In this document: positions 1 through 64,000 of the stretch, piece by piece
Numbering within the stretch: the first letter of the stretch is position 1
Layout of the letters: every line of letters begins with the position of its first letter
Origin: Candidatus Uhrbacteria bacterium
GTDB lineage: Bacteria > Patescibacteriota > Patescibacteriia > GWA2-47-26
Direction: 5' to 3'
DNA length: 64,000 nucleotides
Assembly: GCA_016187515.1 (NCBI GenBank)
Contig: JACPJN010000009.1
Location: 132,891 to 196,890 of the forward strand
Translations under genes and position numbers: made by a program
Notes under the pieces: generated by a model
Database searches by the model: none
Seen by the model: the letters and a program-made list of their open reading frames with translations, nothing else
What the model was told of the DNA's origin: nothing

Positions 1-1790
1 CACGTCGAACACGCTCGGGTAGCCATTGGGGTCGGTGATTTGTTTCATGCCAATAACCACCCATTCTCTCATAGGCTGGTCAGTATAGGAAAGACGGTAA
101 TGAGGACCGACTTCGGTAGGACAGAGTTCTAATCCGAGTGCTTGAGCTTTGTCATAGATTTCTTGAGTGGTTGCGCCTTGGGAAAAGCCAAGGTCTTTTA
201 CTGTGAGCCGAACAAGATCTGCCTGTTCGGCTTTTTTCAAAGTTGTAAAATCCGGGTGTTCCATCATGGCTTTAGCATAAGGATTTATCTGCATACCGGC
301 TTGTTTGAATTCTGCTTCGATCTGTTTTACTGTCCTGCCGCCAATTACGATTTGCTCACGGCGGATTCTTTCTGCAGGAAAAGAAGTATAGATATGTTCC
401 AGATGGGAGTAGGTTTTGAAAATATTCGGGAATAATGGACCGACGTATGCTTTGGTATTTGCGTTTACTTCTTCCTTGCTCCAGGCGATTTGGTCCGGAG
501 CGCAGTCCAGAATAATCGGCGCGTCTTCTTTGGGATTGCGTTTGGAGCGCAGTTCGGCAATGCGAGGGTCTTTGGGATTGTAGCCAAAGTTCTCAATAGG
601 AGCGTTGATTTCGTAGAGAAAAATAAGGTCGTCTTTGGTAAGCGCTTGCTTGGCCTGGACCTTCCGCTCCAAAGCAGTGAGCATTTTCATATCCTGCGCT
701 TTCTTTTCGTACGATTTTCCGTCAGGAAGTGCGGCGAGTTTTGCTTGCGCCACCTCCCCAATATAGCGATCATGCTCTTCGTTTTTTCCCACCCCGCGAA
801 ACTCCAAAATGCGATCGCCTTGGCTCACAAGCACTAATCTTGGCACTGCTGGATTACCGTCCTTATCATTGGAATAATATACTTCCAAATCATTGCCGCC
901 CTGTTCGCGTTCTCCTTGCAAGTAACGCCGGGCCGTAGATTCGCCACGAATGCACCAGCCCGTGCCATAAGGAGCAAGAGAATCCACCAGCGCTTTCGGA
1001 TCTGATCCTTTGGGATATTTGACCCACCTCCCTTTGGTTTGCTTTAGTAGTTCCTCGGATATGGGCTTAAACTCTTCAATGGTCAGACCGTAGAGCTTGG
1101 CAAAGTTTTCTTTATTCAGAAGATCAAGAAATTTCTGCTTGGTTTCCGCGGAAATGTCATAGCCAAACTCTGGGGACTGACCAGCAAATTTCTTCTCCAT
1201 GGCGTCAAAGACCAAAGACAATGCCTGTTGATTCAGTTCCGGAAAAGGACTCACGGTGCCGCCATAGCGCTCGGTAAACTTTTTCTTCTCTTTGTCATAT
1301 CTTCCCATTTTCAAAACACTGCGAAAGGCCCAGTATTTGAGATAGTCCGGATATTTGGCATCCGAGGAGGCAAGATAGTCAACCCATTGATCCAACGATC
1401 GCTTTTGATCTTCAATCACTGGTTCAATAAGCTCTTTGCGCTGGTCTTGTGGAATTTCAATGTCGCCATATCCTTCTTCACGATGACGCGCAATGATTGA
1501 TTGAAAGTATGCTTCTGGAATTTCCGCGGGCTTTATTACATGGCGGGCGTACAAAGATTGCTTAATACCATCAATGCCGCGCTCCCGTTCTTGTTCATCC
1601 GGGCGCTCCACGAGATTTTTGAGGAAATCAAGATAGGCCTGGATGCGCTCATCGGGCTTGGTGGGCGGGATGGGTTCGCCAGGTCGCGTAAAATCAATGA
1701 TGTCTTGCACCTCTGCGCTTTTGGCAAGATCGCGGTATTTTTTGTGGAGAAATCCTGGGCGTTCGGGCATAGTACAATAATTTACCATGA
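1..1790 (-). CDS. Hypothetical protein, C-terminus cut by window edge. Minus-strand frame from the ATG at 1788-1790 stays open to position 1 (>590 aa, begins MPERPGFLHKKYRDLAKSAE).
   Basis: My manual translation of the minus strand shows no stop codon. Only short shadow ORFs are listed on the plus strand here. I recognise no family. Confidence 0.5.
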
Positions 1791-1916
1791 GAAACAACCG
1801 ACGTCAATTATGTTCGTGAGGTTGAACTCCCCCCGCCACCAACAAGAAAACGCAGGCGAGCGCCTCGGGGCGGCCGACTGCGGTTTTTGCGTGAGTTGCC
1901 GGCGCGGGGCGCTCGC

Positions 1917-2225
1917 CTACGTTTTTGACAAATCCCCAAATATCATTTTCTCCGTCTCTTGCGCGCGGGTGGCCAGTTCAATGTCTTTTTCCGTAATCCC
2001 CATCAGATCATAGGTGGTGGTCGCGAGTTTTACCGTATTATGGTGAATAGCGATATCCGGGTGGTGTCCCATATCCTCCGCCGCTTGCGCCACTTCATTT
2101 ACAAATACCATGGCGTCAGTAAAGGTGGGGAATACAAATTCCTTGCGCAAAAACTGGCCGTCCTGCTCCCAGCCCGGAAGGTCACTAAGCGACTTCTGAA
2201 TTTCCTCCTGTGCTAAAAGTGACAT
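1917..2225 (-). CDS. Pterin-4-alpha-carbinolamine dehydratase (PCD/DCoH)
   Basis: Motif EDMGHHPDIAIHHNTVKLATTTYD matches the PCD signature. The first 29 codons of the 131-aa track ORF overlap tRNA-Ser, so I trimmed the start to Met30 (MSLLAQEE). Confidence 0.75.
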   Translation of the reverse strand: MSLLAQEEIQKSLSDLPGWEQDGQFLRKEFVFPTFTDAMVFVNEVAQAAEDMGHHPDIAIHHNTVKLATTTYDLMGITEKDIELATRAQETEKMIFGDLSKT

Positions 2226-2230
2226 ATTAT

Positions 2231-2318
2231 TGGCGGAAGGAGTGGGATTCGAACCCACGGTGAGTTTCCCCACACACGCTTTCCAAGCGTGCTCCTTAAA
2301 CCACTCGGACATCCTTCC
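2231..2318 (-). tRNA. tRNA-Ser(GGA), 88 nt, long variable arm, CCA encoded
   Basis: Reverse complement reads GGAAGGATGTCCGAGTGGTTTAAGGAGCACGCTTGGAAAGCGTG...GGTTCGAATCCCACTCCTTCCGCCA. Anticodon loop is TTGGAAA and the acceptor pairs 7 bp. Confidence 0.85.
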
Positions 2319-2467
2319 AATTTACTCGGCCACGGCGTCTATCCCGCGCCTTTCCTTTATGGTGCGGGACGACCCCACCAAATTTCACCCCATCTCTCTC
2401 TTCCTTGGAAACCTTTAGGAGTTGCCTGGCGAGGAGACCCGCAGGCCCATTTATCTCTTAAGCGAGA

Positions 2468-2600
2468 AGTGGCCGACGGCGGTGTGTGAGCGCAGCATTG
2501 GGAGCGTCTGCAGTCCTCTCTGCAATTTTCCCTATGCTCTTAAATTGCAGAGGGACGGAAGAGGACCCTTGCAGCTGCGAGCACACACTGCCGGCGGGCG
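2468..2600. ncRNA. Candidate structured RNA: long hairpin with nested internal helices
   Basis: Outer pairing cggcggtgtgtgagcgcagc / gctgcgagcacacactgccg. Inner stems are ctgcagtcctct/agaggacccttgcag and ctctgcaatt/aattgcagag. Lies between a minus-strand CDS and tRNA-Ser. Confidence 0.3.
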
Positions 2601-2656
2601 CTTTGAGCGACCCTACCACGAGCGTGTTCCGAGACAGGCACTCCTGATGGTTTCCA

Positions 2657-3037
2657 TCACCTCCCCAATCCTACCACAACTGCCTCAACCAGTTCAACCC
2701 GCATAAGATACCAAGCCACGGCCAGGAGACCGCCAACCGCCGTCATTCCAAAACCAACCCCCAGCCAAAATGAGATACGCGGCGGCGCTAACGGGCGGTG
2801 AATCATTCTAGGCCGCATTTGCAACGGTTGATTATCTTGCGGAACTGCCGGGACCGGCTGCGGGAGTTGACTAACCCGTGACGGATTTATCAGCTGTTCC
2901 TTGGCTATTCCAAGCGTCGCGGCATTAAGCACGCTTTTTAGCGCCCTTTTTTTAATCGGCGACCCGCGTCCGGCTCGGGCACGGCGCTTTTTCAGTTGAT
3001 GGCCTTGCGATTTTTGAGAAATTTGCTTTTGGGTCAT
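2657..3037 (-). CDS. Hypothetical basic/Pro-rich protein with C-terminal transmembrane segment
   Basis: ORF only; a hydrophobic stretch sits at the C-terminus. Confidence 0.35.
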   Translation of the reverse strand: MTQKQISQKSQGHQLKKRRARAGRGSPIKKRALKSVLNAATLGIAKEQLINPSRVSQLPQPVPAVPQDNQPLQMRPRMIHRPLAPPRISFWLGVGFGMTAVGGLLAVAWYLMRVELVEAVVVGLGR

Positions 3038-3081
3038 GTAAATATTCTATCAGCATTATCTAAAACCGGCAACTTACCACT

Positions 3082-3477
3082 TCAGGACTTCTTGAAAAGC
3101 CGAAAAAATCTCTCCGGCGCAGCGGAAGTAAATAGCGCCAAGGTTGCCGCCAGCAGTCCCACGTCGCGCACCGTAATCTCATTGATTCCGGAAACCGTAA
3201 GCACAATGATCAGGTGAATGGATCCCACTGCCGCGGCAAGCCAAGTCAGTACGCCGCTCAAAAACAATACCCCGATCATAATGTCCAATACCGCGGTCCC
3301 AATCATGGCCTCGCGAAGCGGAACCGGCAAAAGTCCGGCGGCCCAGGGCGCAATAAAACCGGTTCCCCAAAGCTCCGGCGCTTTCAAAATCAAAATCCCG
3401 ATCCAAATGAAGGTTACCGCCACCCCCACGCGCAGAATGTGAAAACCCAAGACACGCATATACAATCTGCCTATCAT
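3082..3477 (-). CDS. Small integral membrane protein (about 4 TM)
   Basis: Hydrophobic helices through most of the ORF. Confidence 0.4.
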   Translation of the reverse strand: MIGRLYMRVLGFHILRVGVAVTFIWIGILILKAPELWGTGFIAPWAAGLLPVPLREAMIGTAVLDIMIGVLFLSGVLTWLAAAVGSIHLIIVLTVSGINEITVRDVGLLAATLALFTSAAPERFFRLFKKS

Positions 3478-3523
3478 TATGAGACCATTGAACAGGTGTT
3501 AGTTCTTCAACATTTTCATTATA

Positions 3524-5872
3524 TCACAAGCGCAGCCGACGCAACAGTTGGGCGTTAAAGGCCACGATAACCGTGGAAAGCGACATCAATATTGCGGCAA
3601 AGGCCGGCGCCAGAATAATGCCGAGTGGCAGAAACGCGCCCGCGGCCGCCGGAATCGCAAAGGCGTTATATCCGGTTGCCCAAATTAAATTTTCCACCAT
3701 TTTCCGGTAAGTCGCCCGCGCGAGTTTAATAATCCGCACAATATCGCGCGGGTCGCTTTTGATTAGCACAATGCCCGCGGATTCGATGGCCACATCAGTG
3801 CCCGCGCCTATCGCGATTCCCACATCCGCCGCGGTAAGCGCCGGCGCGTCATTAATGCCGTCCCCGACCATCGCCACCCGCATCCCGCGCTTTTGCAGCT
3901 CCTGAACTTTCTCCACTTTTTGCTCCGGCAACACTTGCGCAAAATATTCATCAATTCCAAGCTCCTTTGCCACCCACTCCGCTACCGGTTTTGCGTCGCC
4001 GGTTATCATTGCCACTTTCACTCCCATATCATGAAGCACGTGCACTGCCGCGCGCGACTCTTCGCGAATAATATCGGCTACTCCGAATGCCGCGACAGTT
4101 TTATCATCAGCAATGAGATATATCACAGTTTTACCTTGTGCCTGTAGTACAGTAATGTCTTTTGACAAAAGTTCCATACTTGGAACTATGGAACTTTTTT
4201 CTGGAGACGCGGAAAGTAAATTTTCTCCTCCCACCCGCACCATTTTACCATTTACAAAACCCTCTACTCCACGTCCTGGCAATGCTTTTACATCCGCCGC
4301 TTTCGGTATTGTCAAGCCGCGCTCTTGCGCGGCCTTAACAATCGCTTTGGCAATCGGATGCTCGGACTCGCGATCCACCGCCGCCGCCAGCGCCAACAAT
4401 TCATTCTGCGCGGACTGTGAACTGTGAACTGATGACTGTGAACTCACTAGTATATCAGTGACACCGTATTCGCCACGGGTTAATGTTCCGGTTTTATCAA
4501 AAAGCACTATGTCAATCTTTCGCGCCAACTCCAGCGCCAGTTTCTCGCGCACCAGCAGCCCACTGCGTGCCGAAAGCGTAGTGGAAATTGAAGCGACGAG
4601 CGGCACGGCCAATCCCAGCGCGTGCGGACAGGCAATGACGAGCACGGCCACCACACGGGTCAGCGCTACCGCGATTCCGGCATCAAGCGCTAACCATGCC
4701 ACGACTGTAACTGCGCCCACCGTAACCGCGATAATTGTCAACACCAGCGCGGCTTTGTCCGCCAGCGCTTGCACGCGGCTGCGCGAGGCCTGGGCCTGGG
4801 CCACGAGCCGCATAATACCCGCGAGCGCGGTTTGCTCGCCGACTTTGGCCACGCGCACTTTAAGCGCGCCTTCGCCATTGATTGTCCCGGCAATCACCGG
4901 ACTGCCCGGTTTTTTGTCAACCGGTTTTGACTCGCCGGTAATCATGGATTCATTCACGCTGGAAACACCCTCAACAATTTCTCCGTCCGCCGGCACCTTG
5001 GTACCCGGCCGCACAAGAACAATATCACCAACACGTAATTCTGAAACCGGTACGATCTCAATACCTTCATTCATAACCCCCCTATCCCCCCTTATCTTAA
5101 GGGGGGTATTTGTTGTGTCTCCCTCCCTTAAGGTAAGGGAGGGCGGGGGTGGGTTATGCATTGCAATCCGCTCCGCCGTATCCGGTAAAAGCTTTGCCAA
5201 CTCCCGCAGCGCGCCCGAAGCATGTCCCACTGCCGCCATTTCAATCCAATGGCCCAAAAGCATGATCGTAATCAGCGTGGCAATTTCCCAAAACAGCGGC
5301 TCGCCAATTGGCCAAAACACCGTGAGCACGCTATACGAATACGCCACCGTTATAGCCAGCGCGATAAGCGTCATCATCCCGGGCAAACGATGCTTCAGTT
5401 CCGCAATCGCGCCCCGGATAAACACCCAACCGCCGTAGAAAAAAATCATACTCGCCAACGCGAGCGTCAAATACATGTGTCCTGGAAATTCCGGAAAGTG
5501 CACGCGGAACAACTTCTGTACCACGTCAGCGTACGCCAAAACCGGCAAGGTCAGCGCCAAACACACCCAAAACCGTTGCTTGAACATATTCACACTATGC
5601 CCCGCATGTCCCGACGCTTCGGTCGGGATCCCGACTTTACGTCGGGACTTGTCCACCAATTTGTCATTTCGAGGGAGCGCGGCAACCGAGAAATCTCTAC
5701 CGCCTTGCATACCACGGTGTAGAGATTCCTCACTACGTTCGGAATGACGAATTGGTTGCGGCCGATGATGGCTACAATAATAATGCATCACCCCTTGCGC
5801 GTCCTTTTCCGCATACTCGGCCACCATCCCGCATAATTCACATTTTTGTCCTTTAGGAATTTCGTGTTTCAT
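3524..5872 (-). CDS. copB: Copper-translocating P1B-type ATPase, CopB-like (CPH motif, His-rich N-terminus)
   Basis: DKTGTLT phosphorylation motif; CPH in the TM6 segment [11 protein letters not shown]; [10 protein letters not shown] hinge; N-terminal CxxC (CELCGM). Carries three in-frame palindromic inserts. Confidence 0.9.
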
Positions 5873-7100
5873 AATCTCTTAAGAGTTTAGCCACTCCCAG
5901 CGCGGTTCCATCGTCTGTGATTTGCCGGCGCACGTTGACTCCCGATACCTTCGCTTGTATGGAAACCATGCGGACATCACGCGTAATACCGCCGTCAATC
6001 ACCAGCGTACGCGGACGAATTGGCAGCTTTTTTAAATATCCATCCACATCTTTGGCAATATACGTGAGCGCCCTATCCAATTTATTGACATCATGTAAGA
6101 CCTTGTCTATTGCGGACCCGCTTCCTTCAATTTTTGCCTCCAGCGCGAATTGTGGACGCCGCGCGCCGGGCATAAGGGTGGTAAAAAACGGCTGCCTCAA
6201 CACATACTTCGACCCTAGTGATTGCACCAAAAACGTTCCTGTGCCATAAGTGACTTTGGTAGTACCTGGACTAACCCCTACTCCATACATACTGGCTTGC
6301 TGATCGCCGCATACCGCACGCACCGGCAAACGTGCGCCAACCACCTCATGGCGCAAAACACCGAATTTTGACTGTGATGGGCGCACTTCCGGCAGTATCG
6401 CGCGCGGCACACCAAATATCTCGAGCAACTCATCATCCCACTTTAAAGTACGGATATTATACAAAAGCGTGCGCGAAGCATTAGTCCAGTCAGTCAAATG
6501 CGGCCGGCCTTCAAGCAGATTCCATAAGATCCAAGTGTCCACGGTGCCGAAAAATAGTTCACCACCCCTAACCCCTCCTCGGCGAGGAGGGGAAACGATT
6601 CGCTTTCCTCCCCTGCCCGAGGGTAGGATTAAGGAGGGGTGGGAGCGATTGCTAACCACATTCCTTAAAATCCACCCCACCTTTGTCGCGGAAAAATACG
6701 GATCAATAGCCAGTCCGGTTTTACCGCGCACCTCGTCGCTAAGAGACGGACGCCGTCTCTTAGCGACGGCACACTCTTTCGCGGTCCTTTTATCTTCCCA
6801 AACAATCGCGGGATAAATCGGTTTTCCGGTTTTGCGATTCCACACGATTGCGGTTTCTCGCTGATTGGTAAGACCGAAGGCGCGCAGTGATTTTAGCGGA
6901 ACTCGGCTTGCCCGCACTGCAGTGCGCAGCACTTGTTTGCTGACTGCCAGGAGCTCGGAGGGCGATTGCTCAACGAATCCCGGCTTTGGATGCGTTTTTC
7001 TAATACGCGCATACGCGCGTCCCACAATTTCAATACTCTGCGAAAAAACCAAGGCCTTAATTCCGGTTGTACCTACGTCAAGCACCAAATAATATCTCAT
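5853..7100 (-). CDS. FGGY-family carbohydrate kinase (glycerol kinase-like) with in-frame GC-rich insert
   Basis: N-terminal YYLVLDVGTTGIKALVF, then TNQRETAIVWN and GTVDTWILWNL, all typical of GlpK/FGGY. The insert encodes SGRGGKRIVSPPRRGGVRGG. Confidence 0.7.
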   Translation of the reverse strand: MRYYLVLDVGTTGIKALVFSQSIEIVGRAYARIRKTHPKPGFVEQSPSELLAVSKQVLRTAVRASRVPLKSLRAFGLTNQRETAIVWNRKTGKPIYPAIVWEDKRTAKECAVAKRRRPSLSDEVRGKTGLAIDPYFSATKVGWILRNVVSNRSHPSLILPSGRGGKRIVSPPRRGGVRGGELFFGTVDTWILWNLLEGRPHLTDWTNASRTLLYNIRTLKWDDELLEIFGVPRAILPEVRPSQSKFGVLRHEVVGARLPVRAVCGDQQASMYGVGVSPGTTKVTYGTGTFLVQSLGSKYVLRQPFFTTLMPGARRPQFALEAKIEGSGSAIDKVLHDVNKLDRALTYIAKDVDGYLKKLPIRPRTLVIDGGITRDVRMVSIQAKVSGVNVRRQITDDGTALGVAKLLRDYETRNS

Positions 7101-8200
7101 AGCGCAGTATCGGCAAAAAATTTCTTAATCTCCTTGCAGGGGTCGGCGCCGCGGTATAACACGCGACACACCAGATTAAGCAGCGGCGCTTTTACTTTTT
7201 TGCGGCGCGCCAAATCGAAAAAAACTTTCGTGGCGGCAACGCCTTCATGAGTTTGACTGCTTTTCTGCCATACAAATTTGCAATGCCCTTCTTTACAAAT
7301 ACGCTCGCCCAAGGCGCGATTGCGGCCATCGCCTAACCCCGTAACCACCAAATCCCCCACCCCGGCCAATCCGTGGACCGTAATCGCTTTACCGCCAAGC
7401 GCCACAACCACCTGTTCCATCTCGGCAACCGCCAGAGTAAACATAAACGCCTTCATATTCATCGGCAAACCAATTTCGTGATATTTCGTGTCCGACCATC
7501 GGTATCCTTTCGTGGTCTTTCGTGTATAACCATCGCACATCCCGAGCGCGATCGCATAAACATTTTTAAGCCCTCCGCATATACCCACCCCTTTCCAGTC
7601 CGCGGAAACCGCCACCTTAAATGTGGAGGAGGTAAAGACATCGCGCACTAATTCACGCGCTTTCTTGTCCTGACTTGCCGCGACTACCGCGGTCGGTACA
7701 CCGCGGACCAATTCCTTGGCAATGGACGGCCCGGAAATAGTAACCACCCTACGACGCAGCGCCGCGGGCAATTCCGATTGCACAACTTCGTGCATGGTAA
7801 GATTAGTCTTGGCTTCCAATCCCTTTACGACATGCGCAATTACCAACCTCCGCCCCTCACCCTCCCCTCTCCCACGGGGAGAGGGTGGCCGTAGGCCGGG
7901 TGAGGGAATTAGGCACTGTGCCAACTTCCGCACCGTCTGGCGCACATACGGCGACGCGCACGCCACGATCACTAGTGCGGCGTTTTCCACCGCCCGTTCC
8001 ATGCTCGCCTCCGGCACAATATTCTTGGATAATTTCACTCCTGGTAAAAATCGTTCATTCTTTCCAGTTCGTGCGATTACCTCGACAGTTCGTGATTCAT
8101 AATCCCAAAGCGCGGCGCGATGTCCGCGCAACGCTAAAATCTGCGCCAGCGCGGTTCCCATATTTCCGGCGCCTAAAACCGTGGTATTTATTTTTGCCAT
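7097..8200 (-). CDS. gpsA: NAD(P)H-dependent glycerol-3-phosphate dehydrogenase with in-frame palindromic insert
   Basis: Rossmann motif TVLGAGNMGTALAQIL and a GpsA-like C-terminal domain. Insert encodes SPGLRPPSPRGRGEGEGRR. Confidence 0.85.
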   Translation of the reverse strand: MAKINTTVLGAGNMGTALAQILALRGHRAALWDYESRTVEVIARTGKNERFLPGVKLSKNIVPEASMERAVENAALVIVACASPYVRQTVRKLAQCLIPSPGLRPPSPRGRGEGEGRRLVIAHVVKGLEAKTNLTMHEVVQSELPAALRRRVVTISGPSIAKELVRGVPTAVVAASQDKKARELVRDVFTSSTFKVAVSADWKGVGICGGLKNVYAIALGMCDGYTRKTTKGYRWSDTKYHEIGLPMNMKAFMFTLAVAEMEQVVVALGGKAITVHGLAGVGDLVVTGLGDGRNRALGERICKEGHCKFVWQKSSQTHEGVAATKVFFDLARRKKVKAPLLNLVCRVLYRGADPCKEIKKFFADTAL

Positions 8201-8204
8201 ACGA

Positions 8205-8579
8205 TTACTTCAACCACGCTTTCCCTTTTGGCCAGCCATACAGCATCAGCAAGGCGAGCGGCGCGCCCCAGTTGGCCCAGCGCTCCACAAAATCCCAAAC
8301 CGGCTCGCCGGCAATCGGCCGCAGGAGCGCGGTCCAAAATCCCCAGAATGCCATCCACAGAAGAGCCAACCGCACTGGCCGGACCAGCACCAACAATGCC
8401 AGCAAAATATCCATCGCCCCGATCCACGGCATGAGCGTCAGCGCCTGATCTCCGGAAAATCCCACCGCCGTAAAGTATTTAATCCAACCGGCTTTTTGCT
8501 GCAGGGCAAACACGCCGTGCCCGATAAATTCTCCGGCCACGGCAATCCGCAGAATCCACTCAATTTTTTTGATATTCAT
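8205..8579 (-). CDS. Integral membrane protein (DoxX-like topology?)
   Basis: Three to four hydrophobic helices. Confidence 0.4.
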   Translation of the reverse strand: MNIKKIEWILRIAVAGEFIGHGVFALQQKAGWIKYFTAVGFSGDQALTLMPWIGAMDILLALLVLVRPVRLALLWMAFWGFWTALLRPIAGEPVWDFVERWANWGAPLALLMLYGWPKGKAWLK

Positions 8580-8582
8580 ATA

Positions 8583-8852
8583 TTAAGCGCCTGGTTTCAT
8601 GAATGCGTTGTAAATACTTACAAAAACCGCCGCAATAACCCAGCCGTACACAAAGGCCTCCACCAAAAGAATTACTACTCCGCCCGCACTTAACATGGCA
8701 AACCCGGGATGTCCCAGTCCGGCAAGCTGCTCCATGAAGGCCCGGGACTGGCCGGTCAAGGTCGCCATCCGAATGATCGCGACAATGTGCACAATGACCG
8801 CGAAAAGTGAAAGCGTCCAGCCTACGCGAGTAATACTTAATTTATGATCCAT
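8583..8852 (-). CDS. Small membrane protein
   Basis: ORF with two TM helices. Confidence 0.35.
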   Translation of the reverse strand: MDHKLSITRVGWTLSLFAVIVHIVAIIRMATLTGQSRAFMEQLAGLGHPGFAMLSAGGVVILLVEAFVYGWVIAAVFVSIYNAFMKPGA

Positions 8853-8874
8853 ATTTTTGTGCGATTACTAATTA

Positions 8875-9201
8875 TTATTTACAACAAGCCCCGCCTTCTT
8901 TCCCTTCCTCACCATGCGCTTGCGTATGCCCGCCTCCCGCACAGCAAATTCCCGCCAATTTCCATACTCCGACCGCGATCAGGCCCCAAACAAAGGACTG
9001 CACTAAACCTGAAATGAAACTTGCCGCGTTAAATCCGCTAAATCCAAAGAACGCGATCTGCCACATCTGCAAGTGCAGCGCTGAAAGTTCAGCATCCAGT
9101 CCGCGAATCGCCGGCCAGAAAAAACACAGCACATAAAGCCCGCCAAACAATGCGCCCACTTGCAAAGCCAGTCGTGTATACGTTTTAGGATGTACGCACA
9201 T
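8875..9201 (-). CDS. Membrane protein with Cys/His-rich C-terminal tail (CCAGGGHTQAHGEEGKEGGACCK)
   Basis: Hydrophobic core plus a tail that looks metal-binding; sits in the copper locus. Confidence 0.4.
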   Translation of the reverse strand: MCVHPKTYTRLALQVGALFGGLYVLCFFWPAIRGLDAELSALHLQMWQIAFFGFSGFNAASFISGLVQSFVWGLIAVGVWKLAGICCAGGGHTQAHGEEGKEGGACCK

Positions 9202-9213
9202 ATCGTTTGTTAG

Positions 9214-9762
9214 TTATTTAAATAATTCTTTTAAATACTTTGCGATGACGAGCGCGAGCGCCACGGCCGCGAGGATTCCAACCACAGACCACAACGTGCT
9301 AAAACCAGCCGAGTATGATCCGCCCATCATCGTGCCCAATCCGGATAGTGCGCTCCTTGATCCCATCATTCCGCTTCCGCTCATCATGCCGCCTCCGCTT
9401 CCCATCATGGTCATCATATTCATCATTCCGCTCATCATTCCGGCCGGCATTGGGGCGCTGCCGTCACAGCCGGACATCCGTTTGCCCATGGCCGTATGCA
9501 TCTGCGCCTCGCTCCCCTCTCCCATCATTTTTTCCATTAGCGCGTCCATGCTTTCATGCGCCTCCCCCAGCATCTGTTCCATATAATAATCCCCCATGCT
9601 CTCAAACTTTTCATCATCCAGCATGGCGCATTGCGCGGCGCCCGCGCGCAAATCTTCCGCCAATTGCTGACCCAGGGCGCGATCAGCGCCGTGCGCGTCT
9701 GCCGCTGCCGGGGCTACCGCTAACACCAGCGTTGTTAACCCCAGGATTATCTTTTGCTTCAT
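9214..9762 (-). CDS. Secreted Met-rich protein, putative copper-binding
   Basis: Signal peptide, runs such as MMSGMMNMMTMMGSGGGMMSGSGMMG, C-terminal TM anchor. Adjacent to copB and csoR. Confidence 0.6.
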   Translation of the reverse strand: MKQKIILGLTTLVLAVAPAAADAHGADRALGQQLAEDLRAGAAQCAMLDDEKFESMGDYYMEQMLGEAHESMDALMEKMMGEGSEAQMHTAMGKRMSGCDGSAPMPAGMMSGMMNMMTMMGSGGGMMSGSGMMGSRSALSGLGTMMGGSYSAGFSTLWSVVGILAAVALALVIAKYLKELFK

Positions 9763-9788
9763 ACTCCCACCCCCTTTCCGCCGTCTGA

Positions 9789-10061
9789 TTATTTGTTATG
9801 CAGTTCAAATACCGCCAAAAGCTCCTTAATCGCTTTTTCTTCACTTTTCGCGTGCTTCATCTGGCGCGTTACATGGCGACGCAGGTGTTGCTCCAATAAA
9901 AGCACATTCATACTTTGCAAGGATTTCTGAATGGAAAGCGAATGACGGAGCAAGTCAATGCAATAGGTTTCGCTTTCAATCGCCCGCGTCAGTCCCCGCA
10001 TCTGCCCTTCCAAAATCTTTGCCCGATGCACCGCCCGTTTTTTCAGTTTCTGATCAATCAC
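9789..10061 (-). CDS. csoR: CsoR/RcnR-family metal-sensing transcriptional repressor
   Basis: ILEGQMRGLTRAIE...YCIDLL matches the CsoR family; about 90 aa; apparent GTG start. Confidence 0.75.
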   Translation of the reverse strand: MIDQKLKKRAVHRAKILEGQMRGLTRAIESETYCIDLLRHSLSIQKSLQSMNVLLLEQHLRRHVTRQMKHAKSEEKAIKELLAVFELHNK

Positions 10062-10062
10062 A

Positions 10063-10209
10063 ATTAGGAATTAGGTGAATTAGGTGAATTAGGTGAATTA
10101 GGTGAATTAGGTGAATTAGGTGAATTAGGTGAATTTGTCATTCCCCGCCCGTATCACAATCTCAATCAATCCAATTTTAGGAATTAGGTGAATTAGGTGA
10201 ATTAGAAAT
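10063..10209. repeat. Tandem 9-nt repeat (gaattaggt) x about 7, then a second block of about 2.5 units
   Basis: Direct read; lies immediately upstream of the csoR start. Confidence 0.9.
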
Positions 10210-10262
10210 TCTCAAATACCCCCCTCCCCTATTACCAATTCTATCACGCCGGTTATCCACAG

Positions 10263-10616
10263 TCAAGGCAACTCGCATCCGCTTTCCTGCGCGAGTTTTT
10301 CTATCCCCTGTTCCCCCACCAACCGATGCCCGTCCTCAAATATCCATGTAGGGTATCCCTCCACTCCCCTATCCAGACATGTTTGCGGATTTTTCGGACA
10401 TTCCACATAAGGCACATACTGGAAGGCGCTACCGAAGGCCTTTTTTTCTTGCTGGCAATGCGCGCACCAGTCCGCGCCGTACATCGTGACGCCTTTTTCC
10501 GCAAGACACTGGGCAAATCCATCCAACGAATTCGGCTTTGCCAGTTGGGCACTTTTCCACCATACACCACCTGCCACGGCTACGATCCCGATGACGCTGA
10601 ATAGATATTTTTTCAT
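10263..10616 (-). CDS. Membrane-anchored thioredoxin-fold protein (WCAHC active site), DsbA/BdbD-like
   Basis: N-terminal anchor and the motif YGADWCAHCQ. Confidence 0.65.
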   Translation of the reverse strand: MKKYLFSVIGIVAVAGGVWWKSAQLAKPNSLDGFAQCLAEKGVTMYGADWCAHCQQEKKAFGSAFQYVPYVECPKNPQTCLDRGVEGYPTWIFEDGHRLVGEQGIEKLAQESGCELP

Positions 10617-10625
10617 ACTATCGAC

Positions 10626-11135
10626 TCAACAGCACTGTTCTAATCCCTTCTCGATGTTCTGCACATTTTGCGCGTCGGATCGGTGCGGCGCGTGCGGTTC
10701 GCCATGGATCCCGCGCCGAATAAAGAACACATACACCACACCCGACAGTACTACGAGTTCAACTCCCAGTGTGGCCCAGCTCATATATTGCACCGCGCCG
10801 TACACTAGCGGAAACCCTACCACCATAACCGCAAGTTTCCACGCGATCGGATAGCGCCGAACCCAGTGCAGGGATTTTTCGCCTTGATACGCAATACCAA
10901 CCACCGTGCCGCCCATGAGGATTGAGATGGGAATTATGAATGATGAATCCCCGCACCAGAGCAAGCTCGGTGCGGGGCAGGTAGGAATTATGCCACTAAG
11001 CACAAGAACGCTAAGCGTGATCCATGTACTGCTGACTCCGGCGCATACCGGACACAATTTGAATGGCAAGAGCTTGTTCAAGAACCAAACCACGCCTGTG
11101 ATAATGAGAATGAGCAGTATAGCAAGCCACATCAT
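10626..11135 (-). CDS. Integral membrane protein with CPVC motif, putative DsbB/VKOR-like thiol oxidoreductase
   Basis: Four to five TM helices; CPVC after TM1 and a second Cys pair TCPAPSLLWC. Family assignment is uncertain. Confidence 0.4.
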   Translation of the reverse strand: MMWLAILLILIITGVVWFLNKLLPFKLCPVCAGVSSTWITLSVLVLSGIIPTCPAPSLLWCGDSSFIIPISILMGGTVVGIAYQGEKSLHWVRRYPIAWKLAVMVVGFPLVYGAVQYMSWATLGVELVVLSGVVYVFFIRRGIHGEPHAPHRSDAQNVQNIEKGLEQCC

Positions 11136-11139
11136 AGTA

Positions 11140-11928
11140 TTAGAATAAGAAGATTAGAATACCAAGCGCGACCATGGCCACTCCGCCCCATAGCCGCATC
11201 CCTTTGCGTTCTTGTTTTTGCCACGCCTGCACTTTATCCAACAGCAATTTGTTCGATGCGATCGCCAGAATAATCACCAATGGGAGCACAAACAAGATGT
11301 TGTAATAAAGCAGATACGCTAGACCTTTTGCATAGGTAATTTTATCGTGGAGCAATCCCAGAATCATGAGATACGGCCCGCCGGTGCACGGGAATTCGCA
11401 GAGTCCCACCAGCACCCCGAGCACAAACGCCGTCGGCGCGGATCCTTTTTCCATGAGCACCGCCATTTTATGATGCGCCGCGTGCGGAATTTTCAATTTC
11501 AGCGGGAAGCGCGGGAAAAACTCATTTATCAAGTTAATCCCACCGAGCACGATAAGCAGCGTGGCCCCGACTTTAGCCATGAAGTGCGGGGTATTGAAGA
11601 TATGCAGCGCGTGAAGTAAACCCAGACCAATGGCAATGTAGACCGCAAACAATCCCAGAATATACACGCTTCCGATTTTCAAGATACTGGCGCGCATTTT
11701 TCCAATACTCAAAAGAAACGCGATCGTGAGCAGGAGCACGGAAAACGCGCAGGGATTAATGCTATCAATCAGAGCGGCCACACTTACTAGAGGAAACATC
11801 CAGGTTCCACCTTTTGAAATGCCCCACAGCATGGACGTTCCGATATTGCCGATCTGTAAAACAAGCACTCCGCCAATCAGCACGAAGGCGGCAATAATAA
11901 GCCCGATAAGTTGTTTATGTTGCCGCAT
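11140..11928 (-). CDS. ccdA: CcdA/DsbD-family thiol-disulfide transporter
   Basis: Multi-TM protein; INPCAF and CEFPCTGGP resemble the conserved Cys motifs of CcdA. Confidence 0.65.
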   Translation of the reverse strand: MRQHKQLIGLIIAAFVLIGGVLVLQIGNIGTSMLWGISKGGTWMFPLVSVAALIDSINPCAFSVLLLTIAFLLSIGKMRASILKIGSVYILGLFAVYIAIGLGLLHALHIFNTPHFMAKVGATLLIVLGGINLINEFFPRFPLKLKIPHAAHHKMAVLMEKGSAPTAFVLGVLVGLCEFPCTGGPYLMILGLLHDKITYAKGLAYLLYYNILFVLPLVIILAIASNKLLLDKVQAWQKQERKGMRLWGGVAMVALGILIFLF

Positions 11929-11931
11929 AGT

Positions 11932-12459
11932 TTATGGCGTTACCGTGGCGCTGAATTTAAACTCAAACGGCGTGCCAGCGTTATTTTCCAGATACACCAC
12001 GCGGCTAATCCGCCCGACTCCGGCTGGCCCGTGGGCGGCTGGATCAAACGTTACTTCAATCGGAACCGTCTGTCCGGGAGCGAGTGTCTGATTGATTTCC
12101 GGAATTGGCCCGTGCATCGGCATTCCAAATGGCCCATAGGTTTGCCCATCCTTTAGCATTGAAGCCGTAGTACACATGCACGACGTGTATAATTTCTTCA
12201 CGGTGAGTGGATCCGTTCCGGTATTGCGCACGGAAAAAGTATGTTTGACCCTTCCCGCGGCCATGGAAATAACTCCAAAATCGTAGGACCGCGCGTCCGC
12301 GGATAATGCTCCGCCGCTGTCCGCTGCTCCGACATTGTTCTCCGGAGTCGCGGACGGCCTAGCCAACCAGACCGCTCCGGCCAGTAACACCACCGCGACA
12401 ACTCCAATAATAATGTGATTCTGATATTTTTTAAGCATTAGTTTAGTGGTTAATTTCAT
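11932..12459 (-). CDS. DUF1573 domain protein (membrane anchored)
   Basis: YDFGVISMAAGRVKHTFSVRNTGTDPLTV...SCMCT matches the DUF1573 pattern. Confidence 0.6.
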   Translation of the reverse strand: MKLTTKLMLKKYQNHIIIGVVAVVLLAGAVWLARPSATPENNVGAADSGGALSADARSYDFGVISMAAGRVKHTFSVRNTGTDPLTVKKLYTSCMCTTASMLKDGQTYGPFGMPMHGPIPEINQTLAPGQTVPIEVTFDPAAHGPAGVGRISRVVYLENNAGTPFEFKFSATVTP

Positions 12460-12522
12460 AATTATAAAACACCCCGAGTTTGAAATCGGGGTGCATGTTA
12501 AAACTTATAACAACAACCGGAG

Positions 12523-12945
12523 TCATGCACCCATCAATGCTACATCCGCCCGCGATTCATGCAACGCTAGCCAATAAATAATCCGCTGCCGGGTCTTTTG
12601 CCAAAGTTGCGCCAGGCGAATAACTCTCGCGCAACTGCACGCCCATTCTGCTTTCGGCTCATCGCTGATTAATCGCTCTTGACTAGACCGCGCGGCCAAA
12701 AAAAGGCCGACCAAAAGTAAGGTTGCTCCAATCAAGGCTTGCGAAAAAGATTTGAAGGTTTGAATGTGAAATAATAGTGACTCGGTATTCTCTCCGGAAC
12801 CCGGACAGCTTGGCAGGCCGTTGGCCGTTGCCGCAATGCAGCCGCCATGAGCGTGACCACTCCCTCCACCCATGGCGATAAATCCAAACACGGCAATGGC
12901 AATAAAGCTTACCAGGAGTATTATGCCGATATTTCTACGAGACAT
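12523..12945 (-). CDS. Hypothetical membrane protein with His/Gly-rich loop (GGGSGHAHGGC)
   Basis: ORF with TM segments. Confidence 0.35.
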   Translation of the reverse strand: MSRRNIGIILLVSFIAIAVFGFIAMGGGSGHAHGGCIAATANGLPSCPGSGENTESLLFHIQTFKSFSQALIGATLLLVGLFLAARSSQERLISDEPKAEWACSCARVIRLAQLWQKTRQRIIYWLALHESRADVALMGA

Positions 12946-12951
12946 ATTAAT

Positions 12952-13593
12952 CTATTCAAACACAATCCGAATTACATGATCCTTTGCCTCCGGTGTGTAC
13001 TGACCCACGTATTCCCGGAACTCCATATTTGCCTCACCGTTGACAAACATCTTCACCTGTCCAGGTTTTCCCGGCGTACACTCATCGCCATTTTTCTTAT
13101 CCATAATCCGATCGCGATCAAAGGAAATCCGATGCTTATCAAAGAAACGACCGAGTGTAATATCTTCTTTTTGAAGAATGCGCCCCTCAATGTGCCAGGT
13201 GTTATCGCCATGATGGTGATAAAGAGGAATGCCTACCATCTGCCCGCTTTTTGATCCAGGCAAATCGCGCTTCTCACCACATACGTCAATATCAATCTTG
13301 GCATGCCAATGCACCGGTTTATCCGTATAGGTCGTCGCGGCCGGAGTCGGGCCATTCGACGAGGTTGGCTTTGCGCTATAAATCACGGCGCCCACCACAC
13401 CGATACCCAACACTAAACTAATGACATGCCAGGCGTGAATCCGCCGCACTTTCGGCGCGCGCTCGCGCGCTTGTTCTGTTTTTTTAAGTAAACGTCGCTG
13501 TCGTCGCGTCATTGGTTGTTGATCCATATTTATTAGGCATTGTTGATTACAATTTGACTTCGATAATATCGCCGTCCTTAAATACATAGTCAA
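12952..13593 (-). CDS. Hypothetical membrane-anchored protein with His-rich segment (LYHHHGDNTWH)
   Basis: ORF only. Confidence 0.35.
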   Translation of the reverse strand: MTMYLRTAILSKSNCNQQCLINMDQQPMTRRQRRLLKKTEQARERAPKVRRIHAWHVISLVLGIGVVGAVIYSAKPTSSNGPTPAATTYTDKPVHWHAKIDIDVCGEKRDLPGSKSGQMVGIPLYHHHGDNTWHIEGRILQKEDITLGRFFDKHRISFDRDRIMDKKNGDECTPGKPGQVKMFVNGEANMEFREYVGQYTPEAKDHVIRIVFE

Positions 13594-14596
13594 GGCCTTG
13601 TACTGGTGATGCTCCGCCCACTACCACTTTAATGTGTTTCGGATCGTAAGTCAATCCCATACTGTCAAACCAAAACTTTAGCGGTACGCCAGTGGCATGC
13701 ATGTGCAAACGATTAAAGTTTGGTCCTTCCACATGGAGGAAACTTGAGCTTTTGCCATCATCATTGCCTCCCATACGATGCCCATACGGGGTAAGATCAA
13801 GTTCCTTGCCATTCTGAAGTACATGAAACTCTGCATGAATATGCGCTGACTGCAACAGCCCGATTTTTGCATCCGGATCCATGGTACACTCCATCATACC
13901 ACTTTCAATGCATTGATCAATGGCCATCCCGCACGCATCGCACGCTCCGTCGCCGTTTTTATCCATGAGTTCTTTGGCCTGGGCAATGTCGAAAAGGGTG
14001 AATTTCATCTGGCTCGTAACCCCCCTGTCCCCCCTTACCCTAAGTGGGGAATCGCTTTCGTCTCCTCCCCTTAAGATAAGGGGAGGTTGGGAGGGGTTAT
14101 GAGTCGCGAAAAACAGTCCCACCACCGCCACCACTCCCACCAACCCTCCCGCCACCTTCTTCCCCTGCTCCACAAAATCCACCACCCACCCGGTTTCCAC
14201 GCGTTTCACGATCAAATCTTTCAGATACCATCCAAGCACGCCCAGCACCAGCACTAATCCCACTGTTCGCGCGCCGGCAACCCACTCGCCGGCAAATGGC
14301 AATCCCGCCAGTAAAAGTCCGGCATTTCCAAACACGCCGCGTGTGGTAATGCAGCGCATCCTCATCCCCGCACGAATAAAAAGCAGCACACCAAATAATA
14401 CCACTGCCGCGATCCACAATGGCCACTGAAAACGATTTAAAAACAAAAGCGGCATGCCTTGGAGCGCAATGCCAAAAGTGGCTACGAGCGCGATAAGCGA
14501 AGTGCAGACATTATGACAAATCTGCCATGAACCTAAAATTGAGGCACAACCCGAGATTTTACTTCCGCGAGAGAACCAATTTGTTGAAATCTTCAT
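13547..14596 (-). CDS. Hypothetical membrane protein with in-frame palindromic insert (SPLRVRGDRGVT) and Cys-rich C-terminal domain
   Basis: Start trimmed to MKISTNWF at 14596; the track ORF extends upstream across a palindromic element and the trxB 3' end. Confidence 0.4.
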   Translation of the reverse strand: MKISTNWFSRGSKISGCASILGSWQICHNVCTSLIALVATFGIALQGMPLLFLNRFQWPLWIAAVVLFGVLLFIRAGMRMRCITTRGVFGNAGLLLAGLPFAGEWVAGARTVGLVLVLGVLGWYLKDLIVKRVETGWVVDFVEQGKKVAGGLVGVVAVVGLFFATHNPSQPPLILRGGDESDSPLRVRGDRGVTSQMKFTLFDIAQAKELMDKNGDGACDACGMAIDQCIESGMMECTMDPDAKIGLLQSAHIHAEFHVLQNGKELDLTPYGHRMGGNDDGKSSSFLHVEGPNFNRLHMHATGVPLKFWFDSMGLTYDPKHIKVVVGGASPVQGLDYVFKDGDIIEVKL

Positions 14597-14666
14597 AGCA
14601 ATATAGCGACTTGCGCAAAAAGTTCCATACTTGTGCTCCCAAGGCGCATCAGCCCACGGCTGAGAA

Positions 14667-15692
14667 CTATGGAACTTTTTTCTTATTTCTTGGGGGTATA
14701 GATTTAGGCGCGATAATCGGCAACGCATGCACCTCGCAGGCCATTCCACCGTGAACTCCCAGATCTTGATACGCCGAGGTGGCCGCCATCGCGCCTTGCG
14801 CGGCCGCAATAATATCCTGACGGAATGGCCCGGCGCCGTCGGTAATATCTCCTGCCGCGAATATGCCATCCACATTGGTTTTCATAAATTTATCCACATG
14901 GATATATCCTTTCTCGTCTAATTCCACCCCAAGTTTTTTTGCCATCTCATTGTTTGGCAACGCACCGATCTGCACGAATAAACCGCCTGCCTTGAGAACA
15001 TCCGACTCTTTATACGGCTTAGAAAGCCGCACACCTTCAAATTTGTCCGTGCCTAAAATTTCTTTTATCGCGGTGTTGTACAAAATTTCCGCCTTTCCGG
15101 TCTTTACGAGATTGGTCTCAAACCGATCCCAATTCACCGGCTCTGCGGTAATTTTGCCACCACGCACAATGAAATAAATCTTTGTCACGTATTCACCTGC
15201 CAGATTTGCGCCTTTCACGGAAGAATCGCCGCCGCCAACAATAATAATCTCTTTGCCTTTGTAAAGCGGCGCATCACAAGTCGTACAATACGAAATTCCG
15301 CGGCCGGTCAGTTCTTTTTCCTTGGGTAATCCCAGCCGCCGATGCCGCGCGCCCAGCGCGAAACAAATCGTCCGCGATAAAAGATGCGTGCCGTCCGTAA
15401 GTAGGAGATCAAAACAATGCTTTTGTCGAAGTACATCAATGACTTCTCCATCGCGCAGCTCCACACCGGTGGAGACCGCGTGATCTTCCATCTTTTGAAT
15501 AAGCTCATAGCCATCAATGCTCTTGAACCCCGGATAATTTTCAACTGTGGCCGCAATCGCGGTCTCCCCTCCGGGATCCTTGCCGCGCACCACCACGGTT
15601 TTCATCTTATATCGCTCAGCATAAATCCCGGCCGAAAGTCCGGCCGCCCCGCCGCCGATGATTGCGAAATCATACAATTTATCATCCGCCAT
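14667..15692 (-). CDS. trxB: Thioredoxin-disulfide reductase
   Basis: FAD motif DFAIIGGGAAGLSAG; redox CTTCD; NADPH motif IIIVGGGDS. Confidence 0.9.
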   Translation of the reverse strand: MADDKLYDFAIIGGGAAGLSAGIYAERYKMKTVVVRGKDPGGETAIAATVENYPGFKSIDGYELIQKMEDHAVSTGVELRDGEVIDVLRQKHCFDLLLTDGTHLLSRTICFALGARHRRLGLPKEKELTGRGISYCTTCDAPLYKGKEIIIVGGGDSSVKGANLAGEYVTKIYFIVRGGKITAEPVNWDRFETNLVKTGKAEILYNTAIKEILGTDKFEGVRLSKPYKESDVLKAGGLFVQIGALPNNEMAKKLGVELDEKGYIHVDKFMKTNVDGIFAAGDITDGAGPFRQDIIAAAQGAMAATSAYQDLGVHGGMACEVHALPIIAPKSIPPRNKKKVP

Positions 15693-15695
15693 ATC

Positions 15696-15929
15696 CTAGG
15701 ACTTTAACGCGGCTTCAATTTTTGGCTTATCAAAGCCCGTGATAATCGTACCGTTGATGTCAATCACCGGCACGCCCATAAATCCTCCGCTTTTCTTGGT
15801 CATCTCCGCTTGCGCCGCAGAATCTGCCGACACATCTTTCTCCTCGTACTGCACATTATGTTCTTTAAAATATTGCTTGGCCTGCTTGCAGTACGGGCAG
15901 GTTGGCGTAGAGTAAATGATGACGGACAT
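15696..15929 (-). CDS. Glutaredoxin (CPYC)
   Basis: IIYSTPTCPYCKQAK and GVPVIDINGTII match glutaredoxin/NrdH. Confidence 0.8.
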   Translation of the reverse strand: MSVIIYSTPTCPYCKQAKQYFKEHNVQYEEKDVSADSAAQAEMTKKSGGFMGVPVIDINGTIITGFDKPKIEAALKS

Positions 15930-15955
15930 AGTCGAATGGGTTATGAGTTATTAAG

Positions 15956-16135
15956 TTATTGGTTATTATTTTGTTTTTGATTTTCTAGGGCGTGTTTGGT
16001 AATTTCGACGTTGCAACTGTTTTGTGTGGTACACCACTGCTCACACTGGTTAGCCAAATCTTCTGATTCATAATGAAATCCGCACGCTTCACATTGATAT
16101 AATGGCTTATTGTCCTGTGATATGGATTTAACCAT
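15956..16135 (-). CDS. Small zinc-ribbon/rubredoxin-like protein (59 aa; not in ORF track)
   Basis: My translation: MVKSISQDNKPLYQCEACGFHYESEDLANQCEQWCTTQNSCNVEI... Shows a CxxC...CxxxC pattern. Sits directly upstream of grx and trxB. Confidence 0.4.
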   Translation of the reverse strand: MVKSISQDNKPLYQCEACGFHYESEDLANQCEQWCTTQNSCNVEITKHALENQKQNNNQ

Positions 16136-16147
16136 AAGTTTTCTATG

Positions 16148-16603
16148 TTACTTAATTTTGTATCGCATAAGTGCGCTGACTTGCACCGGATTTAAATGCG
16201 TAATCGGCCGGCGCTTTTTTATAAATGCTGCGGCCTGCAGTGTATTCATGCCAGTGGTCATCAAATATGCTGCGACAAGCGTAGGCGCCCGGCCATGTCC
16301 ATTTTTGCAATGTACATATACCGGAATCCTGTTCTGCGCACAAAATCGCAGCATGGCAATACCAAGCTCAAGTTGCCTAGCCGTTGGCGCTTTATGATCC
16401 GCAACCGGAAGCCACAAGTAATAGTCAACTCCAAACGGCGCGTCCAGTCGGTTTTTCTCCAACGAAATGTCCGCGCGGATTTTTTTCGCCAGCAGCCGCT
16501 CATCAAAATGCGTTTGGCAGCATTGATTCGTGCCGATATAGATGTATTCAGTGATTTTATGATAATCAAGTTTTGGATGTTGCGTGTGTCGCATATCTTG
16601 CAA
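16148..16603 (-). CDS. Dual-specificity/tyrosine protein phosphatase
   Basis: VHCKNGHGRAPTLVAAYL matches the HCxxGxxR P-loop. Confidence 0.8.
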   Translation of the reverse strand: MQDMRHTQHPKLDYHKITEYIYIGTNQCCQTHFDERLLAKKIRADISLEKNRLDAPFGVDYYLWLPVADHKAPTARQLELGIAMLRFCAQNRIPVYVHCKNGHGRAPTLVAAYLMTTGMNTLQAAAFIKKRRPITHLNPVQVSALMRYKIK

Positions 16604-16620
16604 TATTACACTCTCCGCAT

Positions 16621-17571
16621 TTACTTGTACAATTCAGTATCCTGATGCGCAGCAGTCCAGGCGAACCAAAATGAGCTGAAGGGATTAATGCGTTCCTGCC
16701 CTCCTTCTGGCAGACGGCGATACACGCGCACCACATCAAGCGCTTTGTCGTACTTAAGCACAAGGGTTTGGCCGGCAAATTCATCTACGACTTCGCCTTT
16801 TTGTTTTACCGCTTCTACCGGGTACGCTTTTGCCTTGCCATCCGTCACAATTCCAAATATAAAGGTGTCAGGCGTAAGTCGCGTATCTCGACCACCAGCC
16901 AACGAGCGCGCAAAACCCACCGAGGAAAAATAATCTCCATATGGACTTGTTCCATAAAAACGCGTGGCTCCGGTCTCCCGCGACAACACTTGCCCGTCCG
17001 GATGCGTAGCGCGCCACTTGCCGAACAACACCTGATCCGATGGCAAGAGCTCTAATTTTGCGCCAATCATCTCTCCCGCAATCGCCTCGCCTAAAATCTG
17101 CGACCATAAACTGTCGGTTTTGCGGTCGTACATCACCAGATTGGATTTCCAAAGCTTTCCTGATGTTCCAAACTCTATGCGCTCACCTTTCACTAAAGGA
17201 TCAAATACAAACCCGGTAAGGCACAGTGGGCAGTAAGTCACCAGAGTCCGCTCACCTTCAGCTGTGTCGTTGACGATCTCATGCCACACTAAAATTTGAT
17301 AGGGATAAAACCGGTGCGTAGCTCCGCGAGAAAATGCGATCCCCGGCTCGCTGTCATCCAGCCACCCCGACGCCTCTGCCGGTGCCATGAAAATTGGATT
17401 ATCAATTGACGGAATGCTATCCCTTCCTAATAGGTTTTTGATTTCACTCTGTGGAACACGACTTGGCGTCTCTTGCGTTGGTATTGGCATTTGATTGTGA
17501 AACAGCTTCCACCAAATTACAAATCCTGCCGCAACTAGAATAATGGCCAAAAATAAGATCCCTTTTTTCAT
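16621..17571 (-). CDS. DUF3179 family protein (signal-anchored)
   Basis: VWHEIVNDT...VTYCPLCLTGFVF...FGTSGKLWKSNLVMYDRKTDSLWSQ matches the conserved DUF3179 core. Confidence 0.65.
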   Translation of the reverse strand: MKKGILFLAIILVAAGFVIWWKLFHNQMPIPTQETPSRVPQSEIKNLLGRDSIPSIDNPIFMAPAEASGWLDDSEPGIAFSRGATHRFYPYQILVWHEIVNDTAEGERTLVTYCPLCLTGFVFDPLVKGERIEFGTSGKLWKSNLVMYDRKTDSLWSQILGEAIAGEMIGAKLELLPSDQVLFGKWRATHPDGQVLSRETGATRFYGTSPYGDYFSSVGFARSLAGGRDTRLTPDTFIFGIVTDGKAKAYPVEAVKQKGEVVDEFAGQTLVLKYDKALDVVRVYRRLPEGGQERINPFSSFWFAWTAAHQDTELYK

Positions 17572-17812
17572 ATTGAAACTTTACTACTTCAACACATGCA
17601 AAAGATACCCAAAAACCATAAATACAATGCCGGCAACGCCCGCATGCTGTTCCCGCTTCATTGCCCGAAAGACCGTTCGGTCAATTTTATGTTCCACCTG
17701 CACGCGGCGGTGCACCGATAGCGCAGTATAAGCAACCATAATTTTTCCAATGATGTCAAGTGTTGAGGCAAGGATATCCATATTGCTTACTCATATCCAC
17801 TCCTGCTATCAA

Positions 17813-18388
17813 TTAATTGCAACCGCAAGTTGACCCGTTTTGTGTTCCGCAGCTGCGGCAAGTGCCGGCCGGCTTGGCATTAGAAGTTTTTCCGCCGTCA
17901 ACCAGATGATTATGCTCCTGATGCGCCTGGCATGAGCATGAACATGCCGTGCAAGTTGTTTTTTTATCTTTCTGATCCATATTTTTGAATTGATAAACCG
18001 CATTGGATGTTTTAATTTTCGACCTTTTGAATTGTCTTTTGTTGTACGCAATCGCGACAATTATGATAATCGCGCCCGGCCCCCAAATCTGCCACGCTCC
18101 CCACGTGCTTAAGAATACATAACGACCAACATAGAGAAGCGCGACACCAATGACCAATAATATAAGCGGTCTCGGATTTTTGTGCGCTCGATAATCAAAA
18201 AGAAAACCAACGGCTCCGATAGCAATTAAACCAAATGCAAGCCACCGCCAGACAGGAATTAAAGCGCCTAATCCCAAATACGTAAGGAGCGAAGCCGAAC
18301 CAATCCAACAAAGCGGACAAACGCCTACTGCTCCAGCGCCTAAAACCGGCGCCAATCTTGTGAGTGCCTTTTCTATTGTTTTGCTCAT
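17813..18388 (-). CDS. Membrane protein with CPLC motif in TM1 and Cys-rich C-terminal tail (putative metal transport/binding)
   Basis: TM helices; tail CTACSCSCQAH...CRSCGTQNGSTCGCN; next to an ArsR regulator. Confidence 0.45.
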   Translation of the reverse strand: MSKTIEKALTRLAPVLGAGAVGVCPLCWIGSASLLTYLGLGALIPVWRWLAFGLIAIGAVGFLFDYRAHKNPRPLILLVIGVALLYVGRYVFLSTWGAWQIWGPGAIIIIVAIAYNKRQFKRSKIKTSNAVYQFKNMDQKDKKTTCTACSCSCQAHQEHNHLVDGGKTSNAKPAGTCRSCGTQNGSTCGCN

Positions 18389-18394
18389 ACTGAA

Positions 18395-18706
18395 TTACAC
18401 GCACGCTTTACATCGCTTGCAAAATTTTGAAATATGGCGATCCATGAGCTTTAGAAGTGGACCCACGGTCTCGCGATTAAGGAAATAGTGTCGCTCCCTG
18501 CCGCGCTGGACTACCCTCACAAATCCGCACAGTTCCAACCGACGCAGATGATGAGAGGCAAGACTTTGCTCCAATTTCAGTTTTTTAGCGATCCGGGTCG
18601 CGCTGATTGCCTTCTCCCGATTTAGAAGGTGCACAATATCCCAGCGCGCTTGATTACCAAGGGTCTCAAAAAATATCTGATGCGGCGCATGCGGAATGTG
18701 GGCCAT
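18395..18706 (-). CDS. ArsR/SmtB-family metalloregulator
   Basis: Winged-HTH core NQARWDIVHLL...ISATRIAKKLKLEQSLASHHLRRL and C-terminal Cys CKRCKAC. Confidence 0.75.
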   Translation of the reverse strand: MAHIPHAPHQIFFETLGNQARWDIVHLLNREKAISATRIAKKLKLEQSLASHHLRRLELCGFVRVVQRGRERHYFLNRETVGPLLKLMDRHISKFCKRCKACV

Positions 18707-18768
18707 ATAATATATGAATTATATATCATATGAAATATATGTCAAGTAATAATTATCCACACCCGGCA

Positions 18769-19632
18769 CTACAGCCTTGGTTGCGGAAGAAATTGATTGA
18801 GATTCGCCTGAAAATAACGGTCCACTCCCAGCCACAAGGCGATTGCCCAGATCACGAGAATAATTCCGCCAACTTGTCGAATACGCGCCGAGGCGCGCGC
18901 AAATCCCTTGATGCGCAGCGTAAGCGCCCGGCCGCCGTAGCCGATTAAGAGCATGGGCACAGCCGCGCCAAGGCCGTAGGTGAAAAATAGCAAGCCGCTT
19001 TGGAATACATTCTGTGTATTTGCGGCAAAGGTGAGAATCGCGCCAAGAATCGGACCGGCGCACGGGGTCCACACCACGCCAAGGGTTGACCCAATTCCAA
19101 ACCCGCCCCAGAAGCCGTTGCCCCCTCCCCTCGCCCCTCCCACAGGTGGAGGGGAAATGTGGGATTGTTTTCCTCCCCTGATGGGAGGAAAATTTTCAAT
19201 TGTTTCCTCCCCCCTTGTGGGGGAGGATGAAGGAGGGGGGTTGCAACACGATCCACGCGCACTGATTTTCCTCCACACAAATGTCCCCCTCACCACCATC
19301 CACTCCCACAGCGCCGGCACGGCCAACGCCACCCCGAATAAAAACAAGAGCACAATAGAGGCCACGCGCAGCGTGCCTTTGGAAATTCCCAGTACATCCA
19401 GAAAAATCGCAAACGCCGTGCCAAAAATGGTAAACGTCACCACGAGTCCAGCCACAATTCCAAGCGGCCGCCACTTACTTGTGCCCAAAGAACCGCCCAA
19501 AATCGCCGGAAGCACCGGCAAAAGGCAAGGCGCGGCAACGGTCAGCACCCCGGCGGCAAAAGAAAGAGGGAGAAGAGAAAACACAAAATGACAATTTCTA
19601 ATTGACCTAATTGCTCTAATTATTCTAAACAA
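18769..19632 (-). CDS. CcdA/DsbD-family transmembrane thiol-disulfide transporter carrying a ~46-aa in-frame GC-rich insert
   Basis: AAPCLLPVLP and VWTPCAGPILG match CcdA Cys motifs. Insert encodes CCNPPPSSSPTRGEE...GGARGGGNGFWGG. Confidence 0.65.
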   Translation of the reverse strand: MFRIIRAIRSIRNCHFVFSLLPLSFAAGVLTVAAPCLLPVLPAILGGSLGTSKWRPLGIVAGLVVTFTIFGTAFAIFLDVLGISKGTLRVASIVLLFLFGVALAVPALWEWMVVRGTFVWRKISARGSCCNPPPSSSPTRGEETIENFPPIRGGKQSHISPPPVGGARGGGNGFWGGFGIGSTLGVVWTPCAGPILGAILTFAANTQNVFQSGLLFFTYGLGAAVPMLLIGYGGRALTLRIKGFARASARIRQVGGIILVIWAIALWLGVDRYFQANLNQFLPQPRL

Positions 19633-19750
19633 ATCTCAATTCCCAATAACCAATTTTGGGATTTTGCGCCTCAGGCGCATCCGCCTTGGGCGTGAGGTGC
19701 TTGGACATTTCTTAGGTCAATTAGGATAATTAGGTTAATTAGGTTAATTT
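19601..19750. repeat. AT-rich degenerate repeats (ctaattg / aattagg units, inverted arrangement)
   Basis: Direct read; promoter region of the ccdA-like gene. Confidence 0.7.
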
Positions 19751-20274
19751 TACAACACCTGCTGCACTTTCTGTCTCAACTCTTCTTCGGAGTGATCTCC
19801 GTAGAACCGATCCACGGGGTTTCCGCTTTTATCAAGCAACACATAACTATGCTGATAGTTGATGCGATACTGCCGCATGAGCGGCTGATTATCATCCACA
19901 TTTACCCGCACGCCCATCACGGCCAGATTATCCTGCCGGGCGCGATTAAAAAACGCTTCATTAATCGGCTCTTGCCCCCGGCAGGTTCCGCACCAGTTCG
20001 CATAAAAGTAGAGAAGCGTGGCGTTACCGCTCGCCAGCGCTGCACTCAATACTTCCGGCGTGTACTCTTTATAATTCTCGGTCGCGGTAAACGGAATTTT
20101 TGGCCCGCCCAGCGACGGCTCCCCTACCACGGTGGGTAAATCGGCCCCGGGTGTTCCCGCATAGGGCGCTGGAGGCGAATTTCCCCGAGAGGCCCAAACC
20201 ACTCCGCCAATCACAATCACCGCCAGCACTCCACCCACTGCATAAATTAGATTTTTTTGAATTTTAATCTCCAT
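19750..20274 (-). CDS. Thioredoxin-family thiol-disulfide oxidoreductase (TlpA/ResA-like, WCGTC)
   Basis: Signal anchor and the motif LYFYANWCGTCRGQEP. Confidence 0.7.
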   Translation of the reverse strand: MEIKIQKNLIYAVGGVLAVIVIGGVVWASRGNSPPAPYAGTPGADLPTVVGEPSLGGPKIPFTATENYKEYTPEVLSAALASGNATLLYFYANWCGTCRGQEPINEAFFNRARQDNLAVMGVRVNVDDNQPLMRQYRINYQHSYVLLDKSGNPVDRFYGDHSEEELRQKVQQVL

Positions 20275-20332
20275 AAGGAAAGTTATTGAGTTATTATGTT
20301 ATTAAGTTCAAAGTTCTCAATAACTTAATGAC

Positions 20333-21106
20333 TTAATGGCTAACCGCCACTCCATGCATCCCATCCGCCCCGGCGCCGCCATGAGTTTGGTGACCCAGCG
20401 CATCCACCCGACCAGTGGCCAAAAGATAATCCTCAATCACTCCTTTGGGATACCAAACTCCCTTCCACCTCTGCAATTCGCCTAAAATCTCTTCATCGGT
20501 GTATTGGCCTCCATATCCCTGTAAAATATGCTTGGCAATACTGCGATACGCTTTGGCATGACGGCAGCCGCAGTTATTAATGGCCGTAACCCGCGTAGGC
20601 CCGCCGCAACAGTAATCGCAAGTCATGGTGCTAACAATTTTTTCCCACCGCGTCTGAAGATCGCCGTTTAACTGAATCTGATCTTCAAACGGCTGCCAAG
20701 CGGCCAGCGCGCCAACCGGATCATCAAAACTGATCCCGGGCGGCGCGTAAAACGGCGTTCCGGTCGCGATCATCACTATTTTGGCCGCCTCCACCGCGTC
20801 CAGCCCCTTTGGTTCTGCCGGAACTTCGGTAATCGTGGGCTGTTTAACCACTGCAGTCGTTCGCCCATCCGGATTGATTTTTGTCGCGATAATTTCCCGC
20901 GCCGAAGCGCCTTGAGTGGTAAACAATGCTTTAATACTCTTCAGTGTATTTGAGGATCCCTGGGCCTTCGGCACCATCGCGCCAATCATAAATTGGTTGA
21001 CCGCCACAAGAATTGTAACTAGCCAAATGCCTAGTTTATAAGAAAGCTCATGACTCAACTGTTCTCCAATTTGCAATTTCATATATAGGTAATTTCCAAA
21101 TTCCAA
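20333..21106 (-). CDS. Hypothetical protein with Cys cluster (CDYCCGG...CGCRHAKA)
   Basis: ORF; real start may be the internal MKLQIGE. Confidence 0.35.
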   Translation of the reverse strand: MEFGNYLYMKLQIGEQLSHELSYKLGIWLVTILVAVNQFMIGAMVPKAQGSSNTLKSIKALFTTQGASAREIIATKINPDGRTTAVVKQPTITEVPAEPKGLDAVEAAKIVMIATGTPFYAPPGISFDDPVGALAAWQPFEDQIQLNGDLQTRWEKIVSTMTCDYCCGGPTRVTAINNCGCRHAKAYRSIAKHILQGYGGQYTDEEILGELQRWKGVWYPKGVIEDYLLATGRVDALGHQTHGGAGADGMHGVAVSH

Positions 21107-21230
21107 GCACCAAATTACAAGGAAATCCTAATCTCCAAATCACAAATTACAATTATTTGTAATTTGGAATTTGTGGTTTGGTATTTGTTTGTTTTTTGGG
21201 ATTTGTGATTTGTGATTTCTCAATTAGCAC
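21101..21230. repeat. AT-rich inverted/tandem repeats (caaattaca / tgtaatttg, tttgtgatttgtgattt)
   Basis: Direct read. Confidence 0.7.
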
Positions 21231-21454
21231 CCCCCTACCATTCCTTGCAGCCCTTGATGACCAGATCCGCCCGCGGCAGGCGCTGCCGCGGCTGATGCTG
21301 ATGTAGCCGATGCCGGACGCACGCTAACCGCGCCCTTCAACCGCGCGAGTTGAAAGGTCTGAAACCCGGCAATAACGGCGACAAGAATTAAAGCCCCAAT
21401 CTGCCAATTGATTTTAGGCAGTCGCAGTGTAATCGTATTCGGTGTATCTGACAT
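21224..21454 (-). CDS. Small membrane-anchored hypothetical protein
   Basis: ORF only. Confidence 0.25.
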   Translation of the reverse strand: MSDTPNTITLRLPKINWQIGALILVAVIAGFQTFQLARLKGAVSVRPASATSASAAAAPAAGGSGHQGLQGMVGGC

Positions 21455-21497
21455 ATGAGTTATAAAGTTATTGGTTATTAAGTTACTGGGTGATTAG

Positions 21498-22352
21498 CTA
21501 TTGGGTTGGTGGCACAGTAGGCGCTTGCGCCGGTGGTTCTGGTTTTACCACTTTTCCGGTTTTTAAATCATGGTAAACGCCCATGAGCTGCTGACCGGCC
21601 CGAAAGATGTGCGTCCCGTCCTTTTCCACCGTACCGACCTGCGTCCAGACCTGCTGAAATTGCGGATACTCGGCCAGGTCGCCGGAAATCAAAATGGTCG
21701 GGGCGCTGACAATCTTGTAGAGTGCGATCAAGCGCTGTCCTTCTCCTTCACCACGATCCACAAACTTTTCTTCCGAGGGAGTCATGGCCAATCCAGCGAG
21801 CGCCCGGCGATGCAGCGCCACATCATAACACTCCGCGCAGGATTTATCCGAGACATAGGTAACGCTGAATTTTCCCTTTACGGCTCCGGAGGGAACTTCG
21901 ATATAGGGAGCCGGGACATTACTGACGACCAACGTCCCATCCTCGGCCCGCTTGCCCAGATTCTCGATAAACGAGGGCTGATCAAAAACTTTTTCAATCT
22001 CTCCTCGGATCAGCACGGTTGGCACCCGAGTAATTCCGTATTGCTTAATCAAGGCAATCCCTTGATCGCTAGTATGCTCAAAGAATTCTTCCTTGCTGAT
22101 TTCCGCCCCGGGATTGCTCTTAATCGCCTCCACTACATTTTCAACCCTAAAACATTCTTTGCAATCCGTCGCGGTAAGTAGGACTAGTTCAATTTTGGCC
22201 GGCTTGGCGGCTTCCTCCGCCAAGAGTTTCTCTTGTGCAACTTTATTTTGCGCGCGATATAACATTGCCGCGTTTACCGCCATAATCCCCCCGACCACCA
22301 GAAAAAGGGTTAGATGAACGGCGGTTTTTCTTGAAATGTGTGTGATACGCAT
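21498..22352 (-). CDS. Membrane-anchored protein with two CxxC motifs (CKEC, CAEC), putative tandem thioredoxin-like disulfide oxidoreductase
   Basis: TATDCKECF and SDKSCAECYD; N-terminal TM. Confidence 0.45.
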   Translation of the reverse strand: MRITHISRKTAVHLTLFLVVGGIMAVNAAMLYRAQNKVAQEKLLAEEAAKPAKIELVLLTATDCKECFRVENVVEAIKSNPGAEISKEEFFEHTSDQGIALIKQYGITRVPTVLIRGEIEKVFDQPSFIENLGKRAEDGTLVVSNVPAPYIEVPSGAVKGKFSVTYVSDKSCAECYDVALHRRALAGLAMTPSEEKFVDRGEGEGQRLIALYKIVSAPTILISGDLAEYPQFQQVWTQVGTVEKDGTHIFRAGQQLMGVYHDLKTGKVVKPEPPAQAPTVPPTQ

Positions 22353-22369
22353 AGTAGAGAATCAATAAA

Positions 22370-23260
22370 TTAAAATTGCGATGGCATTAAGGATGCCGCC
22401 CCATAAGTCGGCGGGTTCGCGCAAGAACGCACTGCCGCTCCCGCGCAGGTACTCAAATTGCTCTTCGGCGCCTCCGGACGCGAAAGCAGCAGCGCCATCG
22501 AGACCAGCATTGCGCCGGAAAGGAATACAAAACTTTTTGGAATCACTAATTTCATTTCCCATTGCGGATTGATAATTCGCTCAATTCGTTCATAAATTGC
22601 CGAAGCAAACGCGGCGCGCCCGTCTAATGCCTCGGGAGTATAGGTAACGTGCAAGAGTGCCCGGCCAAGATTTTCCCGATCCGGGACGGTTTTATCGGCC
22701 GCGATTTCCGCGGCCGTGCGATAAGCGGAAATAAGCGCACGCAATACCGGCACGAAAAAATACATTCGCTGCAGTAGCTCCAGGATTAGGAATCGCAAAG
22801 GATCCCGGCGCTGGACATGATACTCTTCATGGATGAGCATCGCGCTAATCTCCGTACTCGGCAATAGCTTAACGCAATGGCGGCACACCGCGATTTTTGG
22901 AAAAATAAATCCAAAAGTAAACGCGCCGCAACAATCGCCATCCTGGAGATAAAATCCTACTCCCGCAAGCGAGGACTGCTCTTGCTTTTTAAGCTCCAGC
23001 GCCATTCTCCGGGTTCGCAGATAGGTTGCCAAAAGATATACTAAAGCCGCTATAAAACCAACCGCGAAAACACCGGCAATTCCAACCGTAAGCCAGCTTG
23101 AAAAATTCATCGCGGTTCCGGCCAGGCAGGCGCAGCTTTCCTCGGTCTGCCGTGCGTTCCAGATATTTTTGACTGCTCCAATGGTAAACCACTCGGCCAC
23201 AAAAAGTGTAACAACCACTGCGGTAATGCCACGGGTGAGATTTTTTTTAGTAATCCTCAT
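22370..23260 (-). CDS. BlaR1/M56-family membrane metallopeptidase (signal transducer)
   Basis: HExxH-type motif IHEEYHVQRRDPL in a multi-TM protein. Confidence 0.7.
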   Translation of the reverse strand: MRITKKNLTRGITAVVVTLFVAEWFTIGAVKNIWNARQTEESCACLAGTAMNFSSWLTVGIAGVFAVGFIAALVYLLATYLRTRRMALELKKQEQSSLAGVGFYLQDGDCCGAFTFGFIFPKIAVCRHCVKLLPSTEISAMLIHEEYHVQRRDPLRFLILELLQRMYFFVPVLRALISAYRTAAEIAADKTVPDRENLGRALLHVTYTPEALDGRAAFASAIYERIERIINPQWEMKLVIPKSFVFLSGAMLVSMALLLSRPEAPKSNLSTCAGAAVRSCANPPTYGAASLMPSQF

Positions 23261-23282
23261 ATAAGGGATAGTAAGCGGCGCT

Positions 23283-23678
23283 TCAGCGTTTTTGCAGTCG
23301 CCGCTCCAGTGCTCTCATCTGTTCCGGATCAACTTTTTCAAGCGCGTCCACGAATTGCGCGACCGCGATAGATCCTAAATTCCGAATCAGTTGCGAGAAA
23401 AGCGCGTTACTGGTCTTGGCATAAAACTCCTCCCGACTATAGCAAGGACGGTAAAGATAGCGGCCGTTTTGCAATTCCTCTCGGCAAAGATAACCTTTCT
23501 CCACCATGCGCAGCATCACCGTCATTACCGTAGTATAGGCCAAACTCCGGCGCGAAGTTACGACGGCAACCACTTCCCGTCCGGTCCCTTTTCCTAGTTT
23601 CCAAAGCGCCTGAAGAATCAGCTCTTCCAGCTCACCCAGCACTTTTCCCTTGCGCTCCACAATTCCCCGCAAACTCAT
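23283..23678 (-). CDS. BlaI/MecI/CopY-family transcriptional repressor
   Basis: Winged-helix core LELILQALWKLGKGTGREVV...LAYTTVMTVMLRMVEKGYL. Confidence 0.8.
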   Translation of the reverse strand: MSLRGIVERKGKVLGELEELILQALWKLGKGTGREVVAVVTSRRSLAYTTVMTVMLRMVEKGYLCREELQNGRYLYRPCYSREEFYAKTSNALFSQLIRNLGSIAVAQFVDALEKVDPEQMRALERRLQKR

Positions 23679-23761
23679 AAAAGTAGTGGTTTATTAAGAT
23701 TACTACATTATGTAGTTTAAAATATATGCCGTCAAGCGATGGCTGTGGATAACCTTATAAC

Positions 23762-24580
23762 TCAAGTGATGTCGTGCTGATGCTCTCCCCAAGAGCAAAA
23801 TCCGCACTGACTATGATGCGCCGGCGACTGATCGCTCTGCAGTAGTCGAGCGGCGTTTTCGAATAATTGCCGAGCGCGCTTTATACTGGTTTCCATCCGT
23901 TTGGGCGTTATTTCAAACTGCACGACTCCATTCTCGCGCACTTCAATCGGGTGATAATACACTAACCATCCCACTCCTTTGGTTTTATAACCATTCTCGT
24001 GCAAAAGCCACTCGTAAATATCTAACTGGTGCTGATAAAATCCGGAAGAATCCTCTTTTGGCGCGTACCCGCGGGTTTTGTAATCAAGCGGTACGTAATA
24101 GCGTGCCAAATTCCTTTTACTGCTCCCCTCTCCCCCGTGTGGGAGAGGGCTAGGGTGAGGGGATTCAGTAACCACCAAACAATCATCCAAAAGTCCGATG
24201 AGTTTCGTGTTGAGTTTTTTATCAAAATAGCGCAGACCACCAGTGCGCGCGCGCCAGCCATTCAGTAATTTCTGGTCAGCGAGCAGCTTCCCCTCCACTT
24301 TTCCGCGGATTTCCGGCGGTAACCCTTCCTTTGTTCCGCGAAACTTATCAAAGTAAGTTTTTATAACACCATCCATTCCTCCCGGAAGTGAAGGGAAAAT
24401 GGTTTTTGGACGATGCACGCCCATTTTAAGCTGTAACCAAAAACACCGCGGACATTCTTTAAAAAGCGAGAGCGTGGAGGCGGAAAGCTGGATAAATCGT
24501 CCAACCTCACGGTCATTGCGAGGAGCTTTCATTGCTCCGCCAAGCGGTAACCTTCCATTCGTTCCCATAGGGTTATTCAT
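23762..24580 (-). CDS. PD-(D/E)XK nuclease superfamily protein with Cys cluster (Cas4/RecB-like fold), carries in-frame palindromic insert
   Basis: N-terminal CPRCFW; LLDDCLVV...VPLDYK fits D...ExK; C-terminal CGFCSW. Insert encodes SPHPSPLPHGGEGSS. Confidence 0.5.
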   Translation of the reverse strand: MNNPMGTNGRLPLGGAMKAPRNDREVGRFIQLSASTLSLFKECPRCFWLQLKMGVHRPKTIFPSLPGGMDGVIKTYFDKFRGTKEGLPPEIRGKVEGKLLADQKLLNGWRARTGGLRYFDKKLNTKLIGLLDDCLVVTESPHPSPLPHGGEGSSKRNLARYYVPLDYKTRGYAPKEDSSGFYQHQLDIYEWLLHENGYKTKGVGWLVYYHPIEVRENGVVQFEITPKRMETSIKRARQLFENAARLLQSDQSPAHHSQCGFCSWGEHQHDIT

Positions 24581-24752
24581 CCTCGTTTTCAGCGTTCTTT
24601 TCGCCTTCCTCCTCGCCGCCTCGGCGATGCTCTCCGTCCTCGCAATTACACTCCGTAAGCTCCTCGGCGTAAAACGGGCACTCTTCGGCCTTACACATGC
24701 CGGGCATCTCGGAGACGCCTCCGCATCCGCCGGTGCAAATAAAATGGGACAT
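24573..24752 (-). CDS. Small acidic Cys-rich protein (59 aa; not in ORF track)
   Basis: My translation: MSHFICTGGCGGVSEMPGMCKAEECPFYAEELTECNCEDGEHRRGGEEEGEKNAENEDE. Confidence 0.3.
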   Translation of the reverse strand: MSHFICTGGCGGVSEMPGMCKAEECPFYAEELTECNCEDGEHRRGGEEEGEKNAENEDE

Positions 24753-24821
24753 AGTTGTTAAATTATGAATTACGAATCATGAATTATGGACGAGGGACAA
24801 ATTCAAGCGGATAGCGCTGAA

Positions 24822-24895
24822 CTGGCTGCGGGACTAGGATTCGAACCTAGATAGGCAGGTCCAGAACCTGCTGTCCTACCATTAGACGATCCCGC
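24822..24895 (-). tRNA. tRNA-Gln(CTG), 74 nt, CCA encoded
   Basis: Reverse complement TGCGGGATCGTCTAATGGTAGGACAGCAGGTTCTGGACCTGCC...GGTTCGAATCCTAGTCCCGCAGCCA. Anticodon loop TTCTGGA. Confidence 0.85.
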
Positions 24896-24900
24896 ATCAT

Positions 24901-26103
24901 CTATTGCGTAGGTATATACTGCCATGGATTAAGCCACTGGTCAAGTTCTGTTTTTGATTTCACATATCCACGAAGATCCAGACGCGTACCTTTATGAATT
25001 CCGAAGTGCAGGTGTTTGCGCTCGCCATCGGTCTCGCTCGTGCCACCCGCACCCAACACACCAATTATGTCACCGGGCGCAACATATTCACCTACGCCCT
25101 CTTTCTCCCCCTCCTGGAAAGGGCTCTCCCCTTTTTTCTCCCCCTCTCCCCTTGTGGGAGAGGGCGGGGGTGAGGGGTCAATTTTCAAATGCCCATACAC
25201 CACCGTAACCGCTTGATCACCGAGCACGCACTCCTGCACTACTACTCCCCCATAGCCATCCGCAGTGCGTTTTTCACGGATCGTCCCACCACAGAACGCG
25301 CGCACCTCCACGTCCCGATCCTTTTCTTCATCCGACACTTCAAAATCCACCGCAGTATGGTAACCGGAAAAACGTTCGGGCTGCACCGGAGAATTTTCTG
25401 GAGCAACTTTCAGTCCAAACGGCTTTTTGGTAACGCGCGCGGCGGCACGATCGATCGGCGCACTGAAACTCACGCGATCATTGTGGAATTGAATGCTTTG
25501 GAAAAATTTTTCAAACTCCTCTTTGGGGAGATCTGGATTGCGTCCGAACACGTAAAATACGCCCGGACTGTTCTTTGCGAAGCGCACATCCGTAACCTCA
25601 TGAGTTTCATTTCGCCAGGACGGCTGATATGGAAAATCCGCTACCCCTTTTTTCTTACGAATCGTGTAGCGCACGGCAGCGTGTCCCTGCGCTTCCAACT
25701 GTGCGCGCTCCAAAATATCCACGGTACGCAGGGTAAGAAAATCGCTCGCCTCAAAATAACGGATAAAAATCTGGGAAAGCTCCCGCGCGGGCATTGCCGC
25801 CTGCACCGGTCCATAGATATTCAGCGCTTCAATCTCCGGCACATATTCCGCCTGCCATGTACTCGGAAGCTCGGCGGAAAATCGAAACACCGGATTAAAC
25901 TCCGAAAAATCTACTCGAATTAAAGCAGACGATTGTTCTCGTGTCGCTTCTTCACTCTCCGGCAATTGTCCCAAATTCTCACGGCCGTGAGAATTTGGGA
26001 CAATTAGAACTGGGGTTGTAGTGGTTTTCCCTTGCTCTTGTGGCTGCCCCGCACAGCCAGACCCGAGCAAAATAATGACTATAAAAAGTAAAATAAATCT
26101 CAT
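24901..26103 (-). CDS. M23-family metallopeptidase lipoprotein with in-frame GC-rich insert
   Basis: Lipobox GSGCAG; M23 HxH (HLHFGIH). Insert encodes SPPPSPTRGEGEKKGESPFQEGEKEGVGE. Confidence 0.8.
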   Translation of the reverse strand: MRFILLFIVIILLGSGCAGQPQEQGKTTTTPVLIVPNSHGRENLGQLPESEEATREQSSALIRVDFSEFNPVFRFSAELPSTWQAEYVPEIEALNIYGPVQAAMPARELSQIFIRYFEASDFLTLRTVDILERAQLEAQGHAAVRYTIRKKKGVADFPYQPSWRNETHEVTDVRFAKNSPGVFYVFGRNPDLPKEEFEKFFQSIQFHNDRVSFSAPIDRAAARVTKKPFGLKVAPENSPVQPERFSGYHTAVDFEVSDEEKDRDVEVRAFCGGTIREKRTADGYGGVVVQECVLGDQAVTVVYGHLKIDPSPPPSPTRGEGEKKGESPFQEGEKEGVGEYVAPGDIIGVLGAGGTSETDGERKHLHFGIHKGTRLDLRGYVKSKTELDQWLNPWQYIPTQ

Positions 26104-26777
26104 AAAAATTTCTTTAGTTGTTTTTTATTAATCGCGCCCTCCCGCAGTATCTTGGGAGGACTCACCGTAAGATCCAGTACCGTGGAAGGCACTCGGACTG
26201 AAGTGGAACCGGCATCCAACACCAGGTCTACGCGCCTAAGCAAAGCCCGTGAAATATCGGAAACGCGCGTGGGTGGCTTCTCGCCGGAAAAATTTGCCGA
26301 GGGCGCGGCCAGCGGACCGGCCGCGCGAATGAGCGCCAGCGCCACCTTGTGCGCCGGCATCCGCACCGCCACTGTTTTCACCCTCCCCTTCGGTTGAATA
26401 AAAAGTTCCATACTTGGAACTATGGAACTATTTAATTTACCCAATACTAAATCCGGAAGAGCTTTTTGCGCATGAAACACAAGAGTCAAAGGTCCTGACC
26501 AAAATTTACGCACAAGCGCACGCGCCACGCTTGGCACATCACGCGCGAGTATATCAATCGTGGATTTTTTTGATATATGCACAATCAGCGGCTTTTTTTC
26601 CGGCCGCCCTTTTATTTTAAAAATCTTCCGCACCGCGCGGGCATTAAACGCATCCGCCCCCAGCCCATACACCGTCTCGGTCGGAAAAACCACCAACCCG
26701 CCGCGGCGAATAATTTCCGCCGCATGCGCAATCACCTTCGAATCCGGCCTTTGCGCCGATATTTTTACAATCTTCAT
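26100..26777 (-). CDS. tsaC: L-threonylcarbamoyladenylate synthase (YrdC/TsaC domain) with short in-frame palindromic insert
   Basis: VVFPTETVYGLGADAFNARAVRKIFKIKGRPEKKPLIVHI. Insert encodes [11 protein letters not shown]. Confidence 0.8.
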   Translation of the reverse strand: MKIVKISAQRPDSKVIAHAAEIIRRGGLVVFPTETVYGLGADAFNARAVRKIFKIKGRPEKKPLIVHISKKSTIDILARDVPSVARALVRKFWSGPLTLVFHAQKALPDLVLGKLNSSIVPSMELFIQPKGRVKTVAVRMPAHKVALALIRAAGPLAAPSANFSGEKPPTRVSDISRALLRRVDLVLDAGSTSVRVPSTVLDLTVSPPKILREGAINKKQLKKFL

Positions 26778-26779
26778 AT

Positions 26780-26900
26780 CAGTCCCCTCCCCTTAGATTA
26801 AGTGGGGTTGGGTGGGGTTACGCCTGACCGCTTGCCTGCTTGTCCGCCTCTGGCGGGCCTTTGGCACGGCCTCTGGAGGGAAACGGAGAACAGAACTTAT
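26780..26900. repeat. GC-rich mosaic palindromic element, intergenic
   Basis: cccctccccttagattaagtggggttgggtgggg plus gtccgcctctggcggg, shared with the 29290-29320 element. Confidence 0.7.
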
Positions 26901-27784
26901 ATCAATGGCACCGTATCGGAAATATCCTGCTGATTGGGAAATTCCGTTCTCAACCGTTCAATATCGGCTGGATTCATGGTCCATCCGACTGCTCCGAGAT
27001 TTTCCTTCAAATGCTCAATCGCGGTCGTCTTGGCCAGCGTCACAATACCCGGCTGTGAAATAAGCCAATTAATTGCGATTTGTGCGGGCGTCTTGCCATA
27101 CTTAATACACATTTCGTCAAGCACTGGAGTACCCGGCTTGGTGAGCGCCCCTTTCTCAACCGGACGCCAGGCAATAAACATAATGTCGTGTGCCTGACAA
27201 TATTGAATTAACCCCTTTCGCTCCGGCTCTCGGAATATCAAATTATAGTGAACTTGATTGGCGACAATTTTATTTTTAGTATATGATTGGGCCTCTTCAA
27301 TACGCTCTTTACTAAAATTACTAACCCCGATGTGGCGGATCAAGCCAGAATCTAAAAGCGTATCCAACGCCCGCATGGTTTCCCGAATTGGAATCTCGGG
27401 ATTCGGCGCGTGGATAAGATACAAATCCAAATATGCTGTCCCCAATCGCTCCCGGCTCGCGCGTGCCGCCTTTATCACGTCATCATAGCGCAAATGTTCG
27501 TCAGATACTTTAGAGACAATAAAGAGATTACCGCGGTCCTGGCCCTTAATTGCCTCACCCGCAAGGCGCTCCGCATGCCCGTCCGCGTAACTTTCCGCAG
27601 TATCAATATGAGTTACTCCCCAATCTATCGCGACACGAATCGCCGCGATATCAGCCGCATCGTTATTTTCCGGATTACGCTCAAATCGCCCGCCCATTTG
27701 CCAGGTCCCAATTCCAAACACCGGCATTTCAAAACCACTCTTTAATTTTTTTGTCGGTATTGTCATATTGAATCTATTCTCCAA
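26897..27784 (-). CDS. Aldo/keto reductase
   Basis: GIGTWQMGG, IDTAESYADGHAE and IGVSNFS are AKR signatures. Confidence 0.85.
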   Translation of the reverse strand: MENRFNMTIPTKKLKSGFEMPVFGIGTWQMGGRFERNPENNDAADIAAIRVAIDWGVTHIDTAESYADGHAERLAGEAIKGQDRGNLFIVSKVSDEHLRYDDVIKAARASRERLGTAYLDLYLIHAPNPEIPIRETMRALDTLLDSGLIRHIGVSNFSKERIEEAQSYTKNKIVANQVHYNLIFREPERKGLIQYCQAHDIMFIAWRPVEKGALTKPGTPVLDEMCIKYGKTPAQIAINWLISQPGIVTLAKTTAIEHLKENLGAVGWTMNPADIERLRTEFPNQQDISDTVPLI

Positions 27785-27820
27785 TTCCCTCCCAAGGCGG
27801 GCAAGCGCGCCTGGAGATCA

Positions 27821-28459
27821 TCATTTTTTAATTTTGTTGAGACAGTGGCTGATTGAGGCGCGCAATTGAGCGCGCATGGTTTTATCACGCAGAATATGGA
27901 TAATGCTGGGGAGCACGGAAAGAAAAATAATCCCGACAATGATGGGCAGAAGATAGCGGTCGATATTGGGAACTACGCTGCCAAGGAAAAAGCCGAGCAT
28001 ACTCATGCCGATGGCCCAGAGCGCGCCGCCGATCACGTTGTACATAAAAAACGTGGAATAACGCATAACTCCAACACCCGCGATAATCGGCGCGAAAGTA
28101 CGCACAATGGGCATAAAGCGCGCCAGAATTATGGTCTTGCCGCCATGCGCTTCATAAAACCGGTGCGCACGCTCAAGATGATCCTTGTGAAACCAAAATG
28201 AATTCTCGCGCTTAAAAATCGCCGGGCCGACTCGTCGGCCAAACGCGTAACCAACGCCATCCCCGGCGACCGCGCATATAAAACTCCCCAGAGCAAGTAC
28301 CCAGATATTTAAAAATCCTTGCGAAGCCAAAAACCCGGCGGTAAACAGCAAACTGTCGCCCGGAAAGAAAAAACCAATCAGCAGTCCGGACTCCGCAAAC
28401 ACAATCCCAAACACCCCAAAATACCCCGCGGCTTTAATCAGTGAGATAAGATCAAACAT
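27821..28459 (-). CDS. DedA-family membrane protein
   Basis: GFFFPGDSLLFTAGFLA matches the DedA/SNARE-associated motif. Confidence 0.8.
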   Translation of the reverse strand: MFDLISLIKAAGYFGVFGIVFAESGLLIGFFFPGDSLLFTAGFLASQGFLNIWVLALGSFICAVAGDGVGYAFGRRVGPAIFKRENSFWFHKDHLERAHRFYEAHGGKTIILARFMPIVRTFAPIIAGVGVMRYSTFFMYNVIGGALWAIGMSMLGFFLGSVVPNIDRYLLPIIVGIIFLSVLPSIIHILRDKTMRAQLRASISHCLNKIKK

Positions 28460-28469
28460 ATCTGTAAAA

Positions 28470-28539
28470 TTCCGGGGCTTGGATTCGAACCAAGATAGCC
28501 AGGACCAAAACCTGGAGTCCTACCATTAGACGACCCCGG
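28470..28539 (-). tRNA. tRNA-Gln(TTG), CCA not encoded
   Basis: Reverse complement TCCGGGGTCGTCTAATGGTAGGACTCCAGGTTTTGGTCCTGG...GGTTCGAATCCAAGCCCCGGAA. Anticodon loop TTTTGGT. Confidence 0.8.
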
Positions 28540-28610
28540 AATTTTATAGACAACAAATAGACATTTGCCTTGCTGATAATATCATAGTTTATCGGATTTG
28601 TATATGCCAC

Positions 28611-28745
28611 GAGCGACAACCACTCCTTCTCCCACCCCCTCTAACTCCCCCTCGGGCAGGGGGAGAAACCTCCTTGAAAAGGAGGGGGGACTTTTTAATT
28701 TCCCCTCCTCTTTGAGGAGGGGTTAGGGGTGGTGAGAGAGTTCTT
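28611..28745. repeat. GC-rich mosaic palindromic element (ccaccccctctaactccccctcgggcagggggagaaacctcc; cccctcctctttgaggagggg)
   Basis: Direct read; a related copy sits at 29228-29290. Confidence 0.75.
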
Positions 28746-29094
28746 TGATAATCCCGGCGATTACCTCGCCAACATTCTCACATACATCATTGTCGGTAAA
28801 TCGAAGCACGCGAATTCCTTGGGCTTCAATGAACTTCTGCCGTTGTGCATCCCGCCGCTTCGCTCCCTCCTGATAATGACTATCCCCATCCAGCTCGACG
28901 ACCAATTTTACCCTGGGACAATAAAAATCGACCACATGAGGGCCGATTCCTTGCTGCCGACGAAATTTATACCCTTCCACATTACTCCCTCGCAGATAGT
29001 ACCAGAGAATTTTCTCACTCCGTGTCATTCGACTACGAAGTTTTTGACGCGTGGATTTTTGTGCGTTCGGGTTAAACAATTTTACCATAACCAC
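28723..29094 (-). CDS. DUF559 (Vsr-like) endonuclease-domain protein
   Basis: GYKFRRQQGIGPHVVDFYCPRVKLVVELDGDSH...RDAQRQKFIEAQGIRVLRF matches the DUF559 pattern. Confidence 0.75.
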   Translation of the reverse strand: MVMVKLFNPNAQKSTRQKLRSRMTRSEKILWYYLRGSNVEGYKFRRQQGIGPHVVDFYCPRVKLVVELDGDSHYQEGAKRRDAQRQKFIEAQGIRVLRFTDNDVCENVGEVIAGIIKELSHHP

Positions 29095-29330
29095 CCCTTA
29101 ATCCCCTCCTTGGAAAGGAGGGGAAATCTTAACCACCCCTTAATCCCCTCCTTGGAAAGGAGGGGAAATCTTAACCACCCCTTAATCCCCTCCTTGGAAA
29201 GGAGGGGAAATCTTAACCGCCCCTTCTCCCACCCCCTCTAACTCCCCCTCGCCTGCCCGCCTCTGGAGGGGGCAGGGGGAGAAACCTCCTTGCCTGTCCG
29301 CCTCTGGCGGGGAAAGGAGGGGAAATCAAA
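29095..29330. repeat. Three tandem copies of a 42-bp hairpin unit (cttaaccaccccttaatcccctccttggaaaggaggggaaat), then a GC-rich palindromic segment
   Basis: Direct read. Confidence 0.85.
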
Positions 29331-30240
29331 CGCGCAAGTAGCGCCGCACCGCGAAAAAGCTGGAAAGGGCGGTTAGGAAAAAAATGCCGACGAATTGCGC
29401 TCCGAAGATAAAGATCGCGTTGGCGCTGTAATAGCCGATCAGCGAAAGCGAGACATTTTCAAACAGCCGGTCAAAATGCGGCTGGACAAAATAAAGTCCA
29501 AGATAGACCACGGCGGCGGTCAAGATCGTCGCCGCAAATGAAAACAGCAAGGCCTCGAACAAAAATGGCCCCCGCACAAACCAACTGGACGCGCCAACCA
29601 AACGCATAATGCGGATCTCGCCGCGATGCGTATAGACCGCCACGCGCACCGTATTAATCACGACCAAGATCGCGATCACCCCGAATACTCCGGCCACGCC
29701 CAAACCAAACGAACGGATATTGCGCATCAGGGTGTTTATTCTGCTGATTACCAAGCGATGATCCTCAAAATTTTTCTCCTCAATAATCTCTTTGTACTCG
29801 GGGGCCTCAAGAAATTCAATAATCTTTGGGTACTGTTCCGGGTCGTGCGCGGAAACAGCCAGCGTTGCTCCAAAAGGATTTTCACCGAGTTCCTGCAGTG
29901 ATTCTGAAATTACCGGATCGTCTTTGTGCCGCTCCTTAAAACGCGCCAGCGCCCCTTCTTTGGGAATATAAGCGACTTCTTTTACTTCACTGCGCTTAAG
30001 CAGGGTATTGCGCACCTGTTCCACCTCTTCATTGGACACCTCGGGCTTGAAATACACGCTGACATCAATCTTGTCTTGTACCACCGTTACCGCCGCCTGC
30101 GAGACCGCGCCAAGGGCCACGACCAGGTTAACGGTTAAAAGCGAAAGGATGAGCAAGGTAATCGTCGCGATCGAAAGCCAAAGATTCCGGTGGAATTGCT
30201 GAAGTGAAAGTCGAACCACGCGGGCAAATGATAGAAACAT
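29326..30240 (-). CDS. ftsX: Cell-division permease FtsX
   Basis: N-terminal TM, periplasmic loop and three C-terminal TM helices (FtsX topology); ftsE is adjacent. Confidence 0.8.
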   Translation of the reverse strand: MFLSFARVVRLSLQQFHRNLWLSIATITLLILSLLTVNLVVALGAVSQAAVTVVQDKIDVSVYFKPEVSNEEVEQVRNTLLKRSEVKEVAYIPKEGALARFKERHKDDPVISESLQELGENPFGATLAVSAHDPEQYPKIIEFLEAPEYKEIIEEKNFEDHRLVISRINTLMRNIRSFGLGVAGVFGVIAILVVINTVRVAVYTHRGEIRIMRLVGASSWFVRGPFLFEALLFSFAATILTAAVVYLGLYFVQPHFDRLFENVSLSLIGYYSANAIFIFGAQFVGIFFLTALSSFFAVRRYLRV

Positions 30241-30325
30241 AGATCTTAATTGGGTAAATCAGGTAAAGCAAGCAAGTCAAGCACTTGATTTACCTGTCTC
30301 GCTTGATTTACTTGACTTGCTACAA

Positions 30326-31006
30326 TTATAACACGTATTTACCGTTTTCGTGGTCGGACATGATCTCCCCGCCATTTAAAGTAATCACCCGACGCCGGAG
30401 CTGGTTAACGACTTCGCGATTATGGGTTACCAAGACGACCGTGGTGCCAAAGCTGTTAATCTTTTTCAGTATATCAATAATCTCGCGCGTATTCAAGGCG
30501 TCCAGATTGCCGGTTGGTTCATCGGCAAGAAAAATCTTGGGACGATGCACCAAGGCGCGGGCAATCACCACCCGCTGCTGTTCTCCTCCGGAAAGCTGTA
30601 AGGGATAGCGGTGCGCTTTATCTTCCAGGCCAACGATGCGCAGCACCTGGGGAACCACTTCTTTGATGCGCCTCGGCAGCGCGCCGACCACTTCCAGCGC
30701 AAACGCGATATTTTCGTAAGCGGTCATGGCCGGGAGCAGTTTTAAGTCCTGAAACACTACTCCGATTTGTCGGCGCAGCATGGGTATGTCTCCCGCGCGA
30801 ATTCTGGTGATATCCCAATCCCCGATCTCCACTTGGCCTTTCGTCGGCCGCTCTTCGGCAATCAAAATTTTGATGATGGTGCTTTTGCCGGTCCCGCTCT
30901 GACCAACAATGGAAACAAACTCTCCGGACTTTACCGCGAAACTGATGTTCTTCAGCGCCACCGCATCCTCGGAATACATTTTTGTAACATTATGCAAATT
31001 GATCAT
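30326..31006 (-). CDS. ftsE: Cell-division ATP-binding protein FtsE
   Basis: Walker [10 protein letters not shown]; ABC signature LSGGEQQRV; Walker [12 protein letters not shown]. Confidence 0.9.
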
Positions 31007-31034
31007 AAGTTCCCTTCAAGAATCTGACTGTGGG

Positions 31035-31829
31035 TCAATTTATGCTCTCCACCTTAACGCTCACCACCCCCACTTTCGGATTGGCCAAGTGTTCAAATGC
31101 GGCCCGATCCAGATCAATCACCCGCTCCGGGTGCTTTAGCCGGTCCGGGCCAAAATCATTAACCTTCACGACTACGGATTTACCGTTATCCACATTGGTT
31201 ACTTTCAACCGCGCGCCTGGAGGATAGTCCGGGGAAGCGGCACAATGGCAGTTCTTATATTTATACCAGCTCGCGAGCCCTTTTTCAAGTACCTGATTGT
31301 GGGAAAATACCGCTAAATAAGTCGTCCCTGTGGAAATCTCCGCCCGCAAGCGGTTTTTATCCGCAACGCTTTGCGAAGGAATATCCCGCCAGACATTATC
31401 ATCACCCCAGACCCGCAGGATTTTTTTTCCTAACGCTTCGCTAGGATAGCGAATTTCAACCGGCAGAGTTACCCCGGCGTTTCCCTTGATCACCAGACGA
31501 TACATGGGGGTAATCCGATGGACTTCCCCCAGGTTTAAATAGTACTCCGAGGCAAAAGTCGCGATCTCCACGCGGCTGCCGCCTAGAAGCGCTCCGGGCA
31601 TTATCCCGATTTTGACTCGCTCTCCCAGATTGCCCAACGTTATCCCTTTAACCGCCGTATCACTGTCAATCGTCCAGGCCTTTTGCTCCACCCCGATTGC
31701 CAATACTTGGGCCTGGGCGGAAGGAATGAAGAATGGAGAATGCAGAGAAAGAAAGAGCATGAAAAATGAAGCGTGAAGAATGAAGAATCTTGAACGATTG
31801 GTATTCATAATTCTTAATTCTACATTCAT
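31035..31829 (-). CDS. RlpA-like double-psi beta-barrel lipoprotein (septal lytic transglycosylase family)
   Basis: C-terminal GLASWYKYKNCHCAASPDYPPGARLKVTNVDNGKSVVVKVNDFGP fits the DPBB fold. Confidence 0.65.
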   Translation of the reverse strand: MNVELRIMNTNRSRFFILHASFFMLFLSLHSPFFIPSAQAQVLAIGVEQKAWTIDSDTAVKGITLGNLGERVKIGIMPGALLGGSRVEIATFASEYYLNLGEVHRITPMYRLVIKGNAGVTLPVEIRYPSEALGKKILRVWGDDNVWRDIPSQSVADKNRLRAEISTGTTYLAVFSHNQVLEKGLASWYKYKNCHCAASPDYPPGARLKVTNVDNGKSVVVKVNDFGPDRLKHPERVIDLDRAAFEHLANPKVGVVSVKVESIN

Positions 31830-31833
31830 ATTC

Positions 31834-31878
31834 TGGAGCCACCTCCGGGGATCGAACCCGGGACCTCTGCTTTACGAA
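31834..31878 (-). other. Orphan tRNA 3' half (anticodon loop to CCA): TTCGTAAAGCAGAGGTCCCGGGTTCGATCCCCGGAGGTGGCTCCA
   Basis: Canonical T-arm plus CCA but no matching 5' acceptor strand. Its first 17 nt equal the anticodon/variable region of the adjacent tRNA-Thr. Confidence 0.6.
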
Positions 31879-31898
31879 CCCCGCACCTTAAGCGCCAA

Positions 31899-31971
31899 AG
31901 CCGATGGTGGGATTTGCACCCACGACCTCTGCTTTACGAAAGCATTGCTCTGCTGGCTGAGCTACATCGGC
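31899..31971 (-). tRNA. tRNA-Thr(CGT), 73 nt, unusual T-loop TGCAAAT, no CCA
   Basis: Reverse complement GCCGATGTAGCTCAGCCAGCAGAGCAATGCTTTCGTAAAGCAGAGGTCGTGGGTGCAAATCCCACCATCGGCT. Enclosed by the 17-bp inverted repeat ccccgcaccttaagcgc / gcgcttaaggtgcgggg. Confidence 0.7.
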
Positions 31972-32073
31972 GCTTAAGGTGCGGGGCTACCGGCTGAGTC
32001 CCGACGCCCCTCGGGGTCGGGAGGCCGACCACAGCGTCGGCCCTAGGTCGGCGAACGCAAAAATTATACGCCA

Positions 32074-32895
32074 TCAAATGTCCGGTGTCAACTTGCCCTC
32101 ACCGGCAGGATTATAGCCCCGGTCAATCTCATCCCCATCCAGAAAGGTGTCATTGTCGCTATCGGGGTTGGCCGGATCAGTTCCCCAAAATATCTCCAAG
32201 GCGTCGGATAGGCCATCCTGGTCAAAATCCGCGAAAAATTCCGCGGTATCAACCGAACCGCCGGTAAGATAAGGCAGCGGCTTTGGCGCGCCATTGCGCT
32301 GCGCAGTAAGGTCCTGGAGTTGAGCGACCACTGCCCCAAGCTCTCGAACGGATACCGCCGCCGCGCTTAAGAACGGGTCTTGATATTGCGCTGCTCCCCT
32401 AAACTGGCCAACGCTGAAATTTATGGGCAGTCCGGAACTCCTCTTAAAAGCGAGCATTCCATTTTGATTGGGTATGCCCTTAAATAATTCCAAGACCTCC
32501 GGATCCCACTCAAACGCGTAACGCTCGCGCCCATGAATAAAATCCTTAAAGGCGGTCAGGCGTTTAACCAAGCGCAAGTGCGAAAAGACATGATTGCTTT
32601 TACCCAGGGTAATCCAGCGATTATTCAAAAGTTTTACCGGCGGATAAGCGATCCGCAGCCAGAGCTCCCCTTTTCTTTTCACCAGGTCAAGATACATTGG
32701 TTCCTTTCCGATCTGGCCTTCAAAGCGCATGCTCCAGACCGGCTCACGGTCCAAAGCGGCTTCCATATCCATCCGCGCGGCCTCGGGCGGATAATAAAAA
32801 AAGGCCGCGGCGGCCAAGAGCGCCGAGACGATCAAACTCTTTAATGCCGTTTCAATTCTCATACCGTGGGAAGCGGCGCTTTTATCTCTTCCCAT
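32074..32895 (-). CDS. Secreted hypothetical protein with C-terminal Asp-rich calcium-binding-like repeats (DQDGLSD, DPANPDSDND, DGDEID)
   Basis: Signal anchor and TSP3-like Asp motifs. Confidence 0.4.
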   Translation of the reverse strand: MGRDKSAASHGMRIETALKSLIVSALLAAAAFFYYPPEAARMDMEAALDREPVWSMRFEGQIGKEPMYLDLVKRKGELWLRIAYPPVKLLNNRWITLGKSNHVFSHLRLVKRLTAFKDFIHGRERYAFEWDPEVLELFKGIPNQNGMLAFKRSSGLPINFSVGQFRGAAQYQDPFLSAAAVSVRELGAVVAQLQDLTAQRNGAPKPLPYLTGGSVDTAEFFADFDQDGLSDALEIFWGTDPANPDSDNDTFLDGDEIDRGYNPAGEGKLTPDI

Positions 32896-33188
32896 TCCTG
32901 CAAATCGTCATTCCATTTGAAGGCCTGCAGCTTCTCGACAAACTCGCTATCGCTATAGATATAATCAATCTGCCCGGCGCGGCCGCTCGTTTTTGAGTAG
33001 GTAGTTTTCTTGTCCAGGACCGCCGGACGCACCACATACTCCAGCCGCATCATTCCCTGCGGCCCTTGAAATTCCAAAAATTCCCGGCTGGAGCGCGGGA
33101 TATCCTCAATCGGCCCTTTGCCCTCTTTAAGCACGGTAAATTTCGCCTTGACCATGGCTTTGGTGTCGAGCCATTTATCCTCACGCAT
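32859..33188 (-). CDS. Hypothetical protein
   Basis: ORF only. Confidence 0.3.
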   Translation of the reverse strand: MREDKWLDTKAMVKAKFTVLKEGKGPIEDIPRSSREFLEFQGPQGMMRLEYVVRPAVLDKKTTYSKTSGRAGQIDYIYSDSEFVEKLQAFKWNDDLQEWEEIKAPLPTV

Positions 33189-33290
33189 AGCACTCGGTGT
33201 ACGAATTACGAATGACGTTGCGAATATTACAAATTTGAACTCAACAACTTATTCGTAGTATTCGTTCAAGATTCGTAATTCGTACACAAT
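33181..33290. repeat. AT-rich repeats (cgaattacgaatg, attcgtaattcgtac)
   Basis: Direct read; upstream of the 32859..33188 start. Confidence 0.7.
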
Positions 33291-34321
33291 CAAAATGTTT
33301 TTCCTCGATCTTTTCCGCGCCGGACGTATTCATCGCCAATTACGCCCTCATCATACAAACGCTTGACTTTCATTTCCATGGTGACCATGCCCTCCTTGGC
33401 CGAGGTCTGAATGACCGAAGGAATCTGCGCCACTTTATTTTCGCGGATCAAATTGGCAACGGCCGGATTCATAATCATCATCTCGCGGGCGGCCACCAGT
33501 CCTCCTTTGAGCGCCGGAATCAGCTGCTGCGAGATTACGGCGCGCAAGGAACCGGCCAACTGCAAGAGCACTTGCTTTTGCCGCAAGCCCTCAAACATAT
33601 CAATGACGCGCTCGACAGTGGTGGCCGCGGTTTGCGTATGCAAGGTCGAAAGCACCAAGTGGCCGGTCTCGGCCGCGGTGAGCGCCGCTTGAATGGTCTC
33701 CAAATCGCGCATCTCGCCAACCAGAATGACATTGGGGTCCTGGCGGAGCACGTATTTCAAGGCCGCGGCAAAAGTCGGCGTATCATCATCAACCTCGCGC
33801 TGTTCAATCAAACTGCGCGCGTTGGAATAAACAAACTCAATCGGGTCTTCAATCGTAATGATATGCGCGTGCCGCTCCTGGTTCATAATTTCAATCATCG
33901 CGGCCAGCGTAGTGGATTTTCCGGAGCCGGACGGACCGGTAACGAGCACCAGCCCGCTATTCAATTTAGTAAGACCGTAGATCGTCTCGTCAAATCCCAG
34001 GGCAACCGGATCGGGAATTTGCTTGGGTATCAGCCGCGCGGCCAGTCCCATCAGGCCCTGCTGAAAATGAAAATTAATGCGAAAGCGCCAGCTATCGAGC
34101 GAATAAGCAATATCCAAATCCCGCTCCCGCTCCAGCCGCTCCAGCTGCGCTTTATTCAAAAGTTCCTGCGCGATTTGCTCCACCTCGCCTTTCGGTATTA
34201 CCGTCTGATTAACAAAAGTAAGCTCTCCGGCAACGCGCAAAGTCGGGGCGGAGCCGCTCACCACATGGATGTCCGAGGCCTTTTTCTCAATCGCGAGTTT
34301 AAAGTATTTGTCGATTTTCAT
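33290..34321 (-). CDS. pilT: Type IV pilus retraction ATPase PilT
   Basis: Walker A VTGPSGSGKSTT and the PilT/PilU secretion-ATPase core. Confidence 0.9.
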   Translation of the reverse strand: MKIDKYFKLAIEKKASDIHVVSGSAPTLRVAGELTFVNQTVIPKGEVEQIAQELLNKAQLERLERERDLDIAYSLDSWRFRINFHFQQGLMGLAARLIPKQIPDPVALGFDETIYGLTKLNSGLVLVTGPSGSGKSTTLAAMIEIMNQERHAHIITIEDPIEFVYSNARSLIEQREVDDDTPTFAAALKYVLRQDPNVILVGEMRDLETIQAALTAAETGHLVLSTLHTQTAATTVERVIDMFEGLRQKQVLLQLAGSLRAVISQQLIPALKGGLVAAREMMIMNPAVANLIRENKVAQIPSVIQTSAKEGMVTMEMKVKRLYDEGVIGDEYVRRGKDRGKTF

Positions 34322-34327
34322 ATTTTT

Positions 34328-34400
34328 GGTCGGGGCACTGGGAATTGAACCCAGCCCTCACGCACCCGAAGCGTGTATACTGCCGATATACTATGCCCCG
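34328..34400 (-). tRNA. tRNA-Pro(CGG), CCA encoded
   Basis: Reverse complement CGGGGCATAGTATATCGGCAGTATACACGCTTCGGGTGCGTG...GGTTCAATTCCCAGTGCCCCGACCA. Anticodon loop TTCGGGT. Confidence 0.8.
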
Positions 34401-34530
34401 CTAGTCGGTATTTTATTATACCCCATCCTCACCCCATTTGACAAATCCACCTCATTTTTCTATAATATACCCGCTTTGGGGACAACCCCAGCACAACCAA
34501 GCATGCCTGAAAAAGGCAAGGAGGATTTCA

Positions 34531-35187
34531 ATGGCCAAAACCACCGGCTTGACGCCCCGTTTCGAAGTACATGAGCTGGGTCCTGGCTACCACGCCACGG
34601 ACATCTGGGACGAAGACGGCGATCACGAATCGCGCGGAACCGTCTGCAACAACGAGCGCACCTTCGATTCCGGCGTGCTCGCCACCGACGAGACCATCGA
34701 GGTCACCTGCGGCCGGCTCATCGTGATCTGCCTGGACTACAGCGACAGGCAGAACGAGGACGCGGAACCCTCGCACGATCTCGAACCGGACGACGACTCG
34801 GTGGTGCTCCACAAGGGCAGCCGCTACCGCCTCGTCGCCGTAGGACTGACCCAGTACCATCGCGTGTACGGCCCCGAGGAAGAGGCCGAGGAGGAACCCG
34901 CGGCCGAGGAGCCGCCTCCGCCGCCGGATGCTTCCGCCGCCCCGGCCGAAGACGCGCCGCGCACCGTCCCGGAAACGCCGGCCGCGAGCCGGTCGGACAC
35001 GCCTTCGGCGAGCGCGCCGTCCGCGAGCCCGGTGCCGCCCCCGTCCCGCGGCGGACTGGGACTGCCGTCCGTCACGCGCAGCAGCGTTCCGGAAGGGAGC
35101 GGCATCAGCGTGCCGCCCGGGTCGAGTGCCGACCTCGCGCCCCGCGCGACCGGAGGCGAAGAGGGCGAGGACGGTTCGTCCGCCTAG
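34531..35187 (+). CDS. Hypothetical protein: about 110-aa globular N-domain plus acidic Pro/Ala-rich disordered tail; strongly GC-rich relative to surroundings
   Basis: A perfect AAGGAGG sits 8 nt upstream of the ATG. The overlapping minus ORF translates as Arg-rich nonsense. Confidence 0.5.
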   Translation: MAKTTGLTPRFEVHELGPGYHATDIWDEDGDHESRGTVCNNERTFDSGVLATDETIEVTCGRLIVICLDYSDRQNEDAEPSHDLEPDDDSVVLHKGSRYRLVAVGLTQYHRVYGPEEEAEEEPAAEEPPPPPDASAAPAEDAPRTVPETPAASRSDTPSASAPSASPVPPPSRGGLGLPSVTRSSVPEGSGISVPPGSSADLAPRATGGEEGEDGSSA

Positions 35188-35293
35188 ACCAATAGGCCAA
35201 GCGCACCTTCCAACAACGGCGCGCAAGCAGAACCTGCTTGCGCGCCTTTTCACTTACTGGCCCGAAATTTCGCTTGACAATCCTATGCTAATC

Positions 35294-36619
35294 CTATTGA
35301 GCCGGCGCTGGCACAGGCGCGGGCGCGGTTTCCCCAAAGGGATTGGCTCCCTCTGGTTGCGCCGGTTTTTCAAGCGCCTCGAATTTTTGCTGTAGCCGTT
35401 CAATGCGCTCCAAAACATTGCCCGGCACGGCGCGGCGCTTGCGTTCACTGTCAAAAATCAAATTAAACATTTTCTGTCCCAGCTCGCGCTGGATCGCTTC
35501 CATGGTCTCGCGCGCCACGCGGTATTCTCCGTCCCGTAAGGCCTCTTTAACCGGTATTAACAGATCATCCAGCTGCGTTTTAAGTTCCGGATCTTTAACG
35601 CGGCGAAGCGGCTCAATAAACCCGCGCATCATCTGCAGCGCACCGTTTACGTCGCCGGGCCAGCCGGGCTCATGAAACGCGTCCTGAAGAATACCGCGCG
35701 CATCCTCATACTCTCCCGCTTGATAAGCCGCTTTGGCTTCCGCGTATTTGGCGGCAAAATTCGCCATGATCGTATTGCACTCCTCCCGGCTAAACACCTT
35801 ATCCACCCATTTCTGTTTACAAAGATTCTTGGCGCGATTCAGGTCGCGCAAAACATTATTAAGCTCCTTCGGGAGTTCCACGGCCTGCCGAATCCGATTG
35901 ATCTCTTCCCAAAACTCTCCGGTATCTCCGCACTCTTCTCCCTCGAGTACGTCTTTCATGGCATCGTTATCCGTAGCCGCGTTTAATTGCGTCTGACACT
36001 GGGTTAGGCGTTCCTTAATCGCGTCCAGCTTAACCAGTTCATCTTGAGAACCTTTAAGGCGCACCAGTTGCTTGCGCACTTTCGCTGATTCCCGCAACTG
36101 ATCGCGCCACTCGCGCAGCCGGTCTTGTTTCCACCGCGCGGTATCTTGCCCCTCACGCTGCTCATGATCATCATCCTTCATCTCCGGCCTCGACTCGCCC
36201 GGACCCGCGTCCTTTAATTCTCCTTGCGGCGGATAATTACTGCATGGGCCGGGCATCTCCACTCCATTTACTCGACAGGTCTCCTTTACCGGCTCTTTCA
36301 CTTCCAAACCCGGCTGCGGGACCGGTGGCTGCCCTTCTACGGCGGGGGGCTGGGGTTGCACTGGCTGCGCGGGCTGTGTAAGTTCGGCGGACGGCGCTGG
36401 CGGCGTCACGGTTTGCCCTTGATCTTGGGCAATCAAATACCCGGGCTCCGGAAGCAGCTCGGATAAAATCGCCCCCTGCTGCTGCGCCGCGCTACCCAGC
36501 TGGATTGACCCGGAAAGCAGAAATAACGCGGTGGCGGCCAAAACGCTGCCCGCGATTTTAATCGTCTTTTCCTTTACGTCGCCACGATGATAGTGGCAAA
36601 AATAACAGAGATTGCGCAT
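35294..36619 (-). CDS. Secreted/anchored coiled-coil protein, hypothetical
   Basis: N-terminal TM, Pro/Gln-rich linker, long charged helical region. Confidence 0.45.
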   Translation of the reverse strand: MRNLCYFCHYHRGDVKEKTIKIAGSVLAATALFLLSGSIQLGSAAQQQGAILSELLPEPGYLIAQDQGQTVTPPAPSAELTQPAQPVQPQPPAVEGQPPVPQPGLEVKEPVKETCRVNGVEMPGPCSNYPPQGELKDAGPGESRPEMKDDDHEQREGQDTARWKQDRLREWRDQLRESAKVRKQLVRLKGSQDELVKLDAIKERLTQCQTQLNAATDNDAMKDVLEGEECGDTGEFWEEINRIRQAVELPKELNNVLRDLNRAKNLCKQKWVDKVFSREECNTIMANFAAKYAEAKAAYQAGEYEDARGILQDAFHEPGWPGDVNGALQMMRGFIEPLRRVKDPELKTQLDDLLIPVKEALRDGEYRVARETMEAIQRELGQKMFNLIFDSERKRRAVPGNVLERIERLQQKFEALEKPAQPEGANPFGETAPAPVPAPAQ

Positions 36620-36625
36620 ATAACT

Positions 36626-36686
36626 TAGAGTTTAGAGTTTAGAGTTTAGAGTTTAGAGTTTAGAGTTTAGAGTTTAGAGTTTAGAT
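36626..36686. repeat. Tandem 8-nt repeat (agagttta) x about 8
   Basis: Direct read; between the coiled-coil gene start and the GT4 gene end. Confidence 0.9.
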
Positions 36687-36687
36687 A

Positions 36688-37818
36688 TTATAGCACACCC
36701 TTGTCCACAAGCGAAGTGTATAACTTTTCGGTCTCCGCCACCACTTTATCCCAGTCAAAATACCGCTTAATAAAGCCCAAGGCCAGCTTCCCTTTCTCCC
36801 GCACAATTTCCGGGTGATTGATTAGTCCGACAATCTTTTCGGCCAGATCGCTGACGTTCCCCACTGCAAATGGCACTCCGGAATGGTCAATGGCTTCCAG
36901 ATTCTCCGGGATATTGGAAATCAAGACGCATTTTCCGAAACTCATGGCTTCCAAAATCGTCAGTGATAATCCTTCGGACTCGGAAGGATGCACATAAAAA
37001 TAGGCGTGCGCGTAAAGCTGCTTCAGCTCGTCTCCGGTTTGATAACCGGTAAAAATAATCCGGTGATCTGCGGCTGCCAACTGTTTCAGGTACGCGCTGT
37101 AATCCGCGGTAAAAGAAGGCGCCCCCACAATAACCAGCTTCATCTCGCCCTTGACTTCCTCCGGAACTTGTCGGTAGGCCTCGATCAGATAGTGAATTCC
37201 TTTATGTTTAATCAGACGCGCCACGGTGACCAAATAACCATTTTTCTGCAGTCCCCATTGTTTAAGCGCCGCGCTGGATTCCATTTTGTGAATTTCTACC
37301 GCGTTGGGAATATAATGAACATTTTTTTTGTATGCTTGCCGGCAATATCTCACAATTGAATGTGAGACGCCAATCGTGGTATGCGGAATATGCGTGGCAC
37401 ACCACTCTCCGATGCGCAGCACGAACCGCGCCCAAAACCCCCACTTGGCATGAAACCGATCAATGGAATGAAACGTCACTACGATTTTAGCGCGCGTAAA
37501 AAGCCGAGGAATCCAGGATAAGAGCGCCGGGCCGACACCGTGGAAATGGATGATGTCGTACCTAGAGCGTAGAGCATAGAGCGTAGAGCATAGCGTAGAG
37601 GAAATCGTGCCTAAGTGTTTGGTTGGAATTTCCGGCACGCGCGTGAGTTTCACGCCATTCCACATATCATCTTTGGTGGCCACATATCTTTTACGCACAA
37701 ATACCGTAACCTCATGCCCGCGCTTCGCCAAGCGCGTAGATAATTCCTCCACATGCCGCTCCACTCCCCCGTCCCGATAGAAAGGTATGGCCTTCTGTCC
37801 AATGAATGCTATTTTCAT
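36688..37818 (-). CDS. Family 4 glycosyltransferase (GT4)
   Basis: C-terminal EGLSLTILEAMSFGKCVLISN resembles the GT4 E-x7-E region; N-terminal Rossmann-like fold. Confidence 0.8.
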   Translation of the reverse strand: MKIAFIGQKAIPFYRDGGVERHVEELSTRLAKRGHEVTVFVRKRYVATKDDMWNGVKLTRVPEIPTKHLGTISSTLCSTLYALRSRYDIIHFHGVGPALLSWIPRLFTRAKIVVTFHSIDRFHAKWGFWARFVLRIGEWCATHIPHTTIGVSHSIVRYCRQAYKKNVHYIPNAVEIHKMESSAALKQWGLQKNGYLVTVARLIKHKGIHYLIEAYRQVPEEVKGEMKLVIVGAPSFTADYSAYLKQLAAADHRIIFTGYQTGDELKQLYAHAYFYVHPSESEGLSLTILEAMSFGKCVLISNIPENLEAIDHSGVPFAVGNVSDLAEKIVGLINHPEIVREKGKLALGFIKRYFDWDKVVAETEKLYTSLVDKGVL

Positions 37819-37828
37819 AAAAACGCTA

Positions 37829-38569
37829 TCAAACTACTAACGATAACCTCGCCCGCTCGTCGCGTATGAGCGTCAAGACCTCTCGTTTCAGAACTTTTCG
37901 GACTAGCTGAAACTTCGCTGCGGGAAGGAGATAATTTAGGTCCTCCGAAAGTATCCGGTCGGTAATCTCTTGATCCACAAAGACATACAATTTCGCAAAA
38001 AAATCTTTTACCTTCATTCCGCTCCCCTCCCGGATCACCTCGGCGGAATAGTGGTACCCGCGCATAAAGAAAAAATGGACATCATACACGTCTCTTCCGG
38101 CAATGTTTCCGTGCGCCTCCGATCTTCCGATGAGCGCAAGAAGTTTATGCGCAAACATCGTCTCGATCGTCTGACACGTCAAAATACGATCAATCTCGGG
38201 CAGACGTTGCGGAGCGTAAGTATTCGCAGAAAGCAATGGAAATGCTGTGTCAATCTTTATAGCATTTCTTCCCTCCTCAATATACCGAAGAAAATATTGG
38301 ATGCCTTTTTTACTTGAATCCTTCACGGAAAGTCCAAGCGCCGTAAAGATGCGCTCAAGCGCGGTACGCGTTGCGACAATTTGTTTTTTGTCACCCGCAA
38401 AGTCAAAGTCAAGGTCAACGGAAAACCGATCAAGCCACCCGAGCATTGAGGCGCAAGTCCCTCCTTTAAAATAAAGCACATCTGGCAAAAACGGATCGTC
38501 CGCAATTTGCTCCAATACTCTATAAAGCCACGCTTTGTGCAGGGCGTCGTTTTTATTTGGTATGGTCAT
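37829..38569 (-). CDS. AbiEii/AbiGii-family nucleotidyltransferase toxin (type IV TA)
   Basis: YFKGGTCASMLGWLDRFSVDLDFDF matches the AbiEii signature. Confidence 0.7.
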   Translation of the reverse strand: MTIPNKNDALHKAWLYRVLEQIADDPFLPDVLYFKGGTCASMLGWLDRFSVDLDFDFAGDKKQIVATRTALERIFTALGLSVKDSSKKGIQYFLRYIEEGRNAIKIDTAFPLLSANTYAPQRLPEIDRILTCQTIETMFAHKLLALIGRSEAHGNIAGRDVYDVHFFFMRGYHYSAEVIREGSGMKVKDFFAKLYVFVDQEITDRILSEDLNYLLPAAKFQLVRKVLKREVLTLIRDERARLSLVV

Positions 38570-39176
38570 AACCTTTCATAATAGAGGACGGGTATCCAAT
38601 CGCGCGAACAATATCCCGCACGGCATCCCAATCAACTGCGGAAGGAACATCAAAGTGTTTTTTGGGATTAAAATAAAGCGTATCGGCAACCGCGCGCGGC
38701 AGATCGGCCATGCGAATTCCATCCCGAGTGTGCACTCCCGCGTCATTAAAAAGGAATTCGTCTGCCAACTTTCGTGAGCGATAGTCGTAACCGGCCAGAG
38801 CGAATCGCCGTGACACGCCGCTCACTATTGAAACAGAACGCGGCGGCTGACTAATAACCCCGGCCTCGAAAAGGACCGTCTCGCACGAAATATACGCCGA
38901 GCCATGCAATGCTTTTAGACCGATTAGATACGGATGAAGATCGGCCGGTTTTTTTATGGAATACAAACCCTTCTGAATCCTAAACAGCAGTCCCTGCGCT
39001 ACATACCGGGAAAGAGTCATATGCAGGGTGGAGGCCTTGCGGATATCCCATAGATTGGCAAGATCATTAACATGAAATACCTGCTCGCGAAGCGCCGCCA
39101 AACGCGAAAAACGCTCGCCGGACGACTCTCGGGAGCGAATAATGCGTTTATCGGCTTTTAGCATATTGCTGTTCAT
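38553..39176 (-). CDS. AbiEi-like antitoxin/transcriptional regulator
   Basis: Position and size relative to AbiEii; start trimmed to MNSNMLKADKRII. Confidence 0.5.
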   Translation of the reverse strand: MNSNMLKADKRIIRSRESSGERFSRLAALREQVFHVNDLANLWDIRKASTLHMTLSRYVAQGLLFRIQKGLYSIKKPADLHPYLIGLKALHGSAYISCETVLFEAGVISQPPRSVSIVSGVSRRFALAGYDYRSRKLADEFLFNDAGVHTRDGIRMADLPRAVADTLYFNPKKHFDVPSAVDWDAVRDIVRAIGYPSSIMKGYDHTK

Positions 39177-39352
39177 TAACCTATACTTATATGTATAGTA
39201 TAAATGAACTAAAAAATTTGTCAAAAGCCGTGGGCAAGGATTGGAAAATGCAACTAACCTCATCTTTCCGCTAGCTGCTTTTTATACAAAAAAACGCCCC
39301 CGGGACAAATCCCAAAGGGCTGAACAAGGAACAGCAGCGGAGAAGAATGGCA

Positions 39353-39964
39353 CTAGGTGCGGCACGGCACTCCGGGCTTGTTGCACTTGCATTCTGCGCG
39401 ACTATCGTAGCACCCGCCTGGCGGAAACGCCCCGGGTGGACAAGGCACGCTTACTCGCACACACCAGCCACATGGCGTTTCATTATCCGGACAGCAGATA
39501 TGGCAGGTACGCTGGAATCCGCAGTATTGAGTGCGGCAATTACCGCTCGGATCGGAAGGACCGCTGTGGTCTTCGTCAGCCGGATCCACGCACTCCCCTA
39601 CTGTTTCCTGCGTTGACCGACACATATTTGTCAACGGCGGGCAGGTACACGGCTTACGCTCTTCCTGCCATCCACCGCAGCATTCACCGCGGCGAGGCGC
39701 AGGACAGTACTCCCTGCAGACATACTTCACTTCTTCGCATCGCACGCAGCAGGGCGCGTCAGTCGGCCCCGGCCTATGCTCTACGCAGTGGCAGGGCTTG
39801 TTCGGCTTGGGAAGCGATCCTTGTGGCGCGTTTTCTTGAACGCCCTGGGCAAACACCAAGGTTTCCAGGGCAACGCGCTTGAGCAATCCGGTGGTGTAGC
39901 TGAACCAGAATGTGCCGATCACCAGTGGCACCAAAAACACGTACTTTCGTGATTGGCGGTTCAT
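39353..39964 (-). CDS. Secreted cysteine-rich protein (about 30 Cys), hypothetical
   Basis: N-terminal TM/signal, then dense Cys patterns (CHCVEH, CCVRCEE, CCGGW, CTCPP, CHICCPD). Confidence 0.5.
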   Translation of the reverse strand: MNRQSRKYVFLVPLVIGTFWFSYTTGLLKRVALETLVFAQGVQENAPQGSLPKPNKPCHCVEHRPGPTDAPCCVRCEEVKYVCREYCPAPRRGECCGGWQEERKPCTCPPLTNMCRSTQETVGECVDPADEDHSGPSDPSGNCRTQYCGFQRTCHICCPDNETPCGWCVRVSVPCPPGAFPPGGCYDSRAECKCNKPGVPCRT

Positions 39965-39973
39965 GATTATCTC

Positions 39974-40615
39974 CTACGGACGCTCGCGGGGTGGTTCAGG
40001 ACAAGGCCCGCAAGGATACGTGTCACATACAAAATAACACCCTTTGCTATCCTTACAACAACGCTCCGGTAGTTTTTCCGTGCATTGACGGCCTCGGCAC
40101 CTGGTATAACAACCGTTCGGTCCGTGGATGTTATGTGCGTCACAAAGCTGTGCTTCGCACCGCTGCTTAGTTTGGCAGTGGCTGACTTCTTCGGCGTCGG
40201 ATGCGTGTCGCGGATTCTCGCATGCACTCGGACATGAGCACTTCCGCTCATTGCACATGATCCAGCCAATGTCGGTCCGGCAGCATGTGGTGAACACAAA
40301 CTGACCGCAGCTATCACACCCGCTCCTGCATCGCTCACCTTTGAGCGCCTCACGGCACTTCTCACGCGTCGGGAAGCTCGGGCTGGCGCGAGCCGGCTCC
40401 GGCTCCTCGTCCGCCGCGATAGCATCGTTACTCACATGCGGAGTCGTGGCCTCGGCAGTGACCTGTGCCTGCCTTTCCTGCGCGTCTTGCGCGTAGGCCC
40501 ACGCCACCGCGCCACTGATGAGGATGACCGTCAGTATGACGCTCAACATGGACGTCCATGCCTTCTGGCTGAGAAGACCGCCGAAGTAGCGCTTTCGCGA
40601 ACGATTGATTGTCAT
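39974..40615 (-). CDS. Secreted cysteine-rich protein (paralog-like), hypothetical
   Basis: Signal anchor, then Cys-dense region (CRSGCDSCGQ, TTCCRTD, CSCPSACENP, CGPCPEPP). Confidence 0.5.
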   Translation of the reverse strand: MTINRSRKRYFGGLLSQKAWTSMLSVILTVILISGAVAWAYAQDAQERQAQVTAEATTPHVSNDAIAADEEPEPARASPSFPTREKCREALKGERCRSGCDSCGQFVFTTCCRTDIGWIMCNERKCSCPSACENPRHASDAEEVSHCQTKQRCEAQLCDAHNIHGPNGCYTRCRGRQCTEKLPERCCKDSKGCYFVCDTYPCGPCPEPPRERP

Positions 40616-40748
40616 GGTACTACCTCCTATTTAAACCATAACCCCTTATTTAATATATGTCAACCCTAATTTGTCCACAGAATTTTAAGCAAGAAAAGAC
40701 CGAGTGCGAGATACTTCAACACTCGGTATTCATGTGCCTCCATAATTG

Positions 40749-41921
40749 TTACCACTGCCAGGGAGAAATCTCAAACTGCAAACCAGTGGTAATCCGCAGA
40801 TCCTGTCCGGGGTTAACATGGACGATTTCCTGTTCAAGCCGCATCCACTCAAACCCTATCCAATTCCAGACCAACGTAACTTGCCCACTCACCGGAATGC
40901 GTAGACCAAACTTCCCATTGGCCTCCCGATGCAGACTTTCCGAAGAGAGCGGCAAAAACAAACGCAATTCTCCGAACGGCTGTACCACCCCGCCGAGTTT
41001 GGGCATTACCCCCTCAAGTAACACCATCCAAAATGAGGAATGCGCGTAAACTACCTCGGGCATTGCCGGTTTTTCCATCTGCGGTGACACGCGATTCATC
41101 ATTGTTTCCGCGTGATGAATGTGCCGCAGGCGCCAATCCGCGCCGCCGGGTCCGACATGCAGCCGCAGACGCCAACTATCCGGATCAAACATACTTTCCG
41201 GTATGCTCCCGGACGTGCGTTCCACAAGCCCGTCCAATTCCGCTTGCAGGTCTGCACACCGCTCGGCGCTTTGTTCATCCGACTTGGCCGCATCCCGAGC
41301 TTGCCTGCTAACGGCCTTAAGAGTATCCCGCAAAACCGGACATAACGGCGCAGTCCGTTGCGTTCGCGCGACAAGCACCAGCCCGACTCCTCCGCTTCCT
41401 CGAAGATGCGAAAGTATATCATTATGCACCCCTTCCTCAACATCCCCAAACACAATTCCGGATCGCTTTCCATCTCCATACAAACTCACTCCCAAAATCA
41501 AAACGCCCCAGGAAAACGCTCGGCCATACGCTGCTTGCGGAAGAATCGCGTCAGCGGCTCCTGTCCAATCCACCAGTACATCATCGTGTATTTCTTCCCC
41601 GTCATCTGCTGTGGATTGCTCCGGACTTCTCGCTTCTTCAGCATGCCATCGCAACATCAAGGCGGTCCGCACATTCGCGTACCATGCACCAAACCCGCCA
41701 GCCGGTTTTATCAAACCGTAGGTGGTCAATTGCAGTTCCACTCCACCGCTGACGGTAAAATGCGGCTGATCTTCATGAATTTCCGCCCCCATCTGAACAT
41801 CACGCAGATTCAATTGCGGCCTGAGATACCACGACCTGCCTTGCGCATAACCATTTGGCAAAGCCATGACTTGCGCAAGCACAACCACTACAGCATGCCG
41901 ATAGAAAACTGTGCAGATCAT
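40749..41921 (-). CDS. Putative outer-membrane beta-barrel protein
   Basis: Signal peptide, amphipathic alternating strands, C-terminal aromatic end FEISPWQW. Start codon overlaps the upstream gene (ATGA). Confidence 0.4.
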   Translation of the reverse strand: MICTVFYRHAVVVVLAQVMALPNGYAQGRSWYLRPQLNLRDVQMGAEIHEDQPHFTVSGGVELQLTTYGLIKPAGGFGAWYANVRTALMLRWHAEEARSPEQSTADDGEEIHDDVLVDWTGAADAILPQAAYGRAFSWGVLILGVSLYGDGKRSGIVFGDVEEGVHNDILSHLRGSGGVGLVLVARTQRTAPLCPVLRDTLKAVSRQARDAAKSDEQSAERCADLQAELDGLVERTSGSIPESMFDPDSWRLRLHVGPGGADWRLRHIHHAETMMNRVSPQMEKPAMPEVVYAHSSFWMVLLEGVMPKLGGVVQPFGELRLFLPLSSESLHREANGKFGLRIPVSGQVTLVWNWIGFEWMRLEQEIVHVNPGQDLRITTGLQFEISPWQW

Positions 41922-43507
41922 TGGGAATCTCCTTTATTGATTGGTGGTTTCTTCGATCCGCTATAAAGCGAAAATCCCAGATACCCTCCGCCTCCTTGTT
42001 CACCCATCAATGCGCCAAAATGCACATCCAGGTTAAGATCCCGCAACAGTAATGACAAGGGTTCAATAGCCACAGTCACACCGACCATATTCGGAATTGG
42101 AATTATGCCTGCCGTAGGCGGCACTATAGACCCACCGGAACGTTCACCCATCGGCTCATAACCCAACCACAGGTAGCGGGCCTCAAATCCAGCTCCCACA
42201 TTGCGCACGCCGCCGTTATTCCAAAAGCGTCCACGGATACCAAAGCCGCCACCGCCTGCCAAATCAGGCGGAGGGCTGCCAGCAAGATACCCGACAAGAC
42301 CAAAGCGTAACCGCAAGAGCAGGCATAGATCCATCGGCACTTCACCCTCGTAGGTGAGTACATATGGAATTGGCGTAAGCGAAGTTCCAACTACCCCACC
42401 GCCCCGCACCAATCTGCCCGCCGCAAATGACGGCACACCGCACCACCAGCATGGCGGCCAAAGGATCTGCACCGGGCCTTTACAGCATCCGGGCCAAAAC
42501 CAACTCTTGAGCCCACGCTCGCAGGTCAGGCACGTCCACCGCAACCAGGTTTCCCAGCATTTCACGCAGTCCTCTTCATTTTCTGATTCTTCTGGTGTTG
42601 GTGGCCTGGGACTGGGTGGCGCTGGGGGTTTAGGCAGTGGGGAGGGCAACTTAATCGCCACCCTAAGAGATACTACCACGTGCAAGGCCGCAAAACGCTC
42701 CTCATCACCTGATTTTTCCGCTCGCCCAAGCCGCTCATAGCGCGGAGGATTTCGTTTGATGGATGTGGCCTTCGCGTTAGGAAATACCTCGCTCCACAGC
42801 TTACCTACCTTGTCCTTCAAGTGGTCATACGCCCAGTTATCAGCAAAGAAGATCCGTAGCAGTCCCAGTTGAACATGCGGGATTTGCTCTTTAGCATATT
42901 CATCGCTTTGCGCGACCTTCTGATACTCTTCCTTTTGCCCATCCGTAAGCGCAGCCCGATCTTCTCGGGCCAACTGGAGGTCCGCCTGGCCGGTAGAGCG
43001 CGTATTAAAATCCTGCGCATCAGATTGGCCGCGTCCGGTTGCGGTGAACTCGGAATGAACGACAGCAGTGTACCCTTTCGGCAGCGCGTCATTCAGACAC
43101 GCGCGGAGCGTTTCTCCCCACTCTTCTATATCGTTGGCGGTGTCAACCACGCTATACGCAAATTTTTGGTATTCTGAATACTTTCGAAGACCGTCCGCAT
43201 CCCACGCATGACTGCCGGATATCCAACTTTCGAGTCCGGGTATCAGCGGCATCTCTTCAGGCAATCTGAATTGCCCAAGTTTGTATCCAGAGACCTTAAA
43301 TTCTTGCGTAATCTCGTAGCTCACAACTCCATTTTCACAGCGCACCACGCGATCGCTTGCGACCGCATTGAGTTGAACGATACAAGGCGCAAGCGCGTCG
43401 CACACATCAGTCGTCACGTCTTGCGCAGCGTTGGCGTACGCCGAACTGCTGACCATGGCCCAAAGGATGCACACCCCGGGCCAGGCGTTCGTAAGTGGCC
43501 TTTCCAT
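41918..43507 (-). CDS. Large secreted protein with Trp/Cys-rich module (CVKCWETWLRWTCLTCERGLKSWFWPGCCKG...CWWCG) and Gly-rich C-terminal region
   Basis: Signal peptide; first gene of the apparent 4-gene operon. Confidence 0.45.
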   Translation of the reverse strand: MERPLTNAWPGVCILWAMVSSSAYANAAQDVTTDVCDALAPCIVQLNAVASDRVVRCENGVVSYEITQEFKVSGYKLGQFRLPEEMPLIPGLESWISGSHAWDADGLRKYSEYQKFAYSVVDTANDIEEWGETLRACLNDALPKGYTAVVHSEFTATGRGQSDAQDFNTRSTGQADLQLAREDRAALTDGQKEEYQKVAQSDEYAKEQIPHVQLGLLRIFFADNWAYDHLKDKVGKLWSEVFPNAKATSIKRNPPRYERLGRAEKSGDEERFAALHVVVSLRVAIKLPSPLPKPPAPPSPRPPTPEESENEEDCVKCWETWLRWTCLTCERGLKSWFWPGCCKGPVQILWPPCWWCGVPSFAAGRLVRGGGVVGTSLTPIPYVLTYEGEVPMDLCLLLRLRFGLVGYLAGSPPPDLAGGGGFGIRGRFWNNGGVRNVGAGFEARYLWLGYEPMGERSGGSIVPPTAGIIPIPNMVGVTVAIEPLSLLLRDLNLDVHFGALMGEQGGGGYLGFSLYSGSKKPPINKGDSQ

Positions 43508-43584
43508 GGGTTGCTCCTTAATTTGTTGGCTGTTTTATTTCAAAGGACTATCTTTGTCTTAACATGACTATAAATATCTGTCAA

Positions 43585-43680
43585 TGACCGTAACCTCATG
43601 TCCGCGCCGCGCCAACCGCACCGACAACTCCTCAACATGCCTTTCCACTCCCCCATCTCTTTTCGGGTTTAAATCAAGTG
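43585..43680 (-). pseudogene. Truncated 5' fragment of a GT4 glycosyltransferase paralog (about 80% identical to 37700-37790)
   Basis: Encodes NPKRDGGVERHVEELSVRLARRGHEVTV versus FYRDGGVERHVEELSTRLAKRGHEVTV in the intact GT4 gene; no downstream gene body. Confidence 0.55.
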
Positions 43681-43717
43681 CGCTTTTGAGGTTTAATTAA
43701 CATGTGGAAAACATTGC

Positions 43718-43890
43718 CTTGACAAGTAATTACTTATATGATAAAGTGATAATACGCAAAGTAAGTCTTGCCGAACACCGACCCTATGGCGGGTCGTTCG
43801 ATGAAAATCGAACTAGGCAGTACCCCCTTTATGGGGGCGTTTGCGTTTTATAGGGCAGAAAGTATGCCCTGCTTTTTTAATTTACGCAGA
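43718..43890 (+). ncRNA. Candidate small RNA: sigma70-like promoter (TTGACA...TATGAT), three hairpins, intrinsic terminator GGGCAgaaagtaTGCCCTGCTTTTTT
   Basis: Hairpins cgaccctatggcgggtcg and ccccctttatggggg, then the terminator stem and U-tract at 43858-43887. No ORF. Confidence 0.4.
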
Positions 43891-44144
43891 ATATCTAGCG
43901 CCCATTGATTGCCATCATGTGCGTCACGCACAAGACCACAAAAAGTGCTCCATCTGTATCCTGTCCCGACTCGTCAACGTAGGCGTAGAGTTTTTGCATA
44001 GGTGTTCATTGTACCACGGATGCGGTGCTGTTATCTAGAAATCCAGAAACAAAAAACCCGCCCGCGGATTTTCCCGGGGCGGAAAGGACAAAAGGATGAT
44101 CTGATGTTTTTACGGCGCGGCGTTTCGCGGGACCGGATGCCTCC

Positions 44145-44390
44145 TTATAAGACAAAGGCCGCGATTCCCAATCCGATCCCGGCAACCGCGCATAGGCAGC
44201 CGCACACCGCGACGGACAAGCCCGTCCAAAACAGCCGATCGAATTGATCGGAGGTGTCGGGGCCTTCCGGGTCTCCCGAATCCTCAAACGCCATGACAAA
44301 ACACTCCATCCACGCAATGGCCGCGCCTCCTATGCCGAAAACTATCGCCAGAATTCCGACGAGGAAAAGAACCATAGCCCAGATGATCAT
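44145..44390 (-). CDS. Small two-TM membrane protein
   Basis: ORF with two hydrophobic helices. Confidence 0.35.
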   Translation of the reverse strand: MIIWAMVLFLVGILAIVFGIGGAAIAWMECFVMAFEDSGDPEGPDTSDQFDRLFWTGLSVAVCGCLCAVAGIGLGIAAFVL

Positions 44391-44555
44391 GATGGTTGCC
44401 CCCTGGCTTCAGTACACCTCTTTTTGAAACTGCTTGCCGCAACAGTCACACGTGTATAGAGCTCCTCGCACGTAATCCTCTCTTGGCTTCCGATCATGGT
44501 CTAACCTCCTGCTGTAAGTACACCACACTGCTTTTCCACTGTCAAGCGCGCAAAT

Positions 44556-45380
44556 CTACCGATTGATATAGGCCTGGTAATCCGCGGAGGATCGCCAACT
44601 CGCCGCGGGGATTGTCGGATGCACGGTTTTTCCGCCGAAGCGGACGGATTGCTTAATTTCATCCAAAGTATATCCGCCGTATGTATAGGCATTCACATAT
44701 CCGTACCACCACTGCTTTGAACTGACGGTTTTTTGATGAAATAAACGGTTGAATACTCCGGGCAAACGCTCGTCCAGCCCTTGGGCCAGATTTTTTGCCA
44801 ACGCTTGCTCGGTCGGCAGAGCGCGGACGCGAGCAAATCCGTAAGCAAAAGTTCCGGCGCTTAACTCTTCGCTTGCGCCGTTGACCGCCGGTGTTGACCT
44901 GGCTGGCGGACGAACTGGCGCGGCCGGAGCAACTGGAATAGCAGTTGTCACGGCAGGCGCCGGAGCTGACGCGGCGGCCGGGGGCGGAGCGGCGGAAACC
45001 GCCACGGCATACTCCTCCGAGAGCCGCGTATTCAAGGTGAGGTCGGAAACGCGCAGGCGATAGCGATAATCTTCCCCGGTACGCACCGAGCCGTCCTCAT
45101 AACGTTGTATCCCCTTGCCGATCCGTATCCGCACATCTCCCGTAACCGCGGTTCCGGTCCCGTCATTGCGAAGAATTTCAACAAAATAAAAGTCCGACTC
45201 GGGCGGATCAATCCAGGTCAGCTCGACCCGGACGCCATCGCTAACCAAGCGCACCTCCGTCGGTATGGCCGGCGCGCTGAAATCCCGCGCCGCGCCGGAA
45301 GACGGCTCTGGCCCGATAGTCGCCAGTCCCGGAAAGGGCAGCGCTATAGCCATGAAGATGATCCAGAAAAAATACCGCAT
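44556..45380 (-). CDS. Secreted protein with FN3-like N-domain, Pro/Ala-rich linker, conserved C-domain (WWYGYVNAYTYGGYTLDEIKQS)
   Basis: Signal peptide and domain layout. Confidence 0.45.
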   Translation of the reverse strand: MRYFFWIIFMAIALPFPGLATIGPEPSSGAARDFSAPAIPTEVRLVSDGVRVELTWIDPPESDFYFVEILRNDGTGTAVTGDVRIRIGKGIQRYEDGSVRTGEDYRYRLRVSDLTLNTRLSEEYAVAVSAAPPPAAASAPAPAVTTAIPVAPAAPVRPPARSTPAVNGASEELSAGTFAYGFARVRALPTEQALAKNLAQGLDERLPGVFNRLFHQKTVSSKQWWYGYVNAYTYGGYTLDEIKQSVRFGGKTVHPTIPAASWRSSADYQAYINR

Positions 45381-45535
45381 AATGATAACTTGAAACCGTT
45401 GAGCAATTGATTATTCGTGTTCATTCGTCAGGCCGCCTGGCCAGGGCAGCGCAGGAAACCGTCGATTCCGGCGGCCGTCTATTCGTGAATATTCGTGTGC
45501 ACCTGCGCAGGTGTTAATTCTTCAACAATCTCAAT

Positions 45536-47047
45536 TTACCTTAACAGACGGCCGAATAAACGCCCCACCCGCCCGATGGTGTTTTGCACCGTATTGGCGG
45601 CCAGCTCCAATACGGATGGCAGCGTTTCGGTAAATATTCCGGTAACCGGACTCACGATTGGCGTAACCACGCTCCCCACTGCCGACGCCGTGCGCTTAAA
45701 GGCCAGTTGAAGGGGGACAATCGCGTCTTGCGGCTGCGGCACCGCGCGCGCCAGATCGCGCAGAGCGGCGCGCGTTTCGGTAAATGTCGCTTTAATATTT
45801 TGACCGATCTCTTGCGCGCTTGATTGTAAGCGTGAAAGCGCTTCGTAAGTCACTTCCAAAGGCGCCTCCGGAGTCGGCGCTTCCGTAAACGACGGCGCGG
45901 TTTTGGGAATTTCCAGCGGTTGAGCCGGAGGTAACCCGGGCGCAACTGGCGGCGCCGAAACTTGTCCCCGGGCGCGCAACTCCCGAGGCGAAACCGGAGG
46001 CGGCCGCACTCCGGCAGACGGCGTTGGCCCCACTCCCGGCTCCGGCGGCTCTAAAGTCGGAACCGTTGCTTTTGGCGGTTCTTCCTTAGTCCTTACGCGT
46101 TCTTCCTTGAATAAGGGAGCGGGTTTTAGCGGCGCCGGAGTAATTTCTTCTTTCGGAGTTAACTTCGGCGGCGGAGGTTGCGCCACCGGCGGAGTCGGCA
46201 GTCCCGCGATCGTAAGCGCCTGGGGCAAACTGTATTCGCTTTCTTGGCCAGCGGACTTGGCGCGCACGTAAATTGAATGGACACCGGGCGGCACATCTTT
46301 TGTATCGAGGATCGTTTCCCACTGCCCGCGCGCGTCCGCGACAGTACGCGCTTCCAGCCGCGCCGGAATTTCTACGGTTACCGCGCTTTGGGGAAACGCG
46401 GCGCCCCTTAGATCAACTTTCTCGCCTTGCGCGACGTTAAAACGCGCCAGCGCTACGGTGGGGGGAAGAAAAATATCGGAAAGCTTAAACTGCACCACTC
46501 CCGCCGGCACATTCACCGTGTAGGTCAGCCGCGCGGATATCCGTCCCGCGCTATCGCGTCCATACACGCCAAAGGTATGCGTCCTTCCGGCCGGAATTGC
46601 CGAAATCAACGCGGCAAAAAAACCGTCCGCTCCGGCGCCGGCCTCTTTTACGACTTGCTCATTTTGTAAAATCGTCACGGCCGCGCCGGGATAAGCGCGC
46701 CCGGCGAGCGCCGCGTCCACCACGGTCGGCCCGGAGGTCGTTGATCCGCCCGCGCTGATGCCGGAAATCACTGTCGTACCGCCCGTGGCTGCCGCGGGTT
46801 GAACAAACGCCGCGCTTCCGGCTACTGCGGCATAAGACAAGCTGGTACTGCGCCCAATCGCGGTCTCCCCCACCCGTCCGTGCAAAATATAAGAAGCGGA
46901 AGCGGAGCGCGTCCCGCCATCATCCAGTATCGGATCAAGAATTTTAAAAGACGTGCTCGTAATTTCCGTCGCCGATACTCCACGAATTCCGACGAATAAA
47001 AATACGAATACCAACGAACACAACATTATTCGTCGCCATTTGTTCAT
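45536..47047 (-). CDS. Secreted Ig-like/Pro-rich surface protein, hypothetical
   Basis: Signal peptide (start trimmed to MNKWRRIM), beta-rich repeats, Pro-rich C-terminal half. Confidence 0.45.
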   Translation of the reverse strand: MNKWRRIMLCSLVFVFLFVGIRGVSATEITSTSFKILDPILDDGGTRSASASYILHGRVGETAIGRSTSLSYAAVAGSAAFVQPAAATGGTTVISGISAGGSTTSGPTVVDAALAGRAYPGAAVTILQNEQVVKEAGAGADGFFAALISAIPAGRTHTFGVYGRDSAGRISARLTYTVNVPAGVVQFKLSDIFLPPTVALARFNVAQGEKVDLRGAAFPQSAVTVEIPARLEARTVADARGQWETILDTKDVPPGVHSIYVRAKSAGQESEYSLPQALTIAGLPTPPVAQPPPPKLTPKEEITPAPLKPAPLFKEERVRTKEEPPKATVPTLEPPEPGVGPTPSAGVRPPPVSPRELRARGQVSAPPVAPGLPPAQPLEIPKTAPSFTEAPTPEAPLEVTYEALSRLQSSAQEIGQNIKATFTETRAALRDLARAVPQPQDAIVPLQLAFKRTASAVGSVVTPIVSPVTGIFTETLPSVLELAANTVQNTIGRVGRLFGRLLR

Positions 47048-47090
47048 AATTTGTGGCCATTCGCGGATTATTATAACCATTCGTGGATTA

Positions 47091-49358
47091 TTATTCCTCC
47101 GATTGTGGAGGGGAGATTGGTGGCGCGAGCTGGCCAGTAAGCGTCTGTATCTTCGCCTTCACTTCCGCATTACCCGGATTAAGTTCTTCCACTTTCCTGA
47201 AATCAGCCACGGCCTCCGCGCTCTTGCCCTGTTTTTCGTATAGCGTTCCCCGAATGAAACGCGCGTTGGCATAGTCCGGATTGCGCGCCAAAAGCGCGTT
47301 CAAAATCCGTTCGGCATTGGCGCGATCATCATCCTTATCGCGATTGACATACGCTCGCGCGAGTTGCACCAAAAATTCCATATTGCCGGAGCCGTACGGC
47401 AGCGCCCGCTCCAGTATTTGAACCGCGCCATCGCGATTACCCTCCGCCTCTAAAAAGACGGCCATTACAATATGCGCTTCCAAATAATTCGGCTTGAGTT
47501 CAATCGCGCGCTCCAGGTCGCGCCGCGCTTCCTCGGGTTTTTGCATCGCGCTTTGCAGCTGTCCGCGCCATAAATACAGCACGGGATTTGACGGCTCCAG
47601 TTCGATCGCCCGCGAAAACGCGTCAACGGCCCACTGCCTCGCCTCCGGGGCAAGCGCGATCACCTGCGCGTACATGGTCCCCAACTGCTCCCAGGCCGCG
47701 GCGGAATTGGGGGCCAGCTCGGTCGCGCGGCGCGCGGTTTGCACCGCGCCGACAATGCGCGCGCCGACTTTATCCGCGTCCGGTTTTTCCTGGCGTGACG
47801 CTTCCGTCGCGCTCTGAAATTGCAAACGCGTCAGGGTAAGATAATAGCGCACGCTCTCCGGATTACGCCCCGCCGCGCGCGCGACCGTATCAATAGCCAA
47901 ATCGTATTCCCGCCGCGCTCCCTGACTCAACCCTCGCGCAAACGCGATCTCACCGGCGTAAAAACGCCCCAGATACACCCCCAGCGTGAGAAAAGCCGCC
48001 AAAAGCGCCAGAGTGCAAAATGACGCGCCGATCGCGTATCGCGTACTATCATAGGCAATATTCCATTTTTTGAATGTCTCCGACGGTCTGGTCAATCCAA
48101 ACGCGGCCATGGTAAGCGCGAGCGCGGAAAAAAACGCGACCCAAAGCGCGGTCGTAAACGGCACGGCGAAAAGCGCGAAAACCACAATCAGCCAAAGTAT
48201 GCCGCTATGCCGAACCAGGTCAGTATTCTGCGAGCCGGCGTTTGATCTGGGCGCGGATCTGCCGCTAAATATCATGCTCCCGACCGTCAATACTAAAAAC
48301 AAAAACGGCAGTAATCCCAAAATACCCAGCGTGGCGAGCAATCCGGACGCTTCGGAAAACGGCGCGGAAAAACGCAGCGACCAGAGCAGATTCAAATTGA
48401 AACTTTCCGGCCGAAACGCGGAAAACGCGTGCGCGAAAGTTCCCGGACCGCTGCCGATAAGCGCCCGTCCGATTCCGTCCATAATCGTCCCCCCCGCGAT
48501 CTTGAAGGAAGTGAGCTGGGCCAAAGAGACCTCGGCGGGCAATACCGTAAGCGTGAGAAATCGCAGACCCTTGAAGATAGCCAGCAGTACAAAAATTAAA
48601 AGCGCGGTAAGCATTACCGAGATTACGGCCGGCCGCTCCTGCGACTTTTCACCGGTTGCCAGAATCACCGCGGCGGCCAAAGCGACAGCCCCAAAGATGA
48701 GTATCGCGGTATGTCCGATCGCCAGCATGGTGATATACGCAATCGCGGCCATAATTCCAAGACCGATCTTCGCGCGCCGCCCCCCGGCGTCCATCAATCC
48801 CAAAAAACCGGCCGCAAGCGGGATGGCCAGCAATATCCCAAAGCGCCCCTGGGTCAGCGCGGCCGGATTCCATTGCGGCAAAAACGGGTGGACCGGAACC
48901 GCGCCAATGACCTTTAGCCAAAAATATATCGCTCCCAGCGTGATTCCCCAAGCTAGCAGTCGGACGAGGCGCGCGATCTGCTTTTTATTGTCAACACTTT
49001 GTATAATCAAAAAATAAAGCAGCAGATAAAATGTAAGCGGTATAAATCCAAAAGTAAGCTGATCGTACGAACCAAAAAAACTCACCGTGCGATCTTTTGA
49101 AAAGATGCTGGAGATGAGCGCCACGACCCAAAGCATCAGGAGCGCCAGATCCGCCGGCGTGCGCCGAATTTCAATTTTCCGCTCCAAAAATCCGCGCAAC
49201 AGCCAAGCCAGAAAACCAATTCCCACGAGCGCGTACATAAGATATTGCTTTGGCAACTCCACGATCTCCGAGGTAAAAGGCAGAAAGAAAATGGGTATTA
49301 TAAGTAAAAGAACATATAATGACCACCGCGGAATTATTGATAAAATACGAATAAACAT
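47091..49358 (-). CDS. O-antigen ligase-like (Wzy_C) polytopic membrane protein with C-terminal TPR repeats
   Basis: Ten or more TM helices, then TPR-like repeats (AWEQLGTMYAQ..., ANARFIRGTLYEKQGKSAEAVADFRKVEELNP). Confidence 0.65.
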   Translation of the reverse strand: MFIRILSIIPRWSLYVLLLIIPIFFLPFTSEIVELPKQYLMYALVGIGFLAWLLRGFLERKIEIRRTPADLALLMLWVVALISSIFSKDRTVSFFGSYDQLTFGFIPLTFYLLLYFLIIQSVDNKKQIARLVRLLAWGITLGAIYFWLKVIGAVPVHPFLPQWNPAALTQGRFGILLAIPLAAGFLGLMDAGGRRAKIGLGIMAAIAYITMLAIGHTAILIFGAVALAAAVILATGEKSQERPAVISVMLTALLIFVLLAIFKGLRFLTLTVLPAEVSLAQLTSFKIAGGTIMDGIGRALIGSGPGTFAHAFSAFRPESFNLNLLWSLRFSAPFSEASGLLATLGILGLLPFLFLVLTVGSMIFSGRSAPRSNAGSQNTDLVRHSGILWLIVVFALFAVPFTTALWVAFFSALALTMAAFGLTRPSETFKKWNIAYDSTRYAIGASFCTLALLAAFLTLGVYLGRFYAGEIAFARGLSQGARREYDLAIDTVARAAGRNPESVRYYLTLTRLQFQSATEASRQEKPDADKVGARIVGAVQTARRATELAPNSAAAWEQLGTMYAQVIALAPEARQWAVDAFSRAIELEPSNPVLYLWRGQLQSAMQKPEEARRDLERAIELKPNYLEAHIVMAVFLEAEGNRDGAVQILERALPYGSGNMEFLVQLARAYVNRDKDDDRANAERILNALLARNPDYANARFIRGTLYEKQGKSAEAVADFRKVEELNPGNAEVKAKIQTLTGQLAPPISPPQSEE

Positions 49359-49373
49359 AGGGTGAGTTAAGCG

Positions 49374-50978
49374 TTATTGAGTTATTACCGGCAGTTCCTC
49401 CGCGGCCACCTCCTCTGCCGTCGTCTCTTCAAGCTGCTCCGCCGCTTCGGTCTGCGCCGCGGATTCTGGCGCGGGCGCTGGCTCCACTACTGGCGCGGGT
49501 TCCACCGGTACCGGCGTTTCCACTGCTGGCCCGGCTTCCTCCCCCTCTCCCTCGGCGGGAGAGGGCGGGGGTGAGGGGGCGCTGACACTATCCCCCTCTC
49601 CCCCGGCGGGAGAGGGTTGGGGTGAGGGGGCACTTGCCTCGCTTGATTTACTTGCTTCACTTGATTCACTGCTGCCACGCGGGGTCCCGCACGCGCCGGG
49701 CCGCACCACTACTCCGCCATTGCGCAGCGACACGCATGAAGGCGAACCGGTTACCTCATCATGCAGTGTAATCCCGGTCGGCCGCTCCGGACTTCCCACC
49801 GTCAAATCCCGCACTTGCAGCTGGCCATCTTGCGAAATACTCCAAACCCCGGAAATTCCGGCAATGCGTCCGACCTCAAGGATCGCGTAGCCATTCATGT
49901 TCAGATTATGCTCCGCCACCGTTATCAAACCGTCGGATCCTTGACTGGCGGTCAACTCATCCGGGCCATGCCAGTAGAAATTATTGACCAACATCATAAT
50001 CTGGCCATTTCCGCTCTCCCAATTTTCAAGCGCGATACCGATAACCTTCCCTGAACGCGCGGTCTTCATCGCATGACCCGCCAATGACGAGCTTACCAAA
50101 TAATCACCAACGCCAATCGCGCCGTTTTCATCGGTAACTTTGACCGGCACGCGCCCGGAAAGAGCGACGGGCAAAGGATGACGGCCCTGTTTTTGTATAT
50201 CACCGCCAATGGTCTGGACCGGTGATCCGGAAATCACGCCGAATATCTTCGCGCTATATGATTCTTGGGACTTCCCGAGTATGGCAATGGTCTCTCGTCC
50301 ATTTTCCTCGGCAATAAGACCGGTAAACGGATCAACTCTCGTGGCCTCATACGTAAAATAGGCATCGGTCAGCGCCACCACGTCCCCCACCTCTACATTT
50401 TGTTCGGTTTCATACCATTCCGCAAGGTCGCCGGCGCCATTATTGCAAGCCACGAGCGCTTCGGTCGTATCGGAAGCCGCGTCAAGATCAGATCCGGAAT
50501 GACATACCCCATTGGTGGTCGCGGTTGAATTAAAATTCACCGACGTTATTCCGGCCGGTGTTACGGTAAACTTGCTGTTATTCACGTTAATCGCGTTATC
50601 CCAACCGCTGCTGATAAACAGACCGGATGAACTCACCGTACCGGTTCCGGCTTCCGTCATACTGCCAACACTAATACCGGTGGCGATGAGATTATTGGTG
50701 GTGGAAGTGGCCGTGATATTGGCGATATTTAGAACAGTATTCGTGCTGTTGTTGGTGGTGGAGGCAAAAGTGGCATTGAGGTTTAAGAGGTTAGAACCAG
50801 TAGCGCCTTCCGCCGTAATCAGGGTAATGTTGAGCGCGTCCACATTGGCAGTGGCGGTGGTGTCGCCCGAGCCGATCGTGACCAGATCAGCTGTCGGGGT
50901 CGCATCGCCATCCAGATTAATGGTTTGTCCGTCAATAATGGCCTCACGCCTCCCGAGGCCAAAAACAGATCGCCCCAC
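49374..50978 (-). CDS. C-terminal part of a giant repetitive Thr/Ser/Gly-rich surface protein (frame-disrupted); contains two in-frame GC-rich hairpin inserts
   Basis: Repeats LNITLITAEGATGSNLLNLNATFASTT; inserts encode SAPSPQPSPAGGEGDS and SAPSPPPSPAEGEGEE. Confidence 0.45.
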   Translation of the reverse strand: MGRSVFGLGRREAIIDGQTINLDGDATPTADLVTIGSGDTTATANVDALNITLITAEGATGSNLLNLNATFASTTNNSTNTVLNIANITATSTTNNLIATGISVGSMTEAGTGTVSSSGLFISSGWDNAINVNNSKFTVTPAGITSVNFNSTATTNGVCHSGSDLDAASDTTEALVACNNGAGDLAEWYETEQNVEVGDVVALTDAYFTYEATRVDPFTGLIAEENGRETIAILGKSQESYSAKIFGVISGSPVQTIGGDIQKQGRHPLPVALSGRVPVKVTDENGAIGVGDYLVSSSLAGHAMKTARSGKVIGIALENWESGNGQIMMLVNNFYWHGPDELTASQGSDGLITVAEHNLNMNGYAILEVGRIAGISGVWSISQDGQLQVRDLTVGSPERPTGITLHDEVTGSPSCVSLRNGGVVVRPGACGTPRGSSESSEASKSSEASAPSPQPSPAGGEGDSVSAPSPPPSPAEGEGEEAGPAVETPVPVEPAPVVEPAPAPESAAQTEAAEQLEETTAEEVAAEELPVITQ

Positions 50979-51346
50979 ATTAAGGAAGTGGTGCCCAACG
51001 CATTGGAGTCCGAGGTAGAAGGAGCAAGCGCGCTGGAGGTGAGCGTCAATTCAGCAGTGCCGCCAATGCCCAGAATCAAGTTGGTGGTAGCGTTGATGTC
51101 GGTGTCCCAAGTGTCGCCAATGCTGATGGCGGCGGAAGCCACGGTGCCAGTGCCGGCTTCGGTCAAGGTGCCAATGTCCAGACCCCGCACGGTCATGGCA
51201 TTGGTGGTCGAAGTGGCCGTAAACGCGGCAATGTTGGCAACCCTGAAAGTACTGGCGGTGGTCGCGGCAAAAGTGGGGTTCAGGTTCAGCAAGGTGGAGC
51301 CGTCTGCGCCTTCCGCCGTAATCAGGGTAATGTTGAGCGCGTCCAC
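50819..51346 (-). CDS. Middle fragment of the same surface-protein gene (lies within a ~503-bp tandem duplication)
   Basis: Shares DALNITLITAEGADGSTLLNLNPTFAATT and GTTSLMWGDLFLASGGV with the flanking fragments. Confidence 0.4.
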   Translation of the reverse strand: MDALNITLITAEGADGSTLLNLNPTFAATTASTFRVANIAAFTATSTTNAMTVRGLDIGTLTEAGTGTVASAAISIGDTWDTDINATTNLILGIGGTAELTLTSSALAPSTSDSNALGTTSLMWGDLFLASGGVRPLLTDKPLIWMAMRPRQLIWSRSARATPPPLPMWTRSTLP

Positions 51347-51434
51347 ATTGGCAGTGGCGGTGGTGTCGCCCGAGCCGATCGTGACCAGATCAGCTGTCGG
51401 GGTCGCATCGCCATCCAGATTAATGGTTTGTCCG

Positions 51435-53198
51435 TCAATAATGGCCCGCGTGGGTCAAGGTCACATCCCCGTTGTCAAAGTTGATCACGCCTCCAGAGGC
51501 GAGGAACAGATCGCCCCACATTAAGGAAGTGGTGCCGAGCGCGGAACCGTCGGAAGTGGACGGCGAAAGAGCAGTGCCATCAAGCTGCAGCTCATCCGCA
51601 AGCGTTCCGGCCGTAACCACGCCAAAATCCAGCCGCCCATCTACGCTGGTGGCGGCATTCACATCAGTGGCCACCCAAGTCAGCCGCCCAAATTCGGTCT
51701 GGGTCCCGGCATCATTGGAAAGACGCAAGGTCAGATAGGCCTCGTCATTGTCCGCCATGGTCGCGCGATCGCCCTGTAAAATTGCCGCCTGTACCGCGGC
51801 ATTGTCAGTCGTGTTGGTCAGCACCGCCGTGTTTCCGGCCAAGGACACGGTAAGCAGACCGTCGGCCGTAATCGCGCCGATGCCAGTTGCCGCCCCGTCG
51901 GTTGAAATATTCCAGTCCGAAGAATCAATCGCCACTGTAGCGCTGTCGTTGCCAAGCGTGGTGGCGCCGGTGGAGGAAAGCGTGGTAAACGCGCCGGAGG
52001 ATGCCGTGGTCGCGCCAACCGAGGCATTGTTGATGGTGCCTCCGGAAATTGTTATGGCGCCGGTGACGGTCAGATTGCCGGTCGTACCCGCATCAACGAT
52101 CGTCATTAAATCATTTCCGGACGTATCTTCAATCGTAAGCGTGCCGGTCGCGCCTTCAAAAATCCGCACTCCGTCAAACAGCGCGAAATTGCCGCCGATT
52201 GAAAACGCATTGGTCAGCTGGGCATCGGAAACATCCAGGCCGGTCGTAATCGCGCCGGTAGAGGATCCCAGAATCTCCAAAGCGGTGGTCAGCGTGCTGT
52301 CGTCCGCGTTTTCCAGCACGACCAAACGCTCGGTGGTTCCGCCGGTGGCGGACTCGTTTTTAATCACCAGTCCGCGTTGGGTAGTCGCATCAGTTGACGC
52401 GTCATTGGTAAGCGACAGCGTAAGGCCGTCAAACGCGGCAGCGGTCGCGCCGGTATTCCATGAAAAAGTCGTCGCGTATTCAGCCATGGCCAGCGAAAGC
52501 GCCGCGTCCGGCGCGGTAAGGTCGTCCCAGGCGGACGAACCGCTTCCGCCCACCAGATTGGCATACGCTCCGGCGTGCTCGGACACGCGAAATCTATTAG
52601 TGGTGGAATCAAAATAAATTTTGCCTTGCCCGGAGGCGGAGACGGCGGGCGCGCTCATGCCTTGCAAATTGAAAAAGCTGGCGATATCAATTCCGCCAGC
52701 CGAATTAAGCTGAAGCACATTGTTGGCCGAAGTTCCGGCATGCGCGCCGTCAACCGTGTCCGCGTTAATCGCAAATCCCGAGGATACGATACGCTGGCGC
52801 GGAGTCAAGGTTTCGGAACTGGAAAAATCAACGTTCGGGGAAATCCCGATTTGGAGATAAATACTCGGGTCAGTGTGAAAATCCAAATTCAGCGCGTCAA
52901 AGCCGGCAGCGGTGTCACCGATAAGCGCGTTGAACACTCCGCTTTGCACGGTCAGCCCCACCGTTGCCGGCGTGCCGGACGGCCAAAGCTGGGTTCCGCC
53001 CGCCGCGTCAGACCAAATGGAAAATCGGAAATAATAGGTGGTGCCTGATGAACTGCCCAGGAGAGTTCCGCCCGCGTCCGTTAGCCGCCCTTGATAGCTT
53101 AAAATACTCGGCGGCGCGGCAAAAGACGCCCTGGCTATGCTAAAAATTACCGCCAGGGCTATCCCGAAAAATACGGCTCGCAGTGAGCTTTTCCGCAT
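51435..53198 (-). CDS. N-terminal part of the giant surface protein (signal peptide MRKSSLRAVFFGIALAVIFSIARASFA)
   Basis: Signal peptide and T/S/G/A-rich beta-repeat composition. Confidence 0.5.
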   Translation of the reverse strand: MRKSSLRAVFFGIALAVIFSIARASFAAPPSILSYQGRLTDAGGTLLGSSSGTTYYFRFSIWSDAAGGTQLWPSGTPATVGLTVQSGVFNALIGDTAAGFDALNLDFHTDPSIYLQIGISPNVDFSSSETLTPRQRIVSSGFAINADTVDGAHAGTSANNVLQLNSAGGIDIASFFNLQGMSAPAVSASGQGKIYFDSTTNRFRVSEHAGAYANLVGGSGSSAWDDLTAPDAALSLAMAEYATTFSWNTGATAAAFDGLTLSLTNDASTDATTQRGLVIKNESATGGTTERLVVLENADDSTLTTALEILGSSTGAITTGLDVSDAQLTNAFSIGGNFALFDGVRIFEGATGTLTIEDTSGNDLMTIVDAGTTGNLTVTGAITISGGTINNASVGATTASSGAFTTLSSTGATTLGNDSATVAIDSSDWNISTDGAATGIGAITADGLLTVSLAGNTAVLTNTTDNAAVQAAILQGDRATMADNDEAYLTLRLSNDAGTQTEFGRLTWVATDVNAATSVDGRLDFGVVTAGTLADELQLDGTALSPSTSDGSALGTTSLMWGDLFLASGGVINFDNGDVTLTHAGHY

Positions 53199-53284
53199 AG
53201 CGGTATTATAGCACTTTTATGGGAATCCAATATAAAACGAATGTGGATAACTCCCCTAGCTCTTTTCAACTGATTCCGAAATGG

Positions 53285-54571
53285 CTAGCTAATCAAGAGC
53301 CACTTCCACAACGGTATATACCGAATCAGCTTTCGTTGTACGCGCTCATCTTTTTCCTCGTCATGAGTAATAACAAAAAGCGTGCTGCATTTGAGTGCGT
53401 CACTCGCGCGCGTAAGCGCGGCTACTTCACGCGTTCGGGTATTATAATCCTCAATATCATATGCCACCTGAATCAACGCCTTCACGCGCGCTCTTGTTTT
53501 AATGACAAAATCAACCTCCCGTTGCTCACTATCCTGCCAATAATATACCGAATCAAGGTGTCCCTGCGCTTTGCGCCGCAACAATTCAATCGCAACCACA
53601 TTTTCATACAAATGTCCAACATCGGGAGAAAAACGGGTTGAGATCGCATTGATGAGACCAGTATCAATAACATATACTTTTCTTGGGGCGCTGACGCGCG
53701 TTTTCGGCTTATACGAAAACCGCTCAATGAAACGAATCAGATACGCCTCTTCCAGATATGACGCATACTTCTGCGCGGTGTGCACACTTTTGATGGCCAG
53801 CGCCCGCGCAAGCACATTGTACGAAAGCTGTCGCCCAAAAGAATTGAGCAGATAATGGGCGCAGGCCTTGAGCGCGGAGACCGACCGCACCTTGTGGCGA
53901 AGCGCCACATCTTTTGTGATAATTGAGGAATACAATGCGTTGAGATACTGTGAATACTGTTCTCCTTGCACGACCTCGGGAAATCCGCCGGCGCGGATAT
54001 AATCTACAAGCAATTTTTTAAACGCGGCAACTTCCTTCGTGGTAAAAACCTTTTTCTTCCATTGTACCTGATGAAAATCCAGATATTCGCGAAATGAAAA
54101 CGGAAAAATCTCAAACGCGTAATGCCTGCCCGTCAAATGAGTCGCAAGTTCCTGACTCAAAAGGTAGGCGCTGCTTCCCGTGATGACGATGTTGTAACGC
54201 GACCGTTGCAGCCGATTGACAAACAGCTCCCAGCGCGGCACGTTTTGTATTTCGTCAAAAAAAAGATACTCCATATCTGGCGTCATCTCCTGGAGCGCTT
54301 GGAGCAGCGTATTAAGATCATCTGTCCGCAAATTCGCAAGCCGCTCATCGTCAAAATTGACATAACCAAAATGCTCACCCCTCAAGAGTTCATGGCAGAG
54401 AACGGATTTACCCGCTCGCCGCGGCCCAGTGATTACTTTTACGAGCGGGGAGGCCAGCTGTGTTTTACAGCGCCACGCATCCTCTCGGGTGATGATTTTT
54501 CTTCCTTTTACAGAATTTTCAAGCGCTTCCCGTTGATCCGCAAAACAACGGAGCATGTGTTGTATATCCAT
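53285..54571 (-). CDS. AAA-type ATPase with DUF4143-like C-terminal domain
   Basis: Walker A ITGPRRAGKS; Walker B LFFDEIQ. Confidence 0.7.
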   Translation of the reverse strand: MDIQHMLRCFADQREALENSVKGRKIITREDAWRCKTQLASPLVKVITGPRRAGKSVLCHELLRGEHFGYVNFDDERLANLRTDDLNTLLQALQEMTPDMEYLFFDEIQNVPRWELFVNRLQRSRYNIVITGSSAYLLSQELATHLTGRHYAFEIFPFSFREYLDFHQVQWKKKVFTTKEVAAFKKLLVDYIRAGGFPEVVQGEQYSQYLNALYSSIITKDVALRHKVRSVSALKACAHYLLNSFGRQLSYNVLARALAIKSVHTAQKYASYLEEAYLIRFIERFSYKPKTRVSAPRKVYVIDTGLINAISTRFSPDVGHLYENVVAIELLRRKAQGHLDSVYYWQDSEQREVDFVIKTRARVKALIQVAYDIEDYNTRTREVAALTRASDALKCSTLFVITHDEEKDERVQRKLIRYIPLWKWLLIS

Positions 54572-54698
54572 AATGCCTGGATTTCCCTTTTTTTATGCAG
54601 TACACTGCATACCATATTTTGTCAGTTTAACAAATAGCCGCGCTAAACGCAATCAATCTTATCCACATCTTTACTCTAACCGTAACAAGGTCAAAAAA

Positions 54699-55745
54699 TC
54701 AATCGCCGTTGAATTCTTCCCGTGCCACCTCCCAAAGTTGCGGATAGCCCTTAAGTTTTAGCCACCGCCACCATTCCGCTCCCCAGCCATAAATTTCGTC
54801 CAGGCCGGTGCGCCGCGCGTAGTCAATTGCCGCGCGCATTTTTTCCGGCGACATCACTGCCAGCTGTTCCTCAATCGGCATATTTAAAATTCCCTCCGGC
54901 GCCCAGGCCTCCAGCTGAAGCTCGGTGATAATGAAACGCCCGGCCCACGGTTTTAGGAGATTGGCTTTGCGCGCGTAAAACGAGGGGGACATTGGATAGG
55001 TTATAAAACCCCAGATCGGACTCCAGACCTCGCGATACAAACTTGTTCCGACGATATCAGCCACCAGTGCGGACTTTATTCCAGTGGCCAGCTCACCGGA
55101 TTCGGTCATCAGTATCGGCCGCGGATCAAGTGAGCGCGTAAATTCGGCCTCGCGGCGCACAAACGAATTCTTAATCGGCGGACAATCGCCAAACCACCCG
55201 ATAAATCCTTCGTTTTCCACTTGCCACACGTGAATGTTAGGGCGATCTTTAAAATGTTCCACCACTTCGCGCATCATCTTAAGCTGGGCTTCTTCAAACT
55301 GTTTCCGGTAAGGTCCAAGACGGATATCAAACATCCTGGCAAAAAGTGAACTGCGCTCCGGAAGCCAGGCGCGAGCCCAAGCGGGCGCCCGACATTCCGG
55401 CCAGCGCGGAAGTTTAAACCCAATCGCCGGCACGACCGTCACTCCCCTTTTTTCTGCCTCGTCGAACATCCAGTCGTAGTCATCAAACACAAACCTTCCT
55501 CGCTCCACCTCAATCTCATCCCAATTGATCCCGATGCGGATCGCGTCAATCTTCAAATCATCTAGAATTGCCAGGTACGTCTCGCGCCAATCCAGTCCCA
55601 GATACTCGGCGTAGGACTTGGTAAAAGTCGTACCCCAGACTATGTTTTCCGATGGTTTAACAGTGACAGGAATCACCAAATACAGGCCGACTACAATGAT
55701 AATTACCGTAAACGAAAAAATAATCCTTTTCATCCAACGGAACAT
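54699..55745 (-). CDS. Glycoside hydrolase, TIM-barrel (GH5/cellulase-like), signal-anchored
   Basis: HVWQVENEGF resembles the catalytic NEP region of clan GH-A. Family is not resolvable by eye. Confidence 0.55.
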   Translation of the reverse strand: MFRWMKRIIFSFTVIIIVVGLYLVIPVTVKPSENIVWGTTFTKSYAEYLGLDWRETYLAILDDLKIDAIRIGINWDEIEVERGRFVFDDYDWMFDEAEKRGVTVVPAIGFKLPRWPECRAPAWARAWLPERSSLFARMFDIRLGPYRKQFEEAQLKMMREVVEHFKDRPNIHVWQVENEGFIGWFGDCPPIKNSFVRREAEFTRSLDPRPILMTESGELATGIKSALVADIVGTSLYREVWSPIWGFITYPMSPSFYARKANLLKPWAGRFIITELQLEAWAPEGILNMPIEEQLAVMSPEKMRAAIDYARRTGLDEIYGWGAEWWRWLKLKGYPQLWEVAREEFNGD

Positions 55746-55767
55746 AAAATTCCAAATTACACTTCTT

Positions 55768-55822
55768 TCGTCATCTCGACCGAGGCCCCGATCGGAATCG
55801 GGGCGGAGTGGAGAGATCTCAC
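55768..55822. repeat. Left terminal inverted repeat of the GIY-YIG element (cgtcatctcgaccgaggccccgatcggaatcggggcggagtggagagatctcacc)
   Basis: Imperfect inverted match to 56124-56180; related to the termini of the copB insert at 5608-5750. Confidence 0.7.
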
Positions 55823-56115
55823 CCCTTCCAATCCTGCGACAAGTCCTTAAAGTTTGGATTTACTTTTTTAATTAAATCCACCTTCTTCTTTCTTGACCAT
55901 CGTTTAAGCTGTTTCTCGCGAGCAATGGCATCATATGCAGTCTCATACACTTCATAGTACACTAGTTTATTGATATTGTATTTTTTGGTAAACCCTTCCA
56001 CCGCTTTCGCTTTGTGCTGGGCCGTTCTAGCCGGCAATACACTCGTCATACCAATATAGGAAGTGGTGTCCCACTTATTCATCATGATATACACGCAATA
56101 CTGTTTATCCTGCAT
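55819..56115 (-). CDS. GIY-YIG nuclease-family protein (UPF0213-like)
   Basis: YCVYIMMNKWDTTSYIGMTSVLPARTAQH matches the GIY-YIG motif; 98 aa. Confidence 0.8.
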   Translation of the reverse strand: MQDKQYCVYIMMNKWDTTSYIGMTSVLPARTAQHKAKAVEGFTKKYNINKLVYYEVYETAYDAIAREKQLKRWSRKKKVDLIKKVNPNFKDLSQDWKG

Positions 56116-56123
56116 AGCATGAT

Positions 56124-56180
56124 GTGAGATCCCTCGACTTCGCCCCGACTGCGGTCGAGGCTCCGCTCGGGATGACCACG
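56124..56180. repeat. Right terminal inverted repeat of the GIY-YIG element (gtgagatccctcgacttcgccccgactgcggtcgaggctccgctcgggatgaccacg)
   Basis: Reverse complement aligns with 55768-55822 (shared ends GTCATCYCGA ... GAGRGATCTCAC). Confidence 0.7.
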
Positions 56181-56257
56181 TTGTTTGAATTTGAAATTTC
56201 GGTCATTGGTATTTGTTTGTAATTTGTGATTTGTAATTTGGAATTTCAAGAACTGCG

Positions 56258-57601
56258 CTATTTTCGCAGTTCTTGCTCAATATCTTCCGCCTTATCCACC
56301 ACCAAATTCGCGTAATAATTGCAAATACTGCGCGAACAGTTGGGACTGCCCCCGATATAAGCCCGGGAGGCCCTCATCTCCCCTTCTCGGGTTTTGCTCG
56401 ACGCTCCGCCGCGGGCCAGTTTAAGCGCCGCTGCCGTAAAAGCATCTTCAATATTCCAAGGATCCGGCGGATTATGCCCGGTCAGCCGCGCCACTTCCCC
56501 TTCATAAGCCATCCAAGTGTTGGGTAAAAACTGCGCCGGACCCATGGCCCCGCCCCAACCATAAGAGGGCGCGCGGGAGACCGGGGTGGTATCCGGATCG
56601 CGCCCGAGTTTGGCGGTAATCGCCTTAAAGGCCTCGTGATCGCGCGGATGCATATCCTTTTTCCAGTTCCCTTTCCCCACGTTCAGTCCCAAACGCGACT
56701 CCACCTCTAAGACGGCGATCAAAAATGAAGTGCGCACCCCGGCCCGAATCGCCGCGAGCTCTCCAAAACGCACCGCCTCTTCCGCGGAAATGCCGGCCTG
56801 CTGCAAATAAGTAATCTGCTCCTTAATCTTATCCAAATCCTGTTTTTTGGTGGCAATCGTGCCAATCAGTTTGCCTTTTTCCTTCTCAATTTGAGCGAGC
56901 AGCTTGGTCTGCTGGCCCTTGCGCTTGGCCACGGTTTCCTTCTGGGATTCCTCAATCCGCTTTAAGCGTTCCTGGGCTTGTTTTTCCTCCACAATTTCAT
57001 CGCGAATCTGTTCTAACTCGCCCTTTGTCTCTTTAAGGCCGCCTAATACATCTTTCAGTCCGACGTGCAGCTGCTCCAGCTCGCTTAACGCCAAAAACAT
57101 TTCGGAGAGGCGCTGCGCCTCCGCGAAACGCAAGAGCAGCGGGGCTTCCTCCCGCGCGCGCAAAAAACGCAGCGAGGCGCCCAGCCGGTCCCGGGCGGCC
57201 TGCAGCTTGTCCGTGACCTCGCCAATCTTGGCTTCGGTCTGCTTAAGCTTATAGCCGGACTGCTCAATCGCCAGTTTCAGACCGCGAATTTCCAATTCGC
57301 TTTGGGCGATTTTTGCCTTCAGAATTTCTATGTCATTCTGGACCGAGGCGCCCTTATTTTTCCGTTCATCCACTTGCTTCCAGTATTCCGAGATTTGATT
57401 TTCGATCTCCGCGATCTGCTGCTGCCTCGTTTCAATCAACTGCGCAATATCCGCCGGGGTCTCGGCACGCGCCGGCAAAGGCGCGACAAACGTCGCGACT
57501 ATGGGAATAATGAATAATGAATAATGAATTAGGGGATTGAATCGTCGTTTCAGCCAACTCAACCCATAATTCCTAATTCTTAATTCCTGATTCCTATTCA
57601 T
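56258..57601 (-). CDS. Lytic murein transglycosylase (MltB/Slt-like catalytic domain) with N-terminal coiled-coil
   Basis: C-terminal YGWGGAMGPAQFLPNTW matches the MltB-type motif; long coiled-coil; signal peptide. Confidence 0.65.
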   Translation of the reverse strand: MNRNQELRIRNYGLSWLKRRFNPLIHYSLFIIPIVATFVAPLPARAETPADIAQLIETRQQQIAEIENQISEYWKQVDERKNKGASVQNDIEILKAKIAQSELEIRGLKLAIEQSGYKLKQTEAKIGEVTDKLQAARDRLGASLRFLRAREEAPLLLRFAEAQRLSEMFLALSELEQLHVGLKDVLGGLKETKGELEQIRDEIVEEKQAQERLKRIEESQKETVAKRKGQQTKLLAQIEKEKGKLIGTIATKKQDLDKIKEQITYLQQAGISAEEAVRFGELAAIRAGVRTSFLIAVLEVESRLGLNVGKGNWKKDMHPRDHEAFKAITAKLGRDPDTTPVSRAPSYGWGGAMGPAQFLPNTWMAYEGEVARLTGHNPPDPWNIEDAFTAAALKLARGGASSKTREGEMRASRAYIGGSPNCSRSICNYYANLVVDKAEDIEQELRK

Positions 57602-57702
57602 CTCGCTAATAGCCATAGTGCCGATTAGGATTAGTGCCCTAGTATACCACATTTCTACAAACACAAAAAGCGCCCCGGCGGAGCGTGTCTTACGGCCTCC
57701 CG

Positions 57703-58092
57703 TTACTTAAGGGACAGCTTATCTTTAATCTTCTTCACGATATCTTCCAATTTCCAGTCCAGCTTCATCAGATAATCTTGGTAAGCAACACCGCTCTCCT
57801 TGGCTGCCGCTACGGCAGCCGCGTCGCTTAAATTGGTGAGGACCATGACCGGGACGCGCGCGCCCCACTGATCTTGCCGCAACGCCTTGAGCATGGTGAT
57901 GCCGTCCATCTTGGGCATCAGTAGATCCAGGAGAATCAGATCCGGCTGGCGCGCCAGCGCTTCCGCCAGACCGGCCGCGCCATCCGCTGCCGTAAATACA
58001 GAAAATCCCTCCCGCGCCAGCTGGGTTTTGAAAATCTCGCGCAGGAGCGTCTCGTCTTCAACGATCAAAATCTTTTTTACGGCTTCCTCCAT
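57703..58092 (-). CDS. Response-regulator receiver domain protein (CheY-like)
   Basis: ILIVEDE ... LILLDLLMPKMDG ... receiver-domain motifs. Confidence 0.85.
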   Translation of the reverse strand: MEEAVKKILIVEDETLLREIFKTQLAREGFSVFTAADGAAGLAEALARQPDLILLDLLMPKMDGITMLKALRQDQWGARVPVMVLTNLSDAAAVAAAKESGVAYQDYLMKLDWKLEDIVKKIKDKLSLK

Positions 58093-58101
58093 ATATGCCC
58101 A

Positions 58102-59370
58102 TTAGTATTGACCGCCGGCCACGGGCAAGGTGACATAAAACGTGGTCCCTTCCCGCTCTTTGGATTCAAATCGAATGGACCCCCCGGCGCGATCAACAAT
58201 CGCTTTCACGATATAGAGTCCCAATCCTACTCCATCGGGATCGGCCTTTCTCACATTATCAGCCCTAAACAATTTTGTAAAGACCCGCGCTTGTTGGTCC
58301 TGGGGAATTCCCAAACCGGTATCGGACACGGCAATAACCACCGCGCCCTTTTTAAAAGAGATCGCTAGGGTGATCTTCCCTCCCGGGGGAGTATATTTTA
58401 CGGCATTGCCAAGGAGATGGTGAAAAATAATTCGGAGGAATTCCGGATCAAACTCCACCATCGGCGCCGCGCGACTGTAGCGCTCCTCTATTTTCAGCTT
58501 TTTTTCCTTAATTGCAAGCGTGAGCGCGTGGATCACTTGCGAAGCGATCTCCTGAACCTGCAGAGGTTCCGACTGCATGATCAGCGTGCTAATCTCGATT
58601 CGCGCCGTGATCAGGAGATCGTTGACAAGCGCGATCAGCCGTTCATTACTATATTCTATTTTCTCCAAATAATCCCGCTGCGCCCGCCGGAGGGGTCCGG
58701 CATCACCGGCAAGCAGTACTTCGGTATACCATTTCGCGGCAGAAAGGGGGGTGCGAATCCGGTGCGTGGCCAGCGCGATAAATTCATTTCTCGCGCGCTT
58801 GGCTTCCTGCCATTTTGCAAGATTCATAAGGAGGAACACGGCAAACCCCATCATACTTCCGGTGATGACGATAAGAGCGATGATAATCAACGCGCCCGAT
58901 CGGTGCAAAATAGCGGCCTCCTCGCGCTCGACGCCCTTGGCCAGACGAAAGGCATCCGCAACCATCGTGCGCGTTTCCGCCAAAAGCTGACCCAAAAGCT
59001 GGTTGCGGCGCGCCAGATCCGGCTCTCCCGTCAGCTGCGTAAAAATCGCTTTCAACCCTTGGTGTCCCTCCTTCAGGTCATAAAGCACGATCTGCTCTGA
59101 CGAGGCATTAAACACCGCCGACCTTAAAAACGCCCCGATGGACTCATGCTTCAAAATCCACCGCGTACGCTCCGCGACAGTCGGATCCAGCAGAAAATTA
59201 TAGGTAATGACGTTGAGCGCGGAAACCTCGCGGATCACTCCATCGGTGATGCTTCTTTTTACGCTGGCCTCTTTTTGCTGACGCGCCGCGAAAAAAAGCA
59301 TCGCGCCGATGCCGATGGCCAATAAAATCGAGAATGCCGCGGTGAGTTGTACCTTCGCTTTGGTATTCAC
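58102..59370 (-). CDS. Sensor histidine kinase
   Basis: H-box ATHRIRTPLSAA; N and G boxes (HHLLGNAVKYT, GLGLGLYIVK); N-terminal TM sensor. Confidence 0.85.
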   Translation of the reverse strand: MNTKAKVQLTAAFSILLAIGIGAMLFFAARQQKEASVKRSITDGVIREVSALNVITYNFLLDPTVAERTRWILKHESIGAFLRSAVFNASSEQIVLYDLKEGHQGLKAIFTQLTGEPDLARRNQLLGQLLAETRTMVADAFRLAKGVEREEAAILHRSGALIIIALIVITGSMMGFAVFLLMNLAKWQEAKRARNEFIALATHRIRTPLSAAKWYTEVLLAGDAGPLRRAQRDYLEKIEYSNERLIALVNDLLITARIEISTLIMQSEPLQVQEIASQVIHALTLAIKEKKLKIEERYSRAAPMVEFDPEFLRIIFHHLLGNAVKYTPPGGKITLAISFKKGAVVIAVSDTGLGIPQDQQARVFTKLFRADNVRKADPDGVGLGLYIVKAIVDRAGGSIRFESKEREGTTFYVTLPVAGGQY

Positions 59371-59474
59371 AGTGGATTAAGTATACACCTAATCGCCGCT
59401 CTTTTCAACTCACCGGCCGCTTGTGGATAAATCACAATTTTGATATAATACCCAAGCGCCAAACGAATAATAAT

Positions 59475-60644
59475 ATGCCCAGGTACTCAAAACCACTGCC
59501 ATGGGGTATTGCCGCGGGGCTTTTCCTGCTTACGCTTGCCGGTGGACTCACCATCTACACGCTCATCAACCGGCCAGAAGCTCCGGCGCTGCCCCCCTAT
59601 CTTCTCTACAATTCAACCCTGCGGTTTGAACCGGAATCCGGTCTTATCGAACTGGCCTCCCTTGCTCCCTACCGGGTGGATATTCGCGTTAACCCCGGGG
59701 GAGAGGCAATCAACGCCGCTGGAGTGCTGGTCGAGTATGACCCGGAGATGGTCATGGTTTCCGAGATTGATACGACGCGCTCATTTTGCGGTCAGGATTT
59801 TTTCCTGGAAAAAACCATAGATCAGCAGCAAGGACGCGTGAATATATCCTGCATTGCTCCTGGCGCGGGCTTTTCCGGACCGGACGCCACGGTCGCCGCC
59901 CTCCGTATCAAACCCTTGCGCGAAGGAACTTTTAGTTTGCGCTTCAATAAGGAAACCCACATCTTGGCCGCGGACGGCTTGGGCACGAATGTCTTGCGCA
60001 CCACCACCAATGGGAGCTATCGCGTCGCGCGTATAGGGACAGCGCTAGAAACAGCGCAGAATAACCATCTCGCCGCCCCACTGGTGGTGTCTGACTCGCA
60101 CCCCAATAGTGAACGCTGGTATCCGCGTACCAGTGTGCGTCTTTCCTGGGATAAAGCCGCTCCGGGGGAAGTGTATCGCTACGCGCTAGATCGTCTGCCG
60201 GATACGGCGCCTTCCGAAGGGCGCACCGTAGCGGGAGATACCATCACTCTGCAAATCGAGCGCGACGGAATATATTATTTCCATATCGCGCGCCAAAAAA
60301 ATAACCGGCTCGGACCGGCTACTCATTTTAAATTCATGGTGGATGCCACCCCGCCCCATCCTCCGGCAATCAAAGCCAGCGCCGCCGCGGTGACGGCGAA
60401 TGAAACCGTACGACTGGAATTTTCCAGTCAGGATGAAGCCAGCGGCCTGCAATCGCGCTACTTTTACGTAAAACTTGATGAGGGGGTATTTCTGCCCGTT
60501 GCCTCCCCGCTCTATGTGGCGTTCTCCGAGCCGGGCAGTCATACGGTTACGGTACGCGCCTTTGACAACGCCGGTAACAGCCGCGATGCCAGTAAAATCA
60601 TCACGATAAAACTCCGCCCGTGGTTACAGCGCCTGAAACTGTAA
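59475..60644 (+). CDS. Signal-anchored surface protein with cohesin-like N-terminal domain
   Basis: Start trimmed to MPRYSKPLPWG; shares domain blocks with 60647..62449. Confidence 0.5.
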   Translation: MPRYSKPLPWGIAAGLFLLTLAGGLTIYTLINRPEAPALPPYLLYNSTLRFEPESGLIELASLAPYRVDIRVNPGGEAINAAGVLVEYDPEMVMVSEIDTTRSFCGQDFFLEKTIDQQQGRVNISCIAPGAGFSGPDATVAALRIKPLREGTFSLRFNKETHILAADGLGTNVLRTTTNGSYRVARIGTALETAQNNHLAAPLVVSDSHPNSERWYPRTSVRLSWDKAAPGEVYRYALDRLPDTAPSEGRTVAGDTITLQIERDGIYYFHIARQKNNRLGPATHFKFMVDATPPHPPAIKASAAAVTANETVRLEFSSQDEASGLQSRYFYVKLDEGVFLPVASPLYVAFSEPGSHTVTVRAFDNAGNSRDASKIITIKLRPWLQRLKL

Positions 60645-60646
60645 CT

Positions 60647-62449
60647 TCAGCGCACCTCTTTTTCAACATCGGACAGCTCTTTTTGCACGACTCGTTCGAT
60701 CTCGTCAAAATCCCGCTTAAGCTGCCGGATCAGCTTGGTCTCCTCCGTCGTGAGCTCGCGCTTGGTTTTGGCGCGCTCAAGCAATTGAATCTGTTTGCCG
60801 ATATTGCCGCGCAGCGTTTTGAAAGACGCGTGCAATACCGCTTCAACCTCGCTCACCTCTTTCCTTATTTTTTTTCTGAACTTCGTAAACCGATACCAGG
60901 CGTAAATAAGAATCGCGGCCAGCAGAAAAAGCAGGGCGAGCAGGGTAATCACGACCGAAAGGTAAGTCACCACCAGCGACCCGACGCGCAAAAGCGGCCG
61001 CTGTCGCGCTAAAATCGTAAGCGGCGCCGATCGTTCGCTTTTCGCGCCGCGGCTGTCAGTTACTTGCGCGGCAATGGTGTAGAGACCGGCTTTAAGCCGT
61101 GTCGGCCAGATTAAAACAAACGCGCCGTTTTGATCGCTTTCCGCTTCACTCCATTCTTCCCGGCCATCTTCCGCGACAACCACCACGGACACCCGGGAGT
61201 TTGGATACGCTTTGCCCGCGACCTTCAGCGCCTCTCCCTCGGGAAGTTCGGAAGGATACCGCGTAATCTCCGGAACGGTCAGCGAACGCACGGTAAACTC
61301 TTCCGCCGCGACCGTAACATTGCCCGCATAATCAAACGCTTGGATTACCAGCGTGTGCGGTCCCGGCTCTTGCGGCGCGATCGCTTTATATATTCCGTCC
61401 CGCATTTCTTCCGGACGCACCCGTACCGCGTCCTGCTCGCCAATTGTCATCACATAGTACTCAATGCCCGAGGCGGCATCCGCCGCTGAAAATCGCACCG
61501 GCGGGCTGGGAATTTCCGACTCCTTACCTTCCGGAAAGGTAATCACAAAAGGATCCGGGGGCGTAGTATCAATCTGGAATCGAAAATGAGAAATCGCGCC
61601 CCAGCCGCGGGCATTGCGCAGACGGAGGTGGAAATACCAGGTGCCCTCCTCCACGTCCTCGTAGGTATACGCTGAAAATAATCCATCCGAACGTGTCCCC
61701 GGATCCGTGTTTGGATTGCGATCCGCAAGCACATTGACCCCGGTGATACCGGAGGACGATAGCCATGAAAAGGTGGCGGTTTTCTTGGCGTACCAGCGAT
61801 TGGGATCCGGATGAGTGGAAGAGGACACCTGGGGAGCCGCCGGCACGCCCGCTGCTGGCACCGGCGTGGTTGCCTCCGGCGCCGCCGGCCCGGTAACCGG
61901 AACTTCCAGGGCAAAACTTGCGCTTCCTAAACTTGATAAAATATTGGTCCCCTTGCCGTCATTAGCTAAAACCGAACCGGAAGAAAAATTTAAAGGCGCC
62001 GCTCCAGCCGCCTTAACGCGGAAAGTGACGCCAAGAATTTTCCCGGAAGCGCCGGTAAATCCCGGATTTAACACAATACCTTCAAAACTAACCGTGCCGG
62101 CCGAATTATTAAACACCGGCTCTTGAACCCACAAGCTGAAAATCGAGCCGGTTTTAGAAAGAGCGGTAATTTCCAGTTTGTCTTGCGGGAAGGAGATTGC
62201 GCCGGAAGCCGCGTTCACCGCCCGATCCGCGCTTGAGATCCCGACGGTTACCGAAAATGTCTTGCCGACATTATAAGAACCCGCGGAGGGCGAAATATAC
62301 AGCGCCGCCGCCTGCGCGGCTGAACCCACACTAAATGACACTAATAATAAACTAAAGCACACGAAAAAATTCGCTACCGCTCGTGTTTTTATTCGTGCGG
62401 ATTTGTGTTTTTCCTTTGTTTTTTCCTCCATAGCGCTCGCCACCCCCAT
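60647..62449 (-). CDS. Surface protein paralog (cohesin-like domain, Ig-like repeats, C-terminal TM anchor plus cytoplasmic coiled-coil tail)
   Basis: Block similarity to 59475..60644 (HPNSERWYPRTSVRLSW versus HPDPNRWYAKKTATFSW). Confidence 0.5.
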   Translation of the reverse strand: MGVASAMEEKTKEKHKSARIKTRAVANFFVCFSLLLVSFSVGSAAQAAALYISPSAGSYNVGKTFSVTVGISSADRAVNAASGAISFPQDKLEITALSKTGSIFSLWVQEPVFNNSAGTVSFEGIVLNPGFTGASGKILGVTFRVKAAGAAPLNFSSGSVLANDGKGTNILSSLGSASFALEVPVTGPAAPEATTPVPAAGVPAAPQVSSSTHPDPNRWYAKKTATFSWLSSSGITGVNVLADRNPNTDPGTRSDGLFSAYTYEDVEEGTWYFHLRLRNARGWGAISHFRFQIDTTPPDPFVITFPEGKESEIPSPPVRFSAADAASGIEYYVMTIGEQDAVRVRPEEMRDGIYKAIAPQEPGPHTLVIQAFDYAGNVTVAAEEFTVRSLTVPEITRYPSELPEGEALKVAGKAYPNSRVSVVVVAEDGREEWSEAESDQNGAFVLIWPTRLKAGLYTIAAQVTDSRGAKSERSAPLTILARQRPLLRVGSLVVTYLSVVITLLALLFLLAAILIYAWYRFTKFRKKIRKEVSEVEAVLHASFKTLRGNIGKQIQLLERAKTKRELTTEETKLIRQLKRDFDEIERVVQKELSDVEKEVR

Positions 62450-63024
62450 AAAACCGCCAGGGTGCTTATCCCCATTATAACCCATTTAAGATAATTAGCA
62501 TACCCGGCCCGGGACGGGCGGACCGCCTCTTTAATGGAAAGTGTAAGCGGCGCTCTCGTCAGCGGCGCGGGCGTGCCGGCTCCGTCGTTTATCAGCGCCC
62601 GATCTTGACGCGCGGTAATCTCCGCCTCGCCGGCTTTTTTAGCCCGAAGCACCAGCGAGAAAAGATATATTCGGCTGCCGCTGAATCCGCCAGGCGTAAT
62701 TCCGGAAAACTCCACCCCGGAAGCGGACGGATGCGGCCGCTCAATCCATATGCTAATCATGGAATTATCTTCACGCACCCCTTGGAGTTCAAGAAGTTTG
62801 GGGTATACCACTACGCCCTCCACCGCGTTTATTTCCTCACCCTGCGTATCAAGAAACACCCCGACCTCCGTGATCCTCCCGCTTTCCAGCTCTTGAGCTG
62901 GCGCGCCAAAATACAACTCCGCACCATTGGCAGGAATAAGGAATAGGGAATTAAGAATAATGGACAGAAAAAATCCCAACAATAATCGCCGTACGTTTTT
63001 CATAATTCCTAATTCATACTTCAT
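62389..63024 (-). CDS. Signal-anchored cohesin-like domain protein
   Basis: AELYFGAPAQELESGRITEVGVFLDTQGEEINAVEGVVVYP is cohesin-like. Confidence 0.4.
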   Translation of the reverse strand: MKYELGIMKNVRRLLLGFFLSIILNSLFLIPANGAELYFGAPAQELESGRITEVGVFLDTQGEEINAVEGVVVYPKLLELQGVREDNSMISIWIERPHPSASGVEFSGITPGGFSGSRIYLFSLVLRAKKAGEAEITARQDRALINDGAGTPAPLTRAPLTLSIKEAVRPSRAGYANYLKWVIMGISTLAVLWGWRALWRKKQRKNTNPHE

Positions 63025-63034
63025 AATTCCAAAA

Positions 63035-63991
63035 TTAGCCCGTCCAATAAAACGCCATTATTGAAAAATCCACCAGATCAACTTTGCCGTCGCCGTTTAA
63101 GTCAATCGCTGCCGGCGGAGCAGGTCTTTTATACCAATATGCCGCGATAGAAAAATCAATTAGATTCACTCGGCCATCCGCGTTCAAATCGCCTTTTATA
63201 AACTCCCGCGCGACTTTGGCGACATTTTTCGCGCCAACCAAAAAACTTATGGACTTGCTGAAAGAACTGATTCCGCCGCTGGACGCGCTTTTTGATCGTG
63301 TAAAATGCTGTTCCATCGCTAAGGGCGAGGTGTCAAAATTGTATAAATACACGCCCTCCTGGTCCGCGGGCGTTTTCGCGAAAAACTCCTCGTCGGAATT
63401 TACCGCGATCGTAATCTCGGCATTGGGCGCGCTTTGTCCGAAAATCGCGATGTTATCGCCCCGTTTCACCTCGCTTTTATCCACCGCGATGGTGGGCGCG
63501 ATAAAAATACCGCCCACATTAGTGGTGGCGCCGGAAGTTACGCTGATTGGAAAAGTTAAAAGAGATGAGCGTATGCCTTTGCTGTCTTCGCTGTAAACAG
63601 AAAAAATATAATTTCCGCCCGAGATGTCGGAAACGCTTACTTGAAAAGCGGCGTCCGCGCCGGCAATGGTAGAGGCCGCAATCTGGGCGTCCTTAAGCAG
63701 GGTAACCGTGCTTTTCGGGTAGGCGCGGCCGGAAAAAACCACTTGGGCTGCAATCGGCGGAGAAACCGCGCCCCCTCCTCCCCCGCCTCCGCCTCCTCCG
63801 GCGGAAGTGGTGACCGGCGCGGCCGGAGTAGCTGAAACTTGAGCGGAGCTTGCCGCGGTTTCAGTCGCGGCTTGGGCTTGCACGACAAAATAGTAGGTGG
63901 TGCCATTTACCAGTCCGGTTTTAGTAAAGGCCAAAACATTGCCTACTGATTCGTACGTATATGGTCCGCCGGACACTGTGGCGGTGCCCAC
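63035..63991 (-). CDS. Dockerin-containing surface protein (two DxNxDGxVNxxD-type Ca-binding repeats at the C-terminus); the N-terminus may extend past the window
   Basis: IKGDLNADGRVNLIDFSIAAYWYKR...IDLNGDGKVDLVDFSIMAFYW matches dockerin type I repeats. Confidence 0.55.
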   Translation of the reverse strand: MGTATVSGGPYTYESVGNVLAFTKTGLVNGTTYYFVVQAQAATETAASSAQVSATPAAPVTTSAGGGGGGGGGGAVSPPIAAQVVFSGRAYPKSTVTLLKDAQIAASTIAGADAAFQVSVSDISGGNYIFSVYSEDSKGIRSSLLTFPISVTSGATTNVGGIFIAPTIAVDKSEVKRGDNIAIFGQSAPNAEITIAVNSDEEFFAKTPADQEGVYLYNFDTSPLAMEQHFTRSKSASSGGISSFSKSISFLVGAKNVAKVAREFIKGDLNADGRVNLIDFSIAAYWYKRPAPPAAIDLNGDGKVDLVDFSIMAFYWTG

Positions 63992-64000
63992 GCGATAGTT

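What the first reader, a model, noticed from the sequence alone, without database searches (positions are those of the whole stretch)
31834..31986. tRNA-Thr(CGT) enclosed by a perfect 17-bp inverted repeat and followed by an orphan tRNA 3' half sharing its anticodon region
Reading the minus strand: CCCCGCACCTTAAGCGC - tRNA-Thr (73 nt, atypical T-loop TGCAAAT, no CCA) - TTT - GGCGCTTAAGGTGCGGGG - TTCGTAAAGCAGAGGTCCCGGGTTCGATCCCCGGAGGTGGCTCCA.

The last block is a 45-nt tRNA 3' portion. It runs from the anticodon loop through a canonical GGTTCGATCC T-arm to an encoded CCA. Its acceptor strand (AGGTGGC) has no 5' partner nearby, and its first 17 nt are identical to positions 32-48 of the intact tRNA.

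This is the classic scar of site-specific recombination at a tRNA gene: an integrative element supplies a new 3' part and the displaced original 3' part remains. Here no element body lies between the two, and an inverted-repeat stem clamps the gene. Alternatives are an excised element or island with the att sites left behind, or an unusual tRNA processing arrangement.
Basis: partly seen in the sequence, partly recalled or inferred. Interest (0 to 1): 0.7.

Follow-up and report, generated by a model that had tools for sequence, protein, structure and literature searches.

The report
Replaced tRNA-Thr gene with leftover pieces
A candidate-phyla-radiation bacterium has had its threonine tRNA gene overwritten in place by a different copy of the same tRNA, leaving pieces of the old gene on both sides and a perfect hairpin clamp around the new one; this is a variant of a known kind of scar, and it recurs at other tRNA genes in related bacteria.

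Summary
On the minus strand there is an intact tRNA-Thr(CGT) at 31971..31899. It is enclosed by an 18-bp perfect inverted repeat and followed by a 45-nt tRNA 3' part at 31878..31834.

Syntenic loci from relatives (Ca. Uhrbacteria and other Patescibacteria) explain it. The orphan is the 3' part (positions 32-76) of the ancestral resident tRNA-Thr(CGT), 'type A' (GCCACCT...AGGTGGC). Type A is still intact at the same spot in L004, L010 and L172. The intact gene is a different, internally coherent tRNA-Thr(CGT), 'type B'. A degenerate type-A 5' fragment, split by GC hairpins, also lies upstream, directly after a perfect promoter.

No integrase or element body is present, and the new gene is not a 5'-old/3'-new chimera. 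It is therefore not the classic att scar. It is a whole-gene replacement, with the break at the boundary of the anticodon loop.

The right repeat arm is a window-specific inverted copy of the leader. In 248 related tRNA loci, 36 carry fragments of the same isoacceptor, and several are nested in the same way (Thr, Gly, Pro).

The mechanism is inferred: break repair or homing-like replacement, possibly involving GIY-YIG nucleases. Verdict: a new variant of a known kind, of moderate interest.

The parts
32063..32091 (-). Sigma-70-type promoter TTGACA-N17-TATAAT, overlapping the end of the upstream 273-aa gene. It presumably drives the whole tRNA locus and perhaps the rlpA-like gene.
   Evidence: 12 of 12 consensus match, and the only hit in the region; no terminator-like site in 31700-32200. 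The equivalent promoter sits 9-10 nt before the plain tRNA in L004 and L010.
32043..32052 (-). Old tRNA-Thr 5' fragment, first part (GCCGACCTAG, tRNA positions 1-10). It starts 10 nt after the -10 box, where the intact tRNA starts in L010.
   Evidence: The orthologous fragment in L172 reads GCCACCTTAG, the exact partner of the orphan's AGGTGGC.
31999..32042 (-). 44-nt insertion of two GC-rich hairpins (GGCCGAC..GTCGGCC and TCCCGAC..GTCGGGA) inside the old D arm.
   Evidence: Inverted repeats I2 and I3. The same insertion is present in L172.
31987..31998 (-). Old tRNA-Thr 5' fragment, second part (CTCAGCCGGTAG, D-loop region, positions 11-22).
   Evidence: Identical to the D-loop region of the intact type-A tRNA in L010 and L172. 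Direct repeat D4 with the D loop of the intact gene.
31969..31986 (-). Left arm of the 18-bp perfect inverted repeat (CCCCGCACCTTAAGCGCC). This is the leader of the intact tRNA plus its first 3 nt. The first 11 nt are resident leader sequence shared with L172.
31899..31971 (-). Intact tRNA-Thr(CGT), 'type B': acceptor GCCGATG/CATCGGC, D loop AGCCAGCA (no GG), T loop TGCAAAT, discriminator T, no encoded CCA.
   Evidence: ARAGORN. Rfam 62.6 bits. The same type occurs in L002, L007, L046 and L170, with compensatory acceptor and T-stem changes.
31879..31896 (-). Right arm of the inverted repeat (GGCGCTTAAGGTGCGGGG), preceded by TT (31898-31897). It is an inverted copy of the leader plus GCC. It is absent from L171 and L172, which differ there, and from L170, which lacks the interval.
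31834..31878 (-). Orphan 3' part (positions 32-76 plus CCA) of the displaced resident type-A tRNA-Thr(CGT). It contains GGAGGTG 12 nt upstream of the ATG at 31829.
   Evidence: 93% identical to positions 32-76 of the L029 tRNA. Its 25-nt T arm and acceptor are identical to the L009 orphan and match the L004 tRNA at 24 of 25. A homologous orphan in L171 keeps the hairpin through compensatory changes.
31035..31829 (-). RlpA-like (DPBB) gene immediately downstream. It is the conserved neighbour of tRNA-Thr(CGT) across Patescibacteria and is probably co-transcribed with it.
   Evidence: Pfam DPBB_1, E = 1.8e-13. Synteny. tRNA-Thr(CGT) was found in 128 of the 170 sequences scanned (169 loci plus the window), almost always within about 1 kb upstream of the rlpA match.

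Best explanation
This is a tRNA-Thr(CGT) locus that has been overwritten in place.

The ancestral arrangement is still seen in L010 and L004: promoter, one 'type A' tRNA-Thr(CGT), then the rlpA-like gene. In the lineage of the window, a complete and structurally distinct tRNA-Thr(CGT) gene ('type B') was inserted. It replaced the 5' part of the resident gene up to the 5' edge of the anticodon loop. The resident 3' part (positions 32-76) was left stranded as the 'orphan'. An older, hairpin-riddled 5' fragment of a type-A gene remains in the transcribed leader.

The new gene has no promoter of its own. It is read from the old promoter, which would explain why such fragments are nearly always co-oriented.

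The 18-bp clamp is not an att site. Its left arm is the local leader. Its right arm is an exact inverted copy of that leader plus the first three bases of the tRNA. It was made during or after the insertion, most likely by template switching in break repair. It is recent, because it is perfect and window-specific.

I infer that the insertion came from repair of a double-strand break in the resident gene, using a foreign or ectopic tRNA-Thr gene as template. This is homing-like gene replacement without target duplication. GIY-YIG nucleases are the best candidate for making the break.

Shown: the anatomy, the identity of the pieces, and the recurrence in relatives.
Inferred: the break-repair mechanism, the nuclease, and any present-day role of the clamp or the orphan.
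For: Identity of the pieces:
- Type A is intact at the syntenic site in L004/5/6, L010 and L172.
- The orphan's T arm and acceptor match type A.
- Type B is a coherent whole gene in L002, L007, L046 and L170. Pair 6:67 covaries (T-A, A-T, C-G), as does the T stem (GTGGG/CCCAC versus GAGGG/CCCTC).

Order of events:
- L171 (RlpA 69% identical) has type B, a different 40-nt spacer and a homologous orphan, so the replacement predates the clamp.
- L172 (60%) has the same 5' fragment, hairpins and CCCCGCACCTT leader, followed by a complete type-A gene with no right arm. So the left arm is resident sequence.

Not a classic element:
- The perfect promoter lies 10 nt before the 5' fragment, with no terminator.
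- No integrase in the 28 ORFs scanned.
- No Rfam intron or ribozyme in the interval.

Recurrence:
- Nested genes of the same isoacceptor occur in L009 and L102 (Thr), L056, L141 and L011 (Gly), and L002 (Pro).
- 36 of 248 distinct tRNA loci carry same-anticodon fragments, and 43 of 44 fragments are co-oriented. Breakpoints cluster in the anticodon loop and the T loop.
- Strong leader-trailer stems are associated with fragments: 6 of 16 versus 19 of 211, Fisher p = 0.004.
- L056 shows a clean insertion after the anticodon with no target duplication.

GIY-YIG link:
- In L002 and L090, a 92-aa GIY-YIG ORF sits inside a 19-bp inverted repeat (CCCCGCGCCTTAATCGCAC) that matches the window's arm at 15 of 18 positions. 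It lies about 150 nt upstream of the same type-B tRNA.
- 6 of 7 GIY-YIG ORFs in the data set lie within 500 nt of tRNA genes. In L015 one truncates a tRNA-Ser copy that is followed by an intact twin.
Against: - No nuclease gene is at the locus in the window. The nearest GIY-YIG ORF is 24 kb away.
- The sampled loci are rich in tRNA genes, so the GIY-YIG/tRNA proximity (6 of 7) is only suggestive.
- No donor of type B was identified, and a viral-contig scan for its anticodon arm found nothing.
- The order of events is ambiguous. The orphan's true 5' partner could be either the upstream fragment or a gene part that was deleted.
- The leader fragment is more conserved between the window and L172 (92% in ungapped columns) than the rlpA-like DNA (74%). 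The orphan keeps its hairpin by compensatory changes in L171. Both hint that the 'leftovers' may have a function that this explanation does not require.
- In silico, the clamp competes with the acceptor stem: P(cloverleaf) is 1.7e-4, against 0.33 with a shuffled right arm. It may therefore be mildly harmful rather than neutral.
Confidence: 0.55

Rival explanations
1. Classic integrase scar. A tyrosine-recombinase element integrated at the anticodon-loop site of tRNA-Thr(CGT) and supplied a new 3' part. The element body was later deleted, leaving attL and attR 20 nt apart.
For: - The orphan is a co-oriented 3' fragment starting exactly at position 32, with a 17-nt identity block.
- Across the related loci, 3' fragments are common and start mostly in the T loop (17 of 25) or the anticodon loop (3 of 25). 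Small inserts of 90-190 nt are bounded by direct repeats of the tRNA 3' end, as att sites would be.
Against: - The intact gene's 5' half is not the resident type. GCCGATG pairs perfectly with its own 3' strand, not with AGGTGGC. Its D loop and T loop co-vary as a unit that is found whole in other genomes.
- A type-A 5' fragment lies upstream as well, which one-sided att duplication does not produce.
- No integrase in the 28 ORFs scanned.
- The 17-nt block is the common Uhrbacterial Thr(CGT) anticodon arm.
Confidence: 0.15
2. The clamp and the orphan are functional RNA features. The 18-bp leader-trailer helix would be a processing stem, cut for example by RNase III as in rRNA operons. The orphan would have been co-opted as the structured 5' UTR and ribosome-binding site (GGAGGTG) of the co-transcribed rlpA-like gene. 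This is compatible with the best explanation for the origin of the pieces.
For: - Leader-trailer stems are over-represented at tRNAs in these genomes: 7.6% fall beyond the first percentile of mismatched controls.
- Between close cassette pairs (L080/L102 and L032/L036), all 4 transitions in the stems give G.U pairs.
- The orphan's GGAGGTGGCT is conserved in the window, L171 and L009. It lies 5 nt before the ATG in L009 and 12 nt before it in the window.
- The orphan hairpin is kept by two compensatory pair changes in L171.
- There is no terminator between the tRNA and the gene.
Against: - Over all stems, G.U and A.C mismatches are 6 to 5, so there is no RNA-level bias.
- The long repeat around the L039 tRNA-Gly decays with both kinds of mismatch.
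- The perfect arm is absent in L171 and L172 (which differ there) and in L170 (which lacks the interval), so it is not conserved.
- It lowers the predicted probability of the cloverleaf.
- L170 and L007 have no orphan and no GGAGG before the gene.
- NCBI's own start for the protein is 7 codons further down.
Confidence: 0.25
3. The repeat-bounded tRNA is itself a small mobile cassette, MITE-like or a hairpin element with cargo. It inserts into loops of cognate tRNA genes and is mobilised in trans.
For: - The inserted unit ends within a few nucleotides of the base of the stem in the window, L009, L102 and L056.
- L080 and L102 share a homologous stem-plus-tRNA unit in different contexts.
- The same repeat family brackets a GIY-YIG ORF in L002 and a tRNA in the window.
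- The window's own GIY-YIG ORF is also bracketed by inverted repeats.
- The outer 9 bp of the clamp (CCCCGCACC/GGTGCGGGG) is the stem of a dispersed hairpin found at window 10949-10977, inside the 5' end of the rlpA-like gene in L009, and after a tRNA-Pro 5' fragment in L010.
Against: - Only one copy of the full arm occurs in the 64-kb window.
- There is no target-site duplication.
- The left arm's first 11 nt are resident leader, also present in L172 without a right arm.
- No transposase was identified.
- Stems differ in sequence between loci.
Confidence: 0.15
4. A split or intron-containing tRNA. The outer pieces would be exons, and the hairpins and inner tRNA would be removed from the transcript to give a second functional tRNA-Thr.
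For: - In L056, the outer tRNA-Gly(CCC) is complete and undecayed apart from an insertion right after the anticodon.
- GC hairpins sit in D and T loops, as archaeal mini-introns do.
- The leader pieces are unusually conserved.
Against: - In the window, the outer pieces lack positions 23-31.
- Their acceptor strands pair at only 5 of 7 positions.
- No group I or II intron hit.
- The organism is a bacterium (FtsEX, RlpA, sigma-70 promoter), with no known BHB splicing machinery.
Confidence: 0.03
5. Assembly artefact: a chimera of two strains carrying type A and type B, or a fold-back artefact.
For: - Logan contigs break inside the tRNA, as L001 and L170 start there. This shows that the repeats trouble assemblers.
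Against: - The same junctions appear in an independently assembled contig.
- A homologous B-plus-orphan arrangement occurs in another sample assembled with another tool.
- A k-mer chimera would give an in-register A/B hybrid, not a duplicated 17-mer plus an inverted leader copy.
- Many independent loci show the same architecture.
Confidence: 0.03

Closest known systems
Displaced tRNA gene fragments at genomic-island and prophage integration sites (Islander-type attL/attR; PMC4383910).
   Same: - A co-oriented 3' fragment of the target tRNA lies downstream of a functional copy.
- The fragment begins at the edge of the anticodon loop.
- In the wider data set, most 3' fragments begin in the T loop.
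   Different: - There is no island, integrase or att-style core duplication.
- The functional copy is a whole foreign gene rather than resident 5' plus imported 3'.
- A 5' fragment is also left upstream.
- Only 20 nt separate the gene and the fragment.
Free-standing GIY-YIG homing endonucleases that drive inheritance of tRNA gene regions (phage T4 SegB). This comparison is from my own knowledge and was not checked in the library.
   Same: - GIY-YIG ORFs sit next to or inside tRNA genes in related loci.
- Insertion occurs without target duplication.
- The invaded locus keeps a working copy of the tRNA.
   Different: - No endonuclease gene is at the window's locus.
- No cleavage specificity is known.
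- The host is a cellular CPR genome, not a phage.
- A whole replacement tRNA is nested in the old one.
Xenologous gene displacement in situ (replacement of a gene by a horizontally acquired homologue at the same locus). Concept from my own knowledge.
   Same: The same isoacceptor, the same locus, the same promoter and the same neighbours, but a different gene lineage.
   Different: Here the displaced gene was not removed. It was interrupted, and its pieces persist on both sides.
Group I introns in tRNA anticodon loops of Patescibacteria (PMC13011429)
   Same: The same phylum, and the same target region (the anticodon loop of tRNA genes).
   Different: - The 108-nt insert has no ribozyme.
- It contains a tRNA.
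- The outer gene cannot be restored by its removal.
- No Rfam intron hit.
Archaeal split and multi-intron tRNAs, and rRNA-type processing stems
   Same: - tRNA pieces are separated by structured inserts.
- A long helix is formed by sequences flanking a stable RNA.
   Different: - The genome is bacterial.
- The exons are incomplete.
- No BHB motif was shown.
- The helix is not conserved in the closest relatives.

Membership tests
Integrase-mediated tRNA-gene integration scar (attL/attR) | A co-oriented displaced 3' fragment of the target tRNA, beginning in the anticodon loop, T loop or 3' end | tested here: met
   The orphan is positions 32-76 on the same strand, 20 nt downstream.
Integrase-mediated tRNA-gene integration scar (attL/attR) | The regenerated gene is resident 5' part plus element-supplied 3' part | tested here: not met
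   The 5' half is type B, not resident type A. Type B occurs as a whole gene elsewhere.
Integrase-mediated tRNA-gene integration scar (attL/attR) | An element body with an integrase between the gene and the fragment (or nearby) | tested here: not met
   The interval is 20 nt. No Phage_integrase hit in the 28 ORFs scanned across the window (11.1-60.6 kb, contiguous from 21.5 to 45.4 kb around the locus). The rest of the genome was not searched.
Split / BHB-intron tRNA | The exons reconstitute a complete cloverleaf with a paired acceptor stem | tested here: not met
   Positions 23-31 are absent. GCCGACC versus AGGTGGC pairs at 5 of 7.
Split / BHB-intron tRNA | The host has the archaeal-type splicing endonuclease | not tested
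   The genome context is bacterial. No search for EndA was made.
Group I intron in a tRNA gene | Ribozyme core detectable by the covariance model; removal of the insert restores the tRNA | tested here: not met
   No intron family at E <= 10 in 31500-32300. The outer gene is incomplete.
GIY-YIG homing-endonuclease cassette | An endonuclease ORF within or beside the insertion | tested here: not met
   None at the locus. The nearest homologue is at 55891-56100. One is present within a homologous inverted repeat at the same locus in L002 and L090.
GIY-YIG homing-endonuclease cassette | The enzyme cleaves the uninterrupted target allele | not testable with these tools
   This needs a cleavage assay on type-A tRNA-Thr DNA.
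MITE / TIR-bounded non-autonomous element | Terminal inverted repeats | tested here: met
   18-bp perfect repeat.
MITE / TIR-bounded non-autonomous element | Target-site duplication and multiple dispersed copies | tested here: not met
   No flanking duplication. Only this pair of arms in the window at <= 3 mismatches, plus one chance-level hit. Only the 9-bp outer stem recurs.
RNase III-type processing stem | A leader-trailer helix conserved, with covariation, among relatives | tested here: inconclusive
   Stems are enriched, but G.U to A.C is 6 to 5. The right arm is absent in L170, L171 and L172.

The most novel reading that the evidence does not exclude
Patescibacteria may harbour a previously undescribed class of selfish 'self-replacing' tRNA cassettes. 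Each would be a complete tRNA gene bracketed by an inverted repeat, sometimes partnered with a small GIY-YIG nuclease gene bracketed by the same repeat. It would insert into the anticodon, T or D loops of the cognate resident tRNA gene. It would be tolerated because it brings its own working copy and uses the old promoter. The window's locus would be one such cassette caught soon after its clamp formed. A still bolder variant is that the small GC hairpins and nested tRNAs are removed from transcripts, which would make them bacterial mini-introns.
Probability: 0.15. Interest if true: 0.8.

Novelty: new variant of a known kind. Interest (0 to 1): 0.5.

Why it matters
tRNA genes are usually treated as static, single-copy landmarks in the tiny genomes of candidate-phyla-radiation bacteria. 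This locus and its relatives show frequent turnover instead. About one in seven sampled tRNA loci carries a fragment of the same isoacceptor. Several are nested like Russian dolls, with a whole new gene sitting inside the old one.

For annotation, this means orphan halves and hairpin-split fragments should not be counted as tRNAs, introns or att sites without comparison to relatives.

For biology, it raises a testable idea: nucleases or other agents repeatedly break specific tRNA genes, and replacement by a foreign copy is the usual way out. If that is confirmed, it would be a new way in which core translation genes are exchanged horizontally.

Tried and rejected
- I searched the window for GCCACCT as a remote 5' half. 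The 10 hits are at chance level and none has a D arm.
- Rfam at permissive thresholds gave only the tRNA, both on the locus and on nine related loci. Nothing was found in the inserts.
- ARAGORN's 'tRNA-Gly' at 29111-29193 is a false call inside a 42-nt tandem repeat.
- I tried reading the upstream sequence plus the repeat arms as a tRNA-Leu(UAA) or as a D-arm-less tRNA. The acceptor and D stems do not pair, so I rejected this by inspection.
- I tested whether the stems show an RNA-level signature, meaning more G.U than A.C mismatches. The count was 6 to 5, which is inconclusive.
- I tested the idea that the clamp insulates tRNA folding from the flanking pseudo-tRNA pieces. The opposite was found: the clamp lowers the predicted probability of the cloverleaf.
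- A viral-contig scan for the type-B anticodon arm returned 0 hits.
- Four literature searches found no description of nested tRNA-in-tRNA genes in bacteria. They returned only the known integration-fragment and group I intron literature.
- At first I took the upstream 5' fragment to be the direct partner of the orphan. L172 shows that the same fragment sits in front of a complete type-A gene. It may therefore belong to an older layer, and the pairing is left open.
Full report
**What is at the coordinates**

Read on the minus strand, the interval runs as follows:
- the left repeat arm CCCCGCACCTTAAGCGCC (31986..31969), whose last three bases are the first three of the tRNA;
- a 73-nt tRNA-Thr(CGT) (31971..31899);
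- TT;
- the right arm GGCGCTTAAGGTGCGGGG (31896..31879);
- a 45-nt block (31878..31834) that is a tRNA 3' part from the first base of the anticodon loop to an encoded CCA.

ARAGORN and Rfam report one normal tRNA (62.6 bits). Neither calls the 45-nt block. The repeat is 18 bp and perfect, not 17 bp. The 17-nt direct repeat with positions 32-48 is confirmed. A Logan contig from SRR12113418 reproduces the 3' part of the tRNA, the right arm, the orphan and the start of the next gene base for base.

**Organism and neighbourhood**

The downstream ORF (31829..31035) is an RlpA-like DPBB protein, followed by FtsE and FtsX. Upstream are a 273-aa protein with a TSP3-like repeat and a PilT-like ATPase. 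The protein is 100% identical to HYW17_05785 of a Candidatus Uhrbacteria MAG, so this is a candidate-phyla-radiation bacterium.

A 12-of-12 sigma-70 promoter (TTGACA-N17-TATAAT, 32091..32063) lies at the end of the upstream gene. There is no terminator-like site between it and the rlpA-like gene.

**Relatives give the key**

I fetched the syntenic region through homologues of the RlpA-like protein. tRNA-Thr(CGT) was found in 128 of the 170 sequences scanned (169 loci plus the window), almost always within about 1 kb upstream of the rlpA match and in either orientation.

Among the closer relatives there are two gene types:
- Type A is GCCACCTTAGCTCAGCYGGTAGAGC...CCGGGTTCGATTCCCGGAGGTGGCT. It stands alone, 9-10 nt after the -10 box, in L004/5/6 and L010.
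- Type B has acceptor GCCGAWG, a D loop AGCYAGCA without the usual GG, and a T loop TGCAAWT. It is the window's intact gene. It also occurs as a whole gene with CCA in L002/L090, L007/L008, L046 and L170.

Type B varies by compensatory changes. Pair 6:67 is T-A, A-T or C-G, and the T stem is GTGGG/CCCAC or GAGGG/CCCTC. It therefore behaves as a functional tRNA.

The orphan's T arm and acceptor strand are type A. They match L004 at 24 of 25 positions and are identical to an orphan in L009. The whole 45 nt is 93% identical to positions 32-76 of the L029 gene.

The 17-nt identity with the intact gene needs no crossover to explain it. That anticodon arm (AATGCTTTCGTAAAGCAGAGGTC) is common to Uhrbacterial tRNA-Thr(CGT) genes of both acceptor types.

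**The upstream half is there too**

Ten nucleotides after the -10 box, where the tRNA begins in L010, the window reads as follows:
- GCCGACCTAG (32052..32043);
- a 44-nt insertion made of two GC hairpins (32042..31999);
- CTCAGCCGGTAG (31998..31987), identical to the D-loop region of type A;
- the left repeat arm.

L172 (RlpA 60% identical) has the same layout: GCCACCTTAG, the same hairpins, CCCAGCTGGCAG and CCCCGCACCTTTCTTTT. There, however, a complete type-A gene follows, with no right arm and no orphan.

L171 (69%) has type B without CCA, an unrelated 40-nt spacer, and then a homologous orphan. L170 (72%) has type B with CCA abutting the same downstream sequence and no orphan.

Three things follow:
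1. The first 11 nt of the left arm are resident leader sequence, not imported.
2. Type B entered a type-A locus before the window and L171 diverged.
3. The right arm is an exact inverted copy of the recombinant leader plus GCC. It is specific to the window and therefore recent.

Whether the orphan's original 5' partner was the upstream fragment or a part that was deleted cannot be decided.

**Why this is not the classic att scar, an intron or a split tRNA**

A classic integration leaves resident 5' plus imported 3', then the element, then the displaced 3' part. Here the 5' half of the working gene is not the resident type. It pairs perfectly with its own 3' strand and would pair with AGGTGGC only after four changes.

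Only 20 nt lie between the gene and the fragment. None of the 28 ORFs scanned across the window (contiguous from 21.5 to 45.4 kb around the locus) is an integrase.

The outer pieces lack positions 23-31, and their acceptor strands pair at 5 of 7 positions. No splicing could therefore rebuild a tRNA. No intron or ribozyme family matches. An assembly chimera would give an in-register hybrid. It would not give a duplicated 17-mer with an inverted leader copy, and the arrangement recurs in independent samples.

**The same thing happens elsewhere**

I masked intact tRNAs and searched 300-nt flanks with all tRNAs of the same anticodon:
- 36 of 248 distinct tRNA loci carry a fragment.
- 43 of 44 fragments are co-oriented with the intact gene.
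- The 25 downstream 3' fragments start at positions 53-60 in 17 cases and at 32-36 in 3 cases.
- The upstream 5' fragments end at positions 17, 17, 23, 24, 33, 35, 36, 36 and 71.

Truly nested cases include the following:
- L102: a Thr gene with an imperfect stem of about 19 bp sits inside a gene identical to the L017 tRNA, which is split after position 33.
- L009: three layers of tRNA-Thr genes, with an 11-bp stem continuous with the acceptor helix.
- L056: an undecayed tRNA-Gly(CCC) is interrupted right after its anticodon by stem, tRNA-Gly(CCC) and stem, with a further stem arm and 3' part downstream.
- L141, L011 and L097 (Gly), and L002 (Pro).

Strong leader-trailer complementarity occurs in 7.6% of tRNAs, against 1% of mismatched controls. 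It is associated with fragments: 6 of 16 versus 19 of 211, p = 0.004. L080 and L102 share a homologous stem-plus-tRNA unit in different contexts.

Old copies often carry GC-rich hairpins of about 20-60 nt in their D, anticodon or T loops.

**Mechanism**

Shown: a whole gene of the same isoacceptor is inserted into the old gene, at or near a loop, without target duplication. It is co-oriented and has no promoter of its own.

Inferred: a double-strand break in the resident gene was repaired from a foreign or ectopic tRNA gene. Template switching produced the inverted leader copy.

The best candidate for the break is a small GIY-YIG nuclease:
- In L002 and L090, a 92-aa GIY-YIG ORF lies inside a 19-bp inverted repeat. 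Its arm (CCCCGCGCCTTAATCGCAC) matches the window's arm at 15 of 18 positions. It sits about 150 nt upstream of the same type-B tRNA.
- The window's own homologue (about 55830-56110) is enclosed by a 53-nt imperfect repeat and a 15-nt perfect repeat.
- 6 of 7 such ORFs in the data lie within 500 nt of tRNA genes.
- In L015, one truncates a hairpin-riddled tRNA-Ser(GCT) copy that is followed by an intact twin.

This link is suggestive rather than proven, because the sampled regions are dense in tRNA genes.

**Does the clamp or the orphan do anything now?**

Tests for RNA-level selection on the stems were inconclusive (G.U to A.C, 6 to 5). In silico, the clamp competes with the acceptor stem because it uses G1C2C3. 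P(cloverleaf) is 1.7e-4, against 0.33 with a shuffled right arm. It is more likely a young by-product than an adaptation. If it is tolerated, a double-strand-specific nuclease would be needed to open it.

The orphan and the leader look less like junk. The leader is 92% identical to that of L172 in ungapped columns, while the rlpA-like DNA is 74% identical. In L171 the orphan keeps its hairpin through two compensatory pair changes and keeps GGAGGTGGCTCCA. That motif lies 5 nt before the start codon in L009 and 12 nt before the ATG at 31829 in the window. A role as the 5' UTR and ribosome-binding site of the co-transcribed gene is plausible but untested. L170 and L007 do without it.

**Comparison with known systems, and verdict**

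The closest known thing is the displaced tRNA fragment at an integration site (PMC4383910; fragment mis-annotation is discussed in PMC9897764). Two of its three defining features were tested and not met.

It works more like in-situ displacement of a gene by a foreign homologue, perhaps driven in the manner of free-standing GIY-YIG homing endonucleases in phage tRNA regions. That comparison is from my own knowledge.

Group I introns are known in Patescibacterial tRNA anticodon loops (PMC13011429), but this insert is not one. Literature searches found no description of nested tRNA-in-tRNA genes in bacteria.

I rate it a new variant of a known kind. The finding itself is an evolutionary scar, but it is one instance of a wider and apparently undescribed pattern of tRNA gene turnover. 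Interest: 0.5.

Noticed in passing
window 28610-28730 and 29090-29330: Intergenic tandem repeats of about 42 nt, each with a hairpin (CCCCTCCTTTCCAAGGAGGGG). ARAGORN miscalls one stretch (29111-29193) as an 83-nt tRNA-Gly(TCC). Rfam does not.
   Followed up: partly
window about 55747-56246 (minus strand): A small GIY-YIG nuclease ORF (about 56110..55830) is enclosed by a 53-nt imperfect inverted repeat (55770-55822 / 56124-56176) and an outer 15-nt perfect repeat. This gives a cassette-like unit of about 500 bp.
   Followed up: partly
window 10949-10977; L009 4037-4101; L010 436-465: A dispersed hairpin, CCCCGCACC...GGTGCGGGG(CAGG), shares its 9-bp stem with the outer part of the tRNA clamp. 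The window copy is flanked by direct repeats GGAATTATG. The L009 copy lies inside the 5' end of the rlpA-like ORF. The L010 copy follows a tRNA-Pro 5' fragment.
   Followed up: partly
window 31899-31971; L002, L007, L046 (Thr); L004, L010 (Pro): These tRNAs have G at T-loop position 55 (TGC instead of TTC) together with D loops lacking G18G19. A further 33 of 210 distinct tRNAs have TCC. Position 55 is unusually variable in these Patescibacteria.
   Followed up: partly
L029 1770-1956; L057 1106-1268; L054 about 2545-2682; also L061, L076, L081, L097: Inserts of 90-190 nt lie directly after intact tRNAs, bounded by an 18-21-nt direct repeat of the tRNA 3' end (starting in the T loop). The L029 and L057 inserts share conserved blocks and begin with an inverted copy of the T arm. 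There is no Rfam match.
   Followed up: partly
L015 5607-6090: A tRNA-Ser(GCT) copy carries two related GC-hairpin insertions of about 30 nt (one in the D loop, one in the T loop). It is truncated by a GIY-YIG ORF and followed by an intact identical twin. The end of another GIY-YIG ORF precedes the broken copy, so the whole unit looks tandemly duplicated. L049 has a similar broken tRNA-Ser(TGA) with no intact copy visible in the fetched stretch.
   Followed up: partly
L056 2640-2870 (minus strand): The cleanest nested case. A complete tRNA-Gly(CCC) is interrupted after its anticodon by stem, a second tRNA-Gly(CCC) and stem. A second stem arm and a duplicate 3' part of the inner gene follow.
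   Followed up: partly
L039 about 2520-2810 (minus strand): A tRNA-Gly(CCC) sits at the centre of an imperfect inverted repeat of more than 100 nt per arm (roughly 85% complementary by eye), with both G.U-type and A.C-type mismatches.
   Followed up: no
window 31972-32052 versus L172: The transcribed leader (old 5' fragment plus GC hairpins) is 92% identical between genomes whose rlpA-like genes are 74% identical at the DNA level. The reason is unexplained. It could be selection, homogenisation or recurrent insertion.
   Followed up: partly
window 37829-38569 and 23762-24580: An AbiEii-type toxin gene and a PD-(D/E)XK nuclease gene are present. Several large ORFs (for example 40749-43507 and 35294-36619) have no Pfam match.
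   Followed up: no

Follow-up and report, generated by a model that had tools for sequence, protein, structure and literature searches.

Four genes for putatively exported proteins of undescribed families in a candidate accessory cassette of Candidatus Uhrbacteria

Four minus-strand genes in a contig of Candidatus Uhrbacteria (CPR/Patescibacteria), an ultra-small groundwater bacterium, encode proteins, here called P1 to P4, which belong to no known family. We give an even chance to the reading that they form an accessory cassette, acquired and specific to this lineage, within a variable cell-surface locus, with four Sec-exported products of undescribed families, probably arranged in two units, P1-P2 and P3-P4. 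The acquired and variable character is suggested by the content of the same slot in two other loci, by a 76-nt repeat, by low codon scores and by foreign SD use. All four products are annotated as "hypothetical" in the source contig. An earlier note, made from the letters of the window (the whole stretch of 64,000 nt that was analysed), had proposed a four-gene operon and a candidate envelope or secretion module. Its observations were partly confirmed; of its interpretation, the picture of family-less, apparently exported proteins, compositionally distinct from their flanks, stood, while the secretion module did not.

Gene layout and coding status

The open reading frames were recovered exactly where they had been described, all on the minus strand: P1 at 41918..43507 (529 aa, NCBI MBI2552791.1), P2 at 40749..41921 (390 aa, MBI2552790.1), P3 at 39974..40615 (213 aa, MBI2552789.1) and P4 at 39353..39964 (203 aa, MBI2552788.1). 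The P1 stop and the P2 start overlap as ATGA, as had been reported, and P2 is translationally coupled to P1. P3 and P4 are separated by 9 nt, P2 and P3 by 133 nt. The latter spacer contains a sigma-70-like promoter, TTGACA-17-TATGGT (40635..40663, minus strand, 10/12 matches), and a hairpin resembling an intrinsic terminator, followed by a T-run, lies 3' of P4 at the end of the unit (39297..39318, minus strand). A similar element, TTGAC(A/T)-about 17-TAnnnT with a strong SD site, was found upstream of P3-family genes in three other contig families (L036, L007 and L037-39). Because of these promoters, P3-P4 is probably a separate transcription unit starting at the P3 promoter, and P1-P2 the other. 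Of the single operon proposed earlier, the tight packing held for P1/P2 and for P3/P4, while transcription as one unit is uncertain, given the near-consensus promoter before P3.

All four start codons were preceded by an SD site (AAGGAG/AGGAGG) 6-8 nt before the ATG on the minus strand, namely AAGGAG at 43519-43514 for P1 and at 41934-41929 for P2, AGGAGG at 40628-40623 for P3, and AGGAG at 39975-39971 for P4, the last overlapping the P3 stop codon. Such a 5-mer stood before 4% of all minus-strand ATGs, and any SD core before approximately 4 of 42 resident genes. By synonymous codon usage the annotated frame was the best of six for P1 and P2, the P1 scores being above zero and low; those of P3 and P4 were poor. 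The scores of the cluster lay 0.9 to 3.6 sd under the resident mean, and both expression signals and codon usage were atypical for the host genome.

That the frames are shadow or chance ORFs in a GC-rich non-coding stretch, a scenario raised in the earlier note, is essentially refuted for P1-P3 and has a negligible probability for the whole. Long alternatives overlap the genes (39241-39882 and 41119-41721 on the plus strand, 39967-40425 on the minus strand), and P3 and P4 codon scores are no better than those of alternative frames. Against this, strong SD sites at the right spacing mark four of four annotated frames and none of five overlapping alternatives, the genes are joined by the ATGA and 9-nt couplings, their products begin with signal peptides, the P3 homologues match the annotated frame, and Rfam gave nothing above threshold. 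On the grounds of the SD sites, the ATGA coupling, the best-frame codons of P1 and P2, and P3 homologues with ten invariant Cys, P1-P4 are real genes; for P4, coding is suggested by its SD site, its position and a weak similarity to P3.

The four products and their relatives

Searches with P1-P4 against Pfam, NCBIfam, PHROGs, PADLOC, PDB sequences and folds gave no family match, in agreement with the claim that they resemble nothing characterised. A signal-peptide-like N-terminus or anchor was read from the sequence of each protein, Cys occur only in the mature parts, and the motifs quoted earlier (a Cys/Trp block, FEISPWQW, CCRTD, CSCPSACENP and CGPCPEPP) are all present.

P1 begins with a signal peptide (residues ~1-25, AYA/N), followed by a globular N-terminal domain, a Pro-rich linker (~286-305), an acidic patch, a block of 43 residues (314-356) that includes 8 Cys and 8 Trp, and a Gly-rich, beta-looking C-terminal domain of ~170 aa. 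For residues 333-357 the Wimley-White interfacial energy is -8.2 kcal/mol, on par with true TM helices in the window. The beta-moment of the C-terminal domain was not significant (z=1.6). Among billions of proteins P1 matched only itself, and no homologue was found.

P2 carries a signal peptide (GYA/Q) and ends in FEISPWQW. The alternating amphipathic pattern previously ascribed to it was present at both ends, where period-2 (beta-type) amphipathicity was significant (27-100, z=3.3; 300-390, z=3.6), and absent from the middle 200 residues, which are non-beta and partly acidic. The C-terminus that had been considered typical of outer-membrane barrels does exist, with its W-Q-W end, but because of polar residues at -5, -7 and -9 it is a non-canonical beta-signal and only partly OMP-like. 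A sequence search of 5.8 billion clusters returned only P2 itself, no relatives were found in the PDB, and the AF2 single-sequence model was uninformative (pLDDT 31.8).

These features bear on a quite unlikely alternative, in which P2, together with the P1 C-terminal domain, would form outer-membrane beta-barrels and a module dedicated to exporting or inserting P3 and P4. Likeness to such barrels and to type V (autotransporter, two-partner) systems consists in the Sec signal peptides of P1-P4, the tight P1-P2 coupling, a passenger-like P1 with head, Pro-rich linker and Gly-rich C-terminus, and the strongly amphipathic ends and aromatic terminus of P2 (F-N-W in the analogous protein of contig L036); SD sites and atypical codons would be compatible with transfer from a diderm donor. 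Yet published cryo-TEM and genomics indicate that CPR cells lack both an outer membrane and a secretin (PilQ), and the OMP, POTRA, TpsB, ShlB and autotransporter models of Pfam and NCBIfam were unmatched at E≤1. In addition, the beta pattern of P2 is confined to its ends, its terminal signal is non-canonical, the P1 domain shows no significant pattern, and P3-family genes are found elsewhere without such neighbours. A barrel with export partners is thus not supported.

P3 has a basic N-terminus, a TM or signal segment (19-43, AYA/Q), an acidic linker, a 10-Cys core (87-132) and a further Cys-rich tail. In a search of 1.84 billion representatives three distant homologues were found (E 1.8e-7 to 2.6e-4), and by sequence comparison the family of P3, with its 10-Cys core, is very rare. 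Invariant are C87, C96, C100, C103, C111, C112, C121, C126, C128 and C132, together with G99, G104, Q105, G117, W118 and P129. Retention of all ten Cys at ~35% identity indicates purifying selection on the core domain. The smallest members (102-127 aa) comprise signal, linker and the ~46-aa core. The P3 core was modelled by AF2 as a helix plus hairpin (pLDDT 70-82) and has CxxxC ... CxC spacing; we presume a resemblance to cysteine-stabilised alpha/beta peptides, while fold searches with the core gave no match.

P4 consists of a hydrophobic N-terminal anchor or signal and a Pro/Gly/Cys-rich ectodomain, and in the database search matched only itself. It is possibly a diverged paralogue of P3, as judged from BLASTP (E=0.004, N-terminal part) and hhalign (E=0.16, CC-GW-CxCP segment). 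The Cys content of the two proteins had been overstated (about 30 each, ~14%); we counted 22 in P3 (10.3%) and 25 in P4 (12.3%), the latter all in the mature part.

A conserved neighbourhood of the four families was largely not observed. Relatives of P1, P2 and P4 were not detected, and P3-family genes occupy different neighbourhoods in other contig families. L036, one 3.7-kb contig, is the sole contig with a parallel gene order, without significant sequence similarity. In locus L007 the P3-family gene P0013 is situated directly downstream of a CAP-domain gene. Proteins of the CAP (cysteine-rich secretory protein) family are common in CPR and are likewise exported; unlike them, P1-P4 have no CAP domain, and the adjacency occurs in one contig family only.

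The repeat-bracketed segment

The cluster belongs to a segment that a syntenic relative lacks and that lies between the copies of a gene-remnant repeat. The direct repeat comprises 76 nt, 80% identical, at 37698-37773 (codons 16-41 of the intact GT4 gene at 36688-37818) and at 43582-43657, 74 nt upstream of P1, both on the minus strand. The second copy, reading DGGVERHVEELSVRLARRGHEVTVIDRYL*, is the decayed 5' part of a glycosyltransferase gene and is similar, too, to the 5' ends of GT4 genes from relatives. The pair brackets AbiEii-AbiEi-P4-P3-P2-P1, and the remnant marks the upstream boundary of the inserted segment. Like the remnant, a short truncated ORF lies immediately upstream of the cluster. 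In the syntenic relative (L010, with a GT4 of 70% identity) the gene order o49374, TPR protein, o45536, GT4, PilT is preserved, and two unrelated secreted proteins take the place of P1-P4 and the AbiE pair; in L008 a 2969-aa surface protein occupies the same slot.

AbiEii (37829-38569; Pfam; PADLOC 2.2e-26) and AbiEi (38553-39263 as longest ORF; Pfam; PADLOC 1.7e-23), both on the minus strand, form a toxin-antitoxin/abortive-infection pair. AbiEi itself probably begins at a more internal position, 3' of a promoter-like site from the promoter scan (39224-39197, minus strand). The GC shift claimed for the cluster was overstated: it is small against the window (0.552 vs 0.523, 83rd percentile of same-size windows), and a contrast exists only with the immediate flanks, the AbiE pair (0.475) and the spacer (0.465). 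P1-P4, with GC of 0.55-0.59 and SD sites, and the AbiE pair, with neither, may have arrived separately. As in genomic islands with AbiE modules, the segment is missing from a relative, flanked by a repeat of the target gene, atypical in composition and adjacent to AbiEi/AbiEii; unlike them, it contains no integrase, transposase or tRNA attachment site, and its repeat copies are just 80% identical.

Foreign-looking SD use in an SD-poor genome agrees with the frequent absence of the anti-SD motif reported for Parcubacteria (PMC9297842). If the host ribosome has no anti-SD, the SD sites of P1-P4 could be relics without effect, and expression of the genes could be poor. It is conceivable, although unlikely, that the cluster is recently transferred DNA without function in this host, its ORFs intact with donor-type signals, hardly expressed and decaying. 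SD sites in a genome that otherwise ignores them, poor codon adaptation, the GT4 fragment and truncated ORF directly upstream, and the lack of relatives for three of the four genes would all fit. Decay is at odds, however, with four intact ORFs with coupling, promoter and terminator preserved, with the ten Cys kept in the P3 family, and with the complete identity (100%) of the segment across contigs of at least 8 samples, which indicates that it is stably carried.

Thiol-disulfide context and possible roles

The thiol-disulfide machinery noted in the window is present, as a DsbD_TM/CcdA-like protein, thioredoxins and a TrxB-like reductase at 14.6-22.4 kb, but is 17-25 kb distant from the cluster. 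An enrichment of MdbA-like oxidoreductases in CPR has been reported (bioRxiv 10.1101/335083). Cys restricted to mature parts and redox genes in the same window liken P1-P4 to disulfide-bonded exported proteins of monoderms (MdbA/VKOR or DsbA-type dependent; Actinomyces pilins; the CPR-enriched system), from which they differ in having no sequence kinship to pilins or known substrates, far denser Cys in P3 and P4 (22-25 per ~200 aa) and non-adjacent redox genes. Odd numbers of Cys in mature P1 (13) and P4 (25) are ill-suited to neat all-disulfide pairing.

The window also contains a P-type ATPase and a MerC-like protein. It is very improbable that P3 and P4 are exported proteins which bind metals through thiolates, as metallothionein-like sponges or as metallochaperones, and have no disulfide bonds. 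Their dense CxC, CC and CxxC motifs and the metal and thiol-redox genes in the window speak for it, but those genes are unlinked and 17-35 kb distant, and metallothionein and other metal-binding families were unmatched. Metallothioneins have ~30% Cys, while P3 and P4 are apparently exported, contain 10-12% and include aromatic residues.

Rather improbable, too, is a role of P3 and P4 as antimicrobial or toxin-like mini-proteins, secreted and rich in disulfides, directed against competitors or acting on the host, with P1 and P2 as accessory or protective components. The P3 family recalls defensin-like peptides and class II bacteriocins in its short signal-bearing precursors, compact multi-Cys core with helix, hairpin and CxxxC ... 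CxC spacing, patchy distribution, and a promoter and strong RBS for each gene, as in a self-contained, highly expressed cassette; the cluster, placed in an accessory locus, moreover has a defence/TA module next to it. Bacteriocin, defensin and toxin families and folds, however, were unmatched, P3 adds a second Cys-rich tail to its core, genes for an ABC exporter, a processing peptidase or a recognisable immunity function are missing from the cluster, and the long hydrophobic N-termini of P3 and P4 may anchor rather than release them.

In the preferred reading of an acquired surface cassette, P1-P4 would be exported through their N-terminal signal or anchor sequences. P1 would be a modular surface protein, in which a globular head and a Pro-rich stalk are followed by a Trp/Cys-rich segment with a preference for the membrane interface and by a Gly-rich beta domain, and P2 its co-translated, beta-rich partner. 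P3 and P4 would be small and either membrane-tethered or released, their ectodomains probably disulfide-knotted mini-domains folded by the extracytoplasmic thiol-disulfide machinery of the cell. From the context of the locus we infer that the four proteins, rather than forming a secretion machine, most likely act at the surface of the episymbiont cell, where they would touch host cells or competitors.

Coding status and transcription of the four genes

The four genes lie next to each other on the minus strand, which carries almost all genes of the window. In the direction of transcription they are P1 (41918-43507, 529 aa, MBI2552791), P2 (40749-41921, 390 aa, MBI2552790), P3 (39974-40615, 213 aa, MBI2552789) and P4 (39353-39964, 203 aa, MBI2552788), all annotated as "hypothetical protein", and the ORFs claimed in the earlier note matched these coordinates exactly. 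By exact look-up they were assigned to a 202-kb contig of Candidatus Uhrbacteria (CPR/Patescibacteria). Their neighbours are typical CPR envelope genes, coding for a PilT-like ATPase, FtsEX, lytic transglycosylases, Ig-like surface proteins, a TPR membrane protein and a GT4 glycosyltransferase.

The reported overlap of the P1 stop with the P2 start, as ATGA, was confirmed, and the gap between the P3 stop and the P4 start is 9 nt. Shine-Dalgarno (SD) sequences were found 6-8 nt before the ATG of all four genes (AAGGAG, AAGGAG, AGGAGG and AGGAG for P1 to P4, respectively), while such a 5-mer precedes just 4% of all minus-strand ATGs. Judged by synonymous codon usage, the annotated frame was the best of six for both P1 and P2. 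The codon measures gave poor scores for P3 and P4, partly because Cys codons are rare among the training genes; the reading frame of P3 is confirmed by homologues. For P4, the coding status is supported by the SD site, the position, an N-terminal hydrophobic segment and a weak similarity to P3. Taken together, the ATGA and 9-nt spacing, the SD sites, the best frames of P1 and P2 and the homologues of P3 show that P1-P4 are real genes. The alternative of shadow ORFs in a non-coding region is contradicted by SD sites in 4/4 genes versus 0/5 long overlapping alternative ORFs, by P3 homologues in the same frame, and by the Rfam search, which found no RNA family over the region and at a permissive threshold returned one chance snoRNA match only.

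The SD signals also distinguish the four genes from the resident ones, as only 4 of the 42 resident starts in the window carry an SD core, which is approximately the background rate. The start of the GT4 gene, fixed by homologues, has none, and neither has any of the six genes inspected in L010, the syntenic contig of Parcubacteria GW2011_GWA2_47_26. An anti-SD motif was detected in only 48% of Parcubacteria (PMC9297842), and the SD-poor resident genes fit this reported frequent loss. With such a background, an unbroken run of four perfect SD sites is striking. A strong SD in a genome otherwise lacking it would be a clean marker of recent gene transfer.

A single four-gene operon had been proposed. 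A near-consensus promoter, TTGACA-17-TATGGT (40663-40635, minus strand), lies in the 133-nt gap before P3, and a terminator-like hairpin follows P4 on its 3' side. Because of these two signals, transcription as two units, P1-P2 and P3-P4, is more likely, and read-through from the first into the second is possible.

Family searches and the Cys-rich core of P3

Searches of all four proteins in Pfam, NCBIfam, PHROGs and PADLOC assigned none of them to a family, the sole exception being a chance sub-threshold match of the transmembrane part of P3 to Rv1733c. PDB sequence searches gave no match for the single sequences or for three small profiles (A1, A2 and A3), and literature searches found no published description of the proteins. 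The initial impression that nothing here resembles a characterised secretion system, bacteriocin or metallothionein was thereby borne out, and at the sequence level P1-P4 fall outside all described families. Among 5.8 billion clusters, P2 and P4 matched themselves only and P1 had no relative; within the window, no paralogues were found.

P3 was the only one of the four with relatives. When 1.84 billion cluster representatives were scanned exhaustively with HMMER, three weak relatives emerged, P0011, P0012 and P0013 (E-values of 1.8e-7, 2.6e-6 and 2.6e-4). The alignment of P3 with these three proteins defines a core of approximately 46 residues, in which ten Cys and the residues G, GQ, GW and P are invariant, with the pattern C-x8-C-x2-GC-x2-CGQ-x7-CC-x4/5-GW-x2-C-x4/5-C-x-CP-x2-C; it is preceded by a linker and, before that, by a signal or anchor. 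Two of the relatives, of 102 and 127 aa, have nothing besides the signal, the linker and the core, and a second Cys-rich tail is present in P3 and in its 190-aa relative. On this alignment, the core is a new, very rare and unnamed Cys-rich domain, represented by four sequences among the 1.84 billion representatives. Both relatives of traceable origin come from groundwater metagenomes; the search of metagenome contigs for the P3 family yielded two short contigs from Hainich groundwater, and the P3-profile search of genome contigs yielded none.

P4 resembles P3 weakly and in part, by BLASTP in the N-terminal part (E=0.004) and by hhalign over the CC-GW-CxCP segment (E=0.16), and it could be a tandem paralogue that diverged from P3. 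AF2 gave an unusable model of P2 alone (pLDDT 32). The model of P3, built from four sequences, reached pLDDT 51 overall and 70-82 in the core alone, and Foldseek found no fold match for it in the PDB.

Both P3 and P4 had been described as containing about 30 Cys, or 14%. The counts are lower, 22 (10.3%) in P3 and 25 (12.3%) in P4. P1 contains 14 Cys, eight of them inside a 43-residue Cys/Trp block (residues 314-356), and P2 contains three.

The segment and its neighbourhood

Directly upstream of P1, at a distance of 74 nt, lies a 76-nt remnant (43582-43657, minus strand), which shares 80% identity with the GT4 gene over codons 16-41 and reads like a decayed N-terminal GT4 sequence with a stop at its end. 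The matching stretch (37698-37773, minus strand) is located 5.9 kb away within the intact GT4 gene (36688-37818), and the two copies enclose exactly AbiEii, AbiEi, P4, P3, P2 and P1. The AbiEi/AbiEii pair, a toxin-antitoxin (abortive-infection) system at 37829-39263 on the minus strand, is directly downstream of P4. A promoter-like site (39224-39197) lies inside the longest AbiEi ORF, and the true AbiEi start is therefore probably further in. PADLOC at E<=0.1 recognised only these neighbours, as AbiEi and AbiEii, and left P1-P4 unmatched. The spacer upstream of P1 also contains a short ORF, MQKLYAYVDESGQDTDGALF..., ending in a stop at approximately 43905-44010 (minus strand), which looks like a truncated gene start. 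It resembles the N-terminus of DUF3800, an identity that Pfam, giving no match, did not confirm. As both the GT4 fragment and the short ORF lie in the 43.5-44.1 kb spacer, it is suggested to be a patch of gene remnants. On the other side of the GT4 gene, a secreted Pro/Gln-rich protein of 441 aa starts at 36619, and nearly all of the 68-nt spacer between this start and the GT4 stop (36688) is taken up by a perfect tandem repeat of a 7-nt unit (TTAGAGT x 8.7, 36625-36685, 100% matches). The repeat may be prone to slippage and could serve as a phase-variable control region of the 441-aa surface protein.

Syntenic relatives were identified via the GT4 gene. In L010, whose GT4 is 70% identical to that of the window, the order of the flanking gene o49374, the TPR protein, the flanking gene o45536, GT4 and PilT is kept, with the flanking genes present on both sides. 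The slot upstream of its GT4 (7574-8997) holds two unrelated small secreted and anchored proteins and neither P1-P4 nor AbiE. The equivalent slot of L008 (95-9004) is occupied by a 2969-aa repetitive surface protein, and P1-P4 and AbiE are absent there as well as from L009. Since the content differs in each relative, the slot looks like an exchange hot spot for surface proteins in Uhrbacteria/Parcubacteria.

In synonymous codon usage, P1-P4 score 0.9-3.6 sd lower than the mean of the resident genes. The proposed shift in GC stands against the immediate flanks, the AbiE pair (0.475) and the upstream spacer (0.465), and fades against the window as a whole (0.552 vs 0.523, the 83rd percentile of windows of the same size). 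The segment thus has several features of a genomic island: it is absent from syntenic relatives, flanked by direct repeats and atypical in sequence. Two other island features were not found, as there was no integrase or recombinase domain in the ORFs between 35 and 47 kb and no tRNA, as an attachment site, between 34.4 and 64 kb. Elsewhere in the window, ARAGORN predicts a tRNA-Gly(tcc) of 83 nt whose anticodon is located at position 38 (29111-29193); the Rfam tRNA model confirms the other five tRNAs and not this one, which could be a false positive or else an atypical tRNA, e.g., one with an insertion. Nor was there a link to phages or plasmids, with no PHROGs match, no IMG/VR relative of P1, P2 or the P3 family, and no blastn match in phage or plasmid collections. 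Five other contigs with the cluster were 100% identical to the window, and one of them was present in eight or more samples from a single sequencing series. This identity indicates that the segment is stably carried, and it leaves no polymorphism from which dN/dS could be calculated. A rival explanation is that the segment is inert DNA, recently transferred.

A conserved gene neighbourhood of P1-P4 was mostly not recovered, as P3-family genes occur in differing settings. In L007 (224-1802), P0013 is located directly downstream of a gene for a membrane-anchored CAP-domain protein of the cysteine-rich secretory protein family, a family reported in the literature to be widespread in CPR, and in L037-39 P3-family genes adjoin unrelated small genes. 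Every P3-family gene in L036, L007 and L037-39 has AGGAGG, AAGGAG or GGAGG and a promoter of its own, TTGAC(A/T)-about 17-TAnnnT, and among the neighbours checked, two have no SD, namely the CAP-domain gene of L007 and, in L036, a CarboxypepD_reg gene. The genes accordingly behave as self-contained cassettes with donor-type or high-expression signals.

The only parallel in layout was found in L036, a 3.7-kb metagenomic contig. There (1-2209), the 154 C-terminal residues of a Gly-rich protein are followed by P0014, a signal-bearing protein of 355 aa with a GGAGG SD and the end ...TFNW, and then by the promoter TTGACA-17-TACGGT and the P3 homologue P0011. The arrangement parallels P1-P2-promoter-P3 in order, size and the terminal aromatic-amide-Trp motif. 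When P2 was compared with P0014, and the C-terminal domain of P1 with the upstream fragment, the sequence similarity was not significant (BLASTP E>=1; phmmer E=2.5 or no match). The z-scores of the same pairs, 1.2-2.9 in the global shuffle, were 0.2-1.7 in the block-preserving shuffle; since the signal disappeared when local composition was preserved, homology was rejected and only the architectural parallel was kept. We treat it as a lead and not as evidence for a conserved module. If the parallel trio is real, it would be a new mobile envelope cassette; if not, these are ordinary orphan secreted genes typical of CPR genomes.

Proposed role at the cell surface

The model put forward initially, an outer-membrane barrel with dedicated export partners forming a secretion module, is disfavoured. 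According to the literature, CPR cells lack an outer membrane as well as secretin and PilQ, and neither P1 nor P2 matched an OMP-type family in Pfam or NCBIfam at E<=1 or in the PDB sequence searches. No POTRA/TpsB or 12-strand autotransporter beta-domain was detected in P1-P4 by Pfam and NCBIfam, and no BamA-like gene among the window ORFs scanned. The alternating amphipathic pattern ascribed to P2 holds for residues 27-100 (z=3.3) and 300-390 (z=3.6); the period-2 moment of the central 200 residues is not significant, so the beta pattern is partial, and in the C-terminal domain of P1 it is not significant either (z=1.6). The terminus FEISPWQW had been considered typical of outer-membrane barrels. 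P2 ends in L-Q-F-E-I-S-P-W-Q-W, with Trp at -1 and -3, but with S, E and Q at -5, -7 and -9, where hydrophobic residues are needed, and the beta-signal is non-canonical; P1 ends in a polar tail, KKPPINKGDSQ. An outer-membrane barrel would become more conceivable if the donor of the genes were a diderm. A related proposal is that P2 and the P1 C-terminal domain are of beta-barrel type although the cell that makes them has no outer membrane of its own. The episymbiont would use them to place pores or anchors in the outer membrane of its Gram-negative host, with P3/P4 as disulfide-rich stabilising or adaptor partners, and the trio of a P1-like, a P2-like and a P3-family protein, with its parallel in L036, would be a mobile self-expressing module. 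We consider this very improbable; if it were true, such a host-membrane barrel cassette would be a host-interface device of a new type.

Two rival explanations concern P3 and P4. They could be bacteriocin- or defensin-like, but an ABC exporter/peptidase, a modification enzyme and an immunity gene are absent from P1-P4 and the immediate neighbours (AbiE, GT4). They could also be exported metal-binding proteins. Metallothioneins are small and cytosolic, with about 30% Cys and essentially no aromatic residues, whereas P3 and P4 are about 200 aa long, bear export signals, have 10-12% Cys, contain W, Y and F and match no family.

Thiol-disulfide machinery is present in the window, as had been noticed, although at a distance of 17-25 kb from P1-P4 (14.6-22.4 kb); it comprises a TrxB-like reductase (14667-15692), a DsbD_TM/CcdA-like protein (18769-19632) and two thioredoxin-fold proteins (19750-20274 and 21498-22352). 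They belong to a loose grouping of genes with metal and thiol-redox functions (3524-22352), together with a P-type ATPase (3524-5872), an SfLAP-like membrane protein, DUF3179 and a MerC-like protein below the Pfam cut-off (17813-18388).

The best-supported reading is an acquired exported-protein cassette. P1-P4 would be accessory genes, placed as a cassette in a surface locus of variable content, and the episymbiotic CPR bacterium would export all four products through Sec by way of their N-terminal signals. P1 would be displayed on a Pro-rich stalk, with the Trp/Cys-rich segment and the Gly-rich domain holding it at the membrane; the Wimley-White interfacial energy of the Trp/Cys segment is -8.2 kcal/mol, in the range of the true TM helices of the window. 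P2 would be its co-translated partner, and the ectodomains of P3 and P4 may fold oxidatively into disulfide-rich mini-domains. CPR encode MdbA-like oxidoreductases (bioRxiv 10.1101/335083), which may provide the disulfide context for P3/P4 together with the thioredoxin- and DsbD-type proteins of the window.

On this reading, P1-P4 would be of a familiar kind, namely exported accessory proteins of the cell surface, rich in disulfides and encoded on acquired DNA. In CPR genomes, variable loci as a rule contain orphan secreted proteins, and three genes of the cluster (P1, P2 and P4) are singletons. The cluster also offers a natural test of whether SD sequences still act on the ribosomes of a lineage in which, according to the literature, the anti-SD has often disappeared. 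CPR/Patescibacteria are obligate episymbionts, and to our knowledge almost nothing is known of their surface and host-contact proteins; the cluster adds four concrete exported candidates without a family, in a locus whose content varies between related genomes.

Follow-up and report, generated by a model that had tools for sequence, protein, structure and literature searches.

A GT4 glycosyltransferase 5′ relic beside an AbiE pair and a Cys-rich operon in an uncultivated Uhrbacterium

Genes and features at the locus

The window analyzed here, i.e., the whole stretch of 64,000 nucleotides from a Candidatus Uhrbacteria genome, contains an intact gene for a GT4 glycosyltransferase and, upstream of it, a short segment that matches part of its 5′ end. 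The main features are listed below in the direction in which the minus strand is read.

47091-49358, minus strand: gene for a TPR protein
45536-47080, minus strand: gene for a Big-domain protein
44556-45380, minus strand: gene for a 274-aa protein
44145-44390, minus strand: gene for an 81-aa protein with two TM segments
43895-43999, minus strand: 34-codon ORF (MQKLYAYVDESGQDTDG…) with a weak Pfam match to DUF3800 (E = 0.22, profile positions 1-21) and a promoter-like site at 44037-44008
43719-43878, plus strand: divergent unit on the 5′ side of the relic, comprising a promoter-like site, a structured RNA, and a terminator
43582-43663, minus strand: GT4 5′ relic, 82 nt, peptide RDGGVERHVEELSVRLARRGHEVTVI
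43556-43584, minus strand: promoter-like site TTGACA-N17-TAAGAC ahead of the four-gene operon, read from the sequence, with a Shine-Dalgarno sequence next to it
41918-43507, minus strand: gene for a 529-aa protein with a signal-peptide-like N-terminus
40749-41921, minus strand: gene for a 390-aa protein with a signal-peptide-like N-terminus, overlapping the 529-aa gene by 4 nt
39974-40615, minus strand: gene for a Cys-rich 213-aa protein with an N-terminal hydrophobic anchor
39353-39964, minus strand: gene for a Cys-rich 203-aa protein with an N-terminal hydrophobic anchor
39290-39318, minus strand: intrinsic-terminator-like hairpin and T-run closing the four-gene operon
38553-39263, minus strand: AbiEi antitoxin ORF (PADLOC E = 1.7e-23, match from residue 60)
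39197-39224, minus strand: AbiE promoter-like site TTGACA-16-TATACT (11/12), followed by a palindromic stretch
37829-38569, minus strand: AbiEii toxin, a nucleotidyltransferase (PF08843 E = 7e-20, score 72 bits with a 22.5-bit cutoff; PADLOC E = 2e-26)
36688-37818, minus strand: intact GT4 glycosyltransferase, 376 aa (Pfam Glyco_transf_4 and Glycos_transf_1)
37698-37779, minus strand: segment of the intact GT4 gene homologous to the relic, codons 15-41, peptide RDGGVERHVEELSTRLAKRGHEVTVF

The DNA between the relic and the intact gene, which the earlier note had treated as one region, consists of at least two self-contained transcription units. The first comprises a promoter-like site, four genes, and a terminator, and the second comprises a promoter-like site, AbiEi, and AbiEii. 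Our consensus promoter scan passed over the promoter-like site of the first unit, because its −10 box does not have the final T. The −35 box of this site directly adjoins the 3′ border of the relic. A matching layout was found before the homologous operons of two other loci, TTGACA-N17-TAAGAG in L036 and TTGACA-N17-TACACC in L035, indicating that the operon brought the promoter-like site along and that the joint is located at approximately 43582/43581.

The 529- and 390-aa proteins of this operon contain Pro-rich and Cys/Trp-rich stretches and a Gly-rich C-terminus, and none of the operon proteins had a match in Pfam, NCBIfam, or PADLOC. When 5.8 billion proteins were searched with a word index, the 390-aa protein found only itself and the 529-aa protein found nothing. 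An exhaustive HMMER search with the 529-aa protein gave five matches among 1.8 billion representative proteins, and two of these led to homologous operons, one beside SecE (L035, positions 1756-4883) and the other beside a sigma-factor gene (L036, positions 210-3583). Both encode a pair of large proteins and small Cys-rich proteins, the latter being counterparts of the small proteins described here. The Cys-rich operon, the products of which are probably secreted, is a rare, conserved module that occurs in unrelated genomic contexts.

In the second unit, the AbiEi and AbiEii genes overlap by 17 nt, and the NCBIfam match of AbiEi, with a score under its cutoff, starts at residue 51. Because a near-consensus promoter and a palindrome lie inside the long ORF (from 39263), and because the profiles match from residues 51-60, the AbiEi protein probably starts at the ATG at 39176. 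The stop codon of AbiEii is located 10 nt ahead of the ATG of GT4, and GT4 is probably now transcribed from the AbiE promoter.

The divergent unit on the 5′ side of the relic begins with a promoter-like site at 43719-43747 (TTGACA-17-TAAAGT, 10/12, with TG). It continues with a predicted multi-stem RNA of ∼100 nt at 43752-43850, for which the MFE was −49.5 kcal/mol (z = −4.15; 0 of 200 shuffles were as stable), and it ends with a terminator consisting of a hairpin and a T-run at 43851-43878. There was no plausible ORF on the plus strand downstream of the structured RNA, and the RNA had no Rfam match at E values up to 10. A single-sequence covariance model detected no homologs of it in 475 kb of related loci from 35 sources, and a scan of viral contigs gave none either. 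We regard 43719-43878 as a candidate small RNA gene.

Further upstream, the 34-codon ORF is possibly the remaining 5′ end of a second gene, which would have encoded a DUF3800 protein. This ORF (MQKLYAYVDESGQDTDGALFVVL…) lies 230 nt from the GT4 relic and breaks off where the RNA terminator is located. The spacer separating the 274-aa and Big-domain genes has a GC-rich inverted repeat with four ATTCGTG copies on its flanks (45400-45500), and the short-read contigs of this organism all begin at approximately 45434, near this inverted repeat.

Downstream of GT4, the order on the minus strand is an (ACTCTAA) repeat of 8.7 copies, a 441-aa protein, a high-GC ORF, tRNA-Pro, and the T2SSE ATPase. The repeat array (36625-36685, 8.7 copies of TTAGAGT at 100% identity) fills the entire spacer from the GT4 stop codon to the ATG of the next gene, and every short-read contig of this organism breaks inside it. 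Tandem arrays with units of 7-9 nt are numerous in the window and mostly intergenic (10068-10135, 19712-19749, 21155-21218, 31724-31788, 56216-56246, 57505-57596, and others); examples are GAATTAGGT in 7.6 copies and ATTTGTG in 9.6 copies. A longer unit of 42 nt is repeated 3.3 times at 98% identity at 29088-29225, and each unit contains a hairpin (CCCCTCCTT…AAGGAGGGG). ARAGORN reported an 83-nt “tRNA-Gly(tcc)” at 29111-29193, which overlaps these 42-nt repeats and had no Rfam call, and this tRNA is probably a false prediction. The high-GC ORF (34528-35253, minus strand) has a GC content of 69% (z = +4.2) in a window of 52% GC, a codon-usage z of −4.3, and no family match. Over the C-terminal 105 residues, its product shares 59% identity with a translated region located at the equivalent position of locus L005, indicating that the ORF is at least partly conserved.

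Extent, coding state, and divergence of the relic

A blastn search with positions 43500-43760 against the window aligned 43587-43657 with 37703-37773 at 81.7% identity over 71 nt (E = 1.5e-14), and the E value of this match was 3.9e-12 when the whole window was searched against itself. A repeat search returned the same region as a direct repeat of 76 nt at 80% identity (37698-37773 versus 43582-43657, spacing 5,884 nt). With E values of 1e-12 to 1e-14, a chance match is ruled out. The identity of about 80% that had been reported from reading the sequence between 43585-43680 and the 5′ end of GT4 is therefore real, and the two N-terminal peptides quoted with it are correct. By codon register, the homology comprises 43582-43663 and 37698-37779, i.e., GT4 codons 15-41 only. 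Of the interval originally given, the part up to 43663 stands, whereas the last ∼17 nt (43664-43680, “NPK” versus “FY”) are not homologous. Uninterrupted identity between the two copies extends over at most 15 nt (GCATGAGGTTACGGT), and their differences are scattered over the full length of the repeat. Apart from the relic and the intact gene, no GT4-like sequence was detected in the window at either the DNA or the protein level.

The relic has no ATG, and an in-frame stop codon lies 12 codons ahead of the match. Its frame ends 5 codons past the match (…TVIDRYL*), and 75 nt after the relic the unrelated 529-aa gene begins (from 43507), so that no gene body follows, as had been noted. A complete GT4 is a two-domain protein with a Glyco_transf_4 N-domain and a Glycos_transf_1 C-domain; the relic has neither this full structure nor a start codon. 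It does contain the Gly-rich motif of the GT-B N-domain (…GG[VI]E.HV..L…L…GH.V.V) that is typical of the GT4 orthologous group. In tblastn and blastx searches, it matched only the N-termini of GT4 proteins; across 28 aa, it shared 86% identity with the resident gene, and the identity with orthologs was 71-86%. Furthermore, 23 of the 26 relic residues are identical to those of several family members, and the peptide falls inside the natural variation of the GT4 family. The relic is a gene fragment, a remnant of the 5′ end of GT4.

Between the relic and the resident copy, 16 of 75 bases differ, yet only 2 of 25 residues do so (T/V and K/R, both conservative). In 200,000 random placements of 16 substitutions with the same transition/transversion mix, none gave two or fewer amino-acid changes. 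This predominance of synonymous differences indicates that the relic diverged under purifying selection and was once part of a working gene. The truncation would then be recent relative to the divergence of the relic from the resident copy.

At the DNA level, the relic was 79-82% identical to the resident copy (81.7% over the 71 nt given above), 82.2% identical over 73 nt to the ortholog in L039, and 73-78% identical to the orthologs of other Uhrbacteria species; the GT4 orthologs among themselves are 67-89% identical in the same segment. The description of the segment as a diverged GT4 duplicate thus holds insofar as it is a true GT4 5′ relic, but the relic is not special to the resident copy, because the L039 ortholog (82%) is as close. 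For the same reason, a recent in situ duplication of the resident GT4 is ruled out. By these identities, the relic is a piece of another lineage of the same GT4 family, at an inter-species distance from the resident copy.

The corresponding region in related genomes and the composition of the inserted DNA

GT4 is a conserved single-copy gene in Uhrbacteria and other Patescibacteria. We found 2,589 homologs among 5.8 billion proteins; the best was a 100% identical Uhrbacteria protein at NCBI, and the next best had 77% identity. GT4 loci were collected from species-representative genomes, from metagenomes, and from the surroundings of the three closest proteins, with flanks of up to 10 kb. In the approximately 25 informative related loci, we found no AbiE genes, no Cys-rich operon, no second GT4 of this type, and no N-terminal relic (leaving aside additional matches to the N-terminal motif in L045). 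The window has ∼5.8 kb upstream of GT4 that is missing from the relatives, and none of the related loci that we retrieved had the AbiEi/AbiEii pair or the four-gene operon ahead of its GT4 ortholog, which supports the proposal that this region is inserted.

The flanks, by comparison, are kept. In L006, the order is TPR, Big, two small genes, GT4, and, further downstream, T2SSE; the downstream arrangement of GT4 and T2SSE is also kept in L005, L034, and L039, and the 441-aa neighbour of GT4 is retained in L040. The gene directly upstream of GT4 is GH42-like in L005 and L034, encodes a Big_13 protein in L032, and encodes a 291-aa protein in L006, and in L033 a GH42-like gene together with five extra genes lies upstream of GT4. 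Because the upstream neighbour of GT4 varies among the relatives, we infer that this position is a plasticity zone. A search for flanking repeats at the comparable L033 insertion found nothing relevant. We also compared 43.5-44.6 kb and the spacers between the modules with all ORFs of the related loci by blastx and found no remnants of ancestral neighbours (GH42 or the L006 genes); the GT4 relic was the sole match.

Sliding-window identity between the intact GT4 and 11 orthologs, all at least 23% divergent, revealed no clear mosaic breakpoint. No donor or empty-site genome for the insertion was found in the collections searched, in which the closest GT4 is just 77% identical. All the metagenomic contigs of this organism share the same arrangement, so there is no population polymorphism that would show the insertion to be recent.

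The composition of the six inserted genes was compared with that of the other 49 of the 55 genes of the window. The windowed GC content fluctuates widely over the whole window. The AbiE genes had GC z values of −1.3 to −1.5, the two large operon genes +0.3 to +0.5, and the Cys-rich genes approximately +1.5 to +1.6, the last being driven by GC2, i.e., by amino-acid content. In synonymous-codon likelihood, all six inserted genes had codon-usage z values of −0.75 to +0.34. The four-gene operon had earlier been called GC-shifted; with GC z values within −1.5 to +1.6 and these codon-usage values, none of the genes is an outlier, and no compositional break at the inserted DNA was detected by windowed GC, per-gene GC and GC3, or codon-usage likelihood. 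This is compatible with the insertion being old or, given that the relic is clean, with the donor having had a similar composition, as a related Uhrbacterium would.

Origin of the relic and comparison with known systems

We consider it likely that the 82 nt are a functionless remnant of a GT4 5′ end that stayed behind at the outer joint of accessory DNA lodged directly upstream of GT4. The accessory DNA was probably acquired by a homology-anchored import from a related Uhrbacterium. DNA of such a donor, carrying the operon, the AbiE pair, and the 5′ part or more of GT4, in that order, would have recombined homologously within or downstream of the resident GT4. The other end of the incoming DNA would have joined illegitimately in the recipient GT4 near codon 41, as in homology-facilitated illegitimate recombination (HFIR), a one-sided homologous import. 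One GT4 5′ end would thereby have been displaced, and the other would now head the intact gene. The inter-species level of divergence, together with the typical codon usage, indicates that the DNA most likely came from a related lineage.

In accordance with what is expected of an HFIR scar, a truncated copy of the anchor gene lies at the outer joint and the intact anchor gene lies at the inner end. At the joint itself (…ATTG|ACAGATAT), AGATAT recurs after a gap of 6 nt, possibly by chance, and there is no convincing microhomology. A simple import predicts that the displaced 5′ end has a start codon and a promoter. As the relic has neither, a second event must be assumed, in which codons 1-14 and the old promoter would have been stripped off by a deletion or by the arrival of the promoter/RNA unit. 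The 5′ border of the relic coincides with the start of the divergent promoter/structured-RNA unit.

A different history was suggested as the second option in the earlier note. Two adjacent ancestral GT4 genes would have existed as tandem paralogs, and one of them would have been lost through a deletion or through replacement by the accessory modules, so that only a 5′ stub of it is left. The relic does lie upstream of the intact GT4 in the same orientation, and a long-lived functional pair would show the synonymous-dominated divergence that we observed. However, the window holds one GT4, no relative has a second GT4 within 10 kb, and, leaving aside the motif matches in L045, neither a second gene of this type nor a relic occurs in the ∼25 related loci. 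Moreover, the resident gene is no nearer to the relic than is the ortholog of another species. We therefore consider tandem paralogs an unlikely origin of the relic.

A site-specific integrative element that inserts into the 5′ part of GT4 and restores this target with a copy of its own, as islands in tRNA genes do, would also leave a 5.8-kb insert bracketed by direct repeats of 76-82 nt, as attL and attR. The repeats share identical runs, and a toxin-antitoxin pair is typical island cargo. However, the repeats are just 80% identical, with differences along their entire length, and the upstream copy has no start codon, which a target-side copy would be expected to retain. Scans of the main proteins predicted in 33290-49358 with Pfam, NCBIfam, and PADLOC, and of the small ORFs in 43841-44528 with Pfam only, detected no integrase, recombinase, or transposase, the target was not reused in the ∼25 related loci, and there were no relatives in viral contigs. 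Without a recombinase or recurrence, and with repeats that differ throughout, an att-type duplication is poorly supported, and we judge it very unlikely. Regarding a phage or mobile-element origin in general, this was rejected because viral contigs contained nothing that matched the structured RNA, the degenerate relic pattern, AbiEii, or the 529-aa protein.

It is extremely improbable that the relic is a functional element kept as a leader or regulatory sequence between divergent promoters or as a small-peptide gene. Its position is exactly between two promoter-like sites that face outward, and its frame is open across 42 codons. However, an intact frame over 82 nt is too short to be meaningful, there is no ATG, and the sole possible start codon, an internal GTG that would give ∼26 aa, is not preceded by a ribosome-binding site. 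Furthermore, the relic has no Rfam match, and nothing comparable precedes the homologous operons of L035 and L036.

Returning to the homology-anchored import, the relic marks the AbiE pair and the Cys-rich operon as arrivals by recombination at a plasticity zone in an uncultivated Uhrbacterium. Taken alone, the relic matters little: it would be an ordinary, apparently functionless recombination scar, and acquired DNA is commonly bordered by short pieces of genes. A broader and unlikely idea is that, in Uhrbacteria, the conserved 5′ segment of the single-copy GT4 repeatedly provides the homology, as a kind of “landing pad,” through which self-contained accessory cassettes with their own promoters are swapped in by transformation-type, recombinase-independent recombination. 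The GT4 relic, the possible DUF3800 relic, and the variable upstream genes would then record the successive displacement of such cassettes. If true, this would be a direct genomic footprint of gene acquisition by CPR bacteria.

Several known systems can be compared with this locus. Like AbiE systems, which are type IV TA and abortive-infection systems, the pair predicted here has overlapping AbiEi and AbiEii genes and, upstream, a promoter-like site with a palindrome; it differs in that it is cargo of an inserted region. Genomic islands integrate into tRNA or tmRNA genes, reconstitute the gene end, and leave attL and attR as direct repeats. The present arrangement resembles such borders, in that accessory DNA with a toxin-antitoxin pair lies between two partial copies of a gene end. 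Unlike island borders, however, it has no integrase, its repeats are 80% identical, the 5′ rather than the 3′ end is duplicated, the upstream copy has no start codon, and the pattern does not recur in relatives.

Closer parallels concern HFIR and displaced gene remnants, which have been documented elsewhere and were proposed to explain fragments in T6SS and Rhs arrays (PMC5361080; PMC3240628). The mechanism of HFIR was described by de Vries and Wackernagel (2002) and Prudhomme et al. (2002), as cited in PMC5361080. The relevant cases are the orphan fragments found at Rhs/CDI loci and in the effector-immunity arrays of the Vibrio cholerae T6SS (PMC5361080). Those remnants are 3′ ends in arrays of polymorphic toxins, whereas here a 5′ end of a housekeeping-type glycosyltransferase occurs as a single case, with a mechanism that we infer. 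In both situations, the homology would be provided by a segment of a conserved gene, beside which unrelated DNA arrives; a truncated copy of this gene is found at the outer joint, and no recombinase gene is needed.
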